Assembly: GCA_000025185.1 (NCBI GenBank) | Contig: CP001848.1 | Location: 1,560,001 to 1,592,000 of the forward strand | Direction of reading: 5' to 3' | Length of the DNA: 32,000 nt | Origin: Pirellula staleyi DSM 6068 | GTDB lineage: Bacteria; Planctomycetota; Planctomycetia; Pirellulales; Pirellulaceae | In this document: positions 1-32,000 of the stretch, piece after piece | How the letters are laid out: the number at the start of each line of letters is the position of its first letter | Numbering within the stretch: the first letter of the stretch is position 1 | Notes under the pieces: generated by a model | Told to the model about the DNA's origin: nothing | Seen by the model: the letters and a program-made list of their open reading frames with translations, nothing else | Databases searched by the model: none | Program-made: the position numbers and the translations under genes

Positions 1-1161
1 CATCGAAAGTCCGAGCATCCCATGCCCGGCCGCTAAGGTCACGTTTGTGAGGCGTGGCAAGCGACCAATCAGCGGGAGACTATCGGGAGTCATCGGGCGC
101 CAGCCGAACCACGACTCGATCGTCGGCGTCGCCACCGGCTCGCGCAAGTAGATCGCTGCCCCGTCGGTGAGGAGCTTCAGCCGCTCGGGACGAATCGACG
201 TATCGTAGCCGGCGAACTCCATCGTCGAGCCGATTCGATAGGTGGTTGCCAGCGGTGTGATCGCAACCCGATGTTCTTCAAAAATCATTGAAATCTTCGG
301 GCAAATCGATGGTTTTGGCATCACCAGCGAGTAGCCTTTGCCAGGTTCGATGGGGATTGACGTTTGCAGCTGAGCGCGGAGCTGCGGGGTCCAAGCGCCG
401 GTCGCTACGACCACCTGATCGGCGGCGATGGGGCCGGTGGAAGTTTGCACCGCCCGTACGATGGATCCTTCGCGATCGAAGCCGGTGAGCTGACATGCCT
501 CGCGAATATCGACTCCTGCGCGCGAGAGGACCGAGCGCCACGACTGCATCAGCTTATCGGGACGGAGATGACCATCGGTGGTGTAGTGCCACGCGCCGGC
601 GATCCCCGGTTTGAGCGCCGGTTCGAGCTCGCTCAGCTGCGGGCCGTCGTAACGCTTCGCGCCGAGCTGAAACTTGGTACGCAGCAGCTCATCGGTCGCG
701 GCGTAGTGATCCATCTCGCGCTGCGATAAGTAAACGAATAGCAGGCCCGAGGTTTCCCACTCGACGTCGGTGAGGAGCTGTGCGAAGAGCCCATCGTAGA
801 GCGAGCGCGAACTGACGAGCAGCGACTGAATCGCGGTCGCTGCGCGGAGCATATCGCGCTCGTTACACTTTCGCGCAAACTGCCAGAACCAGCGCCACAA
901 AGCGGGGTCGAGACGCCACCGAACTTTCAGCGGCGAATTGCGCGCCACCAGCGTTTTCAGCGTATTCCAGAGCGCGCCGGGGGTTGCCAGCGGCAGGACA
1001 TGGCTCGGGCAAACATAGCCGCAATTGCCGTGCGAACAGCCGCTGCCGAACTGTTTTTGGTCGATCAGCGTGACGTCGCACCCTGCCTCGCGCAAGTACC
1101 ACGCCGATGTAGCACCAATCACCCCGCCACCAATCACGACGACCCGTTTCGAGGCGCTCAT
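1..1161 (-). CDS. FAD-dependent oxidoreductase, DadA-like D-amino-acid / D-hydroxyproline dehydrogenase (3' end runs off the window)
   Basis: Absent from the ORF track because there is no stop in the window. My translation of the reverse strand from ATG 1161..1159 gives MSASKRVVVIGGGVIGATSAWYLREAGCDVTLIDQ (GxGxxG FAD fold). The parts I translated by hand (1161..961 and 60..1) are stop-free and end ...WRPMTPDSLPLIGRL...AAGHGMLGLSM, which resembles DadA C-terminal motifs. The middle was read less carefully. ATGA start/stop overlap with the upstream epimerase gene. Confidence 0.75.
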   Translation of the reverse strand, partial: MSASKRVVVIGGGVIGATSAWYLREAGCDVTLIDQKQFGSGCSHGNCGYVCPSHVLPLATPGALWNTLKTLVARNSPLKVRWRLDPALWRWFWQFARKCNERDMLRAATAIQSLLVSSRSLYDGLFAQLLTDVEWETSGLLFVYLSQREMDHYAATDELLRTKFQLGAKRYDGPQLSELEPALKPGIAGAWHYTTDGHLRPDKLMQSWRSVLSRAGVDIREACQLTGFDREGSIVRAVQTSTGPIAADQVVVATGAWTPQLRAQLQTSIPIEPGKGYSLVMPKPSICPKISMIFEEHRVAITPLATTYRIGSTMEFAGYDTSIRPERLKLLTDGAAIYLREPVATPTIESWFGWRPMTPDSLPLIGRLPRLTNVTLAAGHGMLGLSM

Positions 1162-2096
1162 CCCGAGATTCCCCACGCTAGTGGATCGTTCGCTTCGATG
1201 ATCATCGTGGCATCGGAAGTGACAAACGCCTCACCCGTGATGCGTGGCAAGATCGCTCCCTCGACGATGCGATACGAGCCTTCGAACATCGTGCCAATCA
1301 CACTCTCTTGTCGCCACGTTTCGCCGGGAGCCAGTCGCTGGTCACTCGCCAGGCAAGCAATCTTGGCGCTCGTGCCGGTGCCACAAGGACTCCGGTCGTA
1401 AGCCCCTCCTGGGCAGAGGACAAAATTGCGGCTGTCGTGGTGAGGATCGCGCGGCGCTGCAAAGAGCTCGATGTGATCGATCTCAGACCCATCCGATCCA
1501 GTGATCGATTCTCGCCGCAGCGCGTCGCGAATGGCGGTGGTAATGCGAGTCAGAATAGCGACGTTCGAAGGCTCGAGCGGCGCAATCTCAGTCTTCACGA
1601 GGAAGAACCAGTTGCCACCCCAGGCGACATCTCCCACCACTTCGCCGAGGCCAGGAACGCTCAGCAGCACATCGGCCTGATGCCGAAAACTGGCGACATT
1701 CTCGAGAGAAACGCCATTTTTCCCGTCGTAAGAGACCGGCACAAGACCGACTGGTGTCTCGATGAGATAGTCGCCGGCTGTGATCCGTTCGAGATAGCCG
1801 AGCGTGCGGACAACCCCGATCAGGCCGTGGCCGCACATCCCGAGGTAGCCGACGTTGTTGAAGAAAATCACACCAGCCAGACAGGTTGGATCGACCGGCT
1901 GACAAACGATCGCGCCGACCATAATTTCGCTGCCGCGCGGCTCGCAGAGCAGGGCGCGACGATAGCGATCGGCATCCGACTGGAATCGCGCTCGGCGCTC
2001 GGCCATCGAGCCGCAACCGAGATCGATTTTGCTATCGACCAGCACGCGCGTCGGTTCCCCGGCGGTGTGTGAATCGATCACGCGAAGGCGTTCCAT
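1158..2096 (-). CDS. 4-hydroxyproline 2-epimerase / proline racemase family protein
   Basis: 312-aa ORF. N-terminus MERLRVIDSHTAGEPTRV and both catalytic Cys contexts (GMCGHG and DRSPCGTGTSA) match the Cys/Cys epimerase/racemase type. Abuts the upstream DapA-like gene with no gap. Confidence 0.85.
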   Translation of the reverse strand: MERLRVIDSHTAGEPTRVLVDSKIDLGCGSMAERRARFQSDADRYRRALLCEPRGSEIMVGAIVCQPVDPTCLAGVIFFNNVGYLGMCGHGLIGVVRTLGYLERITAGDYLIETPVGLVPVSYDGKNGVSLENVASFRHQADVLLSVPGLGEVVGDVAWGGNWFFLVKTEIAPLEPSNVAILTRITTAIRDALRRESITGSDGSEIDHIELFAAPRDPHHDSRNFVLCPGGAYDRSPCGTGTSAKIACLASDQRLAPGETWRQESVIGTMFEGSYRIVEGAILPRITGEAFVTSDATMIIEANDPLAWGISG

Positions 2097-3005
2097 CTAG
2101 CGACGCTCCAAGCGAGGGCGATTGGCAATGCCAGCGTGCACGATCTTCAGCACATGCTCGCGCTCAGCACCTGTGAGTGGCAAGCGAGGCTCGCGCACCC
2201 ACTCGCTTCCGAGGCCCGTCTCTTGCACGGCGAGCTTGATGTACTGCACAAACTTCACATGGGTATCGAGTTTCAGGAGGGGATAGAACCAGCGATAAAG
2301 CTCGCGTGCTTCGTCCCAGCGACCGGCGCGTGTCAGTTCCCAGAAGTACTGATTCTCTGTTGGGAACGCGATCCCCGAACCGGCGACCCAGCCATCGATC
2401 CCAAGAATCGAAGCTTCGAGCGCCAGGTCATCGACCCCGACGAAGATCGCATAGCGATTGCCGACTTCGAGTCGCAGCTCGGTGATGCGGCGTGTATTGG
2501 CCGAGCTTTCCTTGAGCGCAACGAGGTTTGGAATCGAGGCGAGCTCGGCGAACTGCTGCGGCGTGATGTCGACCGGATAGCCGACTGGATTGTTGTAAAG
2601 CATCCAAGGGAGCGACGTCGCCGCGCCAACGCTGCGGAAGTGATGCATCGCTTCCTCGCGGTCCGCTTTGTAGACCATCGCAGGCATGATCATGAAGCCG
2701 CTGGCACCGAGCTTTTCGCAGTCCTGAACGTAGCTGCGAGCCAGCGCGGTGCTCATCTCCGCCACGCCGCTGACCACCGGCACGCGACCCGCCGACAGCT
2801 TCACGATTTCGGCGACAAGATCCCGCTTTTCCTGGGGCAGAAGGGTTTGATTTTCCCCCAGCGATCCCCCCACAATAAGGCCGCTAACTCCTGACTGGAT
2901 CAGGACTTCGCAGTGACGGGCCGTAGCTTCAAGGTCGAGCGACAGGTCGCGCTTAAACTGCGTGGTAACCGCCGGGAAAACTCCCTGCCAAACATGCTGA
3001 CTCAT
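2097..3005 (-). CDS. DapA (dihydrodipicolinate synthase) family lyase, probably 1-pyrroline-4-hydroxy-2-carboxylate deaminase
   Basis: 302-aa ORF with DapA-family features (GLIVGGSLGE, ALKESS lysine motif). The specific role is inferred from its position next to the epimerase and the FAD dehydrogenase. Confidence 0.75.
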   Translation of the reverse strand: MSQHVWQGVFPAVTTQFKRDLSLDLEATARHCEVLIQSGVSGLIVGGSLGENQTLLPQEKRDLVAEIVKLSAGRVPVVSGVAEMSTALARSYVQDCEKLGASGFMIMPAMVYKADREEAMHHFRSVGAATSLPWMLYNNPVGYPVDITPQQFAELASIPNLVALKESSANTRRITELRLEVGNRYAIFVGVDDLALEASILGIDGWVAGSGIAFPTENQYFWELTRAGRWDEARELYRWFYPLLKLDTHVKFVQYIKLAVQETGLGSEWVREPRLPLTGAEREHVLKIVHAGIANRPRLERR

Positions 3006-3096
3006 TCCAAAATCCTTAATACCTTCGAAATAACTTCGTGCAAGTGTTGCAGGAAGTCTTCAAAAAGACGTGAGTAAATTCGTGGTAAAGACTACG

Positions 3097-3124
3097 TAAT
3101 TAGTGATAAAATGTTGAAAATCAA
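3097..3124 (-). promoter_or_regulatory. Candidate sigma70-type promoter for the hydroxyproline operon
   Basis: On the minus strand: TTGATT (3124..3119), 16-nt spacer, TAATTA (3102..3097), in an AT-rich spacer about 90 nt upstream of ATG 3005. Pattern match only. Confidence 0.25.
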
Positions 3125-3128
3125 GGGG

Positions 3129-4262
3129 TTAGGTTTTCTGGTAGCTGCTGCGCCAAACTTGGGAAGTGAACGATGCTGTTTGCCAGCTGTCTTTCGTCTG
3201 ATACTCGCGTACGACGAGCTCTCCCTGATCCATCTCGACGTAGAAGAACGCCTGGTGACCGCCGCTGAAGTGGCTGGCGTTATCGGCATTGAAGACCTGG
3301 ATCCCCCGTTCGGCTTTCGGAGAGACCCCATCCCACAGGAACGCGCTTCGCGCATGGGTGTGGCCATAGAAGATCGCCGCGATGTTGTGGTCCTTGATCG
3401 CGCGGTAGAAGGCTTGCACGTCGCAGGGGTCCCATTCTTTACTTCCCGCGGGGATCGCCAAGTCGCACGCTGTGGTGTAGCGGGCAATGTCGATGTGATG
3501 CGTGATCACGATCGGCGTTTGGGGGTCGGCGACATTATCGCGCAGGTCTTCAAGCAGGAATTCGAGGCTCCCGGCAGCAGCGTAGCGCCGCTTGCGGTCG
3601 ATGGCCGAATCGCTACCCACGATCAGCCCCAGGTTGATGAAATGGATCCCATTCCAGTCCCACGAAAAATGGAGTCCATTCTTCGAGAGGCTGCGGAGGT
3701 CTTTTCGCTTTTTCGAGCGTGCGGCGATTTTGTCGAGGGCGTGACCTTCACCGCGCGGCGAATCGTGGTTTCCAAAAACTTCGTACACCGGGTACTTCAG
3801 CCGACCTTCGGTTCCAGTGACTCCATACTCTTCTTCGAATTTGGCGAACTCTGTCCGCTGCATCACCTTATGCACTGCACTTTGCTTGTCTCCGGTGTCG
3901 ATGATATCGCCGGTGTGAATCAGCCCGCGCGGCGCGATGACAGTCCCTCCGCCCGCTTCGGCAGGAATGGTTTCGCCTGGGAGCCGATTCAGCGTCTCGA
4001 CCAGCCGACCGCAGATGGCGGCAGAGGTTTCGTCGATCGCTTCGGGCTTCTCTTCCTGGGCGAGAAAGTGCGTATCACCAGCGACAAAAAACGCGATTTT
4101 TCCCTCGGAAGAGGCTGTTTTCGTCGGGGCTGCCTGAAGAGTGCAGGGAGTACCCACTCCGTGCGAAGCGAGCACGAAGCTGCCAGCGGTGAGCGACGTG
4201 CTGGTGAGAAACTGGCGCCGGGAAACAGGCTCGTGGCTCGTGGGTGGCAGGTGCTTGGTCAT
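3129..4262 (-). CDS. Secreted calcineurin-like metallophosphoesterase (Tat signal)
   Basis: 377 aa. Twin-arginine signal SRRQFLTSTSLTAGSFVLA. Metallophosphoesterase motifs GDTH, GDIIDTGD, GNHD, GHTH. Confidence 0.8.
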   Translation of the reverse strand: MTKHLPPTSHEPVSRRQFLTSTSLTAGSFVLASHGVGTPCTLQAAPTKTASSEGKIAFFVAGDTHFLAQEEKPEAIDETSAAICGRLVETLNRLPGETIPAEAGGGTVIAPRGLIHTGDIIDTGDKQSAVHKVMQRTEFAKFEEEYGVTGTEGRLKYPVYEVFGNHDSPRGEGHALDKIAARSKKRKDLRSLSKNGLHFSWDWNGIHFINLGLIVGSDSAIDRKRRYAAAGSLEFLLEDLRDNVADPQTPIVITHHIDIARYTTACDLAIPAGSKEWDPCDVQAFYRAIKDHNIAAIFYGHTHARSAFLWDGVSPKAERGIQVFNADNASHFSGGHQAFFYVEMDQGELVVREYQTKDSWQTASFTSQVWRSSYQKT

Positions 4263-4307
4263 CGGAGTTTCTCGCGGGAGAGGTGAAAGGAAGGGACGTT
4301 ACCAGCG

Positions 4308-5330
4308 CTAGCGTGCAGCCTCTTTCTCGGCTGTTGCAGCGGGAGAGCGAGTGAAGGTTTTTTCCAGCGGATAACGCCATTCCCACTCGGGAGCGTCGAT
4401 CACCGTGGCATCACGCTTCACATGATAAGCCAGGCGCATCTTCGTCTCGTTCAGCTCCACGAGAAAGAACCCTTTCTCGGTCTGGCCAGTGTTCACCACA
4501 TCGAGCGGCTTCGAAGCAGGATCTGGTTTCCACTGACGAACACCGGTGCCGGTATGCCCGTGAAAGAAGGCGATGACGTTGTACGGTTCCACAGCGCGAT
4601 AGAAGTTGACCCAGTCTTCGGCGACCCACCAGTTGGTATCGAAACCACAGTGCGCGACGATGATGACAGGCCGGCCCGAGTCTCCCACTTGCGACGCGAG
4701 ATCTTCTTTCACGAAGGTGAGCGCCAGCTGCGGATCGTGCCAGGGAAGGGAATAGCGCACGGCGCTATTCTGTCGGTCGGCCGGGTAGAGATTGGTTTGC
4801 ACGAAGTGAACGCCGTTCCAGTCCCAGCTGTAGTGCAAGCCGTTCTCGCTGACACGCGTGATCAGCTTCTTCTCGAGACGCACGGCGTTGCGCCGTTTGA
4901 CTTCTGCCTGCACACTCCGCTTCTGCTTAATGAAGGGGGCGGGAGGTCCATCGTGATTTCCAAAACCTTCGAAGACCGGATACTTCAGTTTGCCGTCGGT
5001 TCCATCGAGTCCAAACTGATCGACAAAATGTTGCCACTGGATTTCGGTCTCCCCCACTTTGTCGCCATCGTCGATCAGATCTCCCAAAGCCAGCACGCCG
5101 CGTGGCTCTCCGATGGGGCCTCCACCCAGTTTTGCGGGCCACTCGGCACTTGGGATCTGGTTCATCCGCTCGATCGTCACCAGATTGCGATCGTTACGCT
5201 CCACTTTTTCAACAGCTTCGTAGTGCGAGTCGGAAGTGACGATGAAGGTGAGGGGCTCGTCGGCACGCGCGTGCGCCGTCAGGCAGCATAGGAGCATCGT
5301 CAGTGTGATGCGGGAGAGAGCGAATCGCAT
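4308..5330 (-). CDS. Secreted calcineurin-like metallophosphoesterase, paralog of 3129..4262
   Basis: The track ORF runs to 5417. I prefer ATG 5330 (MRFALSRITLTMLLCCLTAHARA, a Sec signal) because GAGGT lies 4 nt upstream. Motifs SDSH, GDLIDDGD, GNHD, GHTG. Shares blocks with its neighbour (LHYSWDWNGVHF vs LHFSWDWNGIHF; KYPVFEGFGNHD vs KYPVYEVFGNHD). Confidence 0.8.
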   Translation of the reverse strand: MRFALSRITLTMLLCCLTAHARADEPLTFIVTSDSHYEAVEKVERNDRNLVTIERMNQIPSAEWPAKLGGGPIGEPRGVLALGDLIDDGDKVGETEIQWQHFVDQFGLDGTDGKLKYPVFEGFGNHDGPPAPFIKQKRSVQAEVKRRNAVRLEKKLITRVSENGLHYSWDWNGVHFVQTNLYPADRQNSAVRYSLPWHDPQLALTFVKEDLASQVGDSGRPVIIVAHCGFDTNWWVAEDWVNFYRAVEPYNVIAFFHGHTGTGVRQWKPDPASKPLDVVNTGQTEKGFFLVELNETKMRLAYHVKRDATVIDAPEWEWRYPLEKTFTRSPAATAEKEAAR

Positions 5331-5481
5331 GACAACCTCAACTTGCGGGTAGTGGGATGGGAGACAAAACCGATCTGCGGGATCTGCGACGGAGGATGGC
5401 TGAGGGAATTTTGCCAAGTACCGGTCAGACAGTATGTCGAGGTGACTGGCGGGTGTCTTGCCCGAAACGTGGGCCGCCAGT

Positions 5482-5517
5482 CGATTTTGCGCATAGAGGC
5501 CCGATTTTCGCGATTTT
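5482..5517. promoter_or_regulatory. Three direct CGATTTT repeats in a divergent promoter region (candidate AraC-type operator)
   Basis: CGATTTT at 5482, 5502 and 5511, between the metallophosphoesterase operon and the PAS-AraC gene. The first two copies extend to CGATTTTGCGC and CGATTTTCGCG and lie 20 bp apart. Confidence 0.3.
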
Positions 5518-5589
5518 GGAGTCGGTTGGGAGGCTTATTTTCGTGCGTGGTCAATCGAACTGTGGGGACGCTTGGGGTAGGCTACAGAA

Positions 5590-6321
5590 ATGTCCCATTC
5601 GCTTCTTCATAGCGTCCTTGCGCAGCTCGCCGAGCCCTTCACCGGGGAGATGATTTTTGATGCGCTGTCGGATGTCGTTTTCTTCTTGAAAAACGATCAG
5701 GGGCAGTATGTGCTGGTGAATCAAACCCTCGCCATGCGCTGCGGCATGAGCGACAAGCAGTCGCTGCTGGGCAAAACGGCGGCCGATGTCCTGCCGGCTC
5801 CTTTGGGGCACAATTGTTTGGAGCAAGACCGGCGCGTGATTACTTCGGGAGTGCCGCTGCTGAACGAGCTCGAGCTGCATCTCTACCCCAGTGGCGATGA
5901 AGGGTGGTGTCTGACGAACAAACTTCCGCTGCGTGGGGTCGGGGAAAAGTGCGTGGGGCTTGTCGGTTTCTCGCGCGATTTGCATGCCCCGACCGAAGAC
6001 TATCGCGATGTGGCCGAGGCACTGCGGAAGGTGCAAACGCGTCTCGAGCAGCCGATGACGGTCGACGATGTCGCCAAACTCGCGGGGCTCTCGACGTTTC
6101 AGCTCGACCACCGCATTCGCGAAGTGTTTCACGTTTCGGCAAGTCAACTGATGCTGAAGTTTCGACTCGACCGGGCGACGCAGCGGCTGCGCGACACCAT
6201 GCTGCCGATTGCTCACATCGCGCTCGAAATTGGCTACGCCGATCAAAGCAGTTTCACGCGGCAATTTCATCGGACGATTGGGCTGACACCAGCCGAGTAT
6301 CGCAAACGCTATCAGGCGTAA
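5590..6321 (+). CDS. AraC-family transcriptional regulator with N-terminal PAS-like sensor domain
   Basis: 243 aa. The C-terminus has an AraC HTH (IALEIGYADQSSFTRQFHRTIGLTPAEYRKRY). The N-terminal ~130 aa look PAS-like (FFLKNDQGQYVLVNQTLAMRCG...). Confidence 0.85.
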   Translation: MSHSLLHSVLAQLAEPFTGEMIFDALSDVVFFLKNDQGQYVLVNQTLAMRCGMSDKQSLLGKTAADVLPAPLGHNCLEQDRRVITSGVPLLNELELHLYPSGDEGWCLTNKLPLRGVGEKCVGLVGFSRDLHAPTEDYRDVAEALRKVQTRLEQPMTVDDVAKLAGLSTFQLDHRIREVFHVSASQLMLKFRLDRATQRLRDTMLPIAHIALEIGYADQSSFTRQFHRTIGLTPAEYRKRYQA

Positions 6322-6479
6322 AACGCTCGCCGCCGAAATTTCTGTAACGCCCATGACGGGGCGTGCATCCAAAGAGGTGTTGGCAGGCCGATTCCTGCCC
6401 CCATGGCTAGAGGGCAGATCGGCGCGACAGCCGCGTGCTCGATGCCCTAGAAAATCTTCTTAGAACAAGCGAAATTCGG

Positions 6480-6779
6480 ATGAAAATGCAGCTTCAAAAC
6501 GTCGTTCGTGGTGGCATTCTCCTGGCGAGCATCGTGCTGCTGGCCGGTTGTGGTTCGTCGGCTCCTGCCGGTGGGACAGCGGGTGGCGCAGGGGGCGAAA
6601 CGATGGAAGGCTCGGGGATGATGTCAGCCGAACCTGCCATGGGCGAGGGGATGATGTCGGAAGAGAAGCCGATGATGAGCGACAAACCCATGATGGAAGA
6701 AAAGGCCATGATGGAGGAGAAACCGATGATGGAAGAAAAGCCTGCTGGTGAAAAAATGATGGCCCCCGCGAAACCGTAG
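6480..6779 (+). CDS. Small methionine-rich lipoprotein (MM-doublet repeat protein)
   Basis: The track ORF starts at GTG 6435. ATG 6480 gives a canonical lipoprotein signal, MKMQLQNVVRGGILLASIVLLAG|C. The mature part has 16 Met in about 76 residues, no His and no further Cys. It contains KPMMSD/KPMMEE/KAMMEE/KPMMEE repeats. Confidence 0.7.
   Translation: MKMQLQNVVRGGILLASIVLLAGCGSSAPAGGTAGGAGGETMEGSGMMSAEPAMGEGMMSEEKPMMSDKPMMEEKAMMEEKPMMEEKPAGEKMMAPAKP
6666..6737 (+). repeat. Four in-frame 18-bp tandem repeats encoding K(P/A)MM(S/E)(D/E)
   Basis: aagccgatgatgagcgac / aaacccatgatggaagaa / aaggccatgatggaggag / aaaccgatgatggaagaa, followed by a degenerate fifth unit. Confidence 0.85.
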
Positions 6780-6890
6780 TGCGATCTCGCGCTGCGTCAT
6801 TTGCTTGCAAGCCTCACGGTACGAGCCTCTCCCGGGCGACTGGTCACCTGAAGTGACCGATCGCTTACCTCGATCAGTGGACGAGCGATC

Positions 6891-7463
6891 ATGCAACGAC
6901 GAACTTTTCTCGAGGCAGCCGCTGCGACGGTCGCCATCGGCGTAGCAGCTTGTATGCATCCGGCAGACGCGCTGGCTGGGGATGTTCCGCTAGCTCGCGC
7001 GTATCGAGCGCCGGAGCTCGCCGAGATTGAAAAATTCTTTCATACGAAAGCGAGTTCGCTGAGGGAATTCCGGGGCCAAGTGGTAGCGCTCCATTTCTGG
7101 ACCTACTCCTGCAGCAACTGCCTGGCGAACTTGCCGCACTACGCACGGTGGCATCACGATTTTGCCGCAGCGGGGCTCGTGGTCCTGGGAGTACACACCC
7201 CTGAATTTTCGGAAGAAGCGAAAATCGAGAACGTTGCTGAGCAGCTACAAGCACTGAAGATCGAGTATCCTGTGGCGATTGACAACCAGTTTGCTACGTG
7301 GAAGCAGTGGAAGAATCGTTACTGGCCGACTGTCCATTTGATCGATCGTCGGGGGGATGTTCGTGCCACTTGGATTGGCGAGCTGAACTGGAAAGCGTCG
7401 CGCGGCGAAGTGACCATGCGATCGCGTATCGAGGCGCTGCTCAAAGAGCAGCGCGACAGCTGA
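6891..7463 (+). CDS. TlpA/redoxin-like thiol-disulfide oxidoreductase with Tat-type signal
   Basis: 190 aa. MQRRTFLEAAAATVAIGVAA signal. Thioredoxin-fold CxxC in FWTYSCSNCLANLPH. VLGVHTPEF and YWPTVHLIDRRG are typical of the TlpA/ResA-like family. Confidence 0.8.
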   Translation: MQRRTFLEAAAATVAIGVAACMHPADALAGDVPLARAYRAPELAEIEKFFHTKASSLREFRGQVVALHFWTYSCSNCLANLPHYARWHHDFAAAGLVVLGVHTPEFSEEAKIENVAEQLQALKIEYPVAIDNQFATWKQWKNRYWPTVHLIDRRGDVRATWIGELNWKASRGEVTMRSRIEALLKEQRDS

Positions 7464-7526
7464 CCCTCCGGTAGCAACCTTATTCACCCCACCCCGAGTA
7501 GCTTGATGTCGCGCTAGGCACTTCGT

Positions 7527-7862
7527 ATGGATTGCTCGAAATTCTACGAGAAAATCGACGAACTTCGCGAAAAGAAACTTTCGCGATGGGAGTGGATTTC
7601 GATGCGCCTGCACTGGCTGATTTGTGGCGACTGTCGCCGCTATTTGGCGCAGTACCTGAAGACGATCGCCATCGCGCACGGTCTGGCGGCGGCGGAATTG
7701 CCAGCTGCGAAATTGGCCGATCCGATCGTCGAACAAATCGCGCGTGAAATGACGCAAGCGGTGAGGTCGGGCGATGCGCCGCAAGATCCAGCGTTTGATC
7801 CAGCGAGCGATCGCGAAGAGGACTCGGATCAGTCAGGCTCGGAGGGGCCGCAGTTAACGTAG
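7527..7862 (+). CDS. Soluble zinc-finger (ZAS, HxxxCxxC) anti-sigma factor candidate
   Basis: 111 aa. MDCSKFYEKIDEL...RLHWLICGDCRRYLAQY gives C3, H29-x3-C33-x2-C36, the same Cys-to-His spacing I recall for RsrA-type ZAS proteins. No hydrophobic segment. Acidic disordered C-terminus. Confidence 0.6.
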   Translation: MDCSKFYEKIDELREKKLSRWEWISMRLHWLICGDCRRYLAQYLKTIAIAHGLAAAELPAAKLADPIVEQIAREMTQAVRSGDAPQDPAFDPASDREEDSDQSGSEGPQLT

Positions 7863-8091
7863 TTGTTTATCGATCACTCGATGGACCCGTAGCACTCGGT
7901 CTAGCGATCCATGTCAGGTGTTTTTGGGTGCCACTGGCGTCACGCCAGAGCAGCAGATGGAACCGATGTTTTGGGCAAAATGTCCCTGAAAACAGAGTCC
8001 ATTTACACTTCTCACTGGGGAGAGCCCAGTGGCACACTGGATTGAAGCCTTTTCATTGCTGCATGACATTGATTGCTAGACGGAGTAGTAG

Positions 8092-8117
8092 GTCAGGTCC
8101 CCTCTCAGGGACCTGAC
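8092..8117. terminator. Perfect 10-bp-stem hairpin between convergent genes (terminator-like, no U tract)
   Basis: gtcaggtccc (8092..8101), ctctca loop, gggacctgac (8108..8117). Lies between the ZAS gene (+) and the ECF sigma gene (-). Confidence 0.35.
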
Positions 8118-8201
8118 ACGAGAGGAGCATGGCACCCAGGCTCAACCCAGGTTTGGGCCAGTTTGCGATTCTGGTCTGGTAGAACCGGACCTACTACCAA
8201 G

Positions 8202-8864
8202 CTACGCGCTGCTCCCCTTCATCAGGGGCGTAAGGAGTGTGCGAAGCGCAGCACGCGCGCGATGCAGCCGCGTTTTCACTGCCCCTTCGCTGATTTCAAG
8301 GATGCGAGCCGTTTCAGCGGTGTCGAGTTCCTCGAGATCGCGCAGTAGTAAAATGCTCCGAAAATCGTCCGGGAGTCGATCGATGCACGAGCGGACTTGC
8401 TCGCGCGACTCTTCACTGCAGAGGAGTTCGAGCGGGCTCCGTTTCCAAGCGAGAACACCCCCCTGATGATGACCGGTGGCGTCGAAATGGGGGAGCAGCT
8501 CGTCGAGGCTCACTGTGGGTCGCCGCCGATTTTTCCGGAGCTTCATCAGACAGACGTTCACCGCAATGCGGTGGAGCCAGGTGCCGAGTTCAGCCTCGCC
8601 TCGAAAGTTGCCGAGGCCACGCGCTGCGGCGACAAACGTATCCTGCAGCGCATCGGCGGCATCGTCGTCGCGCCCGAGCATGCGCCGCGCTACGGCCAGC
8701 ACCTGCGCTCCATACTGGCGCACGAGCTGCTCGCTCGCCGCGCGGTCTCCACTGGCTATCGCGCGGGCTAGCTGCTGCGGTTCTCGATCGAGATCCCCTC
8801 GGCTCACAGCAAAACCCTTGGCAGAACTGACGAGCGACAGCAGATCGGTGCGAGAGGGGACCAT
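8202..8864 (-). CDS. ECF-type RNA polymerase sigma-70 family factor
   Basis: 220 aa. Region 2 (DALQDTFVAAARGLGNFRGEAELGTWLHRIAVNVCLMKLRK) and region 4 (LPDDFRSILLLRDLEELDTAETARILEISEGAVKTRLHRARAAL). Confidence 0.85.
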   Translation of the reverse strand: MVPSRTDLLSLVSSAKGFAVSRGDLDREPQQLARAIASGDRAASEQLVRQYGAQVLAVARRMLGRDDDAADALQDTFVAAARGLGNFRGEAELGTWLHRIAVNVCLMKLRKNRRRPTVSLDELLPHFDATGHHQGGVLAWKRSPLELLCSEESREQVRSCIDRLPDDFRSILLLRDLEELDTAETARILEISEGAVKTRLHRARAALRTLLTPLMKGSSA

Positions 8865-9117
8865 CGAGATGGCGGCATGCGATCAGGCCCTACGTGAAGT
8901 TAGTCGAAGCGCGCAACGCCGTTTTCCGCTGAGGATACGACGTTTCCTAACCTTTGGATGCACAAGCTCGCCCAGAATTACAGCAATTTCCATTGTACAT
9001 TTCCTGTCGCCTCGTAACCTGTCATGATGCACGGATATCTAAGAGAAGAGCCACCCTCGGAAAGGTCCCTTTCTCTCGAGCGTGTGCCATTGCAGCACGT
9101 TTTTAGGCGTTACTTCC

Positions 9118-10107
9118 ATGAGTCAGTTATTACCCGACGATCAGCAGCAGTTAGAGCGCGAGGTGACCCCTCCGGAGCTCTATTTCTCACGTCGTAAGTT
9201 GCTCCAAGGAGCTGTCCTCGCGGGGACGCTGGTCGCCACCGGCGGCATCTATCGCGCGGCGTCGCATTCCGAGGAAGAGAAGGTCTCGAGCGAAGGGGTG
9301 ATCGAGCAGCTGGCCCGTCCCGATCAGTTTTCGGCCAGCGCTCTCGGACCCAGTGATGAACTGACCCCCGAAGAAACGATCATCAACTACAACAACTTCT
9401 ACGAATTCACGACCAGCAAGCAGGGCGTAGCGCGACTCGCACGCGATTTTCGCACCGACGGCTGGTCGATCAAAATCGATGGGCTTGTCGATAAGCCGCA
9501 AACGATTTCGCTCGACGATTTGATGTCGCTCGGTCCGGTCGAAGAGCGAATCTATCGCATGCGCTGCGTCGAAGCGTGGTCGATTGTGGTCCCTTGGGCA
9601 GGCATTCCACTCCATCGCTTGCTCGAAAAAGTTCAGCCGCAGTCGACTGCCAAGTATGTCGCGTTCGAAACCCTGTTTGATCCCGTGCGTATGCCGAATC
9701 AAAACTCGGGAGTGCTAGACTGGCCGTATCTCGAGGGCCTTCGACTCGACGAAGCGATGCATCCACTCACGCTGCTGGCGACCGGGCTCTACGGCAAAGC
9801 GATGCCGCCGCAAGATGGTGCGCCGGTGCGGCTCGTCATTCCGTGGAAGTATGGGTTCAAAGGGATCAAGTCGATCGTCCGCATTTCACTCACTGCGACC
9901 GAGCCGGTTTCGACCTGGAACCGGATGGCGCCGTATGAGTATGGCTTCTACGCCAACGTGAACCCCGAGGTACCTCATCCGCGCTGGAGCCAGGCGACCG
10001 AGCAGCGACTCGGAGAATTTGGACGTCGCGACACGCTGATGTTCAACGGCTATGGCGAGCAAGTGGCATCGCTCTACGAAGGGATGAACCTGGAAGTCAA
10101 CTTTTAG
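9118..10107 (+). CDS. msrP: Periplasmic protein-methionine-sulfoxide reductase, molybdopterin catalytic subunit MsrP (YedY)
   Basis: Near-colinear with E. coli MsrP as I recall it ([77 protein letters not shown]). Tat signal [13 protein letters not shown]. The track ORF starts at GTG 9082; ATG 9118 is preferred. Confidence 0.9.
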
Positions 10108-10220
10108 TAGCGGCTGTTTTTCTGGAGAAATACAGCAGAAAACGGCCTTTGCAGTGTTCCTTCGCAATGTTCCTTCGCTTCGTCTCTTTGCCCACCTAGC
10201 AGCTTCTGAAATTTGATCCG

Positions 10221-11978
10221 ATGAACGAACTTCGATTCTGGAAACTTGTGGTGATTCTCAACAGCGGAGTTCCGCTGGCGATCTTGGCTTGGGATGCCGC
10301 GCAAGGTTCGCTCGGCGCGAATGCCGTGAGCTATGCCATTCACACCACTGGCTACCTCTCGCTCTTGATGCTGATGTTCTCGCTGATGGTGACACCACTG
10401 CGCTGGCTCACCGGCTGGAACAGTGTGGTGGGAATTCGTCGCGCGCTCGGCGTGTATGCCTTCATCTATGCCGCTGTGCATTTGGCGATCTATTTTACGT
10501 TCGATCGTCAGATGAGCCTCGTGAGCACCGCGACGGAAATCGCGTCGCGCGTCTATCTGATGATTGGCTTTGCCGCACTCTTGCTGATGGCACCACTGGC
10601 GCTGACCTCCACCAGCGCGATGGTGGTCAGGCTTGGCGCGAAGAACTGGAAGCTGCTCCATCGACTCACCTACGTCGTGGCGATTTTGGGAGTGCTCCAC
10701 TTCTACTTGCTGGTGAAGGCCGACGTTGGTGAACCTGTTAGTTTCGCTGCTTTTCTCGCGGTTTTGCTCCTCGCGCGAGTCGTTTGGCCCTACCTCGATC
10801 TCGCACCGCGTCGCAAAAAGATGCTCGCTAAAAAGAGCCTTTCAGCAGAGCCCATGAGCACCGCTGTCAGCACACAGCGCGCGAAGACCAAGGCTTGGAG
10901 TGGCGAACTGGTGGTCGCTTCGATCACGCGTGAAACGCCGAGCGTGCAAACGTTTCGACTACAGCCGATCGAAGGTGGAACTTTGCCGTTTGAATTCGAG
11001 CCGGGTCAATTCCTATCACTCGCGATCGAGATCGCAGGGCGACGTCAGCGCCGGAGTTACACCATCGCCAGTTCCCCTCTCGAGCGCACATTCTGCGAGC
11101 TCACCATCAAGCGCGAAGAGCACGGCACTGTCTCGCGACATCTGCACGACAATCTGCAGCCGGGCGATCGACTGACAGTCACCGCGCCAGCTGGAAAATT
11201 TGTTTTCAGCGGCAAGAGCGCTACGTCTGTTGTGCTGATCGCCGGCGGTGTGGGAATCACCCCGCTGATGTCGATGGCGCGGTACTTAGTCCAGACGAAT
11301 TGGTCGGGCTCGATCGATTTTGTAATCGTCGCCAAGAGCGAAAAAGAGCTGATTTTCCGCCGTGAAATCGAAGCGATGCAGCGCACTTTTTCGCGTCTGC
11401 AGATTCATATTACTCTGTCGCAGGAGATGGACGATTCGAGCTGGAGTGGGAAGCAAGGACGACTCGAAGCGACGTGGCTCTCGTCATGCTGCGCAGATCT
11501 TCGTACGCGGCCGATCTATCTTTGTGGTCCTGATGGAATGATGCAGCAGACGCGCGAAATGCTCCTCGCGCTCGGTGTTCCGCCTGCTAATCTGCACCAA
11601 GAGGCGTTTACTTCCTCGAGTGCTCGCGCCGAAAAAATGGAGCTCGCGCCGGTCGCTGCATCGGCCGCGCGCATGGAACCTGCGCTCCCGACGTTCCTGG
11701 TCGATTCGCCAAGCGCCGAGCATCAAGTGCAGTTCGTGCGGCAGCAAGTGGCGGCCGATGTGCGCGACGATATCACCGTGCTCGAAGCTGCCGAATCGCT
11801 CGGGGTTGCGATCCCCTACGAGTGTCGCGCGGGGGTCTGCGGGCAATGCAAAGTGCGGCTGACGCACGGTCATGTCGCGATGGATTCGCAGTCCGCGCTA
11901 TCACCGCAAGAGAAAGCTTTTGGCTGGATTCTCGCCTGCCAGGCGACACCTCGAACCAATCTCGAAGTCGAGGTGTAA
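10221..11978 (+). CDS. msrQ: MsrQ (YedZ, ferric-reductase-like haem b membrane domain) fused to an FNR-like FAD/NAD(P)H reductase and a C-terminal plant-type 2Fe-2S ferredoxin
   Basis: Residues 1-190 align with E. coli MsrQ, including His87/His147/His160 at the 60- and 13-residue spacing of its haem ligands. Residues ~226-465 carry RRSYTIAS (RxYS FAD motif) and GGVGITP (NAD(P)H motif). Residues ~500-585 carry C535-x4-C540-x2-C543-x29-C573. Confidence 0.85.
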   Translation: MNELRFWKLVVILNSGVPLAILAWDAAQGSLGANAVSYAIHTTGYLSLLMLMFSLMVTPLRWLTGWNSVVGIRRALGVYAFIYAAVHLAIYFTFDRQMSLVSTATEIASRVYLMIGFAALLLMAPLALTSTSAMVVRLGAKNWKLLHRLTYVVAILGVLHFYLLVKADVGEPVSFAAFLAVLLLARVVWPYLDLAPRRKKMLAKKSLSAEPMSTAVSTQRAKTKAWSGELVVASITRETPSVQTFRLQPIEGGTLPFEFEPGQFLSLAIEIAGRRQRRSYTIASSPLERTFCELTIKREEHGTVSRHLHDNLQPGDRLTVTAPAGKFVFSGKSATSVVLIAGGVGITPLMSMARYLVQTNWSGSIDFVIVAKSEKELIFRREIEAMQRTFSRLQIHITLSQEMDDSSWSGKQGRLEATWLSSCCADLRTRPIYLCGPDGMMQQTREMLLALGVPPANLHQEAFTSSSARAEKMELAPVAASAARMEPALPTFLVDSPSAEHQVQFVRQQVAADVRDDITVLEAAESLGVAIPYECRAGVCGQCKVRLTHGHVAMDSQSALSPQEKAFGWILACQATPRTNLEVEV

Positions 11979-12028
11979 GCAGTGGTGCGCGATGGCCTGC
12001 GTTTGATTTTCGCAGCTTCTTTCGCAGC

Positions 12029-12475
12029 CTATTTCGCTTCTTCTTTGGACTCGGGCGGTGCTGCTTTTGCTGCGGCGAGCGGCTTCCCTTCCACGGTCTT
12101 CACCCCGTCGCGCGCGACCGAGACGATGACGTAGCGAAATCCAGGACGTAAGTCGCGCGTCGCGAGTCCGAGGACTTTCAAGTCACCCTCGTCGGTAAGT
12201 CTGACAGTCACACGCAAGCGACTCCCCGAGGTGGTTTGCACCACAACCAGTGCTTTCTCGAAGTCGACCTTCGGCGTTTCGCCAGCGAGCTTCCACGCTT
12301 TCCAAAGTTCCTCGAATTCCTGGGGAGTGCTGATCGCGGTCGAAAACTTTCCCAGCAGTTCGGCATCTTCTACCGAACCGCTGAAGGTCATCAGAGGCTC
12401 GAGCGTTTTGTCTTCCGCCACAGCCGACGACCAGGTGATCCCGAGGAGCAAAAGTGCGAGTAGAGCCGTGCGCAT
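12029..12475 (-). CDS. Hypothetical secreted protein
   Basis: The track ORF extends to 12634. ATG 12475 gives a Sec signal, MRTALLALLLLGITWSSAVA|EDK. No recognised domain. Lys/Glu/Ala-rich C-terminus. Confidence 0.5.
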   Translation of the reverse strand: MRTALLALLLLGITWSSAVAEDKTLEPLMTFSGSVEDAELLGKFSTAISTPQEFEELWKAWKLAGETPKVDFEKALVVVQTTSGSRLRVTVRLTDEGDLKVLGLATRDLRPGFRYVIVSVARDGVKTVEGKPLAAAKAAPPESKEEAK

Positions 12476-12719
12476 GACATGAGTTCCTGAAGGGAGAAGC
12501 GTGGGAAGCGACCGATAAGCAGCAAGCGATGAACGCTGGCAAAAACTCTCTGCGAGCACGTTTCCAATCTTACCGCGCGTCGAGCGAATGGCTGTTAGCG
12601 ACGACGTGACAGATGGGTCTCGCTGCTCAGTCAAGTAGAGACGATGCGGCCGAAGGAAAGGTTTTCAGAGGAGGAGCCGAAAGCGATTTTGTCAGGAGAA
12701 TCTGCTCCGCTTTAGGACT

Positions 12720-13160
12720 TTAGGCCTCTTCGCCCCGCGCTGCCAGGCAGGCGATCAGCTTGCGCAGCAAGCGCGCCATGGCATTGCGATCGGCGGAGGA
12801 GAGATCGTCGTAAAGTGCGGTCACCGCGCCATGTTCGCTCGACAGCAGAATCTGCTTGCAGACCGATTTTCCGTTGGGAGTGAGGTGAATCATCGTCGCC
12901 CGCCGATCGGTGGGGTGAGCTGCACGGAGCACCAGCCCCTCTCCTTCCAGGGCATCGACCAGCTTGGTGATACTGCGTGGAGTTACGCCAAGTTGCACGC
13001 CGAGGTCGCTCATTTTCAGCGATCCCTCGCAGCTCAGGGCCAGCAGCAAACGGGCTCGGGCGGGAGTGGTGCCGGTGTGCTCGAGCTGTTTGGCTAGCCA
13101 GCGTGTGTAGGCTTTTCCAAAGCGTCCCATCATGGCAGCGAGCTCAGCAGAGTCGGTCAT
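12720..13160 (-). CDS. MarR-family transcriptional regulator
   Basis: 146 aa. Winged-helix block MSDLGVQLGVTPRSITKLVDALEGEGLVLRAAHPTDRRATMIHLTPNG. AAGGAA Shine-Dalgarno 5 nt upstream of the ATG. Confidence 0.85.
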   Translation of the reverse strand: MTDSAELAAMMGRFGKAYTRWLAKQLEHTGTTPARARLLLALSCEGSLKMSDLGVQLGVTPRSITKLVDALEGEGLVLRAAHPTDRRATMIHLTPNGKSVCKQILLSSEHGAVTALYDDLSSADRNAMARLLRKLIACLAARGEEA

Positions 13161-13225
13161 CAGTTTCCTTTAGGGTAGCGCAGGCGGCGCGCTCGGTGGG
13201 CTCGACGGAGTCAGCTTGACTCAAT

Positions 13226-13238
13226 TACTAGACTAGTA
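13226..13238. promoter_or_regulatory. Perfect palindrome TACTAG-A-CTAGTA in the marR divergent promoter (candidate MarR operator), overlapping -35/-10-like hexamers
   Basis: TTGACT at 13216..13221 and TACAAT at 13237..13242 (15-nt spacer), or CAATAT at 13239..13244 (17-nt spacer). The palindrome lies between and over them. Confidence 0.4.
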
Positions 13239-13311
13239 CAATATCCGCCAAGACCACTACTTGGCTTTCCCCTCACGGCGTGCGTCTGCACGCCAGACTT
13301 TGGAGTTTGTC

Positions 13312-15222
13312 ATGCCCGATCCCTTCAAGCAAGCTCCCAGTGTGGCAGGGGCCGAAAACCGCGAAAGTAGCCAAAAAATCCCAGAAAACCAGGTGTCGAG
13401 TGATCTGAGCACGAGTGCGCCGCAAGAATCGACGCAGCTAGCTTCGCACACGCCGCGCCTCTGGCCCGCCGTGGTGATCGTCGCGCTACTCTGGGTCGCG
13501 CGGATCGTGGCCAGCACCGTTTTCTCCGGAACTCCGACCGAGTTCATGACTATGCTCTTCGCGCCGATGGCGGCGACCGTGGTCCTGTTTTTGTGGTGGC
13601 TTGGGCTCTCGAAGCTCGCTTGGATCGACCGCCTGTGGGGCATCTTCATCGTGGTCATCGTTGGCGCGATTGCCGGTCAGCTGATCGATAAGTCGATGCC
13701 GCTCGGGATGGTGATGTTTGCGCTGCCGGTGGTGCTGACGATCGTCGTGGCCTGGCTTGTGGTAACGCGCGGCGCGAACTCGTGGAACCATCGCGCGGGG
13801 CTGGCGCTGGTGACTTGTTTAGCGTGGGGCTACTTCACGCTGCTGCGCGTCGATGGTATCGATGGCCACATGAACGTCGATACGCGCTATCGCTGGGAGC
13901 CGACAGCCGAATCGGAGTTTCTCGCGCAGCAAACGAAAACGGCGAGCCCCCCTGCTCTTCCGGCTGCCAGTGCAAACGCGCCTGTAACGCTCGTGGCCAC
14001 GGAGTCCGATTGGCCCGAATTTCGAGGGAAAAACCGTGATTCCCGCCGCGCGGGGGTGATGCTCGCAACCGACTGGAGCAAGTCGCCACCCAAACAACTC
14101 TGGCGACAATTGATCGGTCCCGGGTGGGGCTCGCTGGCAGTCGTCGGCAACTATGTCTTCACGCAGGATCAGCGCGGCGAGAACGAAGCGGTGATCTGTC
14201 TCGATCTTGCGACCGGCAAAGTCCGGTGGCTGTTTGAGCATCCAGCCCGTTTTTGGGAAGTGGTGGCGGGAGCTGGTCCACGCGCCACGCCGACGTTCCA
14301 TGAAGGTCGACTCTACACCTTCGGCGGTAGTGGCAAACTGCATTGCCTCGAAGCTGCCACCGGTGCCGTCATCTGGTCGCGCGATGTCGCGGCAGACGCC
14401 AAGGCCACCGCGCCGCAGTGGGGCTTTTCAAGCTCGCCACTCGTCTTCGAAGGAGTCGTTTGCGTCTTTGCCGGTGGAAGCGAAAACAAGTCGCTGATGA
14501 CCTACGATGCACTTTCGGGCGAGCCCCTCTGGTCGGCTGGCAGCGGCGTGCTGAGCTACAGTTCTCCCCACGCAGCCACGCTGCATGGCCGCTCGCAAAT
14601 TCTGTTTGCCAGCGAACTCGGACTCGAAGCGTACGAACCCAAAACCGGCAAGCTCCTGTGGAATCATCCTTGGAAGCTCGAAGGGATGGCCCGCGTGGTT
14701 CAGCCGCACTTGCTCCCGGGGAACAAAATCCTGATCGGCACCGGCTATGGCAACGGCACGATGCTGATCGAACTCAAACACGACGGCGAGACCTTCACCA
14801 CTGTCGAAGGTTGGCTGACGAAAGAGATGAAGCCTTACTTCAACGACTTTGTGTCGCGCGATGGTGTGCTGTATGGTTTCGACGGCGCGATCTTCGGTGC
14901 GATCGATCTGGCGACCGGCGATCGGCTCTGGAAAAAGGGACGCTACGGGCACGGGCAAGTGCTGCTGGTCGAGCCGCAGGGACTGCTCGTGGTAATTTCC
15001 GAAACCGGTGATCTCGTGCTGCTGGAAGCCAGCGCCGAGAAACATATCGAGCTGGCGAAGATCCGCGCACTTACAGGGAAGACCTGGAACCATCCGGTGC
15101 TGGTCGGCAACAAGCTGCTGCTCCGCAACGGAACGGAAGTCGCCTGCTACGAGCTCGCCACTCAGCCCGCCGAGCTGTCGGCTGTTTCAACCAACGCTGA
15201 GGCACCCCGATCCGCGCGGTAG
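13312..15222 (+). CDS. Polytopic membrane protein with C-terminal PQQ-like (BamB-type) beta-propeller domain
   Basis: The track ORF starts at TTG 13261. ATG 13312 has GGAG 9 nt upstream. About 5 hydrophobic helices in the first 210 aa. Then DWPEFRGKNRDSR and repeated W-containing propeller blades (VICLDLATGKVRW, HCLEAATGAVIW, YDALSGEPLW, YEPKTGKLLW, IDLATGDRLW). Confidence 0.75.
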   Translation: MPDPFKQAPSVAGAENRESSQKIPENQVSSDLSTSAPQESTQLASHTPRLWPAVVIVALLWVARIVASTVFSGTPTEFMTMLFAPMAATVVLFLWWLGLSKLAWIDRLWGIFIVVIVGAIAGQLIDKSMPLGMVMFALPVVLTIVVAWLVVTRGANSWNHRAGLALVTCLAWGYFTLLRVDGIDGHMNVDTRYRWEPTAESEFLAQQTKTASPPALPAASANAPVTLVATESDWPEFRGKNRDSRRAGVMLATDWSKSPPKQLWRQLIGPGWGSLAVVGNYVFTQDQRGENEAVICLDLATGKVRWLFEHPARFWEVVAGAGPRATPTFHEGRLYTFGGSGKLHCLEAATGAVIWSRDVAADAKATAPQWGFSSSPLVFEGVVCVFAGGSENKSLMTYDALSGEPLWSAGSGVLSYSSPHAATLHGRSQILFASELGLEAYEPKTGKLLWNHPWKLEGMARVVQPHLLPGNKILIGTGYGNGTMLIELKHDGETFTTVEGWLTKEMKPYFNDFVSRDGVLYGFDGAIFGAIDLATGDRLWKKGRYGHGQVLLVEPQGLLVVISETGDLVLLEASAEKHIELAKIRALTGKTWNHPVLVGNKLLLRNGTEVACYELATQPAELSAVSTNAEAPRSAR

Positions 15223-15259
15223 TTGGCTGGTTATCGAGCCACGAATCGTTACCCGCGAG

Positions 15260-15286
15260 CTGCCGATTTCGCTGCAGAATCGGCAG
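15260..15286 (+). terminator. Hairpin downstream of the beta-propeller gene (weak terminator candidate)
   Basis: ctgccgat (15260..15267) pairs with atcggcag (15279..15286) across an 11-nt loop. No adjacent U tract. Confidence 0.3.
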
Positions 15287-16084
15287 AAAGTCGATGAAAT
15301 TTTCGTAATCATCGCCGAAGCCCAAAACTGAATGGAAACTTAAGCACCATTGCCTCAAAAGGGGTAGAGCCTTCGCTAGGGCTGCGAGTGGTCGTGTTTA
15401 GTCAATTCTTACGTTGTCGTAACCTCCGTAGCCCGGTTTTGACCCAATCACCCAGTTTTGGGGTTAATAACTCCGTCGGGTGATAGAAGCAGTCTCTGTG
15501 GGCATCTGAATCGCGTTTTGAACTCCCCAATGGTGCGGTTTCCCGGCTGGCTTCCTGATAGCTGGTTCTAATCTGCGTACCGGCGAGCGGTCGACCGCTC
15601 AATTCCGCGCATTTCGCTCCCTGGGTTTTGCAGCGAAATACAACAGCCTAGTTGTGGGGCCATAATTCCCATTGAAAAAATCTTGACAAACCCGTGGCCT
15701 TCCCTGCCTTCTAAGGGTAGAATCAGTGACATAGGACATGAGAGAAGGGCTACGGCTGTGCTGCTGGTGAACCGGCGAGTGAGTTGTCGCTACGGGAAAA
15801 TCAGACGGCACTAGCCACTCTGGTCGATGATCGATCGTGTCTTACCATTTCACCGTTTTGCTCTCGACCGGAACATCGAGCGCAACAGCAGGTGAATGTT
15901 TTTAGCGACCTTGGCTCCTATCCAAGTTCGTTAATCTGTTGCCCCCAACACCTCTCCCCTCTTAGCTACGCGCTGCAAAGTGCGTGCACTTATACGTCCC
16001 TTTTTCAGGGGTGGGTGCGGGGTGTGATTGGCATGTCGCGGTGTTCGTTTTCATTCATTTTCTTGATTCGAGGATGGTGTCTCT

Positions 16085-17086
16085 ATGTTGAATCGTTCGC
16101 AATGGATCAGCCGCAAAGGTTTCACACTCGTCGAACTGCTCGTGGTGATCGCGATCATCGGCGTGCTCGTGGCTTTGCTCCTCCCAGCTGTGCAGGCCGC
16201 TCGCGAAGCAGCCCGCCGCAGCCAGTGCTCGAATAACCTGAAGCAAATCGGCATCGCGCTGCACAACTTCCACGACACCTTCGGCAAGTTTCCCGTCGGT
16301 GCCATCGACGACGACAATCGCAGCTTCGCTTGGCGCACCTACATCCTTCCCTACGTCGAACAGACCGCCATGTACGACCAACTGGTCGCCCAAGGTCTCT
16401 ACATTCCACCAAACATGGGTGGATCGGACACGCCGAATGTCGACGGTTTCAACACCATCAACAACTTCGTCGAAACCAATATCGGCGACTCGACCAACAC
16501 GGTGGTCGGCACGCTGATGAAGACCAAGATGGCCTTCTACACCTGCCCTTCGGACGTCCTGCCACAGTTCGACAACAACGGCTACGGCAAAGCTAACTAC
16601 TGCGCCAGCGTTGGTCCGAACGTCGACCCAACCAACTGGGCCGGCTGCGCTGTGCTCAAGGGTGATCGTCTCGGTGGCATCATGGTTCCATCGAACGACA
16701 ACGTGAAGAACTACCCCAGCACGTTTGCTTCGATCATCGATGGCTCGAGCAACACCATCATGGTGGGCGAAGTGACCGAGTCGGAAGCTGTTCGCACCAA
16801 CAACACCGGTGACGGACGCTACCCCATCTGGCCAGGTGGAAACAACAACGGCGGTTGCAACGGTGTGAACGGCTCGGGTGCCGTGTTCCGTGCCACCGAC
16901 GCAGCCTACTTCATCAACCGCAAGGTTGGCGATGAATCGAACATGAGCTTCGGCAGCAAGCACCCCAACGGTGCCATGTTTGGCCTCGGCGATGCTTCGG
17001 TTCGCTTCGTTTCGCAAACGATCGACAGCACGGTGTACTACGCTGCTGGTACCAAGGCTGGTGGCGAGTCGCTGCAACTCCCTTAG
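16085..17086 (+). CDS. DUF1559 (H-X9-DG) protein with prepilin-type N-terminal cleavage/methylation domain
   Basis: [54 protein letters not shown] is the hallmark planctomycetal DUF1559 N-terminus. C-terminal [22 protein letters not shown] lies 10 nt upstream of the ATG. Confidence 0.9.
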
Positions 17087-17219
17087 TCCTCTGATCGTCG
17101 GTACTGCTTAAAAAACCAACCAGTCCCCAGCGTCGATTCGTTCGGCACTGGGGATTTGGTCTTGGATACCCTCCACTCTCCCCACAGTTGATCTGGTTTA
17201 CTACGAATTGAGCTTTGTC

Positions 17220-17657
17220 ATGCGGAACTATTTGAATCGGTCGCGCGTCGGTTTGTTGATGGTGGCACTGGTGGCTCTGGCAGCCGTGGGCTGCGGCAGC
17301 GGCACCAGCGGAGTCTCGGGCAAAGTGACCATGAATGGTCAGCCTGTCACCGGTGGATCGCTCACCTTTTCCCCCATTTCCTCGGGTGGCACCGATGCGG
17401 GGAAGCCAGCCGCTGGGAATGTGCAAGCCGATGGCTCGTACGTGCTTGGCACCGACTCGGAAAAAGATGGCGCTGCTGCGGGTCGCTACAAAGTTCTCTA
17501 CTCGGCCCCTGCGGCCAAGTATCCCGATGGTGTCGAGCCCCAGCCAGGCATGCAGCCCACCTACTCTCCCTTCCAAAACATGGTTCCCAAGACCGCTGAA
17601 GTGGAAGTGAAGTCGGGCTCGAACACGATTGATATCGAACTCGTTCCACCGCAGTAG
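17220..17657 (+). CDS. Small lipoprotein, carboxypeptidase-regulatory-like partner of DUF1559 proteins
   Basis: ATG 17220 gives MRNYLNRSRVGLLMVALVALAAVG|C (lipobox). The GKVTMNGQPVTGGSLTF...DGSYVL pattern is typical of these partners. Confidence 0.7.
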   Translation: MRNYLNRSRVGLLMVALVALAAVGCGSGTSGVSGKVTMNGQPVTGGSLTFSPISSGGTDAGKPAAGNVQADGSYVLGTDSEKDGAAAGRYKVLYSAPAAKYPDGVEPQPGMQPTYSPFQNMVPKTAEVEVKSGSNTIDIELVPPQ

Positions 17658-17709
17658 TGGTTTGCAGCGTGCATGCTTTGGCTCGCACGCGCGAATGCTC
17701 TGAAACATG

Positions 17710-17742
17710 AAAGACCTGCGGGGCAACTCGCGGGTCTTTTTT
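17710..17742 (+). terminator. Rho-independent terminator
   Basis: gacctgcg (17713..17720) pairs with cgcgggtc (17729..17736), with one G.U pair, across an 8-nt loop. Followed by TTTTTT (17737..17742) and preceded by an A-rich run, so it may work in both directions. Confidence 0.7.
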
Positions 17743-17888
17743 ATTGCGCGGCTGTAGTAGCAATCCCCCTCCGCTCGGACAAGAAACGGAACAGCTCCGG
17801 GCAATCTTGTCGCAAGATCGCCGGAGCTTCGAGTTCGTGCTACGCGGCAGCTGTGTGGGATGCAGAGCTGCTAGAGGCAGTGCTGCGT

Positions 17889-18245
17889 TTAGCGGCTTCC
17901 GGGGGTGCAGCCCGGAGCAGCGCACTTGAGCCATGGCGAGCAAGGGAGCTTGGGCATGCAGACCACTGGTTTGCAGCAGTAGTCGTTGCAGACAAACTGC
18001 GAATTGCCACATGGAATCGCCGGCACGCATTTGCGGCAATAGTCGTCGCAAACGTAGTTTGTCGTCGGGCACGGAATGACCGGCGGGCACTTGGGACAGT
18101 AGTCGTCGCAGCAAGTGCGTGGAGTAGGGCACGGGAGACAAATCGCAGGACCGCGACGTATCTCGGCACTGGCAAAGCTGGCCACCACGAGCAGACCGAG
18201 GATCGGTACTGCCTGAAGGAGTCGCTGGATCGGCTGATGAAACAT
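17889..18245 (-). CDS. Secreted cysteine-rich repeat protein (CDDYCxKC repeats)
   Basis: The track ORF extends to 18452. ATG 18245 gives the signal peptide MFHQPIQRLLQAVPILGLLVVASFASA. 18 Cys in about 90 mature residues. Three ~20-aa repeats: CDDYCPKCPPVIPCPTTNYV / CDDYCRKCVPAIPCGNSQFV / CNDYCCKPVVCMPKLPC. Third codon positions are G/C-rich in this frame. The competing plus-strand ORF would run through the terminator at 17710. Confidence 0.55.
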   Translation of the reverse strand: MFHQPIQRLLQAVPILGLLVVASFASAEIRRGPAICLPCPTPRTCCDDYCPKCPPVIPCPTTNYVCDDYCRKCVPAIPCGNSQFVCNDYCCKPVVCMPKLPCSPWLKCAAPGCTPGSR

Positions 18246-18460
18246 ACTTGCGCCACATCTATCGCGAGGGGATGGGAATCGACAGCCGCGCGGGATTGGT
18301 TTTCGCTCGACCGCCGCACCAACAACACTGAACAAGCTCTTCGCTATCGTCTCCCCACGTTCAAGCGAAAGTGGGGCTGGAAGCGTTTTCCCTGTGCGGC
18401 CCAGTCGCTGGTATCGACCGAGCCACTCACTTTTTAAGCGTCCGACTACCAATCGACCGA

Positions 18461-20086
18461 CTACTCCAGTTCGTCGACCGGTGGAACGGGTGGAACGGCG
18501 GGGCGTGGTTCCATCTCTTCCATCTCTTCCATTTCCATCATCGGTGGTGGCAAACGCTCGATCATGTTAGGCATGGCGTAAGGCATCGGTTGACGGAAGC
18601 GAATTTCCCAGCCGCCACCCATCGCCTTGTAAATTTGCACCATGCTCTTCGCCACGTTCCCTTGCGAAGTGGCATACTCATCTTGCTGCTGCACGAGGAG
18701 CGTTTCGAGATCGAACACCTGGGTGTAGTCGACCTGTCCTTTATCTTCCTTCTGGTTCACCACGCGGACCGCTTCCTGAGCATAGCCCACGCTCTCTTCC
18801 AGTTTGTCGCGCTGCATTTGGTAGCGGAGGAACGAGACAATGGCGTTTTCAGCCTCTTCGTTCGCCACGAGCACCGTCTGCTGATAGGCGGCGATACGCT
18901 GTTCGAGAATCGCGTCTTGCACCGACACCAGGTTGCGGAGGCGACCATAGTTCAGCACATTCCAGCGGAAACCAGGTCCGACCGAACCTTGCCAGGCGTT
19001 CGGGGCAAACAGGTTGGGGAACTGCGATGCTTCCATCGTCAGCGCACCGTTGATCGAGATCGTGGGATAGAGATCGGTCTGAGCGATACCAATTTGTTCC
19101 GACTGGGCAGCGACGAGTCGCTCGGCGCGGCGCACATCGGGACGACGACGGAGCAGCGAAGCAGGGACATCGAGCGTGACCGTATCACCCACCTTCGGCA
19201 CACCCCTGGAAGGCCCGAGGATGTAGCTCAGATCGTGCGGAGGCATTCCCAGCAGCACCGCCAGGCGGTTCTGCGTTTGACGTTTCGCGAGCTCGAGTAG
19301 GTGGACAGCCGCCTCGGTGCGCGTGAGGTTAGCAAGCGACTGTGGCGCGTCGATTTCGCTGTTGATCGCTTCCGCTTTCTTGCGGGCGACACGAATGTCA
19401 GCACTACGCTTTTGCTGCTGGATATTCGTCAGAGCGTAGTCGATGCGCTGTTCGAACGTGCGATAGTCGATGTAGGCCGACGCAGTTTCGGCGATCAGCA
19501 GCACGAGGGCATCGTCGTATGCTTCGATCGACGCATCGAGGTTGGCATCGGCTGCTTCGATCGAGCGGCGATAGCGTCCCCAGAAGTCGAGTTCCCAGCC
19601 GATAGCGCCACCGAGCGACCAGTTGTCGTAGTTGGTGACGAGCAGCCCTGGGGGCAACGCACCACCCTGCGGAAACGTGGCGGTTTGTTGGCTACGCTGT
19701 AGACGCGCGTAATCGCCCGTCAGCTGCTGCGATTGGGGCCAGAGGTTGCCAGCCACTGCGGATCGCATGGCTTGCGACTCGGCGATACGGAAACCAGCTT
19801 CGCGGATCGAGATGTTCTGCTGATAGGCGATTTCGATGACAGCATCGAGTCGTTTATCGTTGAACACCTTCCACCAGTCGGCGCTGAGCATTTCGCCGCG
19901 CTGGACCTTGGGGTTGTAAGAATCGATCCAGTCGTTGGAGACTGGGGCTGCCGGCTTGGCATAGTTGGGGCCAACTTTGAAGCCGTTGCGGAAGTAGCTA
20001 CCGATGCCGGTGCAGCCGCTGCTCGTGGTCAGGACCACGGCTAGCAAGAGCCCGACGAGGCATGAATTGAACGAACGGGAGAGCAT
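18461..20086 (-). CDS. RND efflux outer-membrane factor lipoprotein (NodT/TolC family) with Met/Glu-rich C-terminal extension
   Basis: Lipobox LTTSSG|C. OMF-typical blocks (DLYPTISINGA, YKAMGGGW). AGGAGG Shine-Dalgarno upstream of ATG 20086. About 45 extra residues follow the GGGW end motif. Confidence 0.85.
   Translation of the reverse strand: MLSRSFNSCLVGLLLAVVLTTSSGCTGIGSYFRNGFKVGPNYAKPAAPVSNDWIDSYNPKVQRGEMLSADWWKVFNDKRLDAVIEIAYQQNISIREAGFRIAESQAMRSAVAGNLWPQSQQLTGDYARLQRSQQTATFPQGGALPPGLLVTNYDNWSLGGAIGWELDFWGRYRRSIEAADANLDASIEAYDDALVLLIAETASAYIDYRTFEQRIDYALTNIQQQKRSADIRVARKKAEAINSEIDAPQSLANLTRTEAAVHLLELAKRQTQNRLAVLLGMPPHDLSYILGPSRGVPKVGDTVTLDVPASLLRRRPDVRRAERLVAAQSEQIGIAQTDLYPTISINGALTMEASQFPNLFAPNAWQGSVGPGFRWNVLNYGRLRNLVSVQDAILEQRIAAYQQTVLVANEEAENAIVSFLRYQMQRDKLEESVGYAQEAVRVVNQKEDKGQVDYTQVFDLETLLVQQQDEYATSQGNVAKSMVQIYKAMGGGWEIRFRQPMPYAMPNMIERLPPPMMEMEEMEEMEPRPAVPPVPPVDELE
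18480..18535 (-). repeat. Short in-frame 9-bp tandem repeats inside the OMF tail
   Basis: ggtggaacg x2 (18480..18497, encoding PVPPVP) and ttccatctc x2 plus ttccatttc (18509..18535, encoding EMEEMEEME). Confidence 0.8.
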
Positions 20087-20250
20087 CCTTGCCCCCTCCT
20101 TGGTACGCGTAAGTGGCTGCCGATCCCTGGCGCCACCGATTTAATGCACACACAAGGAAGGATCGGCACACTAGGCACGATCGGATTACTAGGAACGGGG
20201 GGCACCGGTCAGTCTCGCTCACCGGAGCAGCAGGAATCTCCGGCAAAGTT

Positions 20251-20285
20251 TGCCTCGCGAGAGTTGTTGAGCCTCTCGCAAGGCA
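20251..20285 (-). other. Strong intercistronic stem-loop between the RND and OMF genes
   Basis: 13-bp stem, 9-nt loop. The single mismatch is C-A on the plus strand but G.U on the minus-strand transcript, which suggests it functions as RNA in the operon sense. Confidence 0.45.
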
Positions 20286-20296
20286 GTTTGTAGCGA

Positions 20297-23200
20297 TTAG
20301 TGCGTCGCTTTTGCGCTAGCGATGGCAGGTTGTGCTGGTTGTTTGGCTTGCGCGGGCTCTTCCGTAGCGACAACCCGCGGCGAGAGCCATTCGCTCAAGC
20401 CTTGGAAGAGGACGTAGAAGATCGGCACAAAGAACACGCTGAGGACTGTCGAGGCGATCATGCCGCCGAACACCGCCGTGCCGAGCGCCCGCTGACCAGC
20501 GGCACCAGCTCCTTCGGCAATCACCAGTGGCACCACACCCAGGATGAACGCGAACGAGGTCATCAGAATCGGCCGGAAACGCATCCGGGCTGCTTCGACC
20601 GAGGCCTCGACGATCGACTTGCCTTGGTGCCGCAGTTCGCGCGCGAATTCGACGATCAGAATGGCATTTTTGCTCGCCAGGGCGATGATCAGCACGATGC
20701 CGATTTGCGTGTAGAGATTGTTGTCGAGTCCAAGGATCGAAACGGCAGCGATCGCGCCGAGCAGACCGAGTGGCACGACCAGAATCACCGCAATTGGCGT
20801 GATCCAGCTTTCGTACTGCGCGGCGAGCACCAGGTAGACCAGCAGCACCGCCATCACGAAGATGCCGATCGCTTCGTTACCGACCCGCTTCTCTTGGTAG
20901 CTCATGCCGGTCCATTCAAAGCCGATCGACTGCGGCAGTTTTTCGTCGGCAATCGACTCGAGCAGTTTCAGCGAATCCCCTGAGCTGAACCCAGGGGCCG
21001 GTTCGCCACCGACCGAGGCGCTGGGATAGAGGTTGTAGCGCGTGATCGTTTGCGGACCAAACACCGGCTTCACCGCCGCGAGCGTACTCATCGGCACCAT
21101 CTTGCCACTGCTGCTGCGCACTTCCAAACGCAAGATATCTTCGGGCTCGGCCCGAAACTGCGGCTCGGCTTGCACGCGGACTTGATACGTCCGGCCGAAC
21201 TTGTTGAAGTCGTTGACGTAGCTCGAACCGAGATAGGCTTGCAAAGTGCCGAACACATTTAGCAGCGGCACGTCGAGGCTCTTCACTTTCACACGATCGA
21301 CTTCGATGAACAGCTGCGGCACACCAGGGCGGAAGGTCGATCGAATGCTGGCGAGCGAAGGATTCTTCATCCCCTCGTCGATCACTTCCTGCATGGCGGT
21401 TTGAAGTTCGTTGAGACCGACGTCGGCCCGGTCTTGCACCTGCATTTCGAAGCCACCTCGCACACCGAGGCCACGAATTGCCGGAGGGGCAAACGGGAAG
21501 ATCACCGCCTCGTCGATCTCGGCGAATTTGGCCCCCATCATCCCCATGATTTCGTTGAGCGATTGGCCCTCGTGCTGCAGCCGCTCCTCCCAGTTGTCGA
21601 GCGTGACGAAGAGGGTGCCGGCATTCGACGCGGTGCTGTTATCGAGCAGCGACAAACCACCGATCGAGATCCAGTCGGCGACGCCAGGAATCGAAGCGAG
21701 CTTGTCGTCGATTTGACGCATCACCGATTTAGTGCGCTCTTGCGAGGCAGCATCGGGGAGCTGCACGGCGACGAACAGGTAGCCTTGATCTTCGGTAGGC
21801 AAGAAGCCGGTGGGAACGCGGGTGTACCACCAGCCAGTGAGCAAAACGAGCGCGACAAACGCCACCACCACGAGCGCCATTTGGCGGAGCAGTCCACCGA
21901 CGATCCAGATGTAAACGTTTTCGCAGTGGCCATAAACATAGTTAAAACCACGGAAAAAGATGTTCTTCTTGCCGGTTGGTGGCCGGAGCCACAAAGCACA
22001 CTGCGCTGGTTTGAGGGTGACGGCGTTGATGGCCGAGATCACCGCCGTGGCGGCAATGGTGAGGGCGAATTGCCGGTAGAGCTGGCCGGTGATGCCGCTC
22101 ATAGCAGCGCTCGGAATGAACACCGCGAGGAGCACCAGCGTGATGCCGATGATCGGCCCGAGCACTTCATCCATCGCGCGGATCGTTGCCTGTTTGGGCT
22201 TCTCTCCTTTTTCGATGTGATGCGCGGCGTTTTCGACAATCACGATCGCGTCGTCGACCACAATGCCGATCGCCAGCACGAGTCCAAACAGTGTGAGCAT
22301 GTTGACCGAGAACCCGAGCCACGCCATCGCCGCAAAGGCACCGATGAGTGTCACCGGCACGGTGGTCGCAGGAATCAAAACCGCGCGCCAGTCTTGCAGG
22401 AAGACCAGGATCACGATCAGCACCAGCACGCCCGCTTCGAGAAGTGTTTTGTAAACTTCGTGAATCGAGGCTTCCACGAACTTGGTGGTGTTCAGCGGCA
22501 TTGTGTACGAAACGCCTTGCGGAAACGACTTCGCGAGTCGCTCCATGGCATGCTCGACTTCGGTCGTCACTTCGAGGGCGTTGGCGCCGGGAAGCTGGAA
22601 GATACCGATGTTGGCGGTCGGTGCCCCTTGCTTCAGGTTGAACTGATCGTAACTCTGAGCGCCGAGTTCGACCCGGGCGACATCTTTGAGGTAGGTGAGT
22701 CGACCATCTTCTCCCGTTTTAACGACGATATTCTCGAACTGCTCGGGCCGGTTGAGACGACCGAGCGTGCTGACGGTGTACTGAAACGCGAGGGCATTTT
22801 CCGCCACCACCGGAGGCTGACCCACCTGCCCTGCTGCCACTTGCACGTTTTGCTCGGCGACAGCCGCTTGCACATCTTGCACCGTCAGGCCGCGAGCGCG
22901 GAGCTGATCGGGATCGAGCCACAATCGCATGCTGTAGTTGCCGGTGCCGAACACCGTCACTTCACCCACCCCCTTCACGCGGCTGAGTTCGTCGCGAATG
23001 CGGAGCGTGGCGTAGTTGGCTAAAAACAGGCTGTCGAGCTCGGGCTTATCCGAGGCGAGCGTGATCACCAGCAGCAGCGCTGCCGACTGTTTTTTCACGG
23101 TCAAACCTTGGCGTTTGACCTCTTCGGGCAAGAGCGCTTCGGCCGACGAGACACGGTTTTGCACGAGCACTTGGGCATCGTCGAGATTCGTGCCGATTTC

Positions 23201-23485
23201 GAAAGTGACTGTCAGGGAGTACGAACCGTCGCTCGACGAGGTGCTCGACATGTAGAGCATATTCTCGACGCCGTTCACCTGCTGTTCGATCGGCGCAGCG
23301 ACGGTGCTGGCCACCACTTGCGCATCGGCGCCGGGATAGACGCACGTCACACGAACTGTCGGCGGAGTGATTTCGGGGTACTGTTCGACAGGCAAACGCC
23401 ACAGCGCAACGCCGCCGATCACCATCGTGAGGATGGCGATCACATTGGCAAACACAGGATGGTCGATGAAGAATCGCGAGAACAT
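20297..23485 (-). CDS. RND efflux transporter permease, AcrB-like (HAE1-type)
   Basis: 1062 aa. The N-terminus MFSRFFIDHPVFANVIAILTMVIGGVALWRLPVEQYPEITPP parallels AcrB. Twelve-TM architecture with two large periplasmic loops. Confidence 0.95.
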   Translation of the reverse strand: MFSRFFIDHPVFANVIAILTMVIGGVALWRLPVEQYPEITPPTVRVTCVYPGADAQVVASTVAAPIEQQVNGVENMLYMSSTSSSDGSYSLTVTFEIGTNLDDAQVLVQNRVSSAEALLPEEVKRQGLTVKKQSAALLLVITLASDKPELDSLFLANYATLRIRDELSRVKGVGEVTVFGTGNYSMRLWLDPDQLRARGLTVQDVQAAVAEQNVQVAAGQVGQPPVVAENALAFQYTVSTLGRLNRPEQFENIVVKTGEDGRLTYLKDVARVELGAQSYDQFNLKQGAPTANIGIFQLPGANALEVTTEVEHAMERLAKSFPQGVSYTMPLNTTKFVEASIHEVYKTLLEAGVLVLIVILVFLQDWRAVLIPATTVPVTLIGAFAAMAWLGFSVNMLTLFGLVLAIGIVVDDAIVIVENAAHHIEKGEKPKQATIRAMDEVLGPIIGITLVLLAVFIPSAAMSGITGQLYRQFALTIAATAVISAINAVTLKPAQCALWLRPPTGKKNIFFRGFNYVYGHCENVYIWIVGGLLRQMALVVVAFVALVLLTGWWYTRVPTGFLPTEDQGYLFVAVQLPDAASQERTKSVMRQIDDKLASIPGVADWISIGGLSLLDNSTASNAGTLFVTLDNWEERLQHEGQSLNEIMGMMGAKFAEIDEAVIFPFAPPAIRGLGVRGGFEMQVQDRADVGLNELQTAMQEVIDEGMKNPSLASIRSTFRPGVPQLFIEVDRVKVKSLDVPLLNVFGTLQAYLGSSYVNDFNKFGRTYQVRVQAEPQFRAEPEDILRLEVRSSSGKMVPMSTLAAVKPVFGPQTITRYNLYPSASVGGEPAPGFSSGDSLKLLESIADEKLPQSIGFEWTGMSYQEKRVGNEAIGIFVMAVLLVYLVLAAQYESWITPIAVILVVPLGLLGAIAAVSILGLDNNLYTQIGIVLIIALASKNAILIVEFARELRHQGKSIVEASVEAARMRFRPILMTSFAFILGVVPLVIAEGAGAAGQRALGTAVFGGMIASTVLSVFFVPIFYVLFQGLSEWLSPRVVATEEPAQAKQPAQPAIASAKATH

Positions 23486-23495
23486 ATTCCGCTTA

Positions 23496-24908
23496 CTACT
23501 CCTGGCTGTGATCTGCGGGGGACTTCGGCGCTGGCAACACAGCAGGGGTCGACTGGATTGGCTGCGCAGCGGCAGCAGCTGGCTTCGTGGCCACAGGCTT
23601 CGTCGTAGCGGGTTCGGTGGCGCCCGCTGTCGGGGAAGCGGGAGTAGCAGGCGATTCGTCCACTAAATCAAAACGCACCTTCGAACCAGGTCGAGCACGC
23701 TGCAGGCCCGAGATCACCACGTTCTCTCCCTCGCTCAGTCCCGTGCGAATCACGCGATAATCGCCTTCGGTTGGGCCAAGCGTGACCGAGCGTTTTTCGA
23801 CCACGTTGTCGGCGCCGATGATCAGTAAAAAGTCGCCGACCTGATCGGAACCCACCGCTTGCTGTTTCACGAGCAGGCGATCTTGTTCGGGGCTCACGCT
23901 CACGCGCACGCGGACAAACATCCCCGGCACCAGTTGCCCTTCAGGATCGGCCACTTTCACCCGTCGCATGGTGGTGCCGGTGGAAGCGTCGATCCCATAT
24001 TCCGTGTAGTCCATCTCGCCGCTGAAGGCATATTCCTTCGAATCCCCGAGCGCCACTTGAATTTCGTCCGCCTTGGGAACCGGTGACATCGTGGTGGTCA
24101 TCAGTCCTTCGGCGACGCGCTGCTCCATCATCGGCATGTGAGGACGGAGGACCGGTGCCTTCAGCAGATCGCGCTCGCTGACGGTGAAATAGGCGTGGAT
24201 CGGCTCGATCGATTCGATCACCGCGAGCAACGTTTGATCGGCCTGAACGAGGTTTCCTTCGTCGATCAGCTGCATCCCCATACGCCCCGAAATCGGCGCT
24301 GTGATGACGGTGTAGGTGAGGTTGAGATTGGCCGTTTCGTAAGCAGCTTTCGCGGAAGCAACGTTGGCTTCGGCGGTGAAGAATTCGGCCCGATCGGTTT
24401 CGAGTTGCTGGGCCGAAGTGGCGCGGCCATCGAGCAGCGTTTGCGTCCGGTCGTAGTTCGATTTGAAACGATCGCGAACCGCCATCGCTCGATCGAGATT
24501 GGCCTTGGCAGCATCGCGCTCGTAGAGGAACGGCTCTTGATCGATCACGAACAGCGGCTGTCCTTCAACAACGATCGCACCATCTTTTACGTTGCACTCT
24601 TTGAGATAGCCTCGCACTCGCGAACGAATCTCGACCCGCACATCGGCACGCGTGGTGCCGGTGAACGTCATCCACTCGCGCAGTTTGCGCTTCGTGGGGA
24701 CTGAGGAGCGCACCAAGGGCCATTTCATCGGATCGTCGGCAGGTGCGACCGCTGTTGCTGCCGGTGCAGCCGCCGGTTTGGATTCTTCGCTCGCCGAGAG
24801 CAACTTACCGAGATAGCCGTAGCGTTCGAGAGCGACGCCGCCGAACACCAGGGTCAGCAGCACGCCACCGATGATCAAGAACTTCGACTTCTTCACCCAG
24901 AGATTCAT
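23496..24908 (-). CDS. RND efflux periplasmic adaptor (membrane fusion protein, HlyD/AcrA family)
   Basis: The track ORF extends to 25046. ATG 24908 (MNLWVKKSKFLIIGGVLLTLVFGG, a membrane anchor) has AGGA 8 nt upstream. It has the coiled-coil, lipoyl and beta-barrel regions typical of the family. Pro/Ala/Thr-rich ~55-aa C-terminal tail. Confidence 0.85.
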   Translation of the reverse strand: MNLWVKKSKFLIIGGVLLTLVFGGVALERYGYLGKLLSASEESKPAAAPAATAVAPADDPMKWPLVRSSVPTKRKLREWMTFTGTTRADVRVEIRSRVRGYLKECNVKDGAIVVEGQPLFVIDQEPFLYERDAAKANLDRAMAVRDRFKSNYDRTQTLLDGRATSAQQLETDRAEFFTAEANVASAKAAYETANLNLTYTVITAPISGRMGMQLIDEGNLVQADQTLLAVIESIEPIHAYFTVSERDLLKAPVLRPHMPMMEQRVAEGLMTTTMSPVPKADEIQVALGDSKEYAFSGEMDYTEYGIDASTGTTMRRVKVADPEGQLVPGMFVRVRVSVSPEQDRLLVKQQAVGSDQVGDFLLIIGADNVVEKRSVTLGPTEGDYRVIRTGLSEGENVVISGLQRARPGSKVRFDLVDESPATPASPTAGATEPATTKPVATKPAAAAAQPIQSTPAVLPAPKSPADHSQE

Positions 24909-25297
24909 GGAACATTCCTTCGGTGGACCTCGCCGCGCCAGCATCTCGTCGAGCGGCTTGCGCGGTCCCATCACCAGCACGAAACAGATTTCGCAGAACG
25001 TCGCCGAGTTCGTCAGCTTCACGACCCGCCCTGAAGAGACGCACACGCCCTATCGGTGCGCATGGCTGCTACGAGCGATAGTCGTGTGGCAGTCCGGCCG
25101 ATCGACAAATCCTTGCGAGCACCCTTGCAGCTAGATCGACGCGGCGTGATGTGTCACGAGCGCGAGAAGCTGTAGCGATCGCGGAGACTCTGTGGAGTAT
25201 CGGCAGGATTCGTTTAGGAAGCTAACGATTAGCGTCCGCACGATTTTAGTTAACCTACTCCCCCAAAGGCAAGAGATTTTCTGCGCTACGCAGTAAA

Positions 25298-25321
25298 GAA
25301 AAGCGGCCAGCCGCACTTTTC
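25298..25321 (-). terminator. Candidate terminator downstream of nrdB
   Basis: gaaaagcggc pairs with gccgc(a)cttttc (10 bp, one bulge). On the minus strand the GC core is followed by TTTTCTTT. A second hairpin, ctgcg-cta-cgcag, lies at 25281..25293. Confidence 0.4.
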
Positions 25322-25634
25322 CGGCGATTGACGACTCCAAAACGAAGAGGGAGCCGCTCGGCAAAGGTTCGGGGCTGATGCACAGCCAGCCGCCAGTTGT
25401 CAGGAGGCTCGGCTGGCTTGGAAACGTGCTGGCGGACTGCCAGGATGACAGTAAGTGTTTTTCATTATTCGACTTAGGGCGTTTTCTGCTAGGTTTCTGG
25501 CCGCTCCGCCAGATTGCGCCTATTAATAGGTCTCGCTTTAAGTCAGCCACTCCCCTGGGAAATGGCTGACCCACGATCGACCGCCTGCAAATGCTACAAG
25601 CTGTGTAGCAGATGCTCCTCCAACACTCCGCTAA

Positions 25635-26729
25635 TCAGTCCCAGGCCAGGCTGGCCGCCGATTGATACTCGGTCACGCGGGTCTCGAAGAAGTTCTTCTC
25701 CTTCCCGAGGTCCATCGTTTCGCTCATCCATGGAAACGGATTCGCGCTCCCATACTGCGTCGGGAGCCCAATCCGCTCGAGACGCCGATCGGCAATGTGC
25801 TGCACATAGTCGCGGAACAGCTCGCCGTTGAGACCCACGATGCCACGTGGCAAACAGTCCCACGCATAAGCAACTTCCAGTTCCACCGCTTCACGCACCA
25901 GCTTGATCACCCGCTCTTGAAAATCGGCTGTCCAAATCCCAGGGTTCTCGGCCCGAACGCCGTTGATCAAATCGATGCCAAAATTCAGATGGATCGTTTC
26001 ATCGCGCAGGATGTACTGGAACTGCTCTCCAATCCCGGTCATCCGATTCTGGCGATGGAACGACAGGATCATCACAAACCCGGTGTAGAAAAAGATCCCC
26101 TCCATGATCAGGTAATAGCCGATCAGGTTCTCGAGAAACTTTTGTGCACCCTCGGCTGTCTCGGTCGTGAAGTTGGGATCGAGCAGGCCGGTCGTCAGCT
26201 GCATCTCGAAGGCATCTTTCCGCGCGATCGACGGAATCTCGCGATACATGTTGAAGACTTCGCGATCATCGAGCCCCAAGCTCTCGACGATGTACAAGAA
26301 GGTGTGTGTGTGGATCGCTTCTTCAAACGCTTGGCGAAGCAGGTACTGACGACATTCAGGATTCGTCACATGCCGAAAGATCGCCAGCACCAAGTTATTG
26401 CCGACGAGGCTTTCTGCTGTCGAGAAGAAGCCAAGATTCCGAAGAATCACGAGCTTTTCGTCGTCGGTCAAACTTCCAGTGCGCCAGGTTTCGATATCCT
26501 TTCCCATCGGCACTTCGCTCGGCATCCAGTGATTGGCGCACCCATTTTGATAGTGCTCCCAAGCCCAGTGATACTTGATCGGCATCAGCTGATTCACATC
26601 CACCGTGCTACAATTGATCAGCCGCTTTTCTTCAGCGATCAGTGATCGGCCGCTCGACTTGTGTCTCGCGTGAACTTCAATTGTTCGTTCCGAAGAATCA
26701 TTCACCATGGTCGACATTCCTTGCCCCAT
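25635..26729 (-). CDS. nrdB: Class I ribonucleotide reductase small (beta) subunit
   Basis: Di-iron/radical subunit motifs ([35 protein letters not shown]). Start uncertain: ATG 26729, or ATG 26708 (MVND...), which has AAGGAA 8 nt upstream. Confidence 0.9.
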
Positions 26730-26776
26730 AACTCGTAAATAGATGTGGACTAATAAGGTACAAATTCAAAGATAAA

Positions 26777-26837
26777 TCTTGAGAAAATGCGCACTTGTTG
26801 CGCAAAAACTGCGCACAAATGGCTCAAGAGAAGCGCA
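26777..26837 (-). repeat. Phased TGCGCA hexamer array enclosed by a 7-bp stem in the nrdA-nrdB spacer
   Basis: TGCGCA at 26788, 26799 and 26810 (exact 11-bp period), and AGCGCA at 26832 (2 x 11 further). tcttgag (26777..26783) pairs with ctcaaga (26823..26829) and encloses the three perfect copies. Confidence 0.5.
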
Positions 26838-26867
26838 GTAAGTCTGTAGAACTTTGGCCGCTCGGAT

Positions 26868-29705
26868 TTACTGACAAGCCTCGCAGTCGCCACCCAAGTT
26901 GCAGACTTCGGGAGCACTGGCTAGCGTCCGATCGATTTGGATATCCCCCGATGCACTTTTGTTTTTCATCCAGCGCGGCTGAATGCCAAAGCGGTTGACG
27001 TCGATCGTCGATTTTTCGACCTGTGTGGCGGCGAGCGTCCGGAGGTAGTAGGTCGTTTTGAGCCCTAATTTCCAGGCTAAAAAGTACATTTCGTCGAGCT
27101 TGCGGCCACTCGGCGCGGCGAGATAGAGGTTGAGCGATTGCCCCATGTCGATCCACTTTTGCCGACGCGCTGCGCACTCGATCAGCCAGCGTGGTTCGAT
27201 TTCAAAAGCGGTTCGATAACGCTCTTTCACCTCTGCTGGAATTTCTGCAATCGGTGCCAGTTCTCCATCGTAGTACTTCAACTGATCGAGCATTTCTTCC
27301 GACCAAAGCCCGAGCCCCTTGAGCTCCTCGACGAGCCACTCATTCACCTGTGTGAATTCGCCCGAAAGATTGCTTTTCACGTACAGATTGCGATAGGTCG
27401 GCTCGATCGATTGGCTGACGCCGGCGATGTTCGAAATCGTTGCGGTCGGCGCGATCGCCAGCACGTTGCTGTTGCGTAGTCCCTGCTCGCGAATCGCGCG
27501 GCGAACCACTTCCCAGTTGAGCTGCGCGGTACGTGGGACATCGATCTTGATCCCCCGCTCTTGTTCCACCAGATCGATCGTATCGATGGGCAAATAGCCA
27601 CGATCCCACTTCGATCCCGCGAAGCTTGCGTACTTGCCGCGCTCACGCGCCAGCTCGCTCGATGCCAGGAGCGCAAAGTAGCTGATCGCTTCCATGCTCT
27701 CGTCGGCAAACTGCACAGCCCGATCACTAGCGTAGCTGATCTGCATGGCATACAGCGCGTCCTGAAAACCCATCAGCCCCAGTCCAATCGGCCGATGTCG
27801 CAAGTTGGCATTGGCCGCTTCAGGGGTCGGGTAGAAGTTCAAATCGATCACGTTGTCGAGCATCCGAACCGCAGTTCGAATCGTGCGCTCGAGCATCGCC
27901 AGATCGAGCACACCATCGGTGATATGCGCGCCAAGATTCACCGAACCGAGATTGCAAACCGCTGTTTCTTCCGCCGAATTGTTCAGCAGAATCTCGGTGC
28001 ACAGATTCGAGTTGTGAACAACCCCGACATGATCTTGCGGGCTCCGGATGTTCGAGGGATCTTTCCAAGTGACCCAGGGATGACCGGTCTCGAACAGCAG
28101 TGTGAGCATCTTCCGCCACAGATCAACCGCGCTTACACGGCGGAACAGTTTGATGCGACCTTCGTCGGCTGCTTGCTCATAGTCGAGATATTTTTGCTCG
28201 AACGCACGACCATAAGTGTGATGCAAATCGGGAACTTCATTCGGACTGAAGAGGGTCCACGTGTCGCGCGCAAGCACCCGCTTCATGAACAAATCGGGAA
28301 TCCAGTTAGCGGTGTGCAGGTCGTGAGTACGGCGTCGTTCGTCCCCAGTGGTGCGGCGCAGTTCCAAAAACTCTTCGATATCGAGATGCCACGTTTCGAG
28401 GTAGGCACAGACCGCCCCTTTGCGTTTGCCACCTTGATTCACGGCCACAGCGGCGTCGCTCACGACCTTCAAAAACGGCACAATTCCTTGGCTTTTTCCA
28501 CCCGTTCCACGAATCGTTGCGCCGAGCGCGCGGATGTTCGTCCAGTCGTTTCCGAGACCGCCAGCCCACTTCGAAAGGATCGCGTTGTCTTGAATTGCTT
28601 TGAAAATTCCGACGAGATCATCTTCGACCGTCGAGAGATAGCAGCTCGACAGCTGCGGGTGACATGTCCCAGCGTTGAACAGCGTGGGGGTGGCGGATGT
28701 GAAGTGCAGCTGCGAAAGGAGATCGTAAAATTCTTTCACGCGCTCGAGCTTGTTTTGCTCCCCAAGCGCGAGCCCCATCGCGATCCGCATCCAAAAGATT
28801 TGGGGGAGCTCGACACGCAAACCTTCATGCGCCAGGAAGTAGCGATCGTAGAGCGTTTGCACACCGAGGTACGCCAGCAAACTATCGCGCTCGGGAACGA
28901 TAAACGCAGCGATCGCCTCGAGATTATAGTCAAGCATCGATTCATGGAGTTGACCCCGCGCGACAGCAGCACGGACATACTCCGGAAAGTAACGCTGATA
29001 TCCTGCACGTCGTTCCGAGGGAGAAAGAGGCGTTAAGATCGCAGCGCCATGATGATTTTGCAGCAACTGCGAATCGCTCCGGTCGAGCAGCAGTTTGGCT
29101 GCGACGTACGTGAAGACCGGTTCGAGCTCGACTCGCGAACGTAGCGCCAAGATCGTGGCATCGAACAGCTGTGTGGGAGTCACTTCGGTCGGCAATGAGC
29201 GGACAATATCGGCGGTAATCGCCGCTGCCTGGGGCGCTTGCCCATGCAGCTCACAAGCCTGAGCAATCCAGTGCTCGAGCGCGTTGATCGGAAGCGCGGT
29301 AAGCTCCCCGCTGGCGAGTCGCACTTGCGTCGCGCTTGCTTTTCGTTTGTGCGCTTGCGATTCACGGTAAAGGACATAGCGCCGCGCGACTCGATGCTCG
29401 CCAGCGGTCATCAGCACCCGCTCGACTTCATCTTGAATCGACTCCACCGCCAGTTGCTCTTGCAGGTCGCACCAACGCGCGACACGCTCAGTGTAGTCGG
29501 TAATCGACTGCGCTACGTGCGCGGGAAGTTCGTGCGCCGCAGCAGCGCCGAGTTCGGCTGTCACCGCTTTGGTGATCGCGGTGCCGATCCGTGCGAGATC
29601 GAAGCGCGCCAAGCGACCATCGCGCTTACGAACCTGCTTAAGACCGGCAGAGGAATCGCTCGAAGTAGCGAGAGCTTGTGGGAAAGAAAGAAGAGTTTCG
29701 GACAT
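26868..29705 (-). CDS. nrdA: Class I ribonucleotide reductase large (alpha) subunit with N-terminal ATP-cone
   Basis: The track ORF extends to 30047, but ATG 29705 (MSETLL...) has AGGAGG 6 nt upstream, and the extra 114 codons overlap the riboswitch-like leader. ATP-cone [24 protein letters not shown]. Catalytic blocks NLCTEI and PTATISNI. C-terminal CEAC pair. Confidence 0.9.
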
Positions 29706-29867
29706 GGCCTGCCTCCTGTGCAGTGAACCACGCCCACGCGAAAAAATGCGTGTGAAGCGACTGCCAGAGGCGGGGCCAAATACCTGGTCGGTACCGAGCA
29801 GCGCGCAGCAAGACAAGCGACATCTCACGATCCCTTTGACGCGAAGGGCTGGAGTGAAAAAACTTGC

Positions 29868-29994
29868 TGCGACCGGGTATTCGGACTTAGTAAATCGCCA
29901 CCTTGGAGGGGCGTCTACCTCACCGCTGCGCGACAGTGCCGGATTCTCACCGGACTTCCCCCGCGATGCTCCTCCATCACGAGAAAGCGTCGCA
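29868..29994 (-). promoter_or_regulatory. Candidate cobalamin (B12) riboswitch aptamer in the nrdA leader
   Basis: The minus-strand RNA reads ...GGGGGAAGUCCGGUGAGAAUCCGGCACUGUCGCGCAGCGGUGAGG...AAGUCCGAAUACCCGGUC. GGGAAG-N-CCGGUGAGAAUCCGG matches the conserved core. AAGUCCGAAUACCCGG fits the B12-box consensus (rAGYCMGgAgaCCkGCc) with few deviations. P1 candidate: ugcgac (29994..29989) with gucgca (29873..29868). Confidence 0.6.
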
Positions 29995-30018
29995 GACAGC
30001 ACAACTAATTGGGTTCGA

Positions 30019-30047
30019 AGGTTATCCCTACCCCCAGGGATTGTCAA
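30019..30047 (-). promoter_or_regulatory. Candidate sigma70-type promoter for the nrdAB leader
   Basis: Minus strand: TTGACA (30047..30042), 17-nt spacer, TAACCT (30024..30019). The predicted start would lie about 15-20 nt upstream of the aptamer P1. Confidence 0.35.
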
Positions 30048-30260
30048 GTCAGTTTGTCGAGCAAACCGAAACTTGCCGTGCTATCATACGCATCAGTGGG
30101 CCTGGATCTGCCGCTAATCGCCAGCCAACTTCGGCCCCTGATAGCTTTTTTTACGGCGACAGTCAGGACCAGAGTTGTCACAAGATCGTGAATAATACCT
30201 GACGCAGTGTTCAGGATGAATTGAATAAATACTGGCGAATAATTTACTTAAACGTGAAGA

Positions 30261-31280
30261 GTGATGAAGCAATTACTTACGAATAGCTGTTTACTACTGG
30301 CGCTGCTGATCGCGCTCTGTAGCGCCCCGTCACCAGCGCGTGCCTGGAATGCCAAGGGGCATCGCCTGGTGGCTGCAATCGCTTACCGCAGCCTCACGCC
30401 TGAAGATCGGGATGCGTTGATCGAGATCCTGAAGCAGCATCCCCGCTTTGCTGCCGACTTCGAACGCCAGATGCCCGACGTGGTGAAGAGTGGCACGAAA
30501 GATCAGCAGCAAGAGTGGCTCTTCGGGCATGCAGCTGTGTGGCCCGACTACATTCGAGGCTTCAAGGGGGAAGAGTCCGACAAGTATCACCGCCCCACGT
30601 GGCACTACATCAACTGGCCTCACTATTTGAGCGATGCTGAAGCTGCCGAACTCGCCATGCCTCCGATGGTGAATCGTCATCTCGATCCCGCGATGACCCC
30701 GGTTCTCGAACAGAACCTCATGCAGTCGATCGCGCGGCTGCGCTCGCAGTTCGTCGATTCGAAGTACTCGGCTGAAGAGCGCGCGGTGATGATTTGCTGG
30801 CTACTACACACCATGGGAGACCTGCATCAGCCGATGCATGGTGCCTCGCTCTTTTGCAAGCCACTCTTTGTGCAAGGCGATCGCGGGGGTAATTCGATCC
30901 TGACGCGACAAAGCGGCAACCTGCACGCTGTGTGGGACAATGCCCTCGGGAACGATGATTCGTTTCGCGAGGTGAATCGCCATGCAACGTTGCTGCTGGC
31001 CACGCCCGAGATGACAAAAATCGGCACAGCGTCGCAAGCTTCAATCGAGCAGAAAACGTGGCTCGAAGAGAGTCACGCACTCGCTGTCGAGCATGTCTAT
31101 GACCAAGCAGTGCTGAGCCATGTGCGCGTGCAGATGCTCACTGCAAAAAATGTCGACGACTTCCCGCCTCTGATGCTCAACGAAGATTACCTGCGCAACA
31201 GCAGCAAGGTCTCGGAGCGTCGTTCGGTCGAAGCTGGCTACCGGATCGCGGCTGTGCTGCGGCAGTTGCTTCATCCGTAA
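30261..31280 (+). CDS. Secreted S1/P1-family zinc nuclease
   Basis: Signal peptide followed by W-N-A-K-G-H (the mature N-terminal Trp and His zinc ligands of P1 nuclease). HYINWP, HTMGDLHQPMH, GDRGGN, NLHAVWDN motifs. GTG 30261 or ATG 30264 start. Confidence 0.85.
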   Translation: MMKQLLTNSCLLLALLIALCSAPSPARAWNAKGHRLVAAIAYRSLTPEDRDALIEILKQHPRFAADFERQMPDVVKSGTKDQQQEWLFGHAAVWPDYIRGFKGEESDKYHRPTWHYINWPHYLSDAEAAELAMPPMVNRHLDPAMTPVLEQNLMQSIARLRSQFVDSKYSAEERAVMICWLLHTMGDLHQPMHGASLFCKPLFVQGDRGGNSILTRQSGNLHAVWDNALGNDDSFREVNRHATLLLATPEMTKIGTASQASIEQKTWLEESHALAVEHVYDQAVLSHVRVQMLTAKNVDDFPPLMLNEDYLRNSSKVSERRSVEAGYRIAAVLRQLLHP

Positions 31281-31319
31281 GTGATAACCCGCAACGAGCT
31301 TAAATCGCTAGAAATAACG

Positions 31320-32000
31320 CTATTTCGCCGCTTTTAGATCGCGAATAGCGGCGGCGATCTGCTGCACGTTTTTAGCAAACCGATCGCTTGAGAGGTAGCG
31401 AAATCCCTTCGCCAATTTTGGCTGACCTGGGAGCGATTCGCCTTGATAGGTTGAAACCCAGCGCCCTTTTTCGTCGCATGTTTGCATCGCTTCGGCAAGT
31501 CGCATGCGATTCACTTTTGTCCGGTTCACGACGATCGGCTGATCGGCTTTGTAGGGCAATGCCTTGATCTGCTTTCGGCACTCCGCAAGTTCTTTTTCAA
31601 TCTCGGCGAGTTCCGATTTTCGCTTCCAGCCGTAGTGCGTTGGCACGTTGCGATCGTCGTACGTCAGTTCGTAGTCGCGGGTCATGTAGAGTGGTTTGTC
31701 GGTCTTCAGTTCGATGAAGCGCGGCAACATCCCGCCCGGCAATTCATGCGTATTGAGGTACGCTAGTGCGCGGGGAATTGGCTCGAGCAAACGCTCGTCG
31801 CTATGCACCAGCGCAATGATCATCAAGGCTCGCATCGCCTCTTGCGATTCGGAGGTGGCAATCGCTGGCGGCTCGAATTTGCGAGCCCACATCGGAATCA
31901 TCTCTTCGTTGTACTGTTGACACCAGGCCGGTTGTGGATCGGGCATCTGCGCAAGCTCGAGAAATCGACCGAGTGAGAAGAGCGCGTCGAACACTTCGCT
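31320..32000 (-). CDS. Partial ORF (5' end outside the window). Function unknown, faintly reminiscent of PL10/PelA-type polysaccharide lyases.
   Basis: The reading frame stays open from stop 31320 to base 32000. WCQQYNEEMIPMWARKFEPPAIATSES resembles, from memory only, the conserved W-x-Q-Q-x-D...AR-x-(F/Y)-E-x-x-S-x-x-ES block of PelA/Pel-15E lyases. The function call is weak. Confidence 0.5.
   Translation of the reverse strand, partial: SEVFDALFSLGRFLELAQMPDPQPAWCQQYNEEMIPMWARKFEPPAIATSESQEAMRALMIIALVHSDERLLEPIPRALAYLNTHELPGGMLPRFIELKTDKPLYMTRDYELTYDDRNVPTHYGWKRKSELAEIEKELAECRKQIKALPYKADQPIVVNRTKVNRMRLAEAMQTCDEKGRWVSTYQGESLPGQPKLAKGFRYLSSDRFAKNVQQIAAAIRDLKAAK

Follow-up and report, generated by a model that had tools for sequence, protein, structure and literature searches.

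A probable three-promoter ECF sigma factor regulon for envelope defence and repair against methionine oxidation in Pirellula staleyi DSM 6068

The window, by which we mean the whole 32,000-nt stretch of DNA analysed here, originates from Pirellula staleyi DSM 6068. The first-pass annotation had grouped six neighbouring ORFs within it as one set, and the coordinates and features of all six were borne out. The features of the locus are as follows.

6344..6372, + strand: predicted promoter P(met-rich), with ATG 6480 some 107 nt downstream; sequence GTAAC-N17-CATCCAA
6435-6779, + strand: Met-rich lipoprotein gene, lipobox LLAG/C; the ORF opens with GTG 6435 and the likely start is ATG 6480
6775..6796, + strand: terminator-like hairpin that overlaps the stop codon of the Met-rich gene
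6891..7463, + strand: gene for an exported thioredoxin-fold protein of the DipZ C-terminal-domain type, with a CSNC motif and an RR signal
7527..7862, + strand: candidate gene for a soluble ZAS (zf-HC2) anti-sigma factor, with C3, H29, C33 and C36
7863..8201, no strand: convergent intergenic gap with nested inverted repeats and a perfect 10-nt hairpin at 8092-8117
8202..8864, - strand: ECF sigma factor gene (RpoE/SigW-like), Sigma70_r2 and r4_2
8954..8981, - strand: predicted autoregulatory promoter P(sigma), GTAAT-N16-CATCCAA, one mismatch
9014..9042, + strand: predicted promoter P(msrP), with ATG 9118 some 76 nt downstream; sequence GTAAC-N17-TATCTAA
9082-10107, + strand: msrP, whose product is a periplasmic molybdoenzyme that reduces methionine sulfoxide and has a Tat signal; its ORF opens with GTG 9082 and the likely start is 9118
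10221-11978, + strand: MsrQ fusion gene, with Ferric_reduct, FAD_binding_6, NAD_binding_1 and Fer2
10221..10790, + strand: MsrQ membrane domain of the fusion, with R73/R74, H87, H147 and H160 kept
10911..11555, + strand: FNR-like FAD-binding and NAD(P)H-binding module, with R278-x-Y-T, GGVGITP and C435-G-P
11742..11978, + strand: C-terminal plant-type 2Fe-2S ferredoxin domain and stop codon, with invariant C535, C540, C543 and C573

Translated from ATG 6480, the Met-rich lipoprotein has 99 aa, and its mature form of 76 aa contains 16 Met (21%) and neither His nor aromatic residues. An 18-nt tandem repeat of 4.7 copies (6659-6742) encodes its (M)EEKPMM units. The protein matched no curated family in Pfam or NCBIfam. 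In its MM doublets set in an acidic, lysine-rich repeat it resembles MrpX and BcrX (PMC4436054, PMC8315932), whereas it differs from known periplasmic copper binders in being without their His residues and their MxxM/MxxH spacing. The hairpin at its stop codon could perhaps serve as a partial terminator; terminator-like hairpins were no more frequent than in shuffled sequences (9 found versus 7.0 expected). The thioredoxin-fold protein matches Pfam AhpC-TSA, Thioredoxin_8 and Redoxin and, besides CSNC, has QRRTFL as its twin-arginine motif near the N-terminus and WPT in the cis-Pro loop. It had been described as TlpA-like, but TlpA proper was ruled out by a score of 18.7 bits on the NCBIfam TlpA equivalog (cutoff 230), and among solved structures the protein comes closest to Mycobacterium tuberculosis DipZ, namely to its thioredoxin-like C-terminal domain (2hyx, E=1e-32), which makes it DipZ-type instead.

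MsrP scored 452 bits on the NCBIfam MsrP equivalog (cutoff 207) and is 61% identical to its E. coli counterpart, including the RMRCVEAWS stretch; its Tat motif is SRRKLL. The fusion protein scored 145 bits on the MsrQ equivalog (cutoff 130), and its R73/R74, H87, H147 and H160 align with R77/R78, H91, H151 and H164 of E. coli MsrQ, residues whose roles have been described (PMC12525009). More than 120 full-length fusion homologs were listed. Within this family the residues for heme and flavin, the motifs for FAD and NAD(P)H and the cysteines of the 2Fe-2S cluster do not vary, and msrP lies directly upstream of the fusion gene in 39 of 39 loci. As far as sequence can indicate, the conserved cofactor motifs and this gene order fit the proposal that MsrQ is self-powered here. 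From the order of the domains and the cofactor motifs, electrons would pass through one polypeptide, from NAD(P)H via FAD and the 2Fe-2S cluster into the MsrQ domain with its flavin site and heme b, and from there to the molybdenum centre of MsrP.

The sigma factor, which is 100% identical to a Pirellula staleyi DSM 6068 protein, carries the motif FDATGHH in the linker that joins regions 2 and 4 and has SigW among its closest solved relatives. An ECF-type motif, GTAAC-N16/17-(C/T)ATC(N)AA, was found before three units: the Met-rich/thioredoxin/ZAS genes, msrPQ and, with one mismatch, the sigma gene itself. P(msrP) stands back-to-back with P(sigma), and the -10 region of the latter (GTGCATCCAAAG) equals that of P(met-rich) over 12 nt. 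The count in the window from which the motif was first derived was 3 in 32 kb against 0.34 expected, and none of 100 shuffles reached 3. With a promoter-like motif shared by three transcription units, the genes are not side by side through chance alone. The same -35 element, GTAAC(C), belongs to ECF16 SigF, BcrS and EcfF, the sigma factors in control of msrPQ and Met-rich peptides (PMC3511200, PMC8315932, PMC3420878).

In seven loci with sigma orthologs (120 kb), the strict motif occurred 14 times versus 1.02 +/- 1.03 in 200 shuffles (maximum 5); it was not enriched in 81 other loci (9 versus 5.5 +/- 2.4 expected). Of the strict matches, half (8 of 16) were followed at a distance of 15-140 nt, and in the right orientation, by a Met-rich, MsrP or thioredoxin-like gene. 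The motif precedes both the Met-rich gene (6413) and msrP (8810) in locus L078, where the MsrQ fusion is 62% identical to that of the window and the intergenic DNA has diverged apart from the motif. It also stands before the Met-rich gene (8210) and before an operon ending in a sigma ortholog in L123, and before the thioredoxin-like gene in L079. L079 has promoter motifs, yet no sigma gene within 10 kb; the sigma family is so large (6805 matches at E<=1e-30) that a paralog could read the motif. The proposal that the adjacent ECF sigma factor co-regulates these genes has gained independent in silico backing from a conserved, sigma-specific promoter motif.

As to conservation of the neighbourhood, which the first-pass annotation had taken as a test of its proposal, the parts recur in relatives in shuffled order; the complete six-gene order was confined to the window, near-identical strains and L078. 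Outside close relatives the parts recombine, and the same gene types occur in other orders at distant loci. The survey covered 23 MsrQ-fusion loci, the window included, in which the upstream sequence extended over 3 kb or more; an ECF sigma gene was present in nine, a Met-rich ORF adjoining msrP in eight, a small HxxxCxxC protein in six and a thioredoxin-like protein in four, with thioredoxin-like homologs near msrPQ in L078, L079 and L081. Since the accessory genes occur in a minority of these loci, they are optional.

The nature of the signal was evaluated in the light of genes found beside the sigma orthologs. A possible alternative, to which we give a minority share of our confidence, is a copper-stress module in which the sigma/ZAS pair would sense copper or copper-driven thiol damage, not chlorine or another oxidant, the Met-rich lipoprotein would act mainly as a periplasmic Cu(I) binder or buffer, and MsrPQ would keep the thioethers of this and other copper proteins reduced. 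In L165 a sigma ortholog (61% identical) adjoins a motif-preceded gene for an exported copper-storage protein (Csp); in L166 another, with six motif sites at the locus, adjoins a bufferin-like cluster (DUF2282-like precursors, MbnB/DUF692, DoxX and DUF2063); a further ortholog has Csp upstream and msrPQ downstream. In Caulobacter the copper-stress regulon of SigF includes bufferins (PMC11626156), in E. coli the copper chaperone CusF is a repair substrate of MsrP during copper stress (PMC9302797), and Met-rich domains recruit Cu(I) (PMC11494321). The composition of the Met-rich protein and its MrpX/BcrX-like repeat argue against this explanation, as does the absence of a copper efflux or oxidase gene from the module itself. 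Sigma orthologs beside copper-handling genes argue that something other than chlorine or an oxidant may be the stimulus, and the earlier proposal needs correcting in that the inducer may be copper just as well as chlorine. The copper explanation overlaps the one we prefer; the two part over the signal and over what the Met-rich protein mainly does.

The pairing of the ZAS protein with the sigma factor had been put forward with the caveat that their genes converge. The ZAS gene indeed does not follow the sigma gene but converges on it at a distance of about 340 bp in the window, and the gap probably represents a bidirectional terminator or an insertion; the corresponding gap in L078 is just 19 bp. 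This arrangement is one reason to ask whether the protein serves another sigma factor or merely belongs to the regulon in some other role, the sigma factor being controlled otherwise, e.g. by transcription alone or by partner switching. The latter is suggested because a STAS-like gene is fused to the sigma operon in relatives: in L123, L165, L166 and JGI 3300047160 a gene for an 88-101 aa STAS-like protein, not a ZAS gene, is co-transcribed with and overlaps the sigma gene, and the orthologs in L167 and L094 are without a nearby ZAS gene. We nevertheless regard such a non-cognate ZAS as unlikely. Orthologs of ZAS and of the sigma factor are found together in four arrangements (window, L078, L123 and L165), and the perfect motif precedes ZAS in three of the four, within a motif-driven operon in the window and L078 and directly upstream in L165, the L123 copy having one -35 mismatch. 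The 111-aa protein itself is devoid of a hydrophobic segment and shows the pattern C3...H29xxxC33xxC36; the other members of its family are likewise short and soluble, and C3, H29, C33 and C36 are the only invariant columns across 24 of them. Pfam zf-HC2 was passed by 20 of the 24; the window protein stayed below threshold in Pfam and in NCBIfam, where it scored 38.5 bits on 'antisigmaE' (cutoff 50). The family profile has its best PDB matches in anti-sigma factors, namely RsiW (5.6e-07), the partner of SigW, followed by RslA and DdvA. An AF2 model built with the alignment showed three helices and pLDDT >= 90 over residues 1-50, to which Foldseek returned no structural match. In L169 a related ECF sigma gene runs at its 3' end into the gene for family member P0244, a canonical overlapping sigma/anti-sigma operon, and that sigma factor has the FDxxGH linker in common with ours. 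The motif-driven ZAS genes, the L169 overlap and the anti-sigma profile matches strengthen the pairing.

Synteny merely inherited in the Pirellula lineage, with no common regulation and a chance motif, would account for the restricted six-gene order, for the equally syntenic but unrelated flanks of L078 (metallophosphoesterase, MarR and PQQ protein) and for the lack of all accessory genes at most MsrQ-fusion loci, but it is highly improbable given the 14-fold enrichment of the motif in sigma-ortholog loci only, its placement before the relevant genes and the repetition of the same gene types in different orders at distant loci.

Judged on sequence, the six adjoining genes appear to form one stress regulon with the sigma factor and the small zinc-finger anti-sigma factor in control, and we consider a three-promoter ECF regulon for envelope defence and repair against methionine oxidation to be fairly probable. 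In the resting state, we infer, the soluble ZAS protein would bind the sigma factor and keep it inactive. A thiol-reactive signal, be it an oxidant (HOCl or H2O2, for instance) or possibly copper, would disrupt the Cys3-His zinc site and free the sigma factor, which, as promoter prediction and comparative genomics suggest, would transcribe from GTAAC-type promoters. It would thereby drive the Met-rich/DipZ-like thioredoxin/ZAS operon, with newly made anti-sigma factor as negative feedback, msrP-msrQ, and its own gene as positive feedback. If MrpX and BcrX are taken as models, the Met-rich protein, anchored in the membrane, would act as a sink that takes up oxidant as Met-O, and it may also bind Cu(I); periplasmic MsrP, likewise by analogy, would reduce it and other envelope proteins back to Met, and the thioredoxin-like protein would probably repair or reduce periplasmic thiols. 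The first-pass annotation knew of no description of the combination, which overstated its novelty. Azospira and Brucella are already known to combine ECF control with a Met-rich peptide and MsrPQ, exported Msr enzymes are under ZAS/ECF control in Neisseria (sigmaE/MseR) and Haemophilus (RpoE2/HrsE, PMC7907618), and the widespread Ferric_reduct+FAD+NAD+Fer2 architecture has been catalogued (PMC3591440). In Pirellula staleyi, parts on record from other bacteria are combined in a new and coherent way.

All six open reading frames that the first-pass annotation had grouped into an envelope methionine-oxidation defence module were present with the features named for them, and the families proposed for them hold in every case except that of the thioredoxin-like protein. 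The module is real and coherent, and the interpretation first placed on it holds up well: the best-supported reading is that of a regulon for envelope methionine oxidation, controlled by an ECF sigma factor and a zinc-finger anti-sigma factor (ZAS). Its genes and the predicted ECF-type promoters (GTAAC-N16/17-(C/T)ATC(N)AA, hereafter the motif) are as follows.

Genes and predicted promoters of the module
6344-6372: motif before the Met-rich gene, GTAAC-N17-CATCCAA
6480-6779: Met-rich lipoprotein gene, with a signal peptide and the lipobox LLAG/C
6891-7463: gene of a thioredoxin-fold protein with CSNC and the twin-arginine signal QRRTFL
7527-7862: gene of the ZAS candidate, 111 aa, no hydrophobic segment, C3...H29xxxC33xxC36
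8202-8864, minus strand: ECF sigma gene (TIGR02937, Sigma70_r2, r4_2)
8981-8954, minus strand: motif before the sigma gene, one mismatch in the -35 element, about 90 nt 5' of the sigma start codon
9014-9042: motif before msrP, GTAAC-N17-TATCTAA
9082/9118-10107: msrP, from the NCBIfam MsrP equivalog, PF00174 and the E. coli comparison
10221-11978: MsrQ fusion gene, an N-terminal MsrQ domain followed by FAD-binding, NAD(P)H-binding and plant-type 2Fe-2S domains

The identities proposed for MsrP and the MsrQ fusion were both upheld at equivalog level. The window MsrP scored 452 bits against NF003767 (cutoff 207) and 118 bits against the molybdopterin-binding family PF00174; it retains the conserved Cys and the Tat motif SRRKLL, and is 61% identical over 257 aa to E. 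coli MsrP, the RMRCVEAWS stretch included. The fusion gene begins 113 nt downstream of msrP and encodes a protein of 585 aa. Residues 3–189 of its product scored 145 bits against the MsrQ equivalog NF003831 (cutoff 130) and are 31% identical to E. coli MsrQ, and the remainder contains the Pfam domains FAD_binding_6, NAD_binding_1 and Fer2, with complete PaaE/GbcB-like FNR and C-terminal ferredoxin motifs. Across 28 MsrQ-fusion sequences, R73, R74, H87, H147 and H160 are invariant; these correspond to R77, R78, H91, H151 and H164 of E. coli MsrQ, in which the roles of R77, R78 and H151 have been described (PMC12525009), and all heme/flavin residues of the E. coli protein are kept. Invariant in the same set are the RxYT FAD motif (R278/Y280/T281), the GGVGITP NAD(P)H motif (G342-P348) and the 2Fe-2S cysteines C535/C540/C543/C573 (Cx4Cx2C...C). 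In E. coli, MsrQ stands alone and takes its electrons from a separate flavin reductase (Fre) and/or quinones (PMC12525009 and references therein), whereas the Pirellula reductase is covalently attached and carries a 2Fe-2S domain.

Full-length homologs of the fusion, with 46–62% identity, numbered more than 120 among the matches listed, several of them named from Planctomycetes, and a metagenome scan recovered at least 582 relatives. A single-query scan of genome contigs with the fusion (L001-L076) returned only proteobacterial GbcB/PaaE-like reductase domains and no MsrQ-fusion loci, and an exact-sequence look-up of the window fusion gave no match. In all 39 loci with enough upstream sequence, msrP lies directly 5' of the fusion gene, which identifies the fusion as a genuine MsrQ and rules out a generic ferric reductase. 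The protein resembles the long forms of the NOX/FRE family (model M8 in PMC3591440) in joining a transmembrane heme domain to cytoplasmic FAD and NAD(P)H domains with an added ferredoxin domain. However, its membrane domain is of the YedZ/MsrQ type, with an Arg in place of the first heme His, leaving a single heme and a flavin site; because the fusion is paired with msrP, its acceptor would be MsrP and not O2 or Fe(III) as in NOX/FRE. The Ferric_reduct+FAD+NAD+Fer2 architecture has already been catalogued in a superfamily survey (PMC3591440), where von Rozycki et al. (2004) are cited for fusions of YedZ to electron carriers. A literature search found no functional study of this architecture and no paper connecting Planctomycetes with MsrPQ. 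That a widespread natural fusion invariably adjoins msrP argues strongly, at the genomic level, for cytoplasmic NAD(P)H rather than quinones as a possible physiological electron donor of MsrP. The fusion thus bears on the unsettled question of the MsrQ electron donor, and offers a handy single-polypeptide system for a biochemical test of the electron source.

The window sigma factor, which is 100% identical to a Pirellula staleyi DSM 6068 protein, scored 101.6 bits against the ECF superfamily model TIGR02937 (cutoff 42.9); it contains the Sigma70_r2 and r4_2 domains, and its nearest solved relatives are RpoE, AlgU and SigW. The small HxxxCxxC protein had been put forward as a ZAS. Taken singly, the window copy fell below threshold on both zf-HC2 and the NCBIfam model 'antisigmaE', a word-indexed search found only a 99%-identical copy of it, and phmmer with this sequence alone against PDB sequences gave only noise. 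An exhaustive search, however, yielded 22 representatives, nearly all of 78–131 aa, and in a 24-member alignment of the family the sole invariant columns, C3-x25-H29-x3-C33-x2-C36, are the four zinc ligands of ZAS proteins. Individually, 20 of the 24 members passed zf-HC2, and the family profile matched RsiW (5.6e-07), RslA (0.002) and DdvA (0.005) best in the PDB, ChrR and RsrA coming just after. AF2, run with the alignment, gave a model with pLDDT of at least 90 over residues 1–50 and three helices over residues 1–57, the rest being weak; a Foldseek search of this model against the PDB gave no match. At the level of the family profile, the 111-aa protein belongs to the ZAS (zf-HC2) class I anti-sigma factors. 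The zinc site and its position on an N-terminal helical domain are those of Streptomyces RsrA (partner of SigR) and Bacillus subtilis RsiW (partner of SigW), although the sequence is very distant from both, and no extra cysteines are conserved in the family; the protein is soluble like RsrA, whereas RsiW is membrane-anchored and regulated by proteolysis.

Several observations support the pairing of this candidate ZAS with the adjacent sigma factor. Orthologs of both co-occur in four different arrangements (the window and the related loci L078, L123 and L165), and the ZAS gene has a perfect upstream copy of the motif in three of them, either immediately before it or with ZAS as the last gene of the Met-rich operon; the copy upstream of the L123 gene has one -35 mismatch. 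In the locus L169, the gene of the ZAS family member P0244 and the 3' end of an ECF sigma gene overlap; the sigma factor encoded there shares an unusual FDxxGH linker motif with the window sigma factor. In L134 (4023-11842), two tandem ZAS genes stand behind an ECF sigma gene; next in order are the genes of a DUF1223-like protein, an exported fusion of MsrB and MsrA, an SDR, a peroxiredoxin-like protein, MsrP and the MsrQ fusion, making it a larger methionine-repair cluster with the same type of sensor.

Regulation of this sigma family may go beyond a simple ZAS switch, because in several relatives the gene overlapping the sigma start encodes a STAS-like protein and is itself preceded by the gene of a sigma54-type activator. 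The sigma ortholog is co-transcribed with a GAF-PAS sigma54-type enhancer-binding protein and a STAS-like protein in L123 (4668-7649), L165 (4629-7663) and JGI 3300047160; the STAS-like proteins are 88–101 aa long, and the stop of each gene overlaps the sigma start. This arrangement suggests an extra partner-switching or sigma54 layer in the relatives. P. staleyi has neither protein.

The motif was first spotted by reading the regions upstream of the Met-rich gene and msrP side by side. With at most one mismatch it occurs three times in the 32-kb window against 0.34 expected, a number reached in none of 100 shuffles, and a relaxed scan of the whole window added one more copy in promoter position, that at 8981-8954 on the minus strand. 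The -10 region of this copy (GTGCATCCAAAG) shares a 12-nt identity with the copy at 6344. Given the copies at 6344, 9014 and 8981 (minus strand), the module has three predicted promoters, those of the sigma gene and msrP standing back-to-back. The motif is also conserved where the surrounding DNA has diverged: L078, whose MsrQ fusion is 62% identical to that of the window, carries it before both the Met-rich gene and msrP; L123 carries it before the Met-rich gene and, on the other strand, before the operon that ends in the sigma ortholog; and L079 carries it before the thioredoxin-like gene.

Two further loci, L165 and L166, were picked via the sigma factor and not via MsrQ. The motif precedes both the ZAS ortholog and the gene of a copper-storage protein (Csp) in L165, where at 3623-4544 the exported Csp (PF03860) gene lies directly 3' of the ZAS ortholog, each with its own copy. 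L166 has six copies in 14.6 kb, among them one before a bufferin-like cluster, one before NDH-2 and two before small genes adjoining OsmC and AhpC. This bufferin-like RiPP cluster adjoins the sigma ortholog (2787-6457 and 9734-13998) and comprises two Cys-rich exported precursors, MbnB/DUF692, DoxX and DUF2063; on the opposite strand there is an adjacent gene for a second, paralogous sigma factor.

The specificity of the motif is seen in its counts. In seven loci with sigma orthologs (120 kb) the strict form occurs 14 times, against 1.02 ± 1.03 in 200 shuffles (maximum 5), while in 81 other MsrQ-fusion loci (711 kb) its nine occurrences do not differ significantly from the 5.5 ± 2.4 expected. 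In the first survey, 8 of 16 strict matches were correctly oriented and stood 15–140 nt 5' of a gene for a Met-rich protein, MsrP or a thioredoxin-like protein. L081 and L083, two loci with an unrelated sigma factor, had no copy in promoter position before module genes, the matches there lying only inside msrP/msrQ or far off. These counts support a tie between the motif and sigma factors of the window type, and the earlier proposal of a shared ECF-type promoter and co-regulation is borne out, as a prediction, by motif copies at three units. Other searches for regulatory elements gave null results: Rfam over 5000-13500 detected no riboswitch or sRNA, and no Moco riboswitch in the msrP leader, and scans for sigma-70 promoters and terminators showed no enrichment over shuffles.

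The mature Met-rich lipoprotein has 76 aa, of which 16 are Met (21%), 13 Glu and 7 Lys, with no His and no aromatic residue, and its gene is built on an 18-nt tandem repeat. Searches of Pfam and NCBIfam gave no match at E ≤ 0.01, neither to MXKDX nor to any other curated family. The protein does have the traits of the Met-rich peptides MrpX of Azospira and BcrX of Brucella, being exported, charged, about 20% Met and encoded with msrPQ behind a common motif. By analogy it would work like MrpX, the likeness being one of composition and not of curated-family homology. The one correction to the first-pass annotation concerns its neighbor, which had been called TlpA-like: that protein scored 18.7 bits on the TlpA model (cutoff 230) and 48 on ResA (cutoff 170), and both identities were rejected. 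Its best solved relative is the C-terminal domain of Mycobacterium tuberculosis DipZ (2hyx, E = 1e-32), and by sequence it is clearly of this type, sharing with it the FW.YSC.NC context of the active site and the WP cis-Pro loop (2hyx, 5cyy). Unlike DipZ, the 190-aa Pirellula protein is stand-alone, without a CcdA-like membrane domain or carbohydrate-binding module, and has a twin-arginine signal; its probable role is to repair or reduce thiols in the periplasm. In L079 (7764-9967), from an 8.3-Mb long-read assembly, the Met-rich lipoprotein ORF and msrP are apparently split by frameshifts, which are likely sequencing errors rather than marks of pseudogenes.

Conservation of the neighborhood had been predicted, and this was borne out in part. 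The pairing of msrP with the fusion is constant and the accessory genes recur, but the complete six-gene order was found only in the window strain group, which includes a near-identical locus in the MAG GCA_002483025.1, and in L078, whose synteny with the window extends to unrelated genes on the flanks. Of the 23 MsrQ-fusion loci with 3 kb or more of sequence 5' of msrP, nine have an ECF sigma gene near msrPQ, eight a Met-rich ORF, six a small HxxxCxxC protein and four a DipZ-like thioredoxin, in shuffled orders. The sigma factor and small Cys/His protein of L081 and L083 are unrelated to those of the window. There (7431-8832 and 5122-6284, respectively) the ECF sigma gene is co-transcribed with that of a 79–91 aa protein bearing HxxxCxxC at its C-terminus, and a Met-rich ORF of (MAGDKM)n repeats follows the pair directly 5' of msrPQ; the same wiring was apparently arrived at independently. 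The core is constant, msrP and the msrQ fusion; the sensor and sink parts are optional and exchangeable.

Neighboring genes were considered as further members and rejected. The -35 element of the Met-rich promoter lies 23 nt beyond the end of the PAS-AraC regulator gene (5590-6321), which is kept in P. staleyi and near-identical strains; its absence from L078 spoke against membership. A secreted protein (12029-12634, minus strand) and a MarR regulator are conserved only with general synteny. The secreted protein, an ORF of 201 aa called as 148 aa in relatives, has no family match and its gene converges on msrQ; it is kept with the MarR regulator and a PQQ beta-propeller protein in three relatives (L077, L078 and L162), probably through plain synteny. 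Nested inverted repeats (7894-7916/8064-8086, 7928-7948/8015-8035 and 8085-8098/8184-8197) and a perfect 10-nt hairpin (8092-8117) lie within the 340 bp that separate the convergent ZAS and sigma genes (7863-8201). As the corresponding gap in L078 is only 19 bp, this has the look of an insertion or of an elaborate terminator for both directions. Farther away, at 18461-30047, lie large minus-strand ORFs of 541, 1062, 516 and 1059 aa, whose sizes suggest efflux-pump genes; the L077 counterpart of the 541-aa ORF matches the outer-membrane efflux protein family OEP, and no copy of the motif was found in this region.

Two ECF16 systems, SigF/NrsF-YedY1Z1-MrpX of Azospira suillum (PMC4436054) and BcrS/AbcS-BcrXQP of Brucella melitensis (PMC8315932), resemble the module most in layout. 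Both, like Pirellula, have an ECF sigma gene reading away from an msrP/msrQ operon to which an exported protein with about 20% Met is linked, and sigma and target promoters stand back-to-back in a common intergenic region (PMC4436054, PMC8315932); sigma autoregulation is likewise predicted in Pirellula. SigF, BcrS and EcfF use the consensus tGTAACc-N16-CGAA (PMC3511200, PMC8315932, PMC3420878), which the motif matches in its -35 GTAAC(C) and 16–17 nt spacing, whereas its -10 element is CATC(N)AA, with CGAA at only some sites. The Azospira and Brucella anti-sigma factor is the six-helix membrane protein NrsF (DUF1109), in contrast to the soluble Pirellula candidate; since no DUF1109 protein is encoded in the module, ECF16 membership was rejected on the anti-sigma criterion. 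Further differences are that the Pirellula Met-rich protein is a lipoprotein transcribed separately from msrPQ, that MsrQ is fused to FNR and ferredoxin domains, that a DipZ-like thioredoxin is added and that the host is a planctomycete.

The layout proposed here, in which a small cytoplasmic ZAS controls the ECF sigma of a regulon for the repair of oxidised envelope methionine, is shared with Neisseria meningitidis sigmaE/MseR and Haemophilus influenzae RpoE2/HrsE (PMC2893595, PMC7907618), whose sigma factors are assigned to ECF group 13 and whose inducer is HOCl in H. influenzae, H2O2 being reported for Neisseria (PMC7907618). These regulons hold a DoxX/DUF692/DUF2063 cluster (PMC7907618) of the kind adjoining the sigma ortholog in L166. 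Their repair enzyme, however, is the thiol-dependent Trx-MsrA-MsrB (plus MtsZ) instead of MsrPQ, and, unlike in Pirellula, their sigma and anti-sigma genes form one transcription unit and they have no Met-rich protein. In E. coli, regulation is by the two-component system HprSR, in place of the predicted ECF sigma factor. By analogy, the Pirellula module would work like the Azospira and Brucella systems with the sensor logic of Neisseria and Haemophilus. On the sequence evidence, it is a new combination of known parts and no new kind of system. The periplasmic strategy of a Met-rich sink plus MsrPQ, known in a few Proteobacteria, would here be rebuilt with a soluble ZAS sensor in place of NrsF or a two-component system.

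In the proposed mechanism, release from ZAS would free the sigma factor, the binding of the two and an oxidant stimulus being putative. Free sigma would then transcribe the Met-rich/thioredoxin/ZAS operon, giving negative feedback, as well as msrPQ and its own gene, the latter giving positive feedback. The lipoprotein may serve as a regenerable sink and MsrP substrate, and MsrP would be fed from NAD(P)H via the fused reductase.

Copper is a serious alternative, or additional, stimulus, because Caulobacter bufferins belong to a copper regulon and a sigma ortholog sits at a copper-storage protein gene that itself lies behind the motif. The Caulobacter bufferin cluster is part of the SigF copper-stress regulon (PMC11626156), and the Met-rich protein might bind Cu(I) and be kept reduced by MsrP, as CusF is in E. 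coli (PMC9302797). The presence of the motif before Csp and bufferin genes with sigma orthologs points to a common copper and oxidant response.

To our knowledge, almost no sigma regulons have been characterised in the Planctomycetota, for which the motif and its target set provide a concrete, testable ECF promoter. This ECF-family promoter motif and the natural MsrQ-reductase fusion are the most useful outputs of the analysis. We advance a broader reading only tentatively, and regard it as somewhat doubtful: the sigma/ZAS family may govern a planctomycete-wide envelope stress regulon with GTAAC(C)-N16-CATC(N)AA promoters, which would join copper buffering (Csp, bufferins) to methionine repair and, in Pirellula, drive a membrane-tethered, regenerable methionine 'battery' recharged directly by NAD(P)H of the cytoplasm via one MsrQ-FNR-ferredoxin polypeptide. 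If true, such a regulon would correspond in function to the ECF16 (SigF/NrsF) regulon of Proteobacteria and to the sigmaE/RpoE2 regulon of Neisseria and Haemophilus, and the NAD(P)H-recharged 'battery' would settle the disputed electron source of MsrQ for the Pirellula lineage.

Follow-up and report, generated by a model that had tools for sequence, protein, structure and literature searches.

A methionine-rich lipoprotein gene near msrP in a planctomycete, encoding a probable envelope oxidant sink

A small lipoprotein with a mature domain that is 21.1% methionine is encoded in the window, the whole 32,000-nucleotide stretch of planctomycete DNA that was analysed. Its mature part appears to be a lipid-anchored, disordered peptide. 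By analogy with known systems this peptide probably works in the planctomycete envelope as a sacrificial, rechargeable scavenger of reactive chlorine or oxygen species. The link to the proteobacterial peptide MrpX rests on composition and context. The comparative evidence supports an MrpX-like Met sink serviced by MsrP over a Cu(I)/Ag(I) binder, because the composition is MrpX-like, analogues are found beside msrP and a promoter motif is held in common with msrP, msrB and anti-sigma genes. On the same grounds the original prediction, which had preferred a sacrificial Met sink recycled by MsrP, was supported. Rather than being novel in kind, the protein is most likely the known MrpX system in lipoprotein form.

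The Methionine-Rich Lipoprotein Gene

The coordinates of the gene and its neighbors are given in Table 1. The ORF encodes 99 aa, with an alternative start at 6486. The signal peptide, MKMQLQNVVRGGILLASIVLLAG, is coded by 6480 to 6548 and has a positively charged n-region, then a hydrophobic core and then the lipobox LLAG↓C at the cleavage site (L-A-G-C at residues 21 to 24, Cys codon at 6549 to 6551). The mature N-terminus is CGSS, with Gly as residue +2 after the lipobox Cys. These features suggest that export takes the lipoprotein route and not that of signal peptidase I.

The mature domain from Cys is 76 aa in length (6549 to 6776) and contains 16 Met (21.1%), 13 Glu, 12 Gly, 10 Ala, 8 Pro and 7 Lys, with no His and no further Cys. 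Seven MM doublets hold 14 of the 16 Met. The doublets are spaced 6 residues apart (MM-x4-MM) and MxM or MxxM spacing is absent. D, E, K and R make up 27.6% of the mature protein. The lipobox Cys, the 16 Met in 76 mature residues, the MM doublets and the lack of His or extra Cys had all been read from the DNA beforehand and were borne out by translation.

The ORF is confirmed as a real gene with a composition far from chance. Met makes up 1.9% of residues in the long stop-free segments of the window, and the composition is not due to chance because at this background the probability of at least 16 Met in 76 residues is ~8e-13. The ORF was also the sole outlier in 281 stop-free segments (14.8% Met compared to 6.6% for the next). 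It is called as a gene of 97 aa (start 6486) on three near-identical contigs, including GCA_002483025.1, with 98.6% nucleotide identity. Four nucleotide differences fall within the gene, three of them at third codon positions. In the deposited strain the protein starts at 6486 and has one residue changed. No Shine-Dalgarno sequence was recognizable for the ORF.

Part of the mature domain is encoded by an 18-bp tandem repeat. Tandem Repeats Finder reported 4.7 copies, with matches of 69% and 83% at periods 18 and 36, respectively. The in-frame units are EEKPMM, SDKPMM, EEKAMM, EEKPMM and EEKPAG. Synonymous changes separate the units while KP-MM-EE is kept. Four 18-bp tandem repeats had been described for the gene; the in-frame 18-bp period stood but the copies are imperfect and not exactly four in number. 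In a single-sequence AlphaFold2 model the only helix was at the signal peptide (residues 4 to 22) and the remainder was coil (pLDDT 53 to 65). The mature domain is predicted to be intrinsically disordered.

Gene Neighborhood

Table 1. Positions of the genes, repeat and candidate regulatory elements in the window
Feature	Position	Strand	Basis or sequence
PAS-AraC family regulator	5590..6321	+	Pfam PAS_4 and HTH_18/HTH_AraC; directly upstream of the Met-rich gene
Candidate ECF-type promoter, Met-rich operon	6335..6374	+	GAAATTTCTGTAAC-N14-GTGCATCCAAAG
Met-rich lipoprotein gene	6480..6779	+	ORF, translation, strain comparison, structure model
In-frame 18-bp tandem repeat, (E/S)(E/D)K(P/A)MM units	6659..6742	+	Tandem Repeats Finder; direct-repeat family D1; codon comparison
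Hairpin with T-rich tail, overlapping the Met-rich stop codon	6775..6796	+	Terminator-like site scan
Exported thioredoxin-fold protein, DipZ C-terminal/TlpA/ResA type	6891..7463	+	Pfam AhpC-TSA, Thioredoxin_8, Redoxin
Small cytoplasmic ZAS-type anti-sigma factor, 111 aa	7527..7862	+	NCBIfam NF052368; zinc-ligand motif
ECF sigma factor	8202..8864	-	Pfam Sigma70_r2 and r4_2; convergent with anti-sigma gene, divergent from msrP
Candidate autoregulated promoter, ECF sigma gene	8952..8990	-	GAAATTGCTGTAAT-N13-GTGCATCCAAAG
Candidate ECF-type promoter, msrPQ	9014..9042	+	GTAACC-N17-ATCTAA
msrP, periplasmic molybdenum methionine sulfoxide reductase	9118..10107	+	NCBIfam NF003767, 452 bits vs cut-off 207
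MsrQ haem-b membrane domain fused to FAD/NAD(P)-binding and 2Fe-2S ferredoxin domains	10221..11978	+	Pfam, NCBIfam

NCBIfam matches to the PAS-AraC regulator were confined to the generic HTH domain. Its gene is kept in locus L081. The hairpin at the end of the Met-rich gene may conceivably be a partial terminator or attenuator that lets the sink transcript exceed those of the downstream genes; the total of terminator-like sites in the region was no higher than in shuffles.

The thioredoxin-like protein has a CxxC in WTYSCSNC, a twin-arginine motif (QRRTFLE) and a possible lipobox (VAAC). Its closest solved relative is DipZ of M. tuberculosis (1e-32), with further matches to the structures of the PilB Trx domain and of pneumococcal Etrx. 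Homologues adjoin msrP or a Mo-oxidoreductase gene in L013, L076, L077, L088, L089, L091, and L092. No CcdA/DsbD gene was found in the window. The anti-sigma factor has the ligands C3 and H29-x3-C33-x2-C36 (H29-WLI-C33-GD-C36) and no membrane segment. Its match to NF052368 (E 7.7e-10, 38.5 bits) was below the curated cut-off of 50, and all four ligand positions are retained in the homologues of L088, L091, and L092. No solved homologue of the anti-sigma factor was found by sequence search. The ECF sigma factor is 69% identical to its relative in L088, 57% in L091, 55% in L094, 54% in L092, and 53% in L093.

The msrP ORF is open from GTG at 9082, with ATG at 9118 as the likely start, and encodes a Tat motif (SRRKLL). 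In L081 the msrP gene call is 329 aa. The MsrQ fusion contains the Pfam domains Ferric_reduct, FAD_binding_6, NAD_binding_1, and Fer2 and scored 145 bits against the NCBIfam MsrQ cut-off of 130. A fusion of this type was present in about 20 of 80 msrP loci. The msrPQ genes are 2.3 kb downstream of the Met-rich gene on the same strand, with three genes between, one of them on the opposite strand. The Met-rich gene and msrP appear to be in separate transcription units in the window. MsrP had been called a neighbor of the lipoprotein, which holds for the neighborhood but not for an immediate neighbor or a shared operon.

No copper-specific gene (P-type ATPase, multicopper oxidase, CusF/CopZ or similar) was annotated in the 32-kb window. 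The sole efflux system in the window scored as generic AcrB/ACR_tran and its fusion protein matched generic CusB/HlyD barrel-sandwich models. An Rfam scan of 5400 to 12800 gave nothing meaningful. The structured 339-nt spacer at 7863 to 8201 was considered as a possible RNA gene and rejected, since strain-to-strain conservation is lower there than in the genes on either side.

Candidate ECF-Type Promoter Motif

A bipartite motif, tGTAACc-N15-17-gCATCyAA, was found upstream of the Met-rich gene, the ECF sigma gene and msrP. The core of the Met-rich element is GTAAC-N18-ATCCAA at 6344 to 6372. The Met-rich and ECF sigma elements are identical at 24 of 25 positions, which was reached in 0 of 300 shuffles, and a 12-mer common to both was found in 4 of 2000 shuffles. 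The pattern GTAAY-N17-18-ATCYAA has only three matches in the 32 kb compared to 0.03 expected; the msrPQ element is one of the three and its match rests on this pattern as relaxed post hoc.

The strict motif GTAAC-N15-17-GCATCYAA was found 7 times in 1.28 Mb of loci (0.25 expected), always at promoter positions. It was restricted to the window itself or to loci with an ECF sigma factor 41 to 57% identical to that of the window. The motif also precedes Met-rich lipoprotein, anti-sigma, thioredoxin-like and msrB genes in loci where the ECF sigma factor is 53 to 69% identical. The strict form is upstream of the Met-rich lipoprotein gene in L092, and a close variant (ATCAAA for ATCYAA) is directly upstream of it in L091. 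In L088, where MsrP is 74% identical, GTAACC-N16-ATCTAA is 105 nt upstream of msrP and a related element, GAAAT-N17-ATCTAA, is in the same relative place upstream of the ECF sigma gene.

A sigma-70 consensus scan found no promoter near the Met-rich gene. A marbox (MarA/SoxS) reading of the shared element was rejected, as a by-eye comparison with the consensus gave no fit. The positions and conservation of the elements were observed directly and suggest that they act as promoters. The shared element could also be bound by a different regulator, the adjacent PAS-AraC protein being one candidate. Given a promoter-like motif upstream of the Met-rich, ECF sigma and msrP genes and its recurrence in related loci, the Met-rich gene most likely heads an operon of Met-rich lipoprotein, DipZ/TlpA-like thioredoxin and zinc-type anti-sigma factor. 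This operon would be within an oxidative-stress regulon alongside msrP and the NAD(P)H-linked MsrQ fusion.

Methionine-Rich Proteins in Other Loci

The comparison loci came from an msrP scan and from a protein search with the thioredoxin-like neighbor. Ten Met-rich exported proteins were found among 80 msrP loci. Nine of the 10 are encoded directly upstream of msrP, at a distance of ≤1.6 kb and in the same orientation (P ~4e-11). Seven of the Met-rich proteins are planctomycete lipoproteins with 17 to 22% Met, and a lipobox was present in every Met-rich msrP-linked protein found in planctomycete loci. The Met-rich lipoprotein is an accessory part of planctomycete msrP loci because only 7 of the 17 sampled carry it. 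Lipid anchoring had been predicted to be unusual for such a sink. This is so relative to the published proteobacterial examples but, by the same count, anchoring is recurrent in Planctomycetes.

Nine other planctomycete loci encode lipobox proteins with 17 to 23% Met next to msrP or the gene of a related molybdoenzyme. The lipoboxes of these proteins are VSGC, FVGC, ISGC, AVGC, ATGC, LTGC, and FTGC. The mature length of the analogues is variable (36 to 130 residues). In L091 and L092 the ECF sigma gene comes first, then the Met-rich lipoprotein gene, directly followed by a cytochrome b/Mo-oxidoreductase pair, then Tlp, with ZAS anti-sigma and MsrB further on, and the mature N-terminus of both lipoproteins is CGSS as in the window protein. 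The genes for the Met-rich lipoprotein, Tlp, MsrP, and MsrQ are contiguous on one strand in L013. L089 encodes a 32%-Met secreted protein, MsrP, an MsrQ fusion, Tlp and a chlorite-dismutase-family protein. Cld commonly accompanies Msr systems and occurs often in Planctomycetes (PMC9751292).

In L076 and L019 a Met-rich segment and a thioredoxin-fold domain are joined in one protein; the L076 protein is a Met-rich TlpA fusion paired with CcdA. These fusions are rare, since a Met-rich N-terminal extension was found in none of the 120 closest Tlp homologues. MGGM/MxxM-like motifs were seen in the L026 analogue. No copper-specific genes were seen among the called genes of L088 to L094. Met-rich analogues were also seen in passing in Verrucomicrobia and Chloroflexi.

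Homology Searches

A word-indexed search of 5.8 billion clustered proteins gave no matches to the Met-rich protein. The matches of an exhaustive phmmer search were Met-free EKP/EQP repeat proteins and were rejected as compositional. No Pfam or NCBIfam family was found, the sole match being to the lipoprotein signal region of LptM. No similarity in sequence was detected between the Met-rich protein and MrpX, BcrX or the "MXKDX repeat" naming model, and the planctomycete analogues did not match curated "MXKDX" models. The lack of similarity to MrpX discriminates weakly because the MrpX authors themselves report no sequence conservation (PMC4436054). A tblastn search for MrpX-type genes with a low-complexity query returned nothing. 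Plasmid MsrP matches (Azospirillum, Klebsiella, Sinorhizobium) had no Met-rich neighbor. No loci related by the thioredoxin-like protein were found in genome and metagenome contigs.

Comparison With Known Systems

MrpX of Azospira suillum PS (yedY1Z1-mrpX, SigF/NrsF regulon) has 20% Met and 44% charged residues; it is oxidized by HOCl and was proposed as a sacrificial HOCl sink recycled by the reductase (PMC4436054). The genes mrpX, bcrX, and c3568 are co-regulated with msrPQ-type genes and induced by HOCl (PMC4436054, PMC8315932, PMC8550376). MrpX and the window protein are both small exported proteins with ~20% Met and many charged residues. Both are predicted to be unfolded and there is no sequence conservation between them. 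The genomic neighborhood of each includes a YedY/MsrP-YedZ/MsrQ system together with an adjacent ECF sigma/anti-sigma pair.

The two also differ. MrpX is soluble in the periplasm and has an ordinary signal peptide whereas the window protein has a lipobox. The mrpX gene is co-transcribed downstream of yedYZ while the window gene appears to head its own operon with the thioredoxin-like and cytoplasmic ZAS-type anti-sigma genes. The mrpX regulator is the ECF16 factor SigF with the membrane anti-sigma NrsF, a pair that senses reactive chlorine species, compared to a 111-aa soluble ZAS-type anti-sigma in the window. From the conserved promoter motif we infer that the Met-rich gene is controlled by an ECF sigma factor other than SigF; the logic would be analogous to MrpX but the regulator would not. 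GTAACC is followed by a CGAA-type -10 in Brucella (PMC8315932), whereas in the window GTAAC(C) is followed by GCATCYAA. The window protein has a smaller charged fraction (28% compared to 44%), the host is a planctomycete and there is no alignable similarity.

BcrX of Brucella melitensis (an "MXKDX repeat protein", bcrXQP with BcrS/AbcS; PMC8315932) and C3568 of UPEC CFT073 (PMC8550376) are likewise Met-rich peptides encoded with MsrPQ-type reductases. They are induced by oxidants and contribute to HOCl or peroxide resistance (PMC8315932, PMC8550376). C3568 has 17% Met in 60 mature residues. It is cleaved at a signal peptidase I site (AQA↓A), its Met occur singly in MxKD-like units, it contains 4 His and 2 Cys, and it is under two-component control. 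The window protein differs in having MM doublets in KPMMEE hexapeptides, no His, the lipid-attachment Cys alone and putative ECF control. CusF, CueO, CopA, and PcoA also have a high Met density in an exported flexible segment, and Met residues of CusF are MsrP substrates (PMC9302797). Their motifs are inside folded copper proteins or beside copper operons, usually with His or MxM/MxxM spacing, in contrast to the window protein, which is without a fold, His or a nearby copper gene.

The sigma/anti-sigma pair resembles SigR-RsrA, where a small soluble anti-sigma with C...HxxxCxxC is found beside an ECF sigma factor controlling thiol and Met-repair genes. In both cases feedback would arise because the anti-sigma gene is apparently under its own sigma factor. 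The resemblance extends to motifs only, the window genes are convergent and not co-transcribed, and redox sensing is putative. Neisseria PilB Trx-MsrAB and pneumococcal CcdA-Etrx-MsrAB2 (reviewed in PMC13488963) are similar to the window in pairing envelope repair of Met sulfoxide with a thioredoxin-fold protein that is exported or lipid-anchored. They differ in that MsrP is a molybdoenzyme without need of a thiol reductant, and the window thioredoxin-like protein must therefore have a different client.

Proposed Function and Alternatives

Thiol-oxidizing stress, for example HOCl, would inactivate the small cytoplasmic zinc-type anti-sigma factor, as suggested by its conserved C and HxxxCxxC ligands. 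The freed ECF sigma factor would transcribe its own gene, msrP with the msrQ fusion, and the lipoprotein/thioredoxin-like/anti-sigma operon. As the lipobox suggests, the lipoprotein would be exported, acylated at Cys24 and held at a membrane surface. By analogy with MrpX its 16 exposed thioethers would be oxidized to methionine sulfoxide ahead of essential envelope proteins, and MsrP would reduce them back. Electrons would pass from cytoplasmic NAD(P)H to the FNR-ferredoxin-MsrQ fusion and then to MsrP; the domain architecture is observed and this path would follow from it. The co-transcribed thioredoxin-fold protein would probably be a parallel cysteine-repair arm, and the co-transcribed anti-sigma factor would close a negative feedback loop.

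A more far-reaching proposal is offered tentatively and is possible rather than probable. The lipoprotein, MsrP and the FNR-ferredoxin-MsrQ fusion may form a membrane-organized NAD(P)H:hypochlorite (oxidant) reductase chain, with the tethered disordered poly-Met peptide as a redox mediator beside the reductase. A planctomycete ECF/ZAS regulon not described before, with GTAACC-N16-GCATCCAA as its promoter, might activate the chain and may also deploy periplasmic thioredoxin, MsrB and, in some lineages, chlorite dismutase.

If the sink model is correct, the MrpX idea would extend from a few Proteobacteria to Planctomycetes, with analogues in Verrucomicrobia and Chloroflexi, and would describe a widespread envelope defense rather than a specialty of perchlorate reducers and pathogens. 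The membrane-tethered form would suit large or leaky periplasms and would sit beside the membrane-bound reductase. A testable regulon (ECF sigma, ZAS anti-sigma and a clear motif) joining MsrP, MsrB, the thioredoxin-like protein and, in relatives, chlorite dismutase would also be defined, and through it the sensing and survival of reactive chlorine species by environmental planctomycetes could be approached. A practical gain would be better annotation of many small "hypothetical" low-complexity genes that are beyond homology searches.

The main alternative is a soft-metal (Cu(I)/Ag(I)) buffer or chaperone, in which the MM-x4-MM array binds Cu(I) at the membrane surface and MsrP merely keeps the ligands reduced, as for E. 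coli CusF. TlpA-type thioredoxins generally act in copper-centre assembly, which counts for this reading. In L094 the related ECF sigma gene adjoins an HvfC-family gene, HvfA of the same system is named a RiPP metallophore by NCBIfam, and the motifs of the L026 analogue would also fit. Cu(I) is recruited by Met-rich segments of CueO and CusF (PMC11494321, PMC9302797), and E. coli MsrPQ is copper-induced, repairs CusF and is tied to copper homeostasis (PMC9302797). Against this, no copper-specific gene was annotated in the window or seen in L088 to L094, and the lipoprotein is without His and without MxM or MxxM spacing. The recurrent partners are MsrP, MsrB, chlorite-dismutase-family and thiol-redox proteins, all tied to oxidant defense. 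A copper role is unlikely, and the Cu(I)/Ag(I) binder, put forward in the original prediction as the second of two readings, found no contextual support, with nothing copper-specific in the window.

A dual role, where the tethered Met array scavenges oxidants and transiently binds Cu(I) to protect the envelope under combined copper and oxidant stress, is improbable. The two chemistries are compatible and are linked via MsrP in E. coli (PMC9302797), and all of the context evidence for the sink fits this role too, but the metal half is without independent evidence and the model is less parsimonious. It is very unlikely that the lipoprotein is a regulatory decoy or sensor rather than a bulk sink, with its oxidation state reporting the envelope oxidant load to a signaling system or with the protein titrating MsrP. 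The gene appears to share an operon with the anti-sigma factor and is beside the PAS-AraC regulator, and STAS/SpoIIE partner-switching modules or two-component systems are found nearby in other loci. However, the anti-sigma factor has no membrane or periplasmic part and there is no obvious route to it from a periplasmic lipoprotein. The repetitive, fast-evolving and length-variable sequences suit a bulk chemical role better than they do a specific interaction.

A spurious ORF, or a non-functional low-complexity product of repeat expansion, would agree with the lack of homologues, the low complexity and the missing Shine-Dalgarno sequence but is extremely improbable given the canonical lipoprotein signal, the gene calls on independent assemblies, the third-position bias of the strain differences (three of four), the synonymous repeat changes with KP-MM-EE kept, the conserved promoter motif upstream and the positional analogues in at least nine other planctomycete loci.

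Sequence of the Met-rich lipoprotein

The product of the Met-rich ORF reads MKMQLQNVVRGGILLASIVLLAG followed by CGSSAPAGGTAGGAGGETMEGSGMMSAEPAMGEGMMSEEKPMMSDKPMMEEKAMMEEKPMMEEKPAGEKMMAPAKP, with a canonical lipobox (LAGC, residues 21-24). The mature protein has 76 amino acids, 16 of them Met (21%), and seven MM doublets hold 14 of the 16. It contains no His and its sole Cys is the lipid-attachment Cys, as described in the original prediction. The 18-bp tandem repeat claimed there is present and in frame (EEKPMM / SDKPMM / EEKAMM / EEKPMM / EEKPAG), with 4.7 copies by Tandem Repeats Finder against the four claimed. Met makes up 1.9% of the long stop-free segments of the window, a background that gives P ~8e-13 for the Met density of the ORF, the only Met outlier among 281 stop-free segments. 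An AlphaFold2 single-sequence model showed the signal-peptide helix alone, the rest being coil.

The ORF is a real gene. Contig DLHC01000004.1 (GCA_002483025.1) and two metagenome contigs are 98.6% identical to the window, and there it is called as a 97-aa gene starting at window position 6486, with one residue different. Three of the four in-gene nucleotide differences between strains fall at third codon positions. Codon changes among the repeat units were 10 synonymous and 9 non-synonymous, and all four units keep Lys and the MM doublet. A spurious ORF is very improbable.

No relatives were found by a word-indexed search of 5.8 billion clusters, and Pfam and NCBIfam hold no family for the protein. 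Exhaustive phmmer against 1.84 billion representatives matched six long proteins with EKP-like repeats without Met, which were rejected as compositional. Missing relatives are expected for the class. MrpX of Azospira suillum likewise lacks sequence conservation, a point its describing authors emphasise.

Gene neighbourhood

Features of the window and of related loci (L numbers)
Locus	Feature	Position	Strand	Remark
Window	PAS-AraC regulator	5590-6321	+	
Window	Met-rich lipoprotein	6480-6779	+	
Window	18-bp tandem repeat	6659-6742		
Window	Tat-signal thioredoxin-fold protein (Tlp)	6891-7463	+	CxxC motif
Window	Soluble anti-sigma factor	7527-7862	+	111 aa; C3 + H29xxxC33xxC36
Window	Spacer	7863-8201		339 nt
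Window	ECF sigma factor	8202-8864	-	
Window	Relaxed motif	9014-9042	+	upstream of msrP
Window	msrP	9118-10107	+	452 bits vs NCBIfam MsrP
Window	msrQ fused to FNR-like and 2Fe-2S ferredoxin domains	10221-11978	+	
Window	Small exported protein	12029-12634	-	
Window	MarR-family gene	12720-13160	-	
L003	DUF1223 protein	9046-9876	+	Schlesneria
L019	Met-rich fusion	6010-6705	+	Udaeobacter
L056	498-aa ORF	6932-8440	+	
L076	Met-rich fusion	60-1532	-	Anaerolineae
L089	Met-rich cluster	3759-9148		GCA_022841705.1
L091	STAS, ECF sigma, SpoIIE	3995-10138		
L091	Strict motif	15153-15180		
L092	STAS, ECF sigma, SpoIIE	650-6097		
L094	STAS, ECF sigma, SpoIIE	4255-7555		

Taken together, DUF1559 with an N-terminal methylation motif and the nearest MsrP relatives assign the organism to the Planctomycetes. 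The msrP frame is open from GTG 9082. The likelier start is ATG 9118; L081 has a 329-aa gene call here, and the alignments with relatives start past residue 13. MsrQ carries added FAD/NAD(P)-binding and 2Fe-2S ferredoxin domains. Fusions of this type occur in about 20 of 80 msrP loci, mostly in Planctomycetes and Myxococcota-labelled MAGs, and a literature search found no description of one. This NOX-like single polypeptide could allow direct feeding of MsrP by cytoplasmic NAD(P)H.

Among solved structures Tlp comes closest to the DipZ C-terminal domain of M. tuberculosis (1e-32), with further matches to the Trx domain of PilB and to pneumococcal Etrx. Its twin-arginine motif (MQRRTFLE) precedes VAAC, which could be a lipobox, so Tlp may be a lipoprotein exported by Tat. 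The window lacks a gene for a CcdA/DsbD electron donor.

Met-rich analogues and related loci

Species-representative genomes supplied 80 loci, each around an MsrP relative (52-63% identity), and Met density was scanned in all their ORFs. The scan gave ten genuine exported proteins rich in Met, nine of them on the msrP strand and at most 1.6 kb upstream (binomial P ~4e-11). Planctomycetes contribute seven of the ten, all of them lipoproteins with a lipobox (Schlesneria L003 and L006, Mariniblastus L012, Planctomycetia L013, Pirellula L023, Limnoglobus L033 and Pirellulaceae L056). Their Met content is 17-22%, and they carry D/K-rich repeats, for example KMMKDD, which like KPMMEE of the window is a hexapeptide holding an MM doublet. 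Lipid anchoring had been predicted to be unusual. This holds for published examples but not for Planctomycetes, where 7 of 17 msrP loci have a Met-rich lipoprotein (upstream sequence was too short to judge in two of the 17). By comparison, C3568 of UPEC CFT073, at 17% Met, has a site for signal peptidase I, four His and two Cys.

Verrucomicrobial versions (L026, L019) are non-lipoproteins, and in L019 a KMMNDGKMM... segment is fused to a peroxiredoxin-like domain. In L076 a lipobox and AMMEEKPEEAM... are fused to a TlpA-like CxxC domain, followed by CcdA. The 120 homologues closest to the window Tlp all lack a Met-rich extension. Tlp homologues lie directly 5' of msrP in L013, L076 and L077, and in L013 the genes for Met-rich lipoprotein, Tlp, MsrP and the MsrQ fusion are contiguous on one strand. 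In L003 a CSSC-containing DUF1223 protein fills the slot that Tlp has in L013, its gene flanked by msrP and that of the Met-rich lipoprotein.

Tlp searches with context look-ups gave four informative loci (L088; L089/L090; L091 with L092; L093). L088 has the synteny of the window, with identities of 61% (Tlp), 69% (ECF) and 74% (MsrP); its contig begins at Tlp, which truncates the locus before the Met-rich gene. Planctomycete loci L089 and L090 encode a 130-residue secreted protein (Met 32%, MMM runs), a Spond_N protein, MsrP, the MsrQ fusion, Tlp and a 184-aa chlorite-dismutase-family protein, and a two-component system adjoins. The chlorite-dismutase-family protein of L089 fits a published association, as Cld routinely accompanies Msr systems and is frequent in Planctomycetes (PMC9751292). 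The order in L091 and L092 is STAS, ECF sigma, Met-rich lipoprotein, cytochrome b, Mo-oxidoreductase, Tlp and SpoIIE, with a zf-HC2 anti-sigma and MsrB farther along. Their ECF sigmas are 57% and 54% identical to that of the window, and their Met-rich lipoproteins have 22-23% Met and the same mature N-terminus, CGSS. In L093 the ECF gene (-) is divergent from the anti-sigma and Tlp genes. These loci define a recurring set of the ECF group, a ZAS anti-sigma, Tlp and a Met-sulfoxide reductase, often with a Met-rich exported protein.

A small STAS protein precedes the ECF sigma (54-57% identical) in L091, L092 and L094, accompanied by a SpoIIE phosphatase, which suggests an extra partner-switching input. 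In L094 an HvfC-family gene adjoins the ECF sigma gene and a CsrA gene adjoins Tlp.

Shared upstream element

GAAATTkCTGTAAy-N13/14-GTGCATCCAAAG occurs both in the 158-nt region 5' of the Met-rich gene and in the region 5' of the ECF sigma gene, oriented alike relative to each gene. The two copies match at 24 of 25 positions, a score that none of 300 dinucleotide shuffles attains; for the 12-mer alone 4 of 2000 do. The 32-kb window holds three matches, and no more, to a relaxed form, GTAAY-N17-18-ATCYAA, where 0.03 would be expected. They are these two and one upstream of msrP, a count that is weak by itself as the pattern was framed after the third site was known. In L088, however, the same element precedes msrP by 105 nt, as GTAACC-N16-ATCTAA.

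Seven copies of the strict form, GTAAC-N15-17-GCATCYAA, lie in the 1.28 Mb of non-redundant loci scanned, where shuffles give 0.25, and all are in the window or in loci whose ECF sigma is 41-57% identical to that of the window. The sites precede the Met-rich gene in the window, the Met-rich lipoprotein gene and the anti-sigma and msrB genes in L092, the DM13, anti-sigma and msrB genes and a GMC oxidoreductase gene in L091, the anti-sigma and Tlp genes in L093, and the 498-aa ORF in L056. All are intergenic and just 5' of a same-strand gene except the tabulated L091 site, which lies within the 3' end of the preceding gene. The L091 Met-rich lipoprotein gene has TTCTGTAACC-N14-GGCATCAAA directly 5'. 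The bipartite element is read here as a candidate promoter of the ECF group of the window, though it could be the binding site of another common regulator. The L056 ORF, whose likely start is internal, combines a CxxC...CxxC cluster with a short run rich in Met (VMMSSNDMMKPD) in its N-terminal region and may be a further regulon member.

Proposed function

By analogy the system is of MrpX type in function, and the most likely model has four parts. Thiol-oxidising stress would cause the cytoplasmic ZAS anti-sigma, whose ligand pattern is conserved in relatives, to release the ECF sigma. The freed sigma would transcribe its own gene, msrP with the msrQ fusion, and the Met-rich lipoprotein-Tlp-anti-sigma operon, the last gene of which would provide negative feedback. 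The acylated, disordered poly-Met peptide would be oxidised sacrificially at the membrane surface and re-reduced by MsrP, with NAD(P)H electrons passing through the FNR-ferredoxin-MsrQ fusion. Tlp would probably repair oxidised cysteines in parallel. Sequence features, gene order and the positions and conservation of the motif were observed here, while promoter activity, inducing signal, lipidation, oxidation and MsrP-dependent recycling are inferred from MrpX, BcrX of Brucella melitensis (PMC8315932) and C3568 (PMC8550376). Chlorite or hypochlorite induces MrpX 20-60 fold and HOCl oxidises it (PMC4436054).

The favoured reading of the original prediction, a Met sink recycled by MsrP, is supported by the composition-matched analogues 5' of msrP, the shared motif and the lack of copper genes. 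Pure Cu(I)/Ag(I) binding is chemically plausible; E. coli MsrPQ is copper-induced and repairs CusF (PMC9302797), and the HvfC-family gene of L094 lies beside a related ECF sigma. It is nevertheless unlikely, as the protein has no His, its Met spacing is not copper-type, and copper genes are absent from the window and the related loci examined. No dedicated copper-homeostasis gene is annotated in the 32-kb window, where efflux is represented solely by a generic RND pump, its fusion protein and its outer-membrane factor. A dual role as Met sink and metal binder is slightly less likely still, and a signalling role is improbable.

Compared with described MrpX-type systems, the Met-sink protein of the window has a predicted lipid anchor and MM-doublet hexapeptides. 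The ECF group is different, with a soluble ZAS anti-sigma and its own candidate promoter motif. The predicted operon partner is a thioredoxin-fold protein, not msrPQ, and MsrQ is NAD(P)H-linked by its domains. A literature search of incomplete coverage turned up neither lipoprotein MrpX analogues nor such a planctomycete regulon, which is absence of evidence only.

Other features

Nested long inverted repeats occur in the spacer that separates the anti-sigma gene from the convergent ECF sigma gene. The spacer has a much more stable fold than its shuffles (-144 kcal/mol, z = -5.6), has no Rfam match and is 94-96% identical between strains, below the 98.6% average. The small exported protein, without family match, and the MarR-family gene lie just 3' of msrQ. 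Their order is kept in L088, and a link to the oxidative-stress cluster is possible.

Follow-up and report, generated by a model that had tools for sequence, protein, structure and literature searches.

A single gene of the window, the 32,000-nt stretch of Pirellula staleyi DSM 6068 DNA analysed here, probably encodes a self-sufficient MsrQ (rough probability 0.7), that is, one polypeptide that by its sequence would carry electrons from NAD(P)H in the cytoplasm through the inner membrane to MsrP in the periplasm. An MsrQ hard-wired to an FNR-type reductase and a 2Fe-2S relay, feeding MsrP from cytoplasmic NAD(P)H, was also the core of the sequence-only reading, and the support it has now gained is computational, consisting of the domain architecture, motifs invariant in 121 + 79 sequences, and msrP found at 79/80 loci.

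Domain architecture of the fused MsrQ

The fused MsrQ ORF (10221..11978, + strand) encodes 585 aa from an ATG start with zero internal stops, and its proposed composition of three modules was confirmed: a membrane domain of the MsrQ/YedZ type, then an FAD/NAD module of the FNR type and, at the C-terminus, a plant-type 2Fe-2S domain. These are marked by four Pfam matches, Ferric_reduct (residues 43-158, E 4.5e-16), FAD_binding_6 (231-328, E 3.7e-15), NAD_binding_1 (339-445, E 5.2e-16) and Fer2 (508-577, E 4.4e-19), and by the NCBIfam MsrQ equivalog NF003831, which scored 145.4 bits over residues 3-189 against a cutoff of 130. The features of the locus are as follows.

9118..10107, + strand: msrP, periplasmic molybdopterin methionine-sulfoxide reductase (NF003767, 452.3 bits against a cutoff of 207)
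10108..10220, + strand: msrP-msrQ intergenic spacer, 113 bp (sequence read)
10221..10832, + strand: MsrQ/YedZ-type six-helix membrane domain, aa 1-204 (NF003831 and E. coli MsrQ alignment; AF2 helices 3-206)
10833..10886, + strand: linker 1, aa 205-222, basic, disordered and variable (pLDDT <50; family identity 18%, length 16-72 aa)
10887..11210, + strand: FAD-binding beta-barrel, aa 223-330, with R278-x-Y280-T281 (Pfam FAD_binding_6; motif invariant; pLDDT >90)
11211..11609, + strand: NAD(P)H-binding Rossmann domain, aa 331-463, with GGVGITP 342-348, CGP 435-437 and E461-x-F463 (Pfam NAD_binding_1; motifs invariant; Foldseek)
11610..11711, + strand: linker 2, aa 464-497, a long disordered Ala/Ser/Pro-rich tether (pLDDT 31-45; family identity 13%, length 22-52 aa)
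11712..11978, + strand: plant/PDR-type [2Fe-2S] ferredoxin domain, aa 498-585, and stop codon (Pfam Fer2; plant ferredoxins in PDB, E ~1e-13)

The reductase half is placed on the cytoplasmic side, after TM6. In the AlphaFold model the domains are confident, with a pTM of only 0.50, and inter-domain geometry, docking and cofactor distances are unusable.

It is hardly credible that faulty assembly or sequencing created the fusion, or that the gene is a decaying pseudogene in which msrQ has run into an adjacent reductase gene. Disrupted copies do occur elsewhere: locus L086 has lost the FAD-binding segment and is called as two ORFs, of 250 aa and 274 aa. In the window, however, the reading frame is unbroken by any frameshift or stop that would split the domains; a 98%-identical copy (locus L087) comes from an independent run; and 79 independent full-length genomic copies are colinear through both linkers with the cofactor residues kept, which together effectively refute an artefact. 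We also considered whether L086 is a pair of genes, MsrQ next to a free-standing NAD/Fer2 protein, and rejected this, since 250 aa + 174 nt + 274 aa is the layout of a disrupted fusion.

The MsrQ domain and its predicted haem/FMN pocket

The MsrQ domain is 32% identical to E. coli MsrQ in the alignment, where R73, R74, H87, L126, S130, W143, H147 and H160 correspond to E. coli R77, R78, H91, L131, S135, W147, H151 and H164, respectively. Three His haem ligands at the E. coli spacing had been proposed from the sequence; the spacing held, with gaps of 60 and 13 among H87, H147 and H160 as among H91, H151 and H164, but the ligand count did not, since the E. coli haem is ligated by H91 and H164 only and H151 lines the FMN pocket (PMC12525009). 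The predicted haem ligands of the fused MsrQ are therefore H87 and H160, with R73, R74, L126, S130, W143 and H147 as FMN-pocket residues (roles from PMC12525009). The haem/FMN-pocket residues are invariant in 121 sequences and kept in 79-80 of the 80 genomic copies, the H147 position being Gln in one locus, as in STEAP.

TM3 reads R73-x13-H87 instead of H-x13-H, and an Arg replacing the first canonical His of TM3 is the YedZ/STEAP signature of Zhang 2013 (PMC3591440). This indicates one haem, as in MsrQ, and not the two haems of NOX. An alternative in which the protein is a NOX-like or ferric-reductase-like enzyme, with O2 or extracellular Fe(III)/Cu(II) as the acceptor and an incidental msrP neighbourhood, is improbable. 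It can draw on the Pfam name 'Ferric reductase like transmembrane component', on a further Pfam match to NAD_binding_6, and on a same-layout sister group around P0288, a four-His FRD-FNR-Fer2 protein that sits beside a TonB-dependent receptor and has no msrP. Nevertheless, the fused MsrQ failed the NOX/bFRE signature at the TM3 Arg, passed the MsrQ equivalog cutoff, and has msrP adjacent in nearly all related loci across phyla. FRD-FNR-Fer2 proteins with Arg-Arg TM3 (the window protein and P0309/L095) have msrP upstream, while the true four-His relatives (P0288 and others) form a separate group without msrP. The TM3 Arg signature and the msrP synteny led us to reject a NOX/ferric-reductase identity.

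The FNR and ferredoxin modules

The RxYS motif predicted for the FAD site was found as its S/T variant, R278-S-Y280-T281 (RxYT), and the GGxGxxP motif as G342-G-V-G-I-T-P348. The plant-type Cys4 2Fe-2S domain was likewise borne out, by the Fer2 match and by the predicted cluster ligands C535, C540, C543 and C573, whose spacing (Cys535-x4-Cys540-x2-Cys543-x29-Cys573) follows the plant/PDR-type pattern.

The fused MsrQ shares the flavin-NAD-Fer2 order, with RxYS/T, GGxGxxP, CGP and CX4CX2CX29C, with PDR-type reductases (PDR 2pia, PaaE, Hcr, GbcB and the reductase part of CYP116B), and the PDR structure 2pia aligns with it over 370 columns (Foldseek). However, it scored below every equivalog cutoff of that class (best NCBIfam matches GbcB, 246.6 versus 500; PaaE, 190.5 versus 420.8; Hcr, 184 versus 383), is membrane-anchored through MsrQ, and carries a disordered NAD-to-Fer2 linker of ~40 aa where the PDR-type connection is short; its acceptor is a fused membrane cytochrome, whereas theirs is a soluble oxygenase.

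For the Fre equivalog NF005963 the score was 85.7 bits against a cutoff of 230, and the Fre structure PDB 1qfj matches the FNR module only at E 1.4e-10; in Foldseek, the Rossmann/FNR part matches the FNR modules of flavohaemoglobin, PDR and NqrF. The FNR module is, as judged from sequence, flavohaemoglobin/BenC/PDR-like and not a Fre orthologue. Of the suggestion that the MsrQ-Fre partnership is hard-wired here, the union of MsrQ with an FNR-type reductase in one chain stands, whereas the Fre identity falls.

The msrP locus

The fused msrQ lies 113 bp downstream of msrP on the same strand, in the operon-type arrangement of MsrQ/YedZ, and no terminator-like hairpin was found in the spacer by a terminator scan (the promoter/terminator scan overall performed at chance level). 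The msrP product carries a twin-arginine signal (SRRKLL) and shares 61% identity with E. coli MsrP across 257 aa. Its start is likelier the ATG at 9118 than the GTG at 9082 of the mechanical ORF; at L087, msrP is called as a 329-aa gene.

Among the related loci, msrP was the gene immediately upstream, in the same orientation, in 79/80, and the exception has just 86 nt of upstream sequence; the msrP-to-fusion gap had a median of ~41 nt in the 79 loci. L002, L003, L087 and L095 show this arrangement too. By tblastn, which is insensitive for ECF sigmas, the ECF sigma factor, encoded divergently at 8202-8864 in the window, had a counterpart near the fusion in only 8/80 loci and the redoxin gene in 5/80, and both are outside the core msrP-fused msrQ system.

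Distribution and conservation of the family

At least 120 full-length homologues of the fused MsrQ were found, with E-values from 0 to 1e-167, well outside what chance would give, and the best 120 all have the same four Pfam domains (120/120) at 96-100% coverage. Cultured strains with an orthologue include Planctopirus hydrillae JC280 and Aquisphaera insulae JC669. The suggested survey of the phylogenetic spread of this architecture placed the full-length fusion in at least 80 species-level genomes of at least five phyla, namely Planctomycetota, Myxococcota, Verrucomicrobiota, Acidobacteriota and Fibrobacteria. An atypical envelope had been offered as the reason for such an arrangement, a rationale left unsupported because the same fusion occurs in the latter four groups.

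The RxYT, GGVGxTP, CGP and ExF motifs and the four Cys are invariant across the family (121 + 79 sequences). Conservation is similar in all three modules (43-55% identity), compared with 13-18% for the linkers, indicating that no module is decaying. Two genuinely standalone MsrQs nest within the fused clade, which indicates that the reductase is dispensable in some lineages. A search with the TM domain alone returned only stand-alone MsrQs and gives no fused-to-standalone ratio.

Databases already list this domain layout, with the JGI automatic name 'ferredoxin-NADP reductase/DMSO/TMAO reductase YedYZ heme-binding membrane subunit', and we found no paper on the MsrP-linked fused form in the literature.

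Proposed electron path

The fused MsrQ is best explained by the following path. A hydride from NAD(P)H would be transferred to FAD in the FNR-type module, which would pass single electrons to the tethered [2Fe-2S] domain; on its flexible 22-52-aa linker, this domain would hand them to the cofactor pocket (FMN) on the cytosolic side of the MsrQ domain. From there they would reach the single periplasm-facing haem b and, finally, the Mo-molybdopterin of MsrP, the Tat-exported product of the gene just upstream. Cofactor occupancy, the order FAD to 2Fe-2S to FMN, the nucleotide preference and Met-O repair as the output are what we infer for the fused MsrQ. In PDR/BenC-type FNR-Fer2 reductases, electrons pass from NADH through flavin and [2Fe-2S] to the partner. 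The E. coli Fre mechanism, an exchange of FMN itself, may not be transferable to the fused MsrQ, because its FNR module is not orthologous to Fre.

Considerably less likely is the same NAD(P)H-MsrQ-MsrP function with the 2Fe-2S cluster off the path, so that FAD reduces the flavin/haem site of MsrQ directly, as in NOX/STEAP, and the ferredoxin domain is a side branch, for example a redox/oxidant sensor gating activity or an outlet to a different acceptor such as MsrQ-bound quinone. NOX/SpNOX-type FRD-FNR proteins do function without an Fe-S cluster, Foldseek aligns the TM and FNR parts of the fused MsrQ to SpNOX (8qt6), Fer2 hangs from a long disordered linker, and E. coli MsrQ contains a quinone whose role is unclear (PMC12525009). 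Against this, 200 sequences all keep the four Cys, and the closest structural matches of the reductase belong to the PDR/BenC class. In every characterised FNR-Fer2 reductase of that class, electrons leave for the partner through the cluster. Moreover, the variant P0125, found on a single metagenomic contig, has dropped the FNR module and yet retains MsrQ and Fer2, which fits with Fer2 being the module that contacts MsrQ, as in the relay through the cluster that we prefer.

Comparison with known systems

E. coli MsrPQ with the flavin reductase Fre has been described as a two-component 'NOX-like' system (Carpentier 2025, PMC12525009), reportedly also by Juillan-Binard in 2017 and Caux in 2021. 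Like the window locus, this E. coli system has an msrP-msrQ operon with the same haem ligands and FMN-pocket residues, and in both an FNR-superfamily flavoprotein is the proposed route for electrons from cytosolic NAD(P)H. It differs in that the window reductase is covalently fused, with an FNR module that is not a Fre orthologue and has its own RxYT FAD site, and in that the added 2Fe-2S domain implies a fixed one-electron relay, not an inter-protein exchange of FMN.

With NOX and the long-form FRD proteins (SpNOX, CsNOX; Hajjar 2017, PMC5676040), the fused MsrQ shares a chain that opens with a six-helix FRD and continues into FAD and NAD(P)H domains on the cytoplasmic side, as seen in Pfam and Foldseek (8qt6/8qq7), with ~470 columns aligned to SpNOX. 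Those forms, however, have two bis-His motifs, that is, four His and two haems (Hajjar 2017 screen, PMC5676040; Zhang 2013, PMC3591440), whereas the fused MsrQ is not four-His (Arg73), which gives one haem plus a flavin pocket, and its partner is MsrP, not O2. FRD proteins with a Fer2 extension are already catalogued, as model M8, in Zhang 2013 (PMC3591440). Nor is the 585-aa window protein, with its FNR and Fer2 domains, the stand-alone ~200-aa MsrQ form that lacks a cytosolic dehydrogenase domain.

Actinobacterial 'MsrQ-like' proteins with a C-terminal NAD_binding_1 in ApbE/flavinylation clusters (Meheust 2021, PMC8238504) also join a PF01794 membrane domain to an NAD-binding domain, with inferred use of cytosolic NAD(P)H. 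Unlike the fused MsrQ, they are said to have two haems, their links are to ApbE and FMN-binding proteins or to VIT1 and not to MsrP, and no Fer2 domain is reported for them (PMC8238504). STEAP2-4 metalloreductases resemble the fused MsrQ in their one-haem FRD, TM3 Arg signature, cytosolic flavin pocket and an NADPH-binding domain in the same chain; in contrast, the STEAP dehydrogenase is an N-terminal F420-type domain, without an Fe-S cluster and with metal ions as the acceptor. No Pfam match to an N-terminal F420-type NADPH oxidoreductase domain was found in the fused MsrQ, whose reductase is of the C-terminal FNR type.

Implications for the electron donor of MsrPQ

Genetic work in E. coli had favoured quinols as the electron donor of MsrPQ, and the sequence-only reading held that MsrQ takes its electrons from quinol. 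This older model is now disputed: the potentials measured for E. coli MsrQ (haem ~-250 mV, FMN ~-340 mV) argue against a quinol donor, its FMN and haem call for a cytosolic donor of low potential, and both are reduced by NADH/Fre in vitro (PMC12525009). These redox potentials from 2025 favour the soluble reductase Fre, although an in vivo role of Fre is unproven and the proposed inter-protein FMN swap is unusual.

The fusion bears on this dispute: conserved in multiple phyla beside msrP, it is independent comparative evidence for a cytosolic-NAD(P)H route. It is also an exception to the rule that 'long-form' FRD proteins, those with a reductase, have four His and two haems. We know of no MsrQ structure to date, and the fused MsrQ is a single-polypeptide system for reconstitution, spectroscopy and structure determination of the complete NAD(P)H-to-MsrP chain. 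The fused MsrQ family is conserved, multi-phylum and uncharacterised, and we lean, if only somewhat, towards regarding it as a 'Rosetta-stone' fusion, by which the physiological donor of MsrQ-type proteins would be cytosolic NAD(P)H through an FNR-type flavoprotein and not the quinone pool, and in which the NOX/STEAP/MsrQ superfamily would have its first case of an iron-sulfur relay, with FAD, [2Fe-2S], FMN and haem b in one chain leading to a periplasmic molybdoenzyme.

The msrP-fusion operon and its surroundings

In the window, the ORF at 10221..11978 (+) starts with ATG and encodes 585 aa in an unbroken reading frame, and Pfam assigned four domains to its product, each with an E value between 1e-15 and 1e-19:

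residues 43-158, Ferric_reduct
residues 231-328, FAD_binding_6
residues 339-445, NAD_binding_1
residues 508-577, Fer2

The N-terminal 189 residues scored 145.4 bits with the NCBI curated MsrQ equivalog (cutoff 130). Upstream lies msrP (9082/9118..10107, +), whose product scored 452 bits with the MsrP profile (cutoff 207), shares 61% identity with E. coli MsrP and carries a twin-arginine signal, SRRKLL. The mechanical msrP ORF begins at GTG 9082, and in L087, a locus with a 98% identical fusion copy, msrP was called as 329 aa, equivalent to ATG 9118 in the window (MSQLLPDD...); the Tat motif is downstream of both candidate starts. The spacer between msrP and the fusion is 113 bp, and a sequence scan of it found no terminator-like hairpin. 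Based on the ORF, the Pfam order, the MsrQ equivalog score and the upstream MsrP, the three-part fusion that the sequence-only reading had described at 10221-11978 is therefore right.

The operon is surrounded by envelope-stress-type genes (6891-8864 and 12720-13160), and the remainder of the window (13261-30047) is typically planctomycete in look:

6891-7463 (+), secreted TlpA/ResA-like thioredoxin-fold protein
7527-7862 (+), small ORF with an HxxxCxxC anti-sigma motif (NF052368, 38.5 bits, under the cutoff of 50)
8202-8864 (-), ECF sigma factor, divergent from msrP
12720-13160 (-), MarR regulator
13261-15222 (+), PQQ/BamB-like beta-propeller protein with an N-terminal membrane region
16085-17086 (+), DUF1559/N-methyl prepilin-like protein
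18461-25046 (-), RND efflux operon with OEP, AcrB and HlyD components
26868-30047 (-), class I ribonucleotide reductase large subunit with ATP-cone

Antisense ORFs of considerable length, for example 10104-10700 (-), are artefacts of the kind commonly seen in high-GC DNA. An ECF sigma gene also adjoins msrP in L087 and in another compared locus, L086, where it lies 5' of msrP on the same strand, and a Redoxin/AhpC-TSA gene is found upstream of msrP both in the window and in L002, an 8.3-Mb planctomycete MAG. By tblastn, an ECF sigma neighbour was present in only 8/80 fusion loci and a redoxin in only 5/80.

Distribution and origin of the fusion family

Coverage was 96-100% for every one of the best 120 database matches considered, and each carried the four Pfam domains of the window protein; one of them, from a separate sequencing run, was 98% identical, and the others were 46-62% identical. 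A scan in which each species was represented by one genome yielded 80 full-length copies, which, following the labels carried by the database records, comprised 44 from Planctomycetota (including the cultured Planctopirus hydrillae and Aquisphaera insulae), 14 from Myxococcota, 8 from Verrucomicrobiota, 6 from Acidobacteriota and 1 from Fibrobacteria, with a few in MAGs labelled proteobacterial or Bacteroidota. An MsrP homologue was located immediately 5' of the fusion on the same strand in 79 of the 80 loci (median gap ~41 nt), and at the single other locus only 86 nt of upstream sequence was present. The fusion is thus neither an artefact nor a one-off. At 50% clustering the close family gave ~15 representatives, and sequence comparison shows a compact family with good conservation, not a huge one. 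This survey, which had been proposed as a check on the architecture, bore it out in several phyla, and the same multi-phylum distribution contradicts the idea that the arrangement serves an organism with an atypical envelope.

In a neighbour-joining tree of the TM domains, which carries no support values, all 80 fused sequences fell in a single clade, and just 2 of 115 stand-alone MsrQs, both genuinely stand-alone with msrP upstream, were placed inside it. This tentatively suggests one ancient fusion with occasional later loss. A disrupted copy was seen in L086 (5001-6751, in a 265-kb contig), where the FAD-binding segment is gone and two ORFs were called, one of 250 aa (MsrQ) and one of 274 aa (NAD+Fer2), 174 nt apart. 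In L002 (4982-5967), the msrP before the fusion was called as two ORFs of 173 and 155 aa, which suggests a frameshift or long-read error.

Conserved residues and modular structure

The window protein was aligned with authentic E. coli MsrQ, with 121 family members and with 79 independently extracted genomic copies. Residues R73, R74, H87, L126, S130, W143, H147 and H160, equivalent to R77, R78, H91, L131, S135, W147, H151 and H164 of E. coli MsrQ, were ~100% conserved in both sets, and R278-x-Y280-T281, GGVGxTP (342-348), CGP (435-437), E461-x-F463 and C535-x4-C540-x2-C543-x29-C573 were likewise at or near 100%. In E. coli MsrQ, the haem ligands are H91 and H164 only, and R77, R78, H151, W147, L131 and S135 form a cytosolic FMN pocket (Carpentier et al., 2025, PMC12525009). 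Accordingly, of three His previously proposed as haem ligands, two are retained as such (H87 and H160), and the third, H147, would be a flavin-site residue, since its E. coli equivalent lines the FMN pocket. One genomic copy among L005-L084 has Gln in place of H147, as do STEAP proteins at this position.

AlphaFold2 modelling with the 121-sequence alignment predicted confident TM (1-204), FNR (FAD/NAD(P)H reductase, 223-463) and Fer2 (498-585) modules (mean pLDDT 85) and disordered linkers (205-222 and 464-497), with a pTM of 0.50, that is, module confidence does not extend to relative domain placement. Across the family, identity was 43-55% for each of the three modules and 13-18% for the linkers, which vary from 16 to 72 aa and from 22 to 52 aa, respectively; this argues for comparable constraint on all three modules, with flexible tethers between them.

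A one-haem MsrQ type distinct from four-His relatives

An exhaustive search brought in, besides the close family, more distantly related proteins with the layout of a ferric-reductase-like TM domain (FRD) followed by FAD, NAD and Fer2 domains, and alignment split these into two groups. Database proteins P0288, P0317, P0335 and P0374 have His where E. coli MsrQ has Arg77, and display H-x13-H in TM3 and H-x12-H in TM5, the four-His, two-haem NOX/bFRE signature, whereas Arg-Arg occupies this site in P0309, P0320 and the window protein, which are of the MsrQ type. Gene context tracks this split: P0288 adjoins a TonB-dependent receptor and a BlaR/Penicillinase_R pair, and no msrP was found in its gene context in L091-L093, whereas P0309 has msrP 4 nt upstream. 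The four-His group is probably an iron-uptake reductase. Bacterial 'long forms' bear all four His, and Arg in place of the first His is the YedZ/STEAP hallmark (Zhang et al., 2013, PMC3591440); by its aligned residues, the fusion family belongs with the long forms, its TM domain being of the one-haem YedZ type.

The reductase half and the proposed electron path

By sequence and fold, the FNR module was likest to those of flavohaemoglobin, BenC and PDR, and the PDR (2pia) alignment spans both the FNR and Fer2 parts. The reductase half reached no specific equivalog cutoff (GbcB, 246.6 vs 500; PaaE, 190.5 vs 420.8; Hcr, 184 vs 383). The earlier view of a hard-wired Fre holds as analogy, but orthology was rejected (85.7 vs cutoff 230). 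In the closest non-MsrQ relatives, P0263, P0264 and P0267 (40-48% identity), a signal-peptide-like N-terminus and a periplasmic segment without a Pfam match precede a single TM helix, and FNR-Fer2 comes after it; as these are single-pass membrane proteins, the FNR-Fer2 cassette is reused on different membrane anchors. The periplasmic segment of P0264 contains a Met-rich stretch, MLMMMQMMHGG.

In the FRD fold the end of TM6 is cytoplasmic, and because the reductase comes after TM6 and a basic linker, PRRKKMLAKK, it is predicted to be cytoplasmic. Characterised FNR-Fer2 reductases pass electrons from NADH through flavin and [2Fe-2S] to a partner. In E. coli MsrQ, FMN has a potential of about -340 mV and haem one of about -250 mV, which matches the value for the MsrP Mo centre (about -250 mV). 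Quinols are excluded as donors by these values (PMC12525009), which contradicts the quinol source that the sequence-only reading gave for E. coli MsrQ. In the best-supported model, NAD(P)H would reduce FAD in the FNR module, FAD would reduce the [2Fe-2S] cluster carried on its mobile tether, and electrons would then pass to FMN in the conserved MsrQ pocket, to haem b and finally to MsrP. The central proposal, MsrQ hard-wired to a reductase and 2Fe-2S domain so that NAD(P)H supplies electrons to MsrP, stands on comparative evidence (sequence, synteny and homology), with a probability of about 0.7; the exact order of FAD, [2Fe-2S], FMN and haem b is held with less confidence. P0125 (L085, 131-1075; 314 aa), seen on just one metagenomic contig (4.2 kb) and preceded by an MsrP C-terminus, joins the MsrQ domain straight to a Cys4 Fer2, with the whole FNR module cleanly absent. 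This single contig hints that Fer2 is the module addressing MsrQ, and P0125 could be either a genuine MsrQ-ferredoxin protein or the product of a deletion introduced in assembly.

Relation to known systems

Fused FRD-FNR proteins are known from SpNOX (PMC5676040, PMC11031084, PMC11564096) and from the flavinylation clusters of actinobacteria, whose 'MsrQ-like' proteins carry NAD_binding_1 (PMC8238504), and a 2013 study catalogued FRD proteins with an added Fer2 domain (PMC3591440). JGI automatically names the matches 'ferredoxin-NADP reductase/DMSO/TMAO reductase YedYZ heme-binding membrane subunit', and a full-text literature search found no paper describing an MsrQ of the one-haem type that is both linked to MsrP and fused to FNR-Fer2. 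The fusion is therefore best regarded as a variant, as yet uncharacterised, within a known system and not as a new kind of system.
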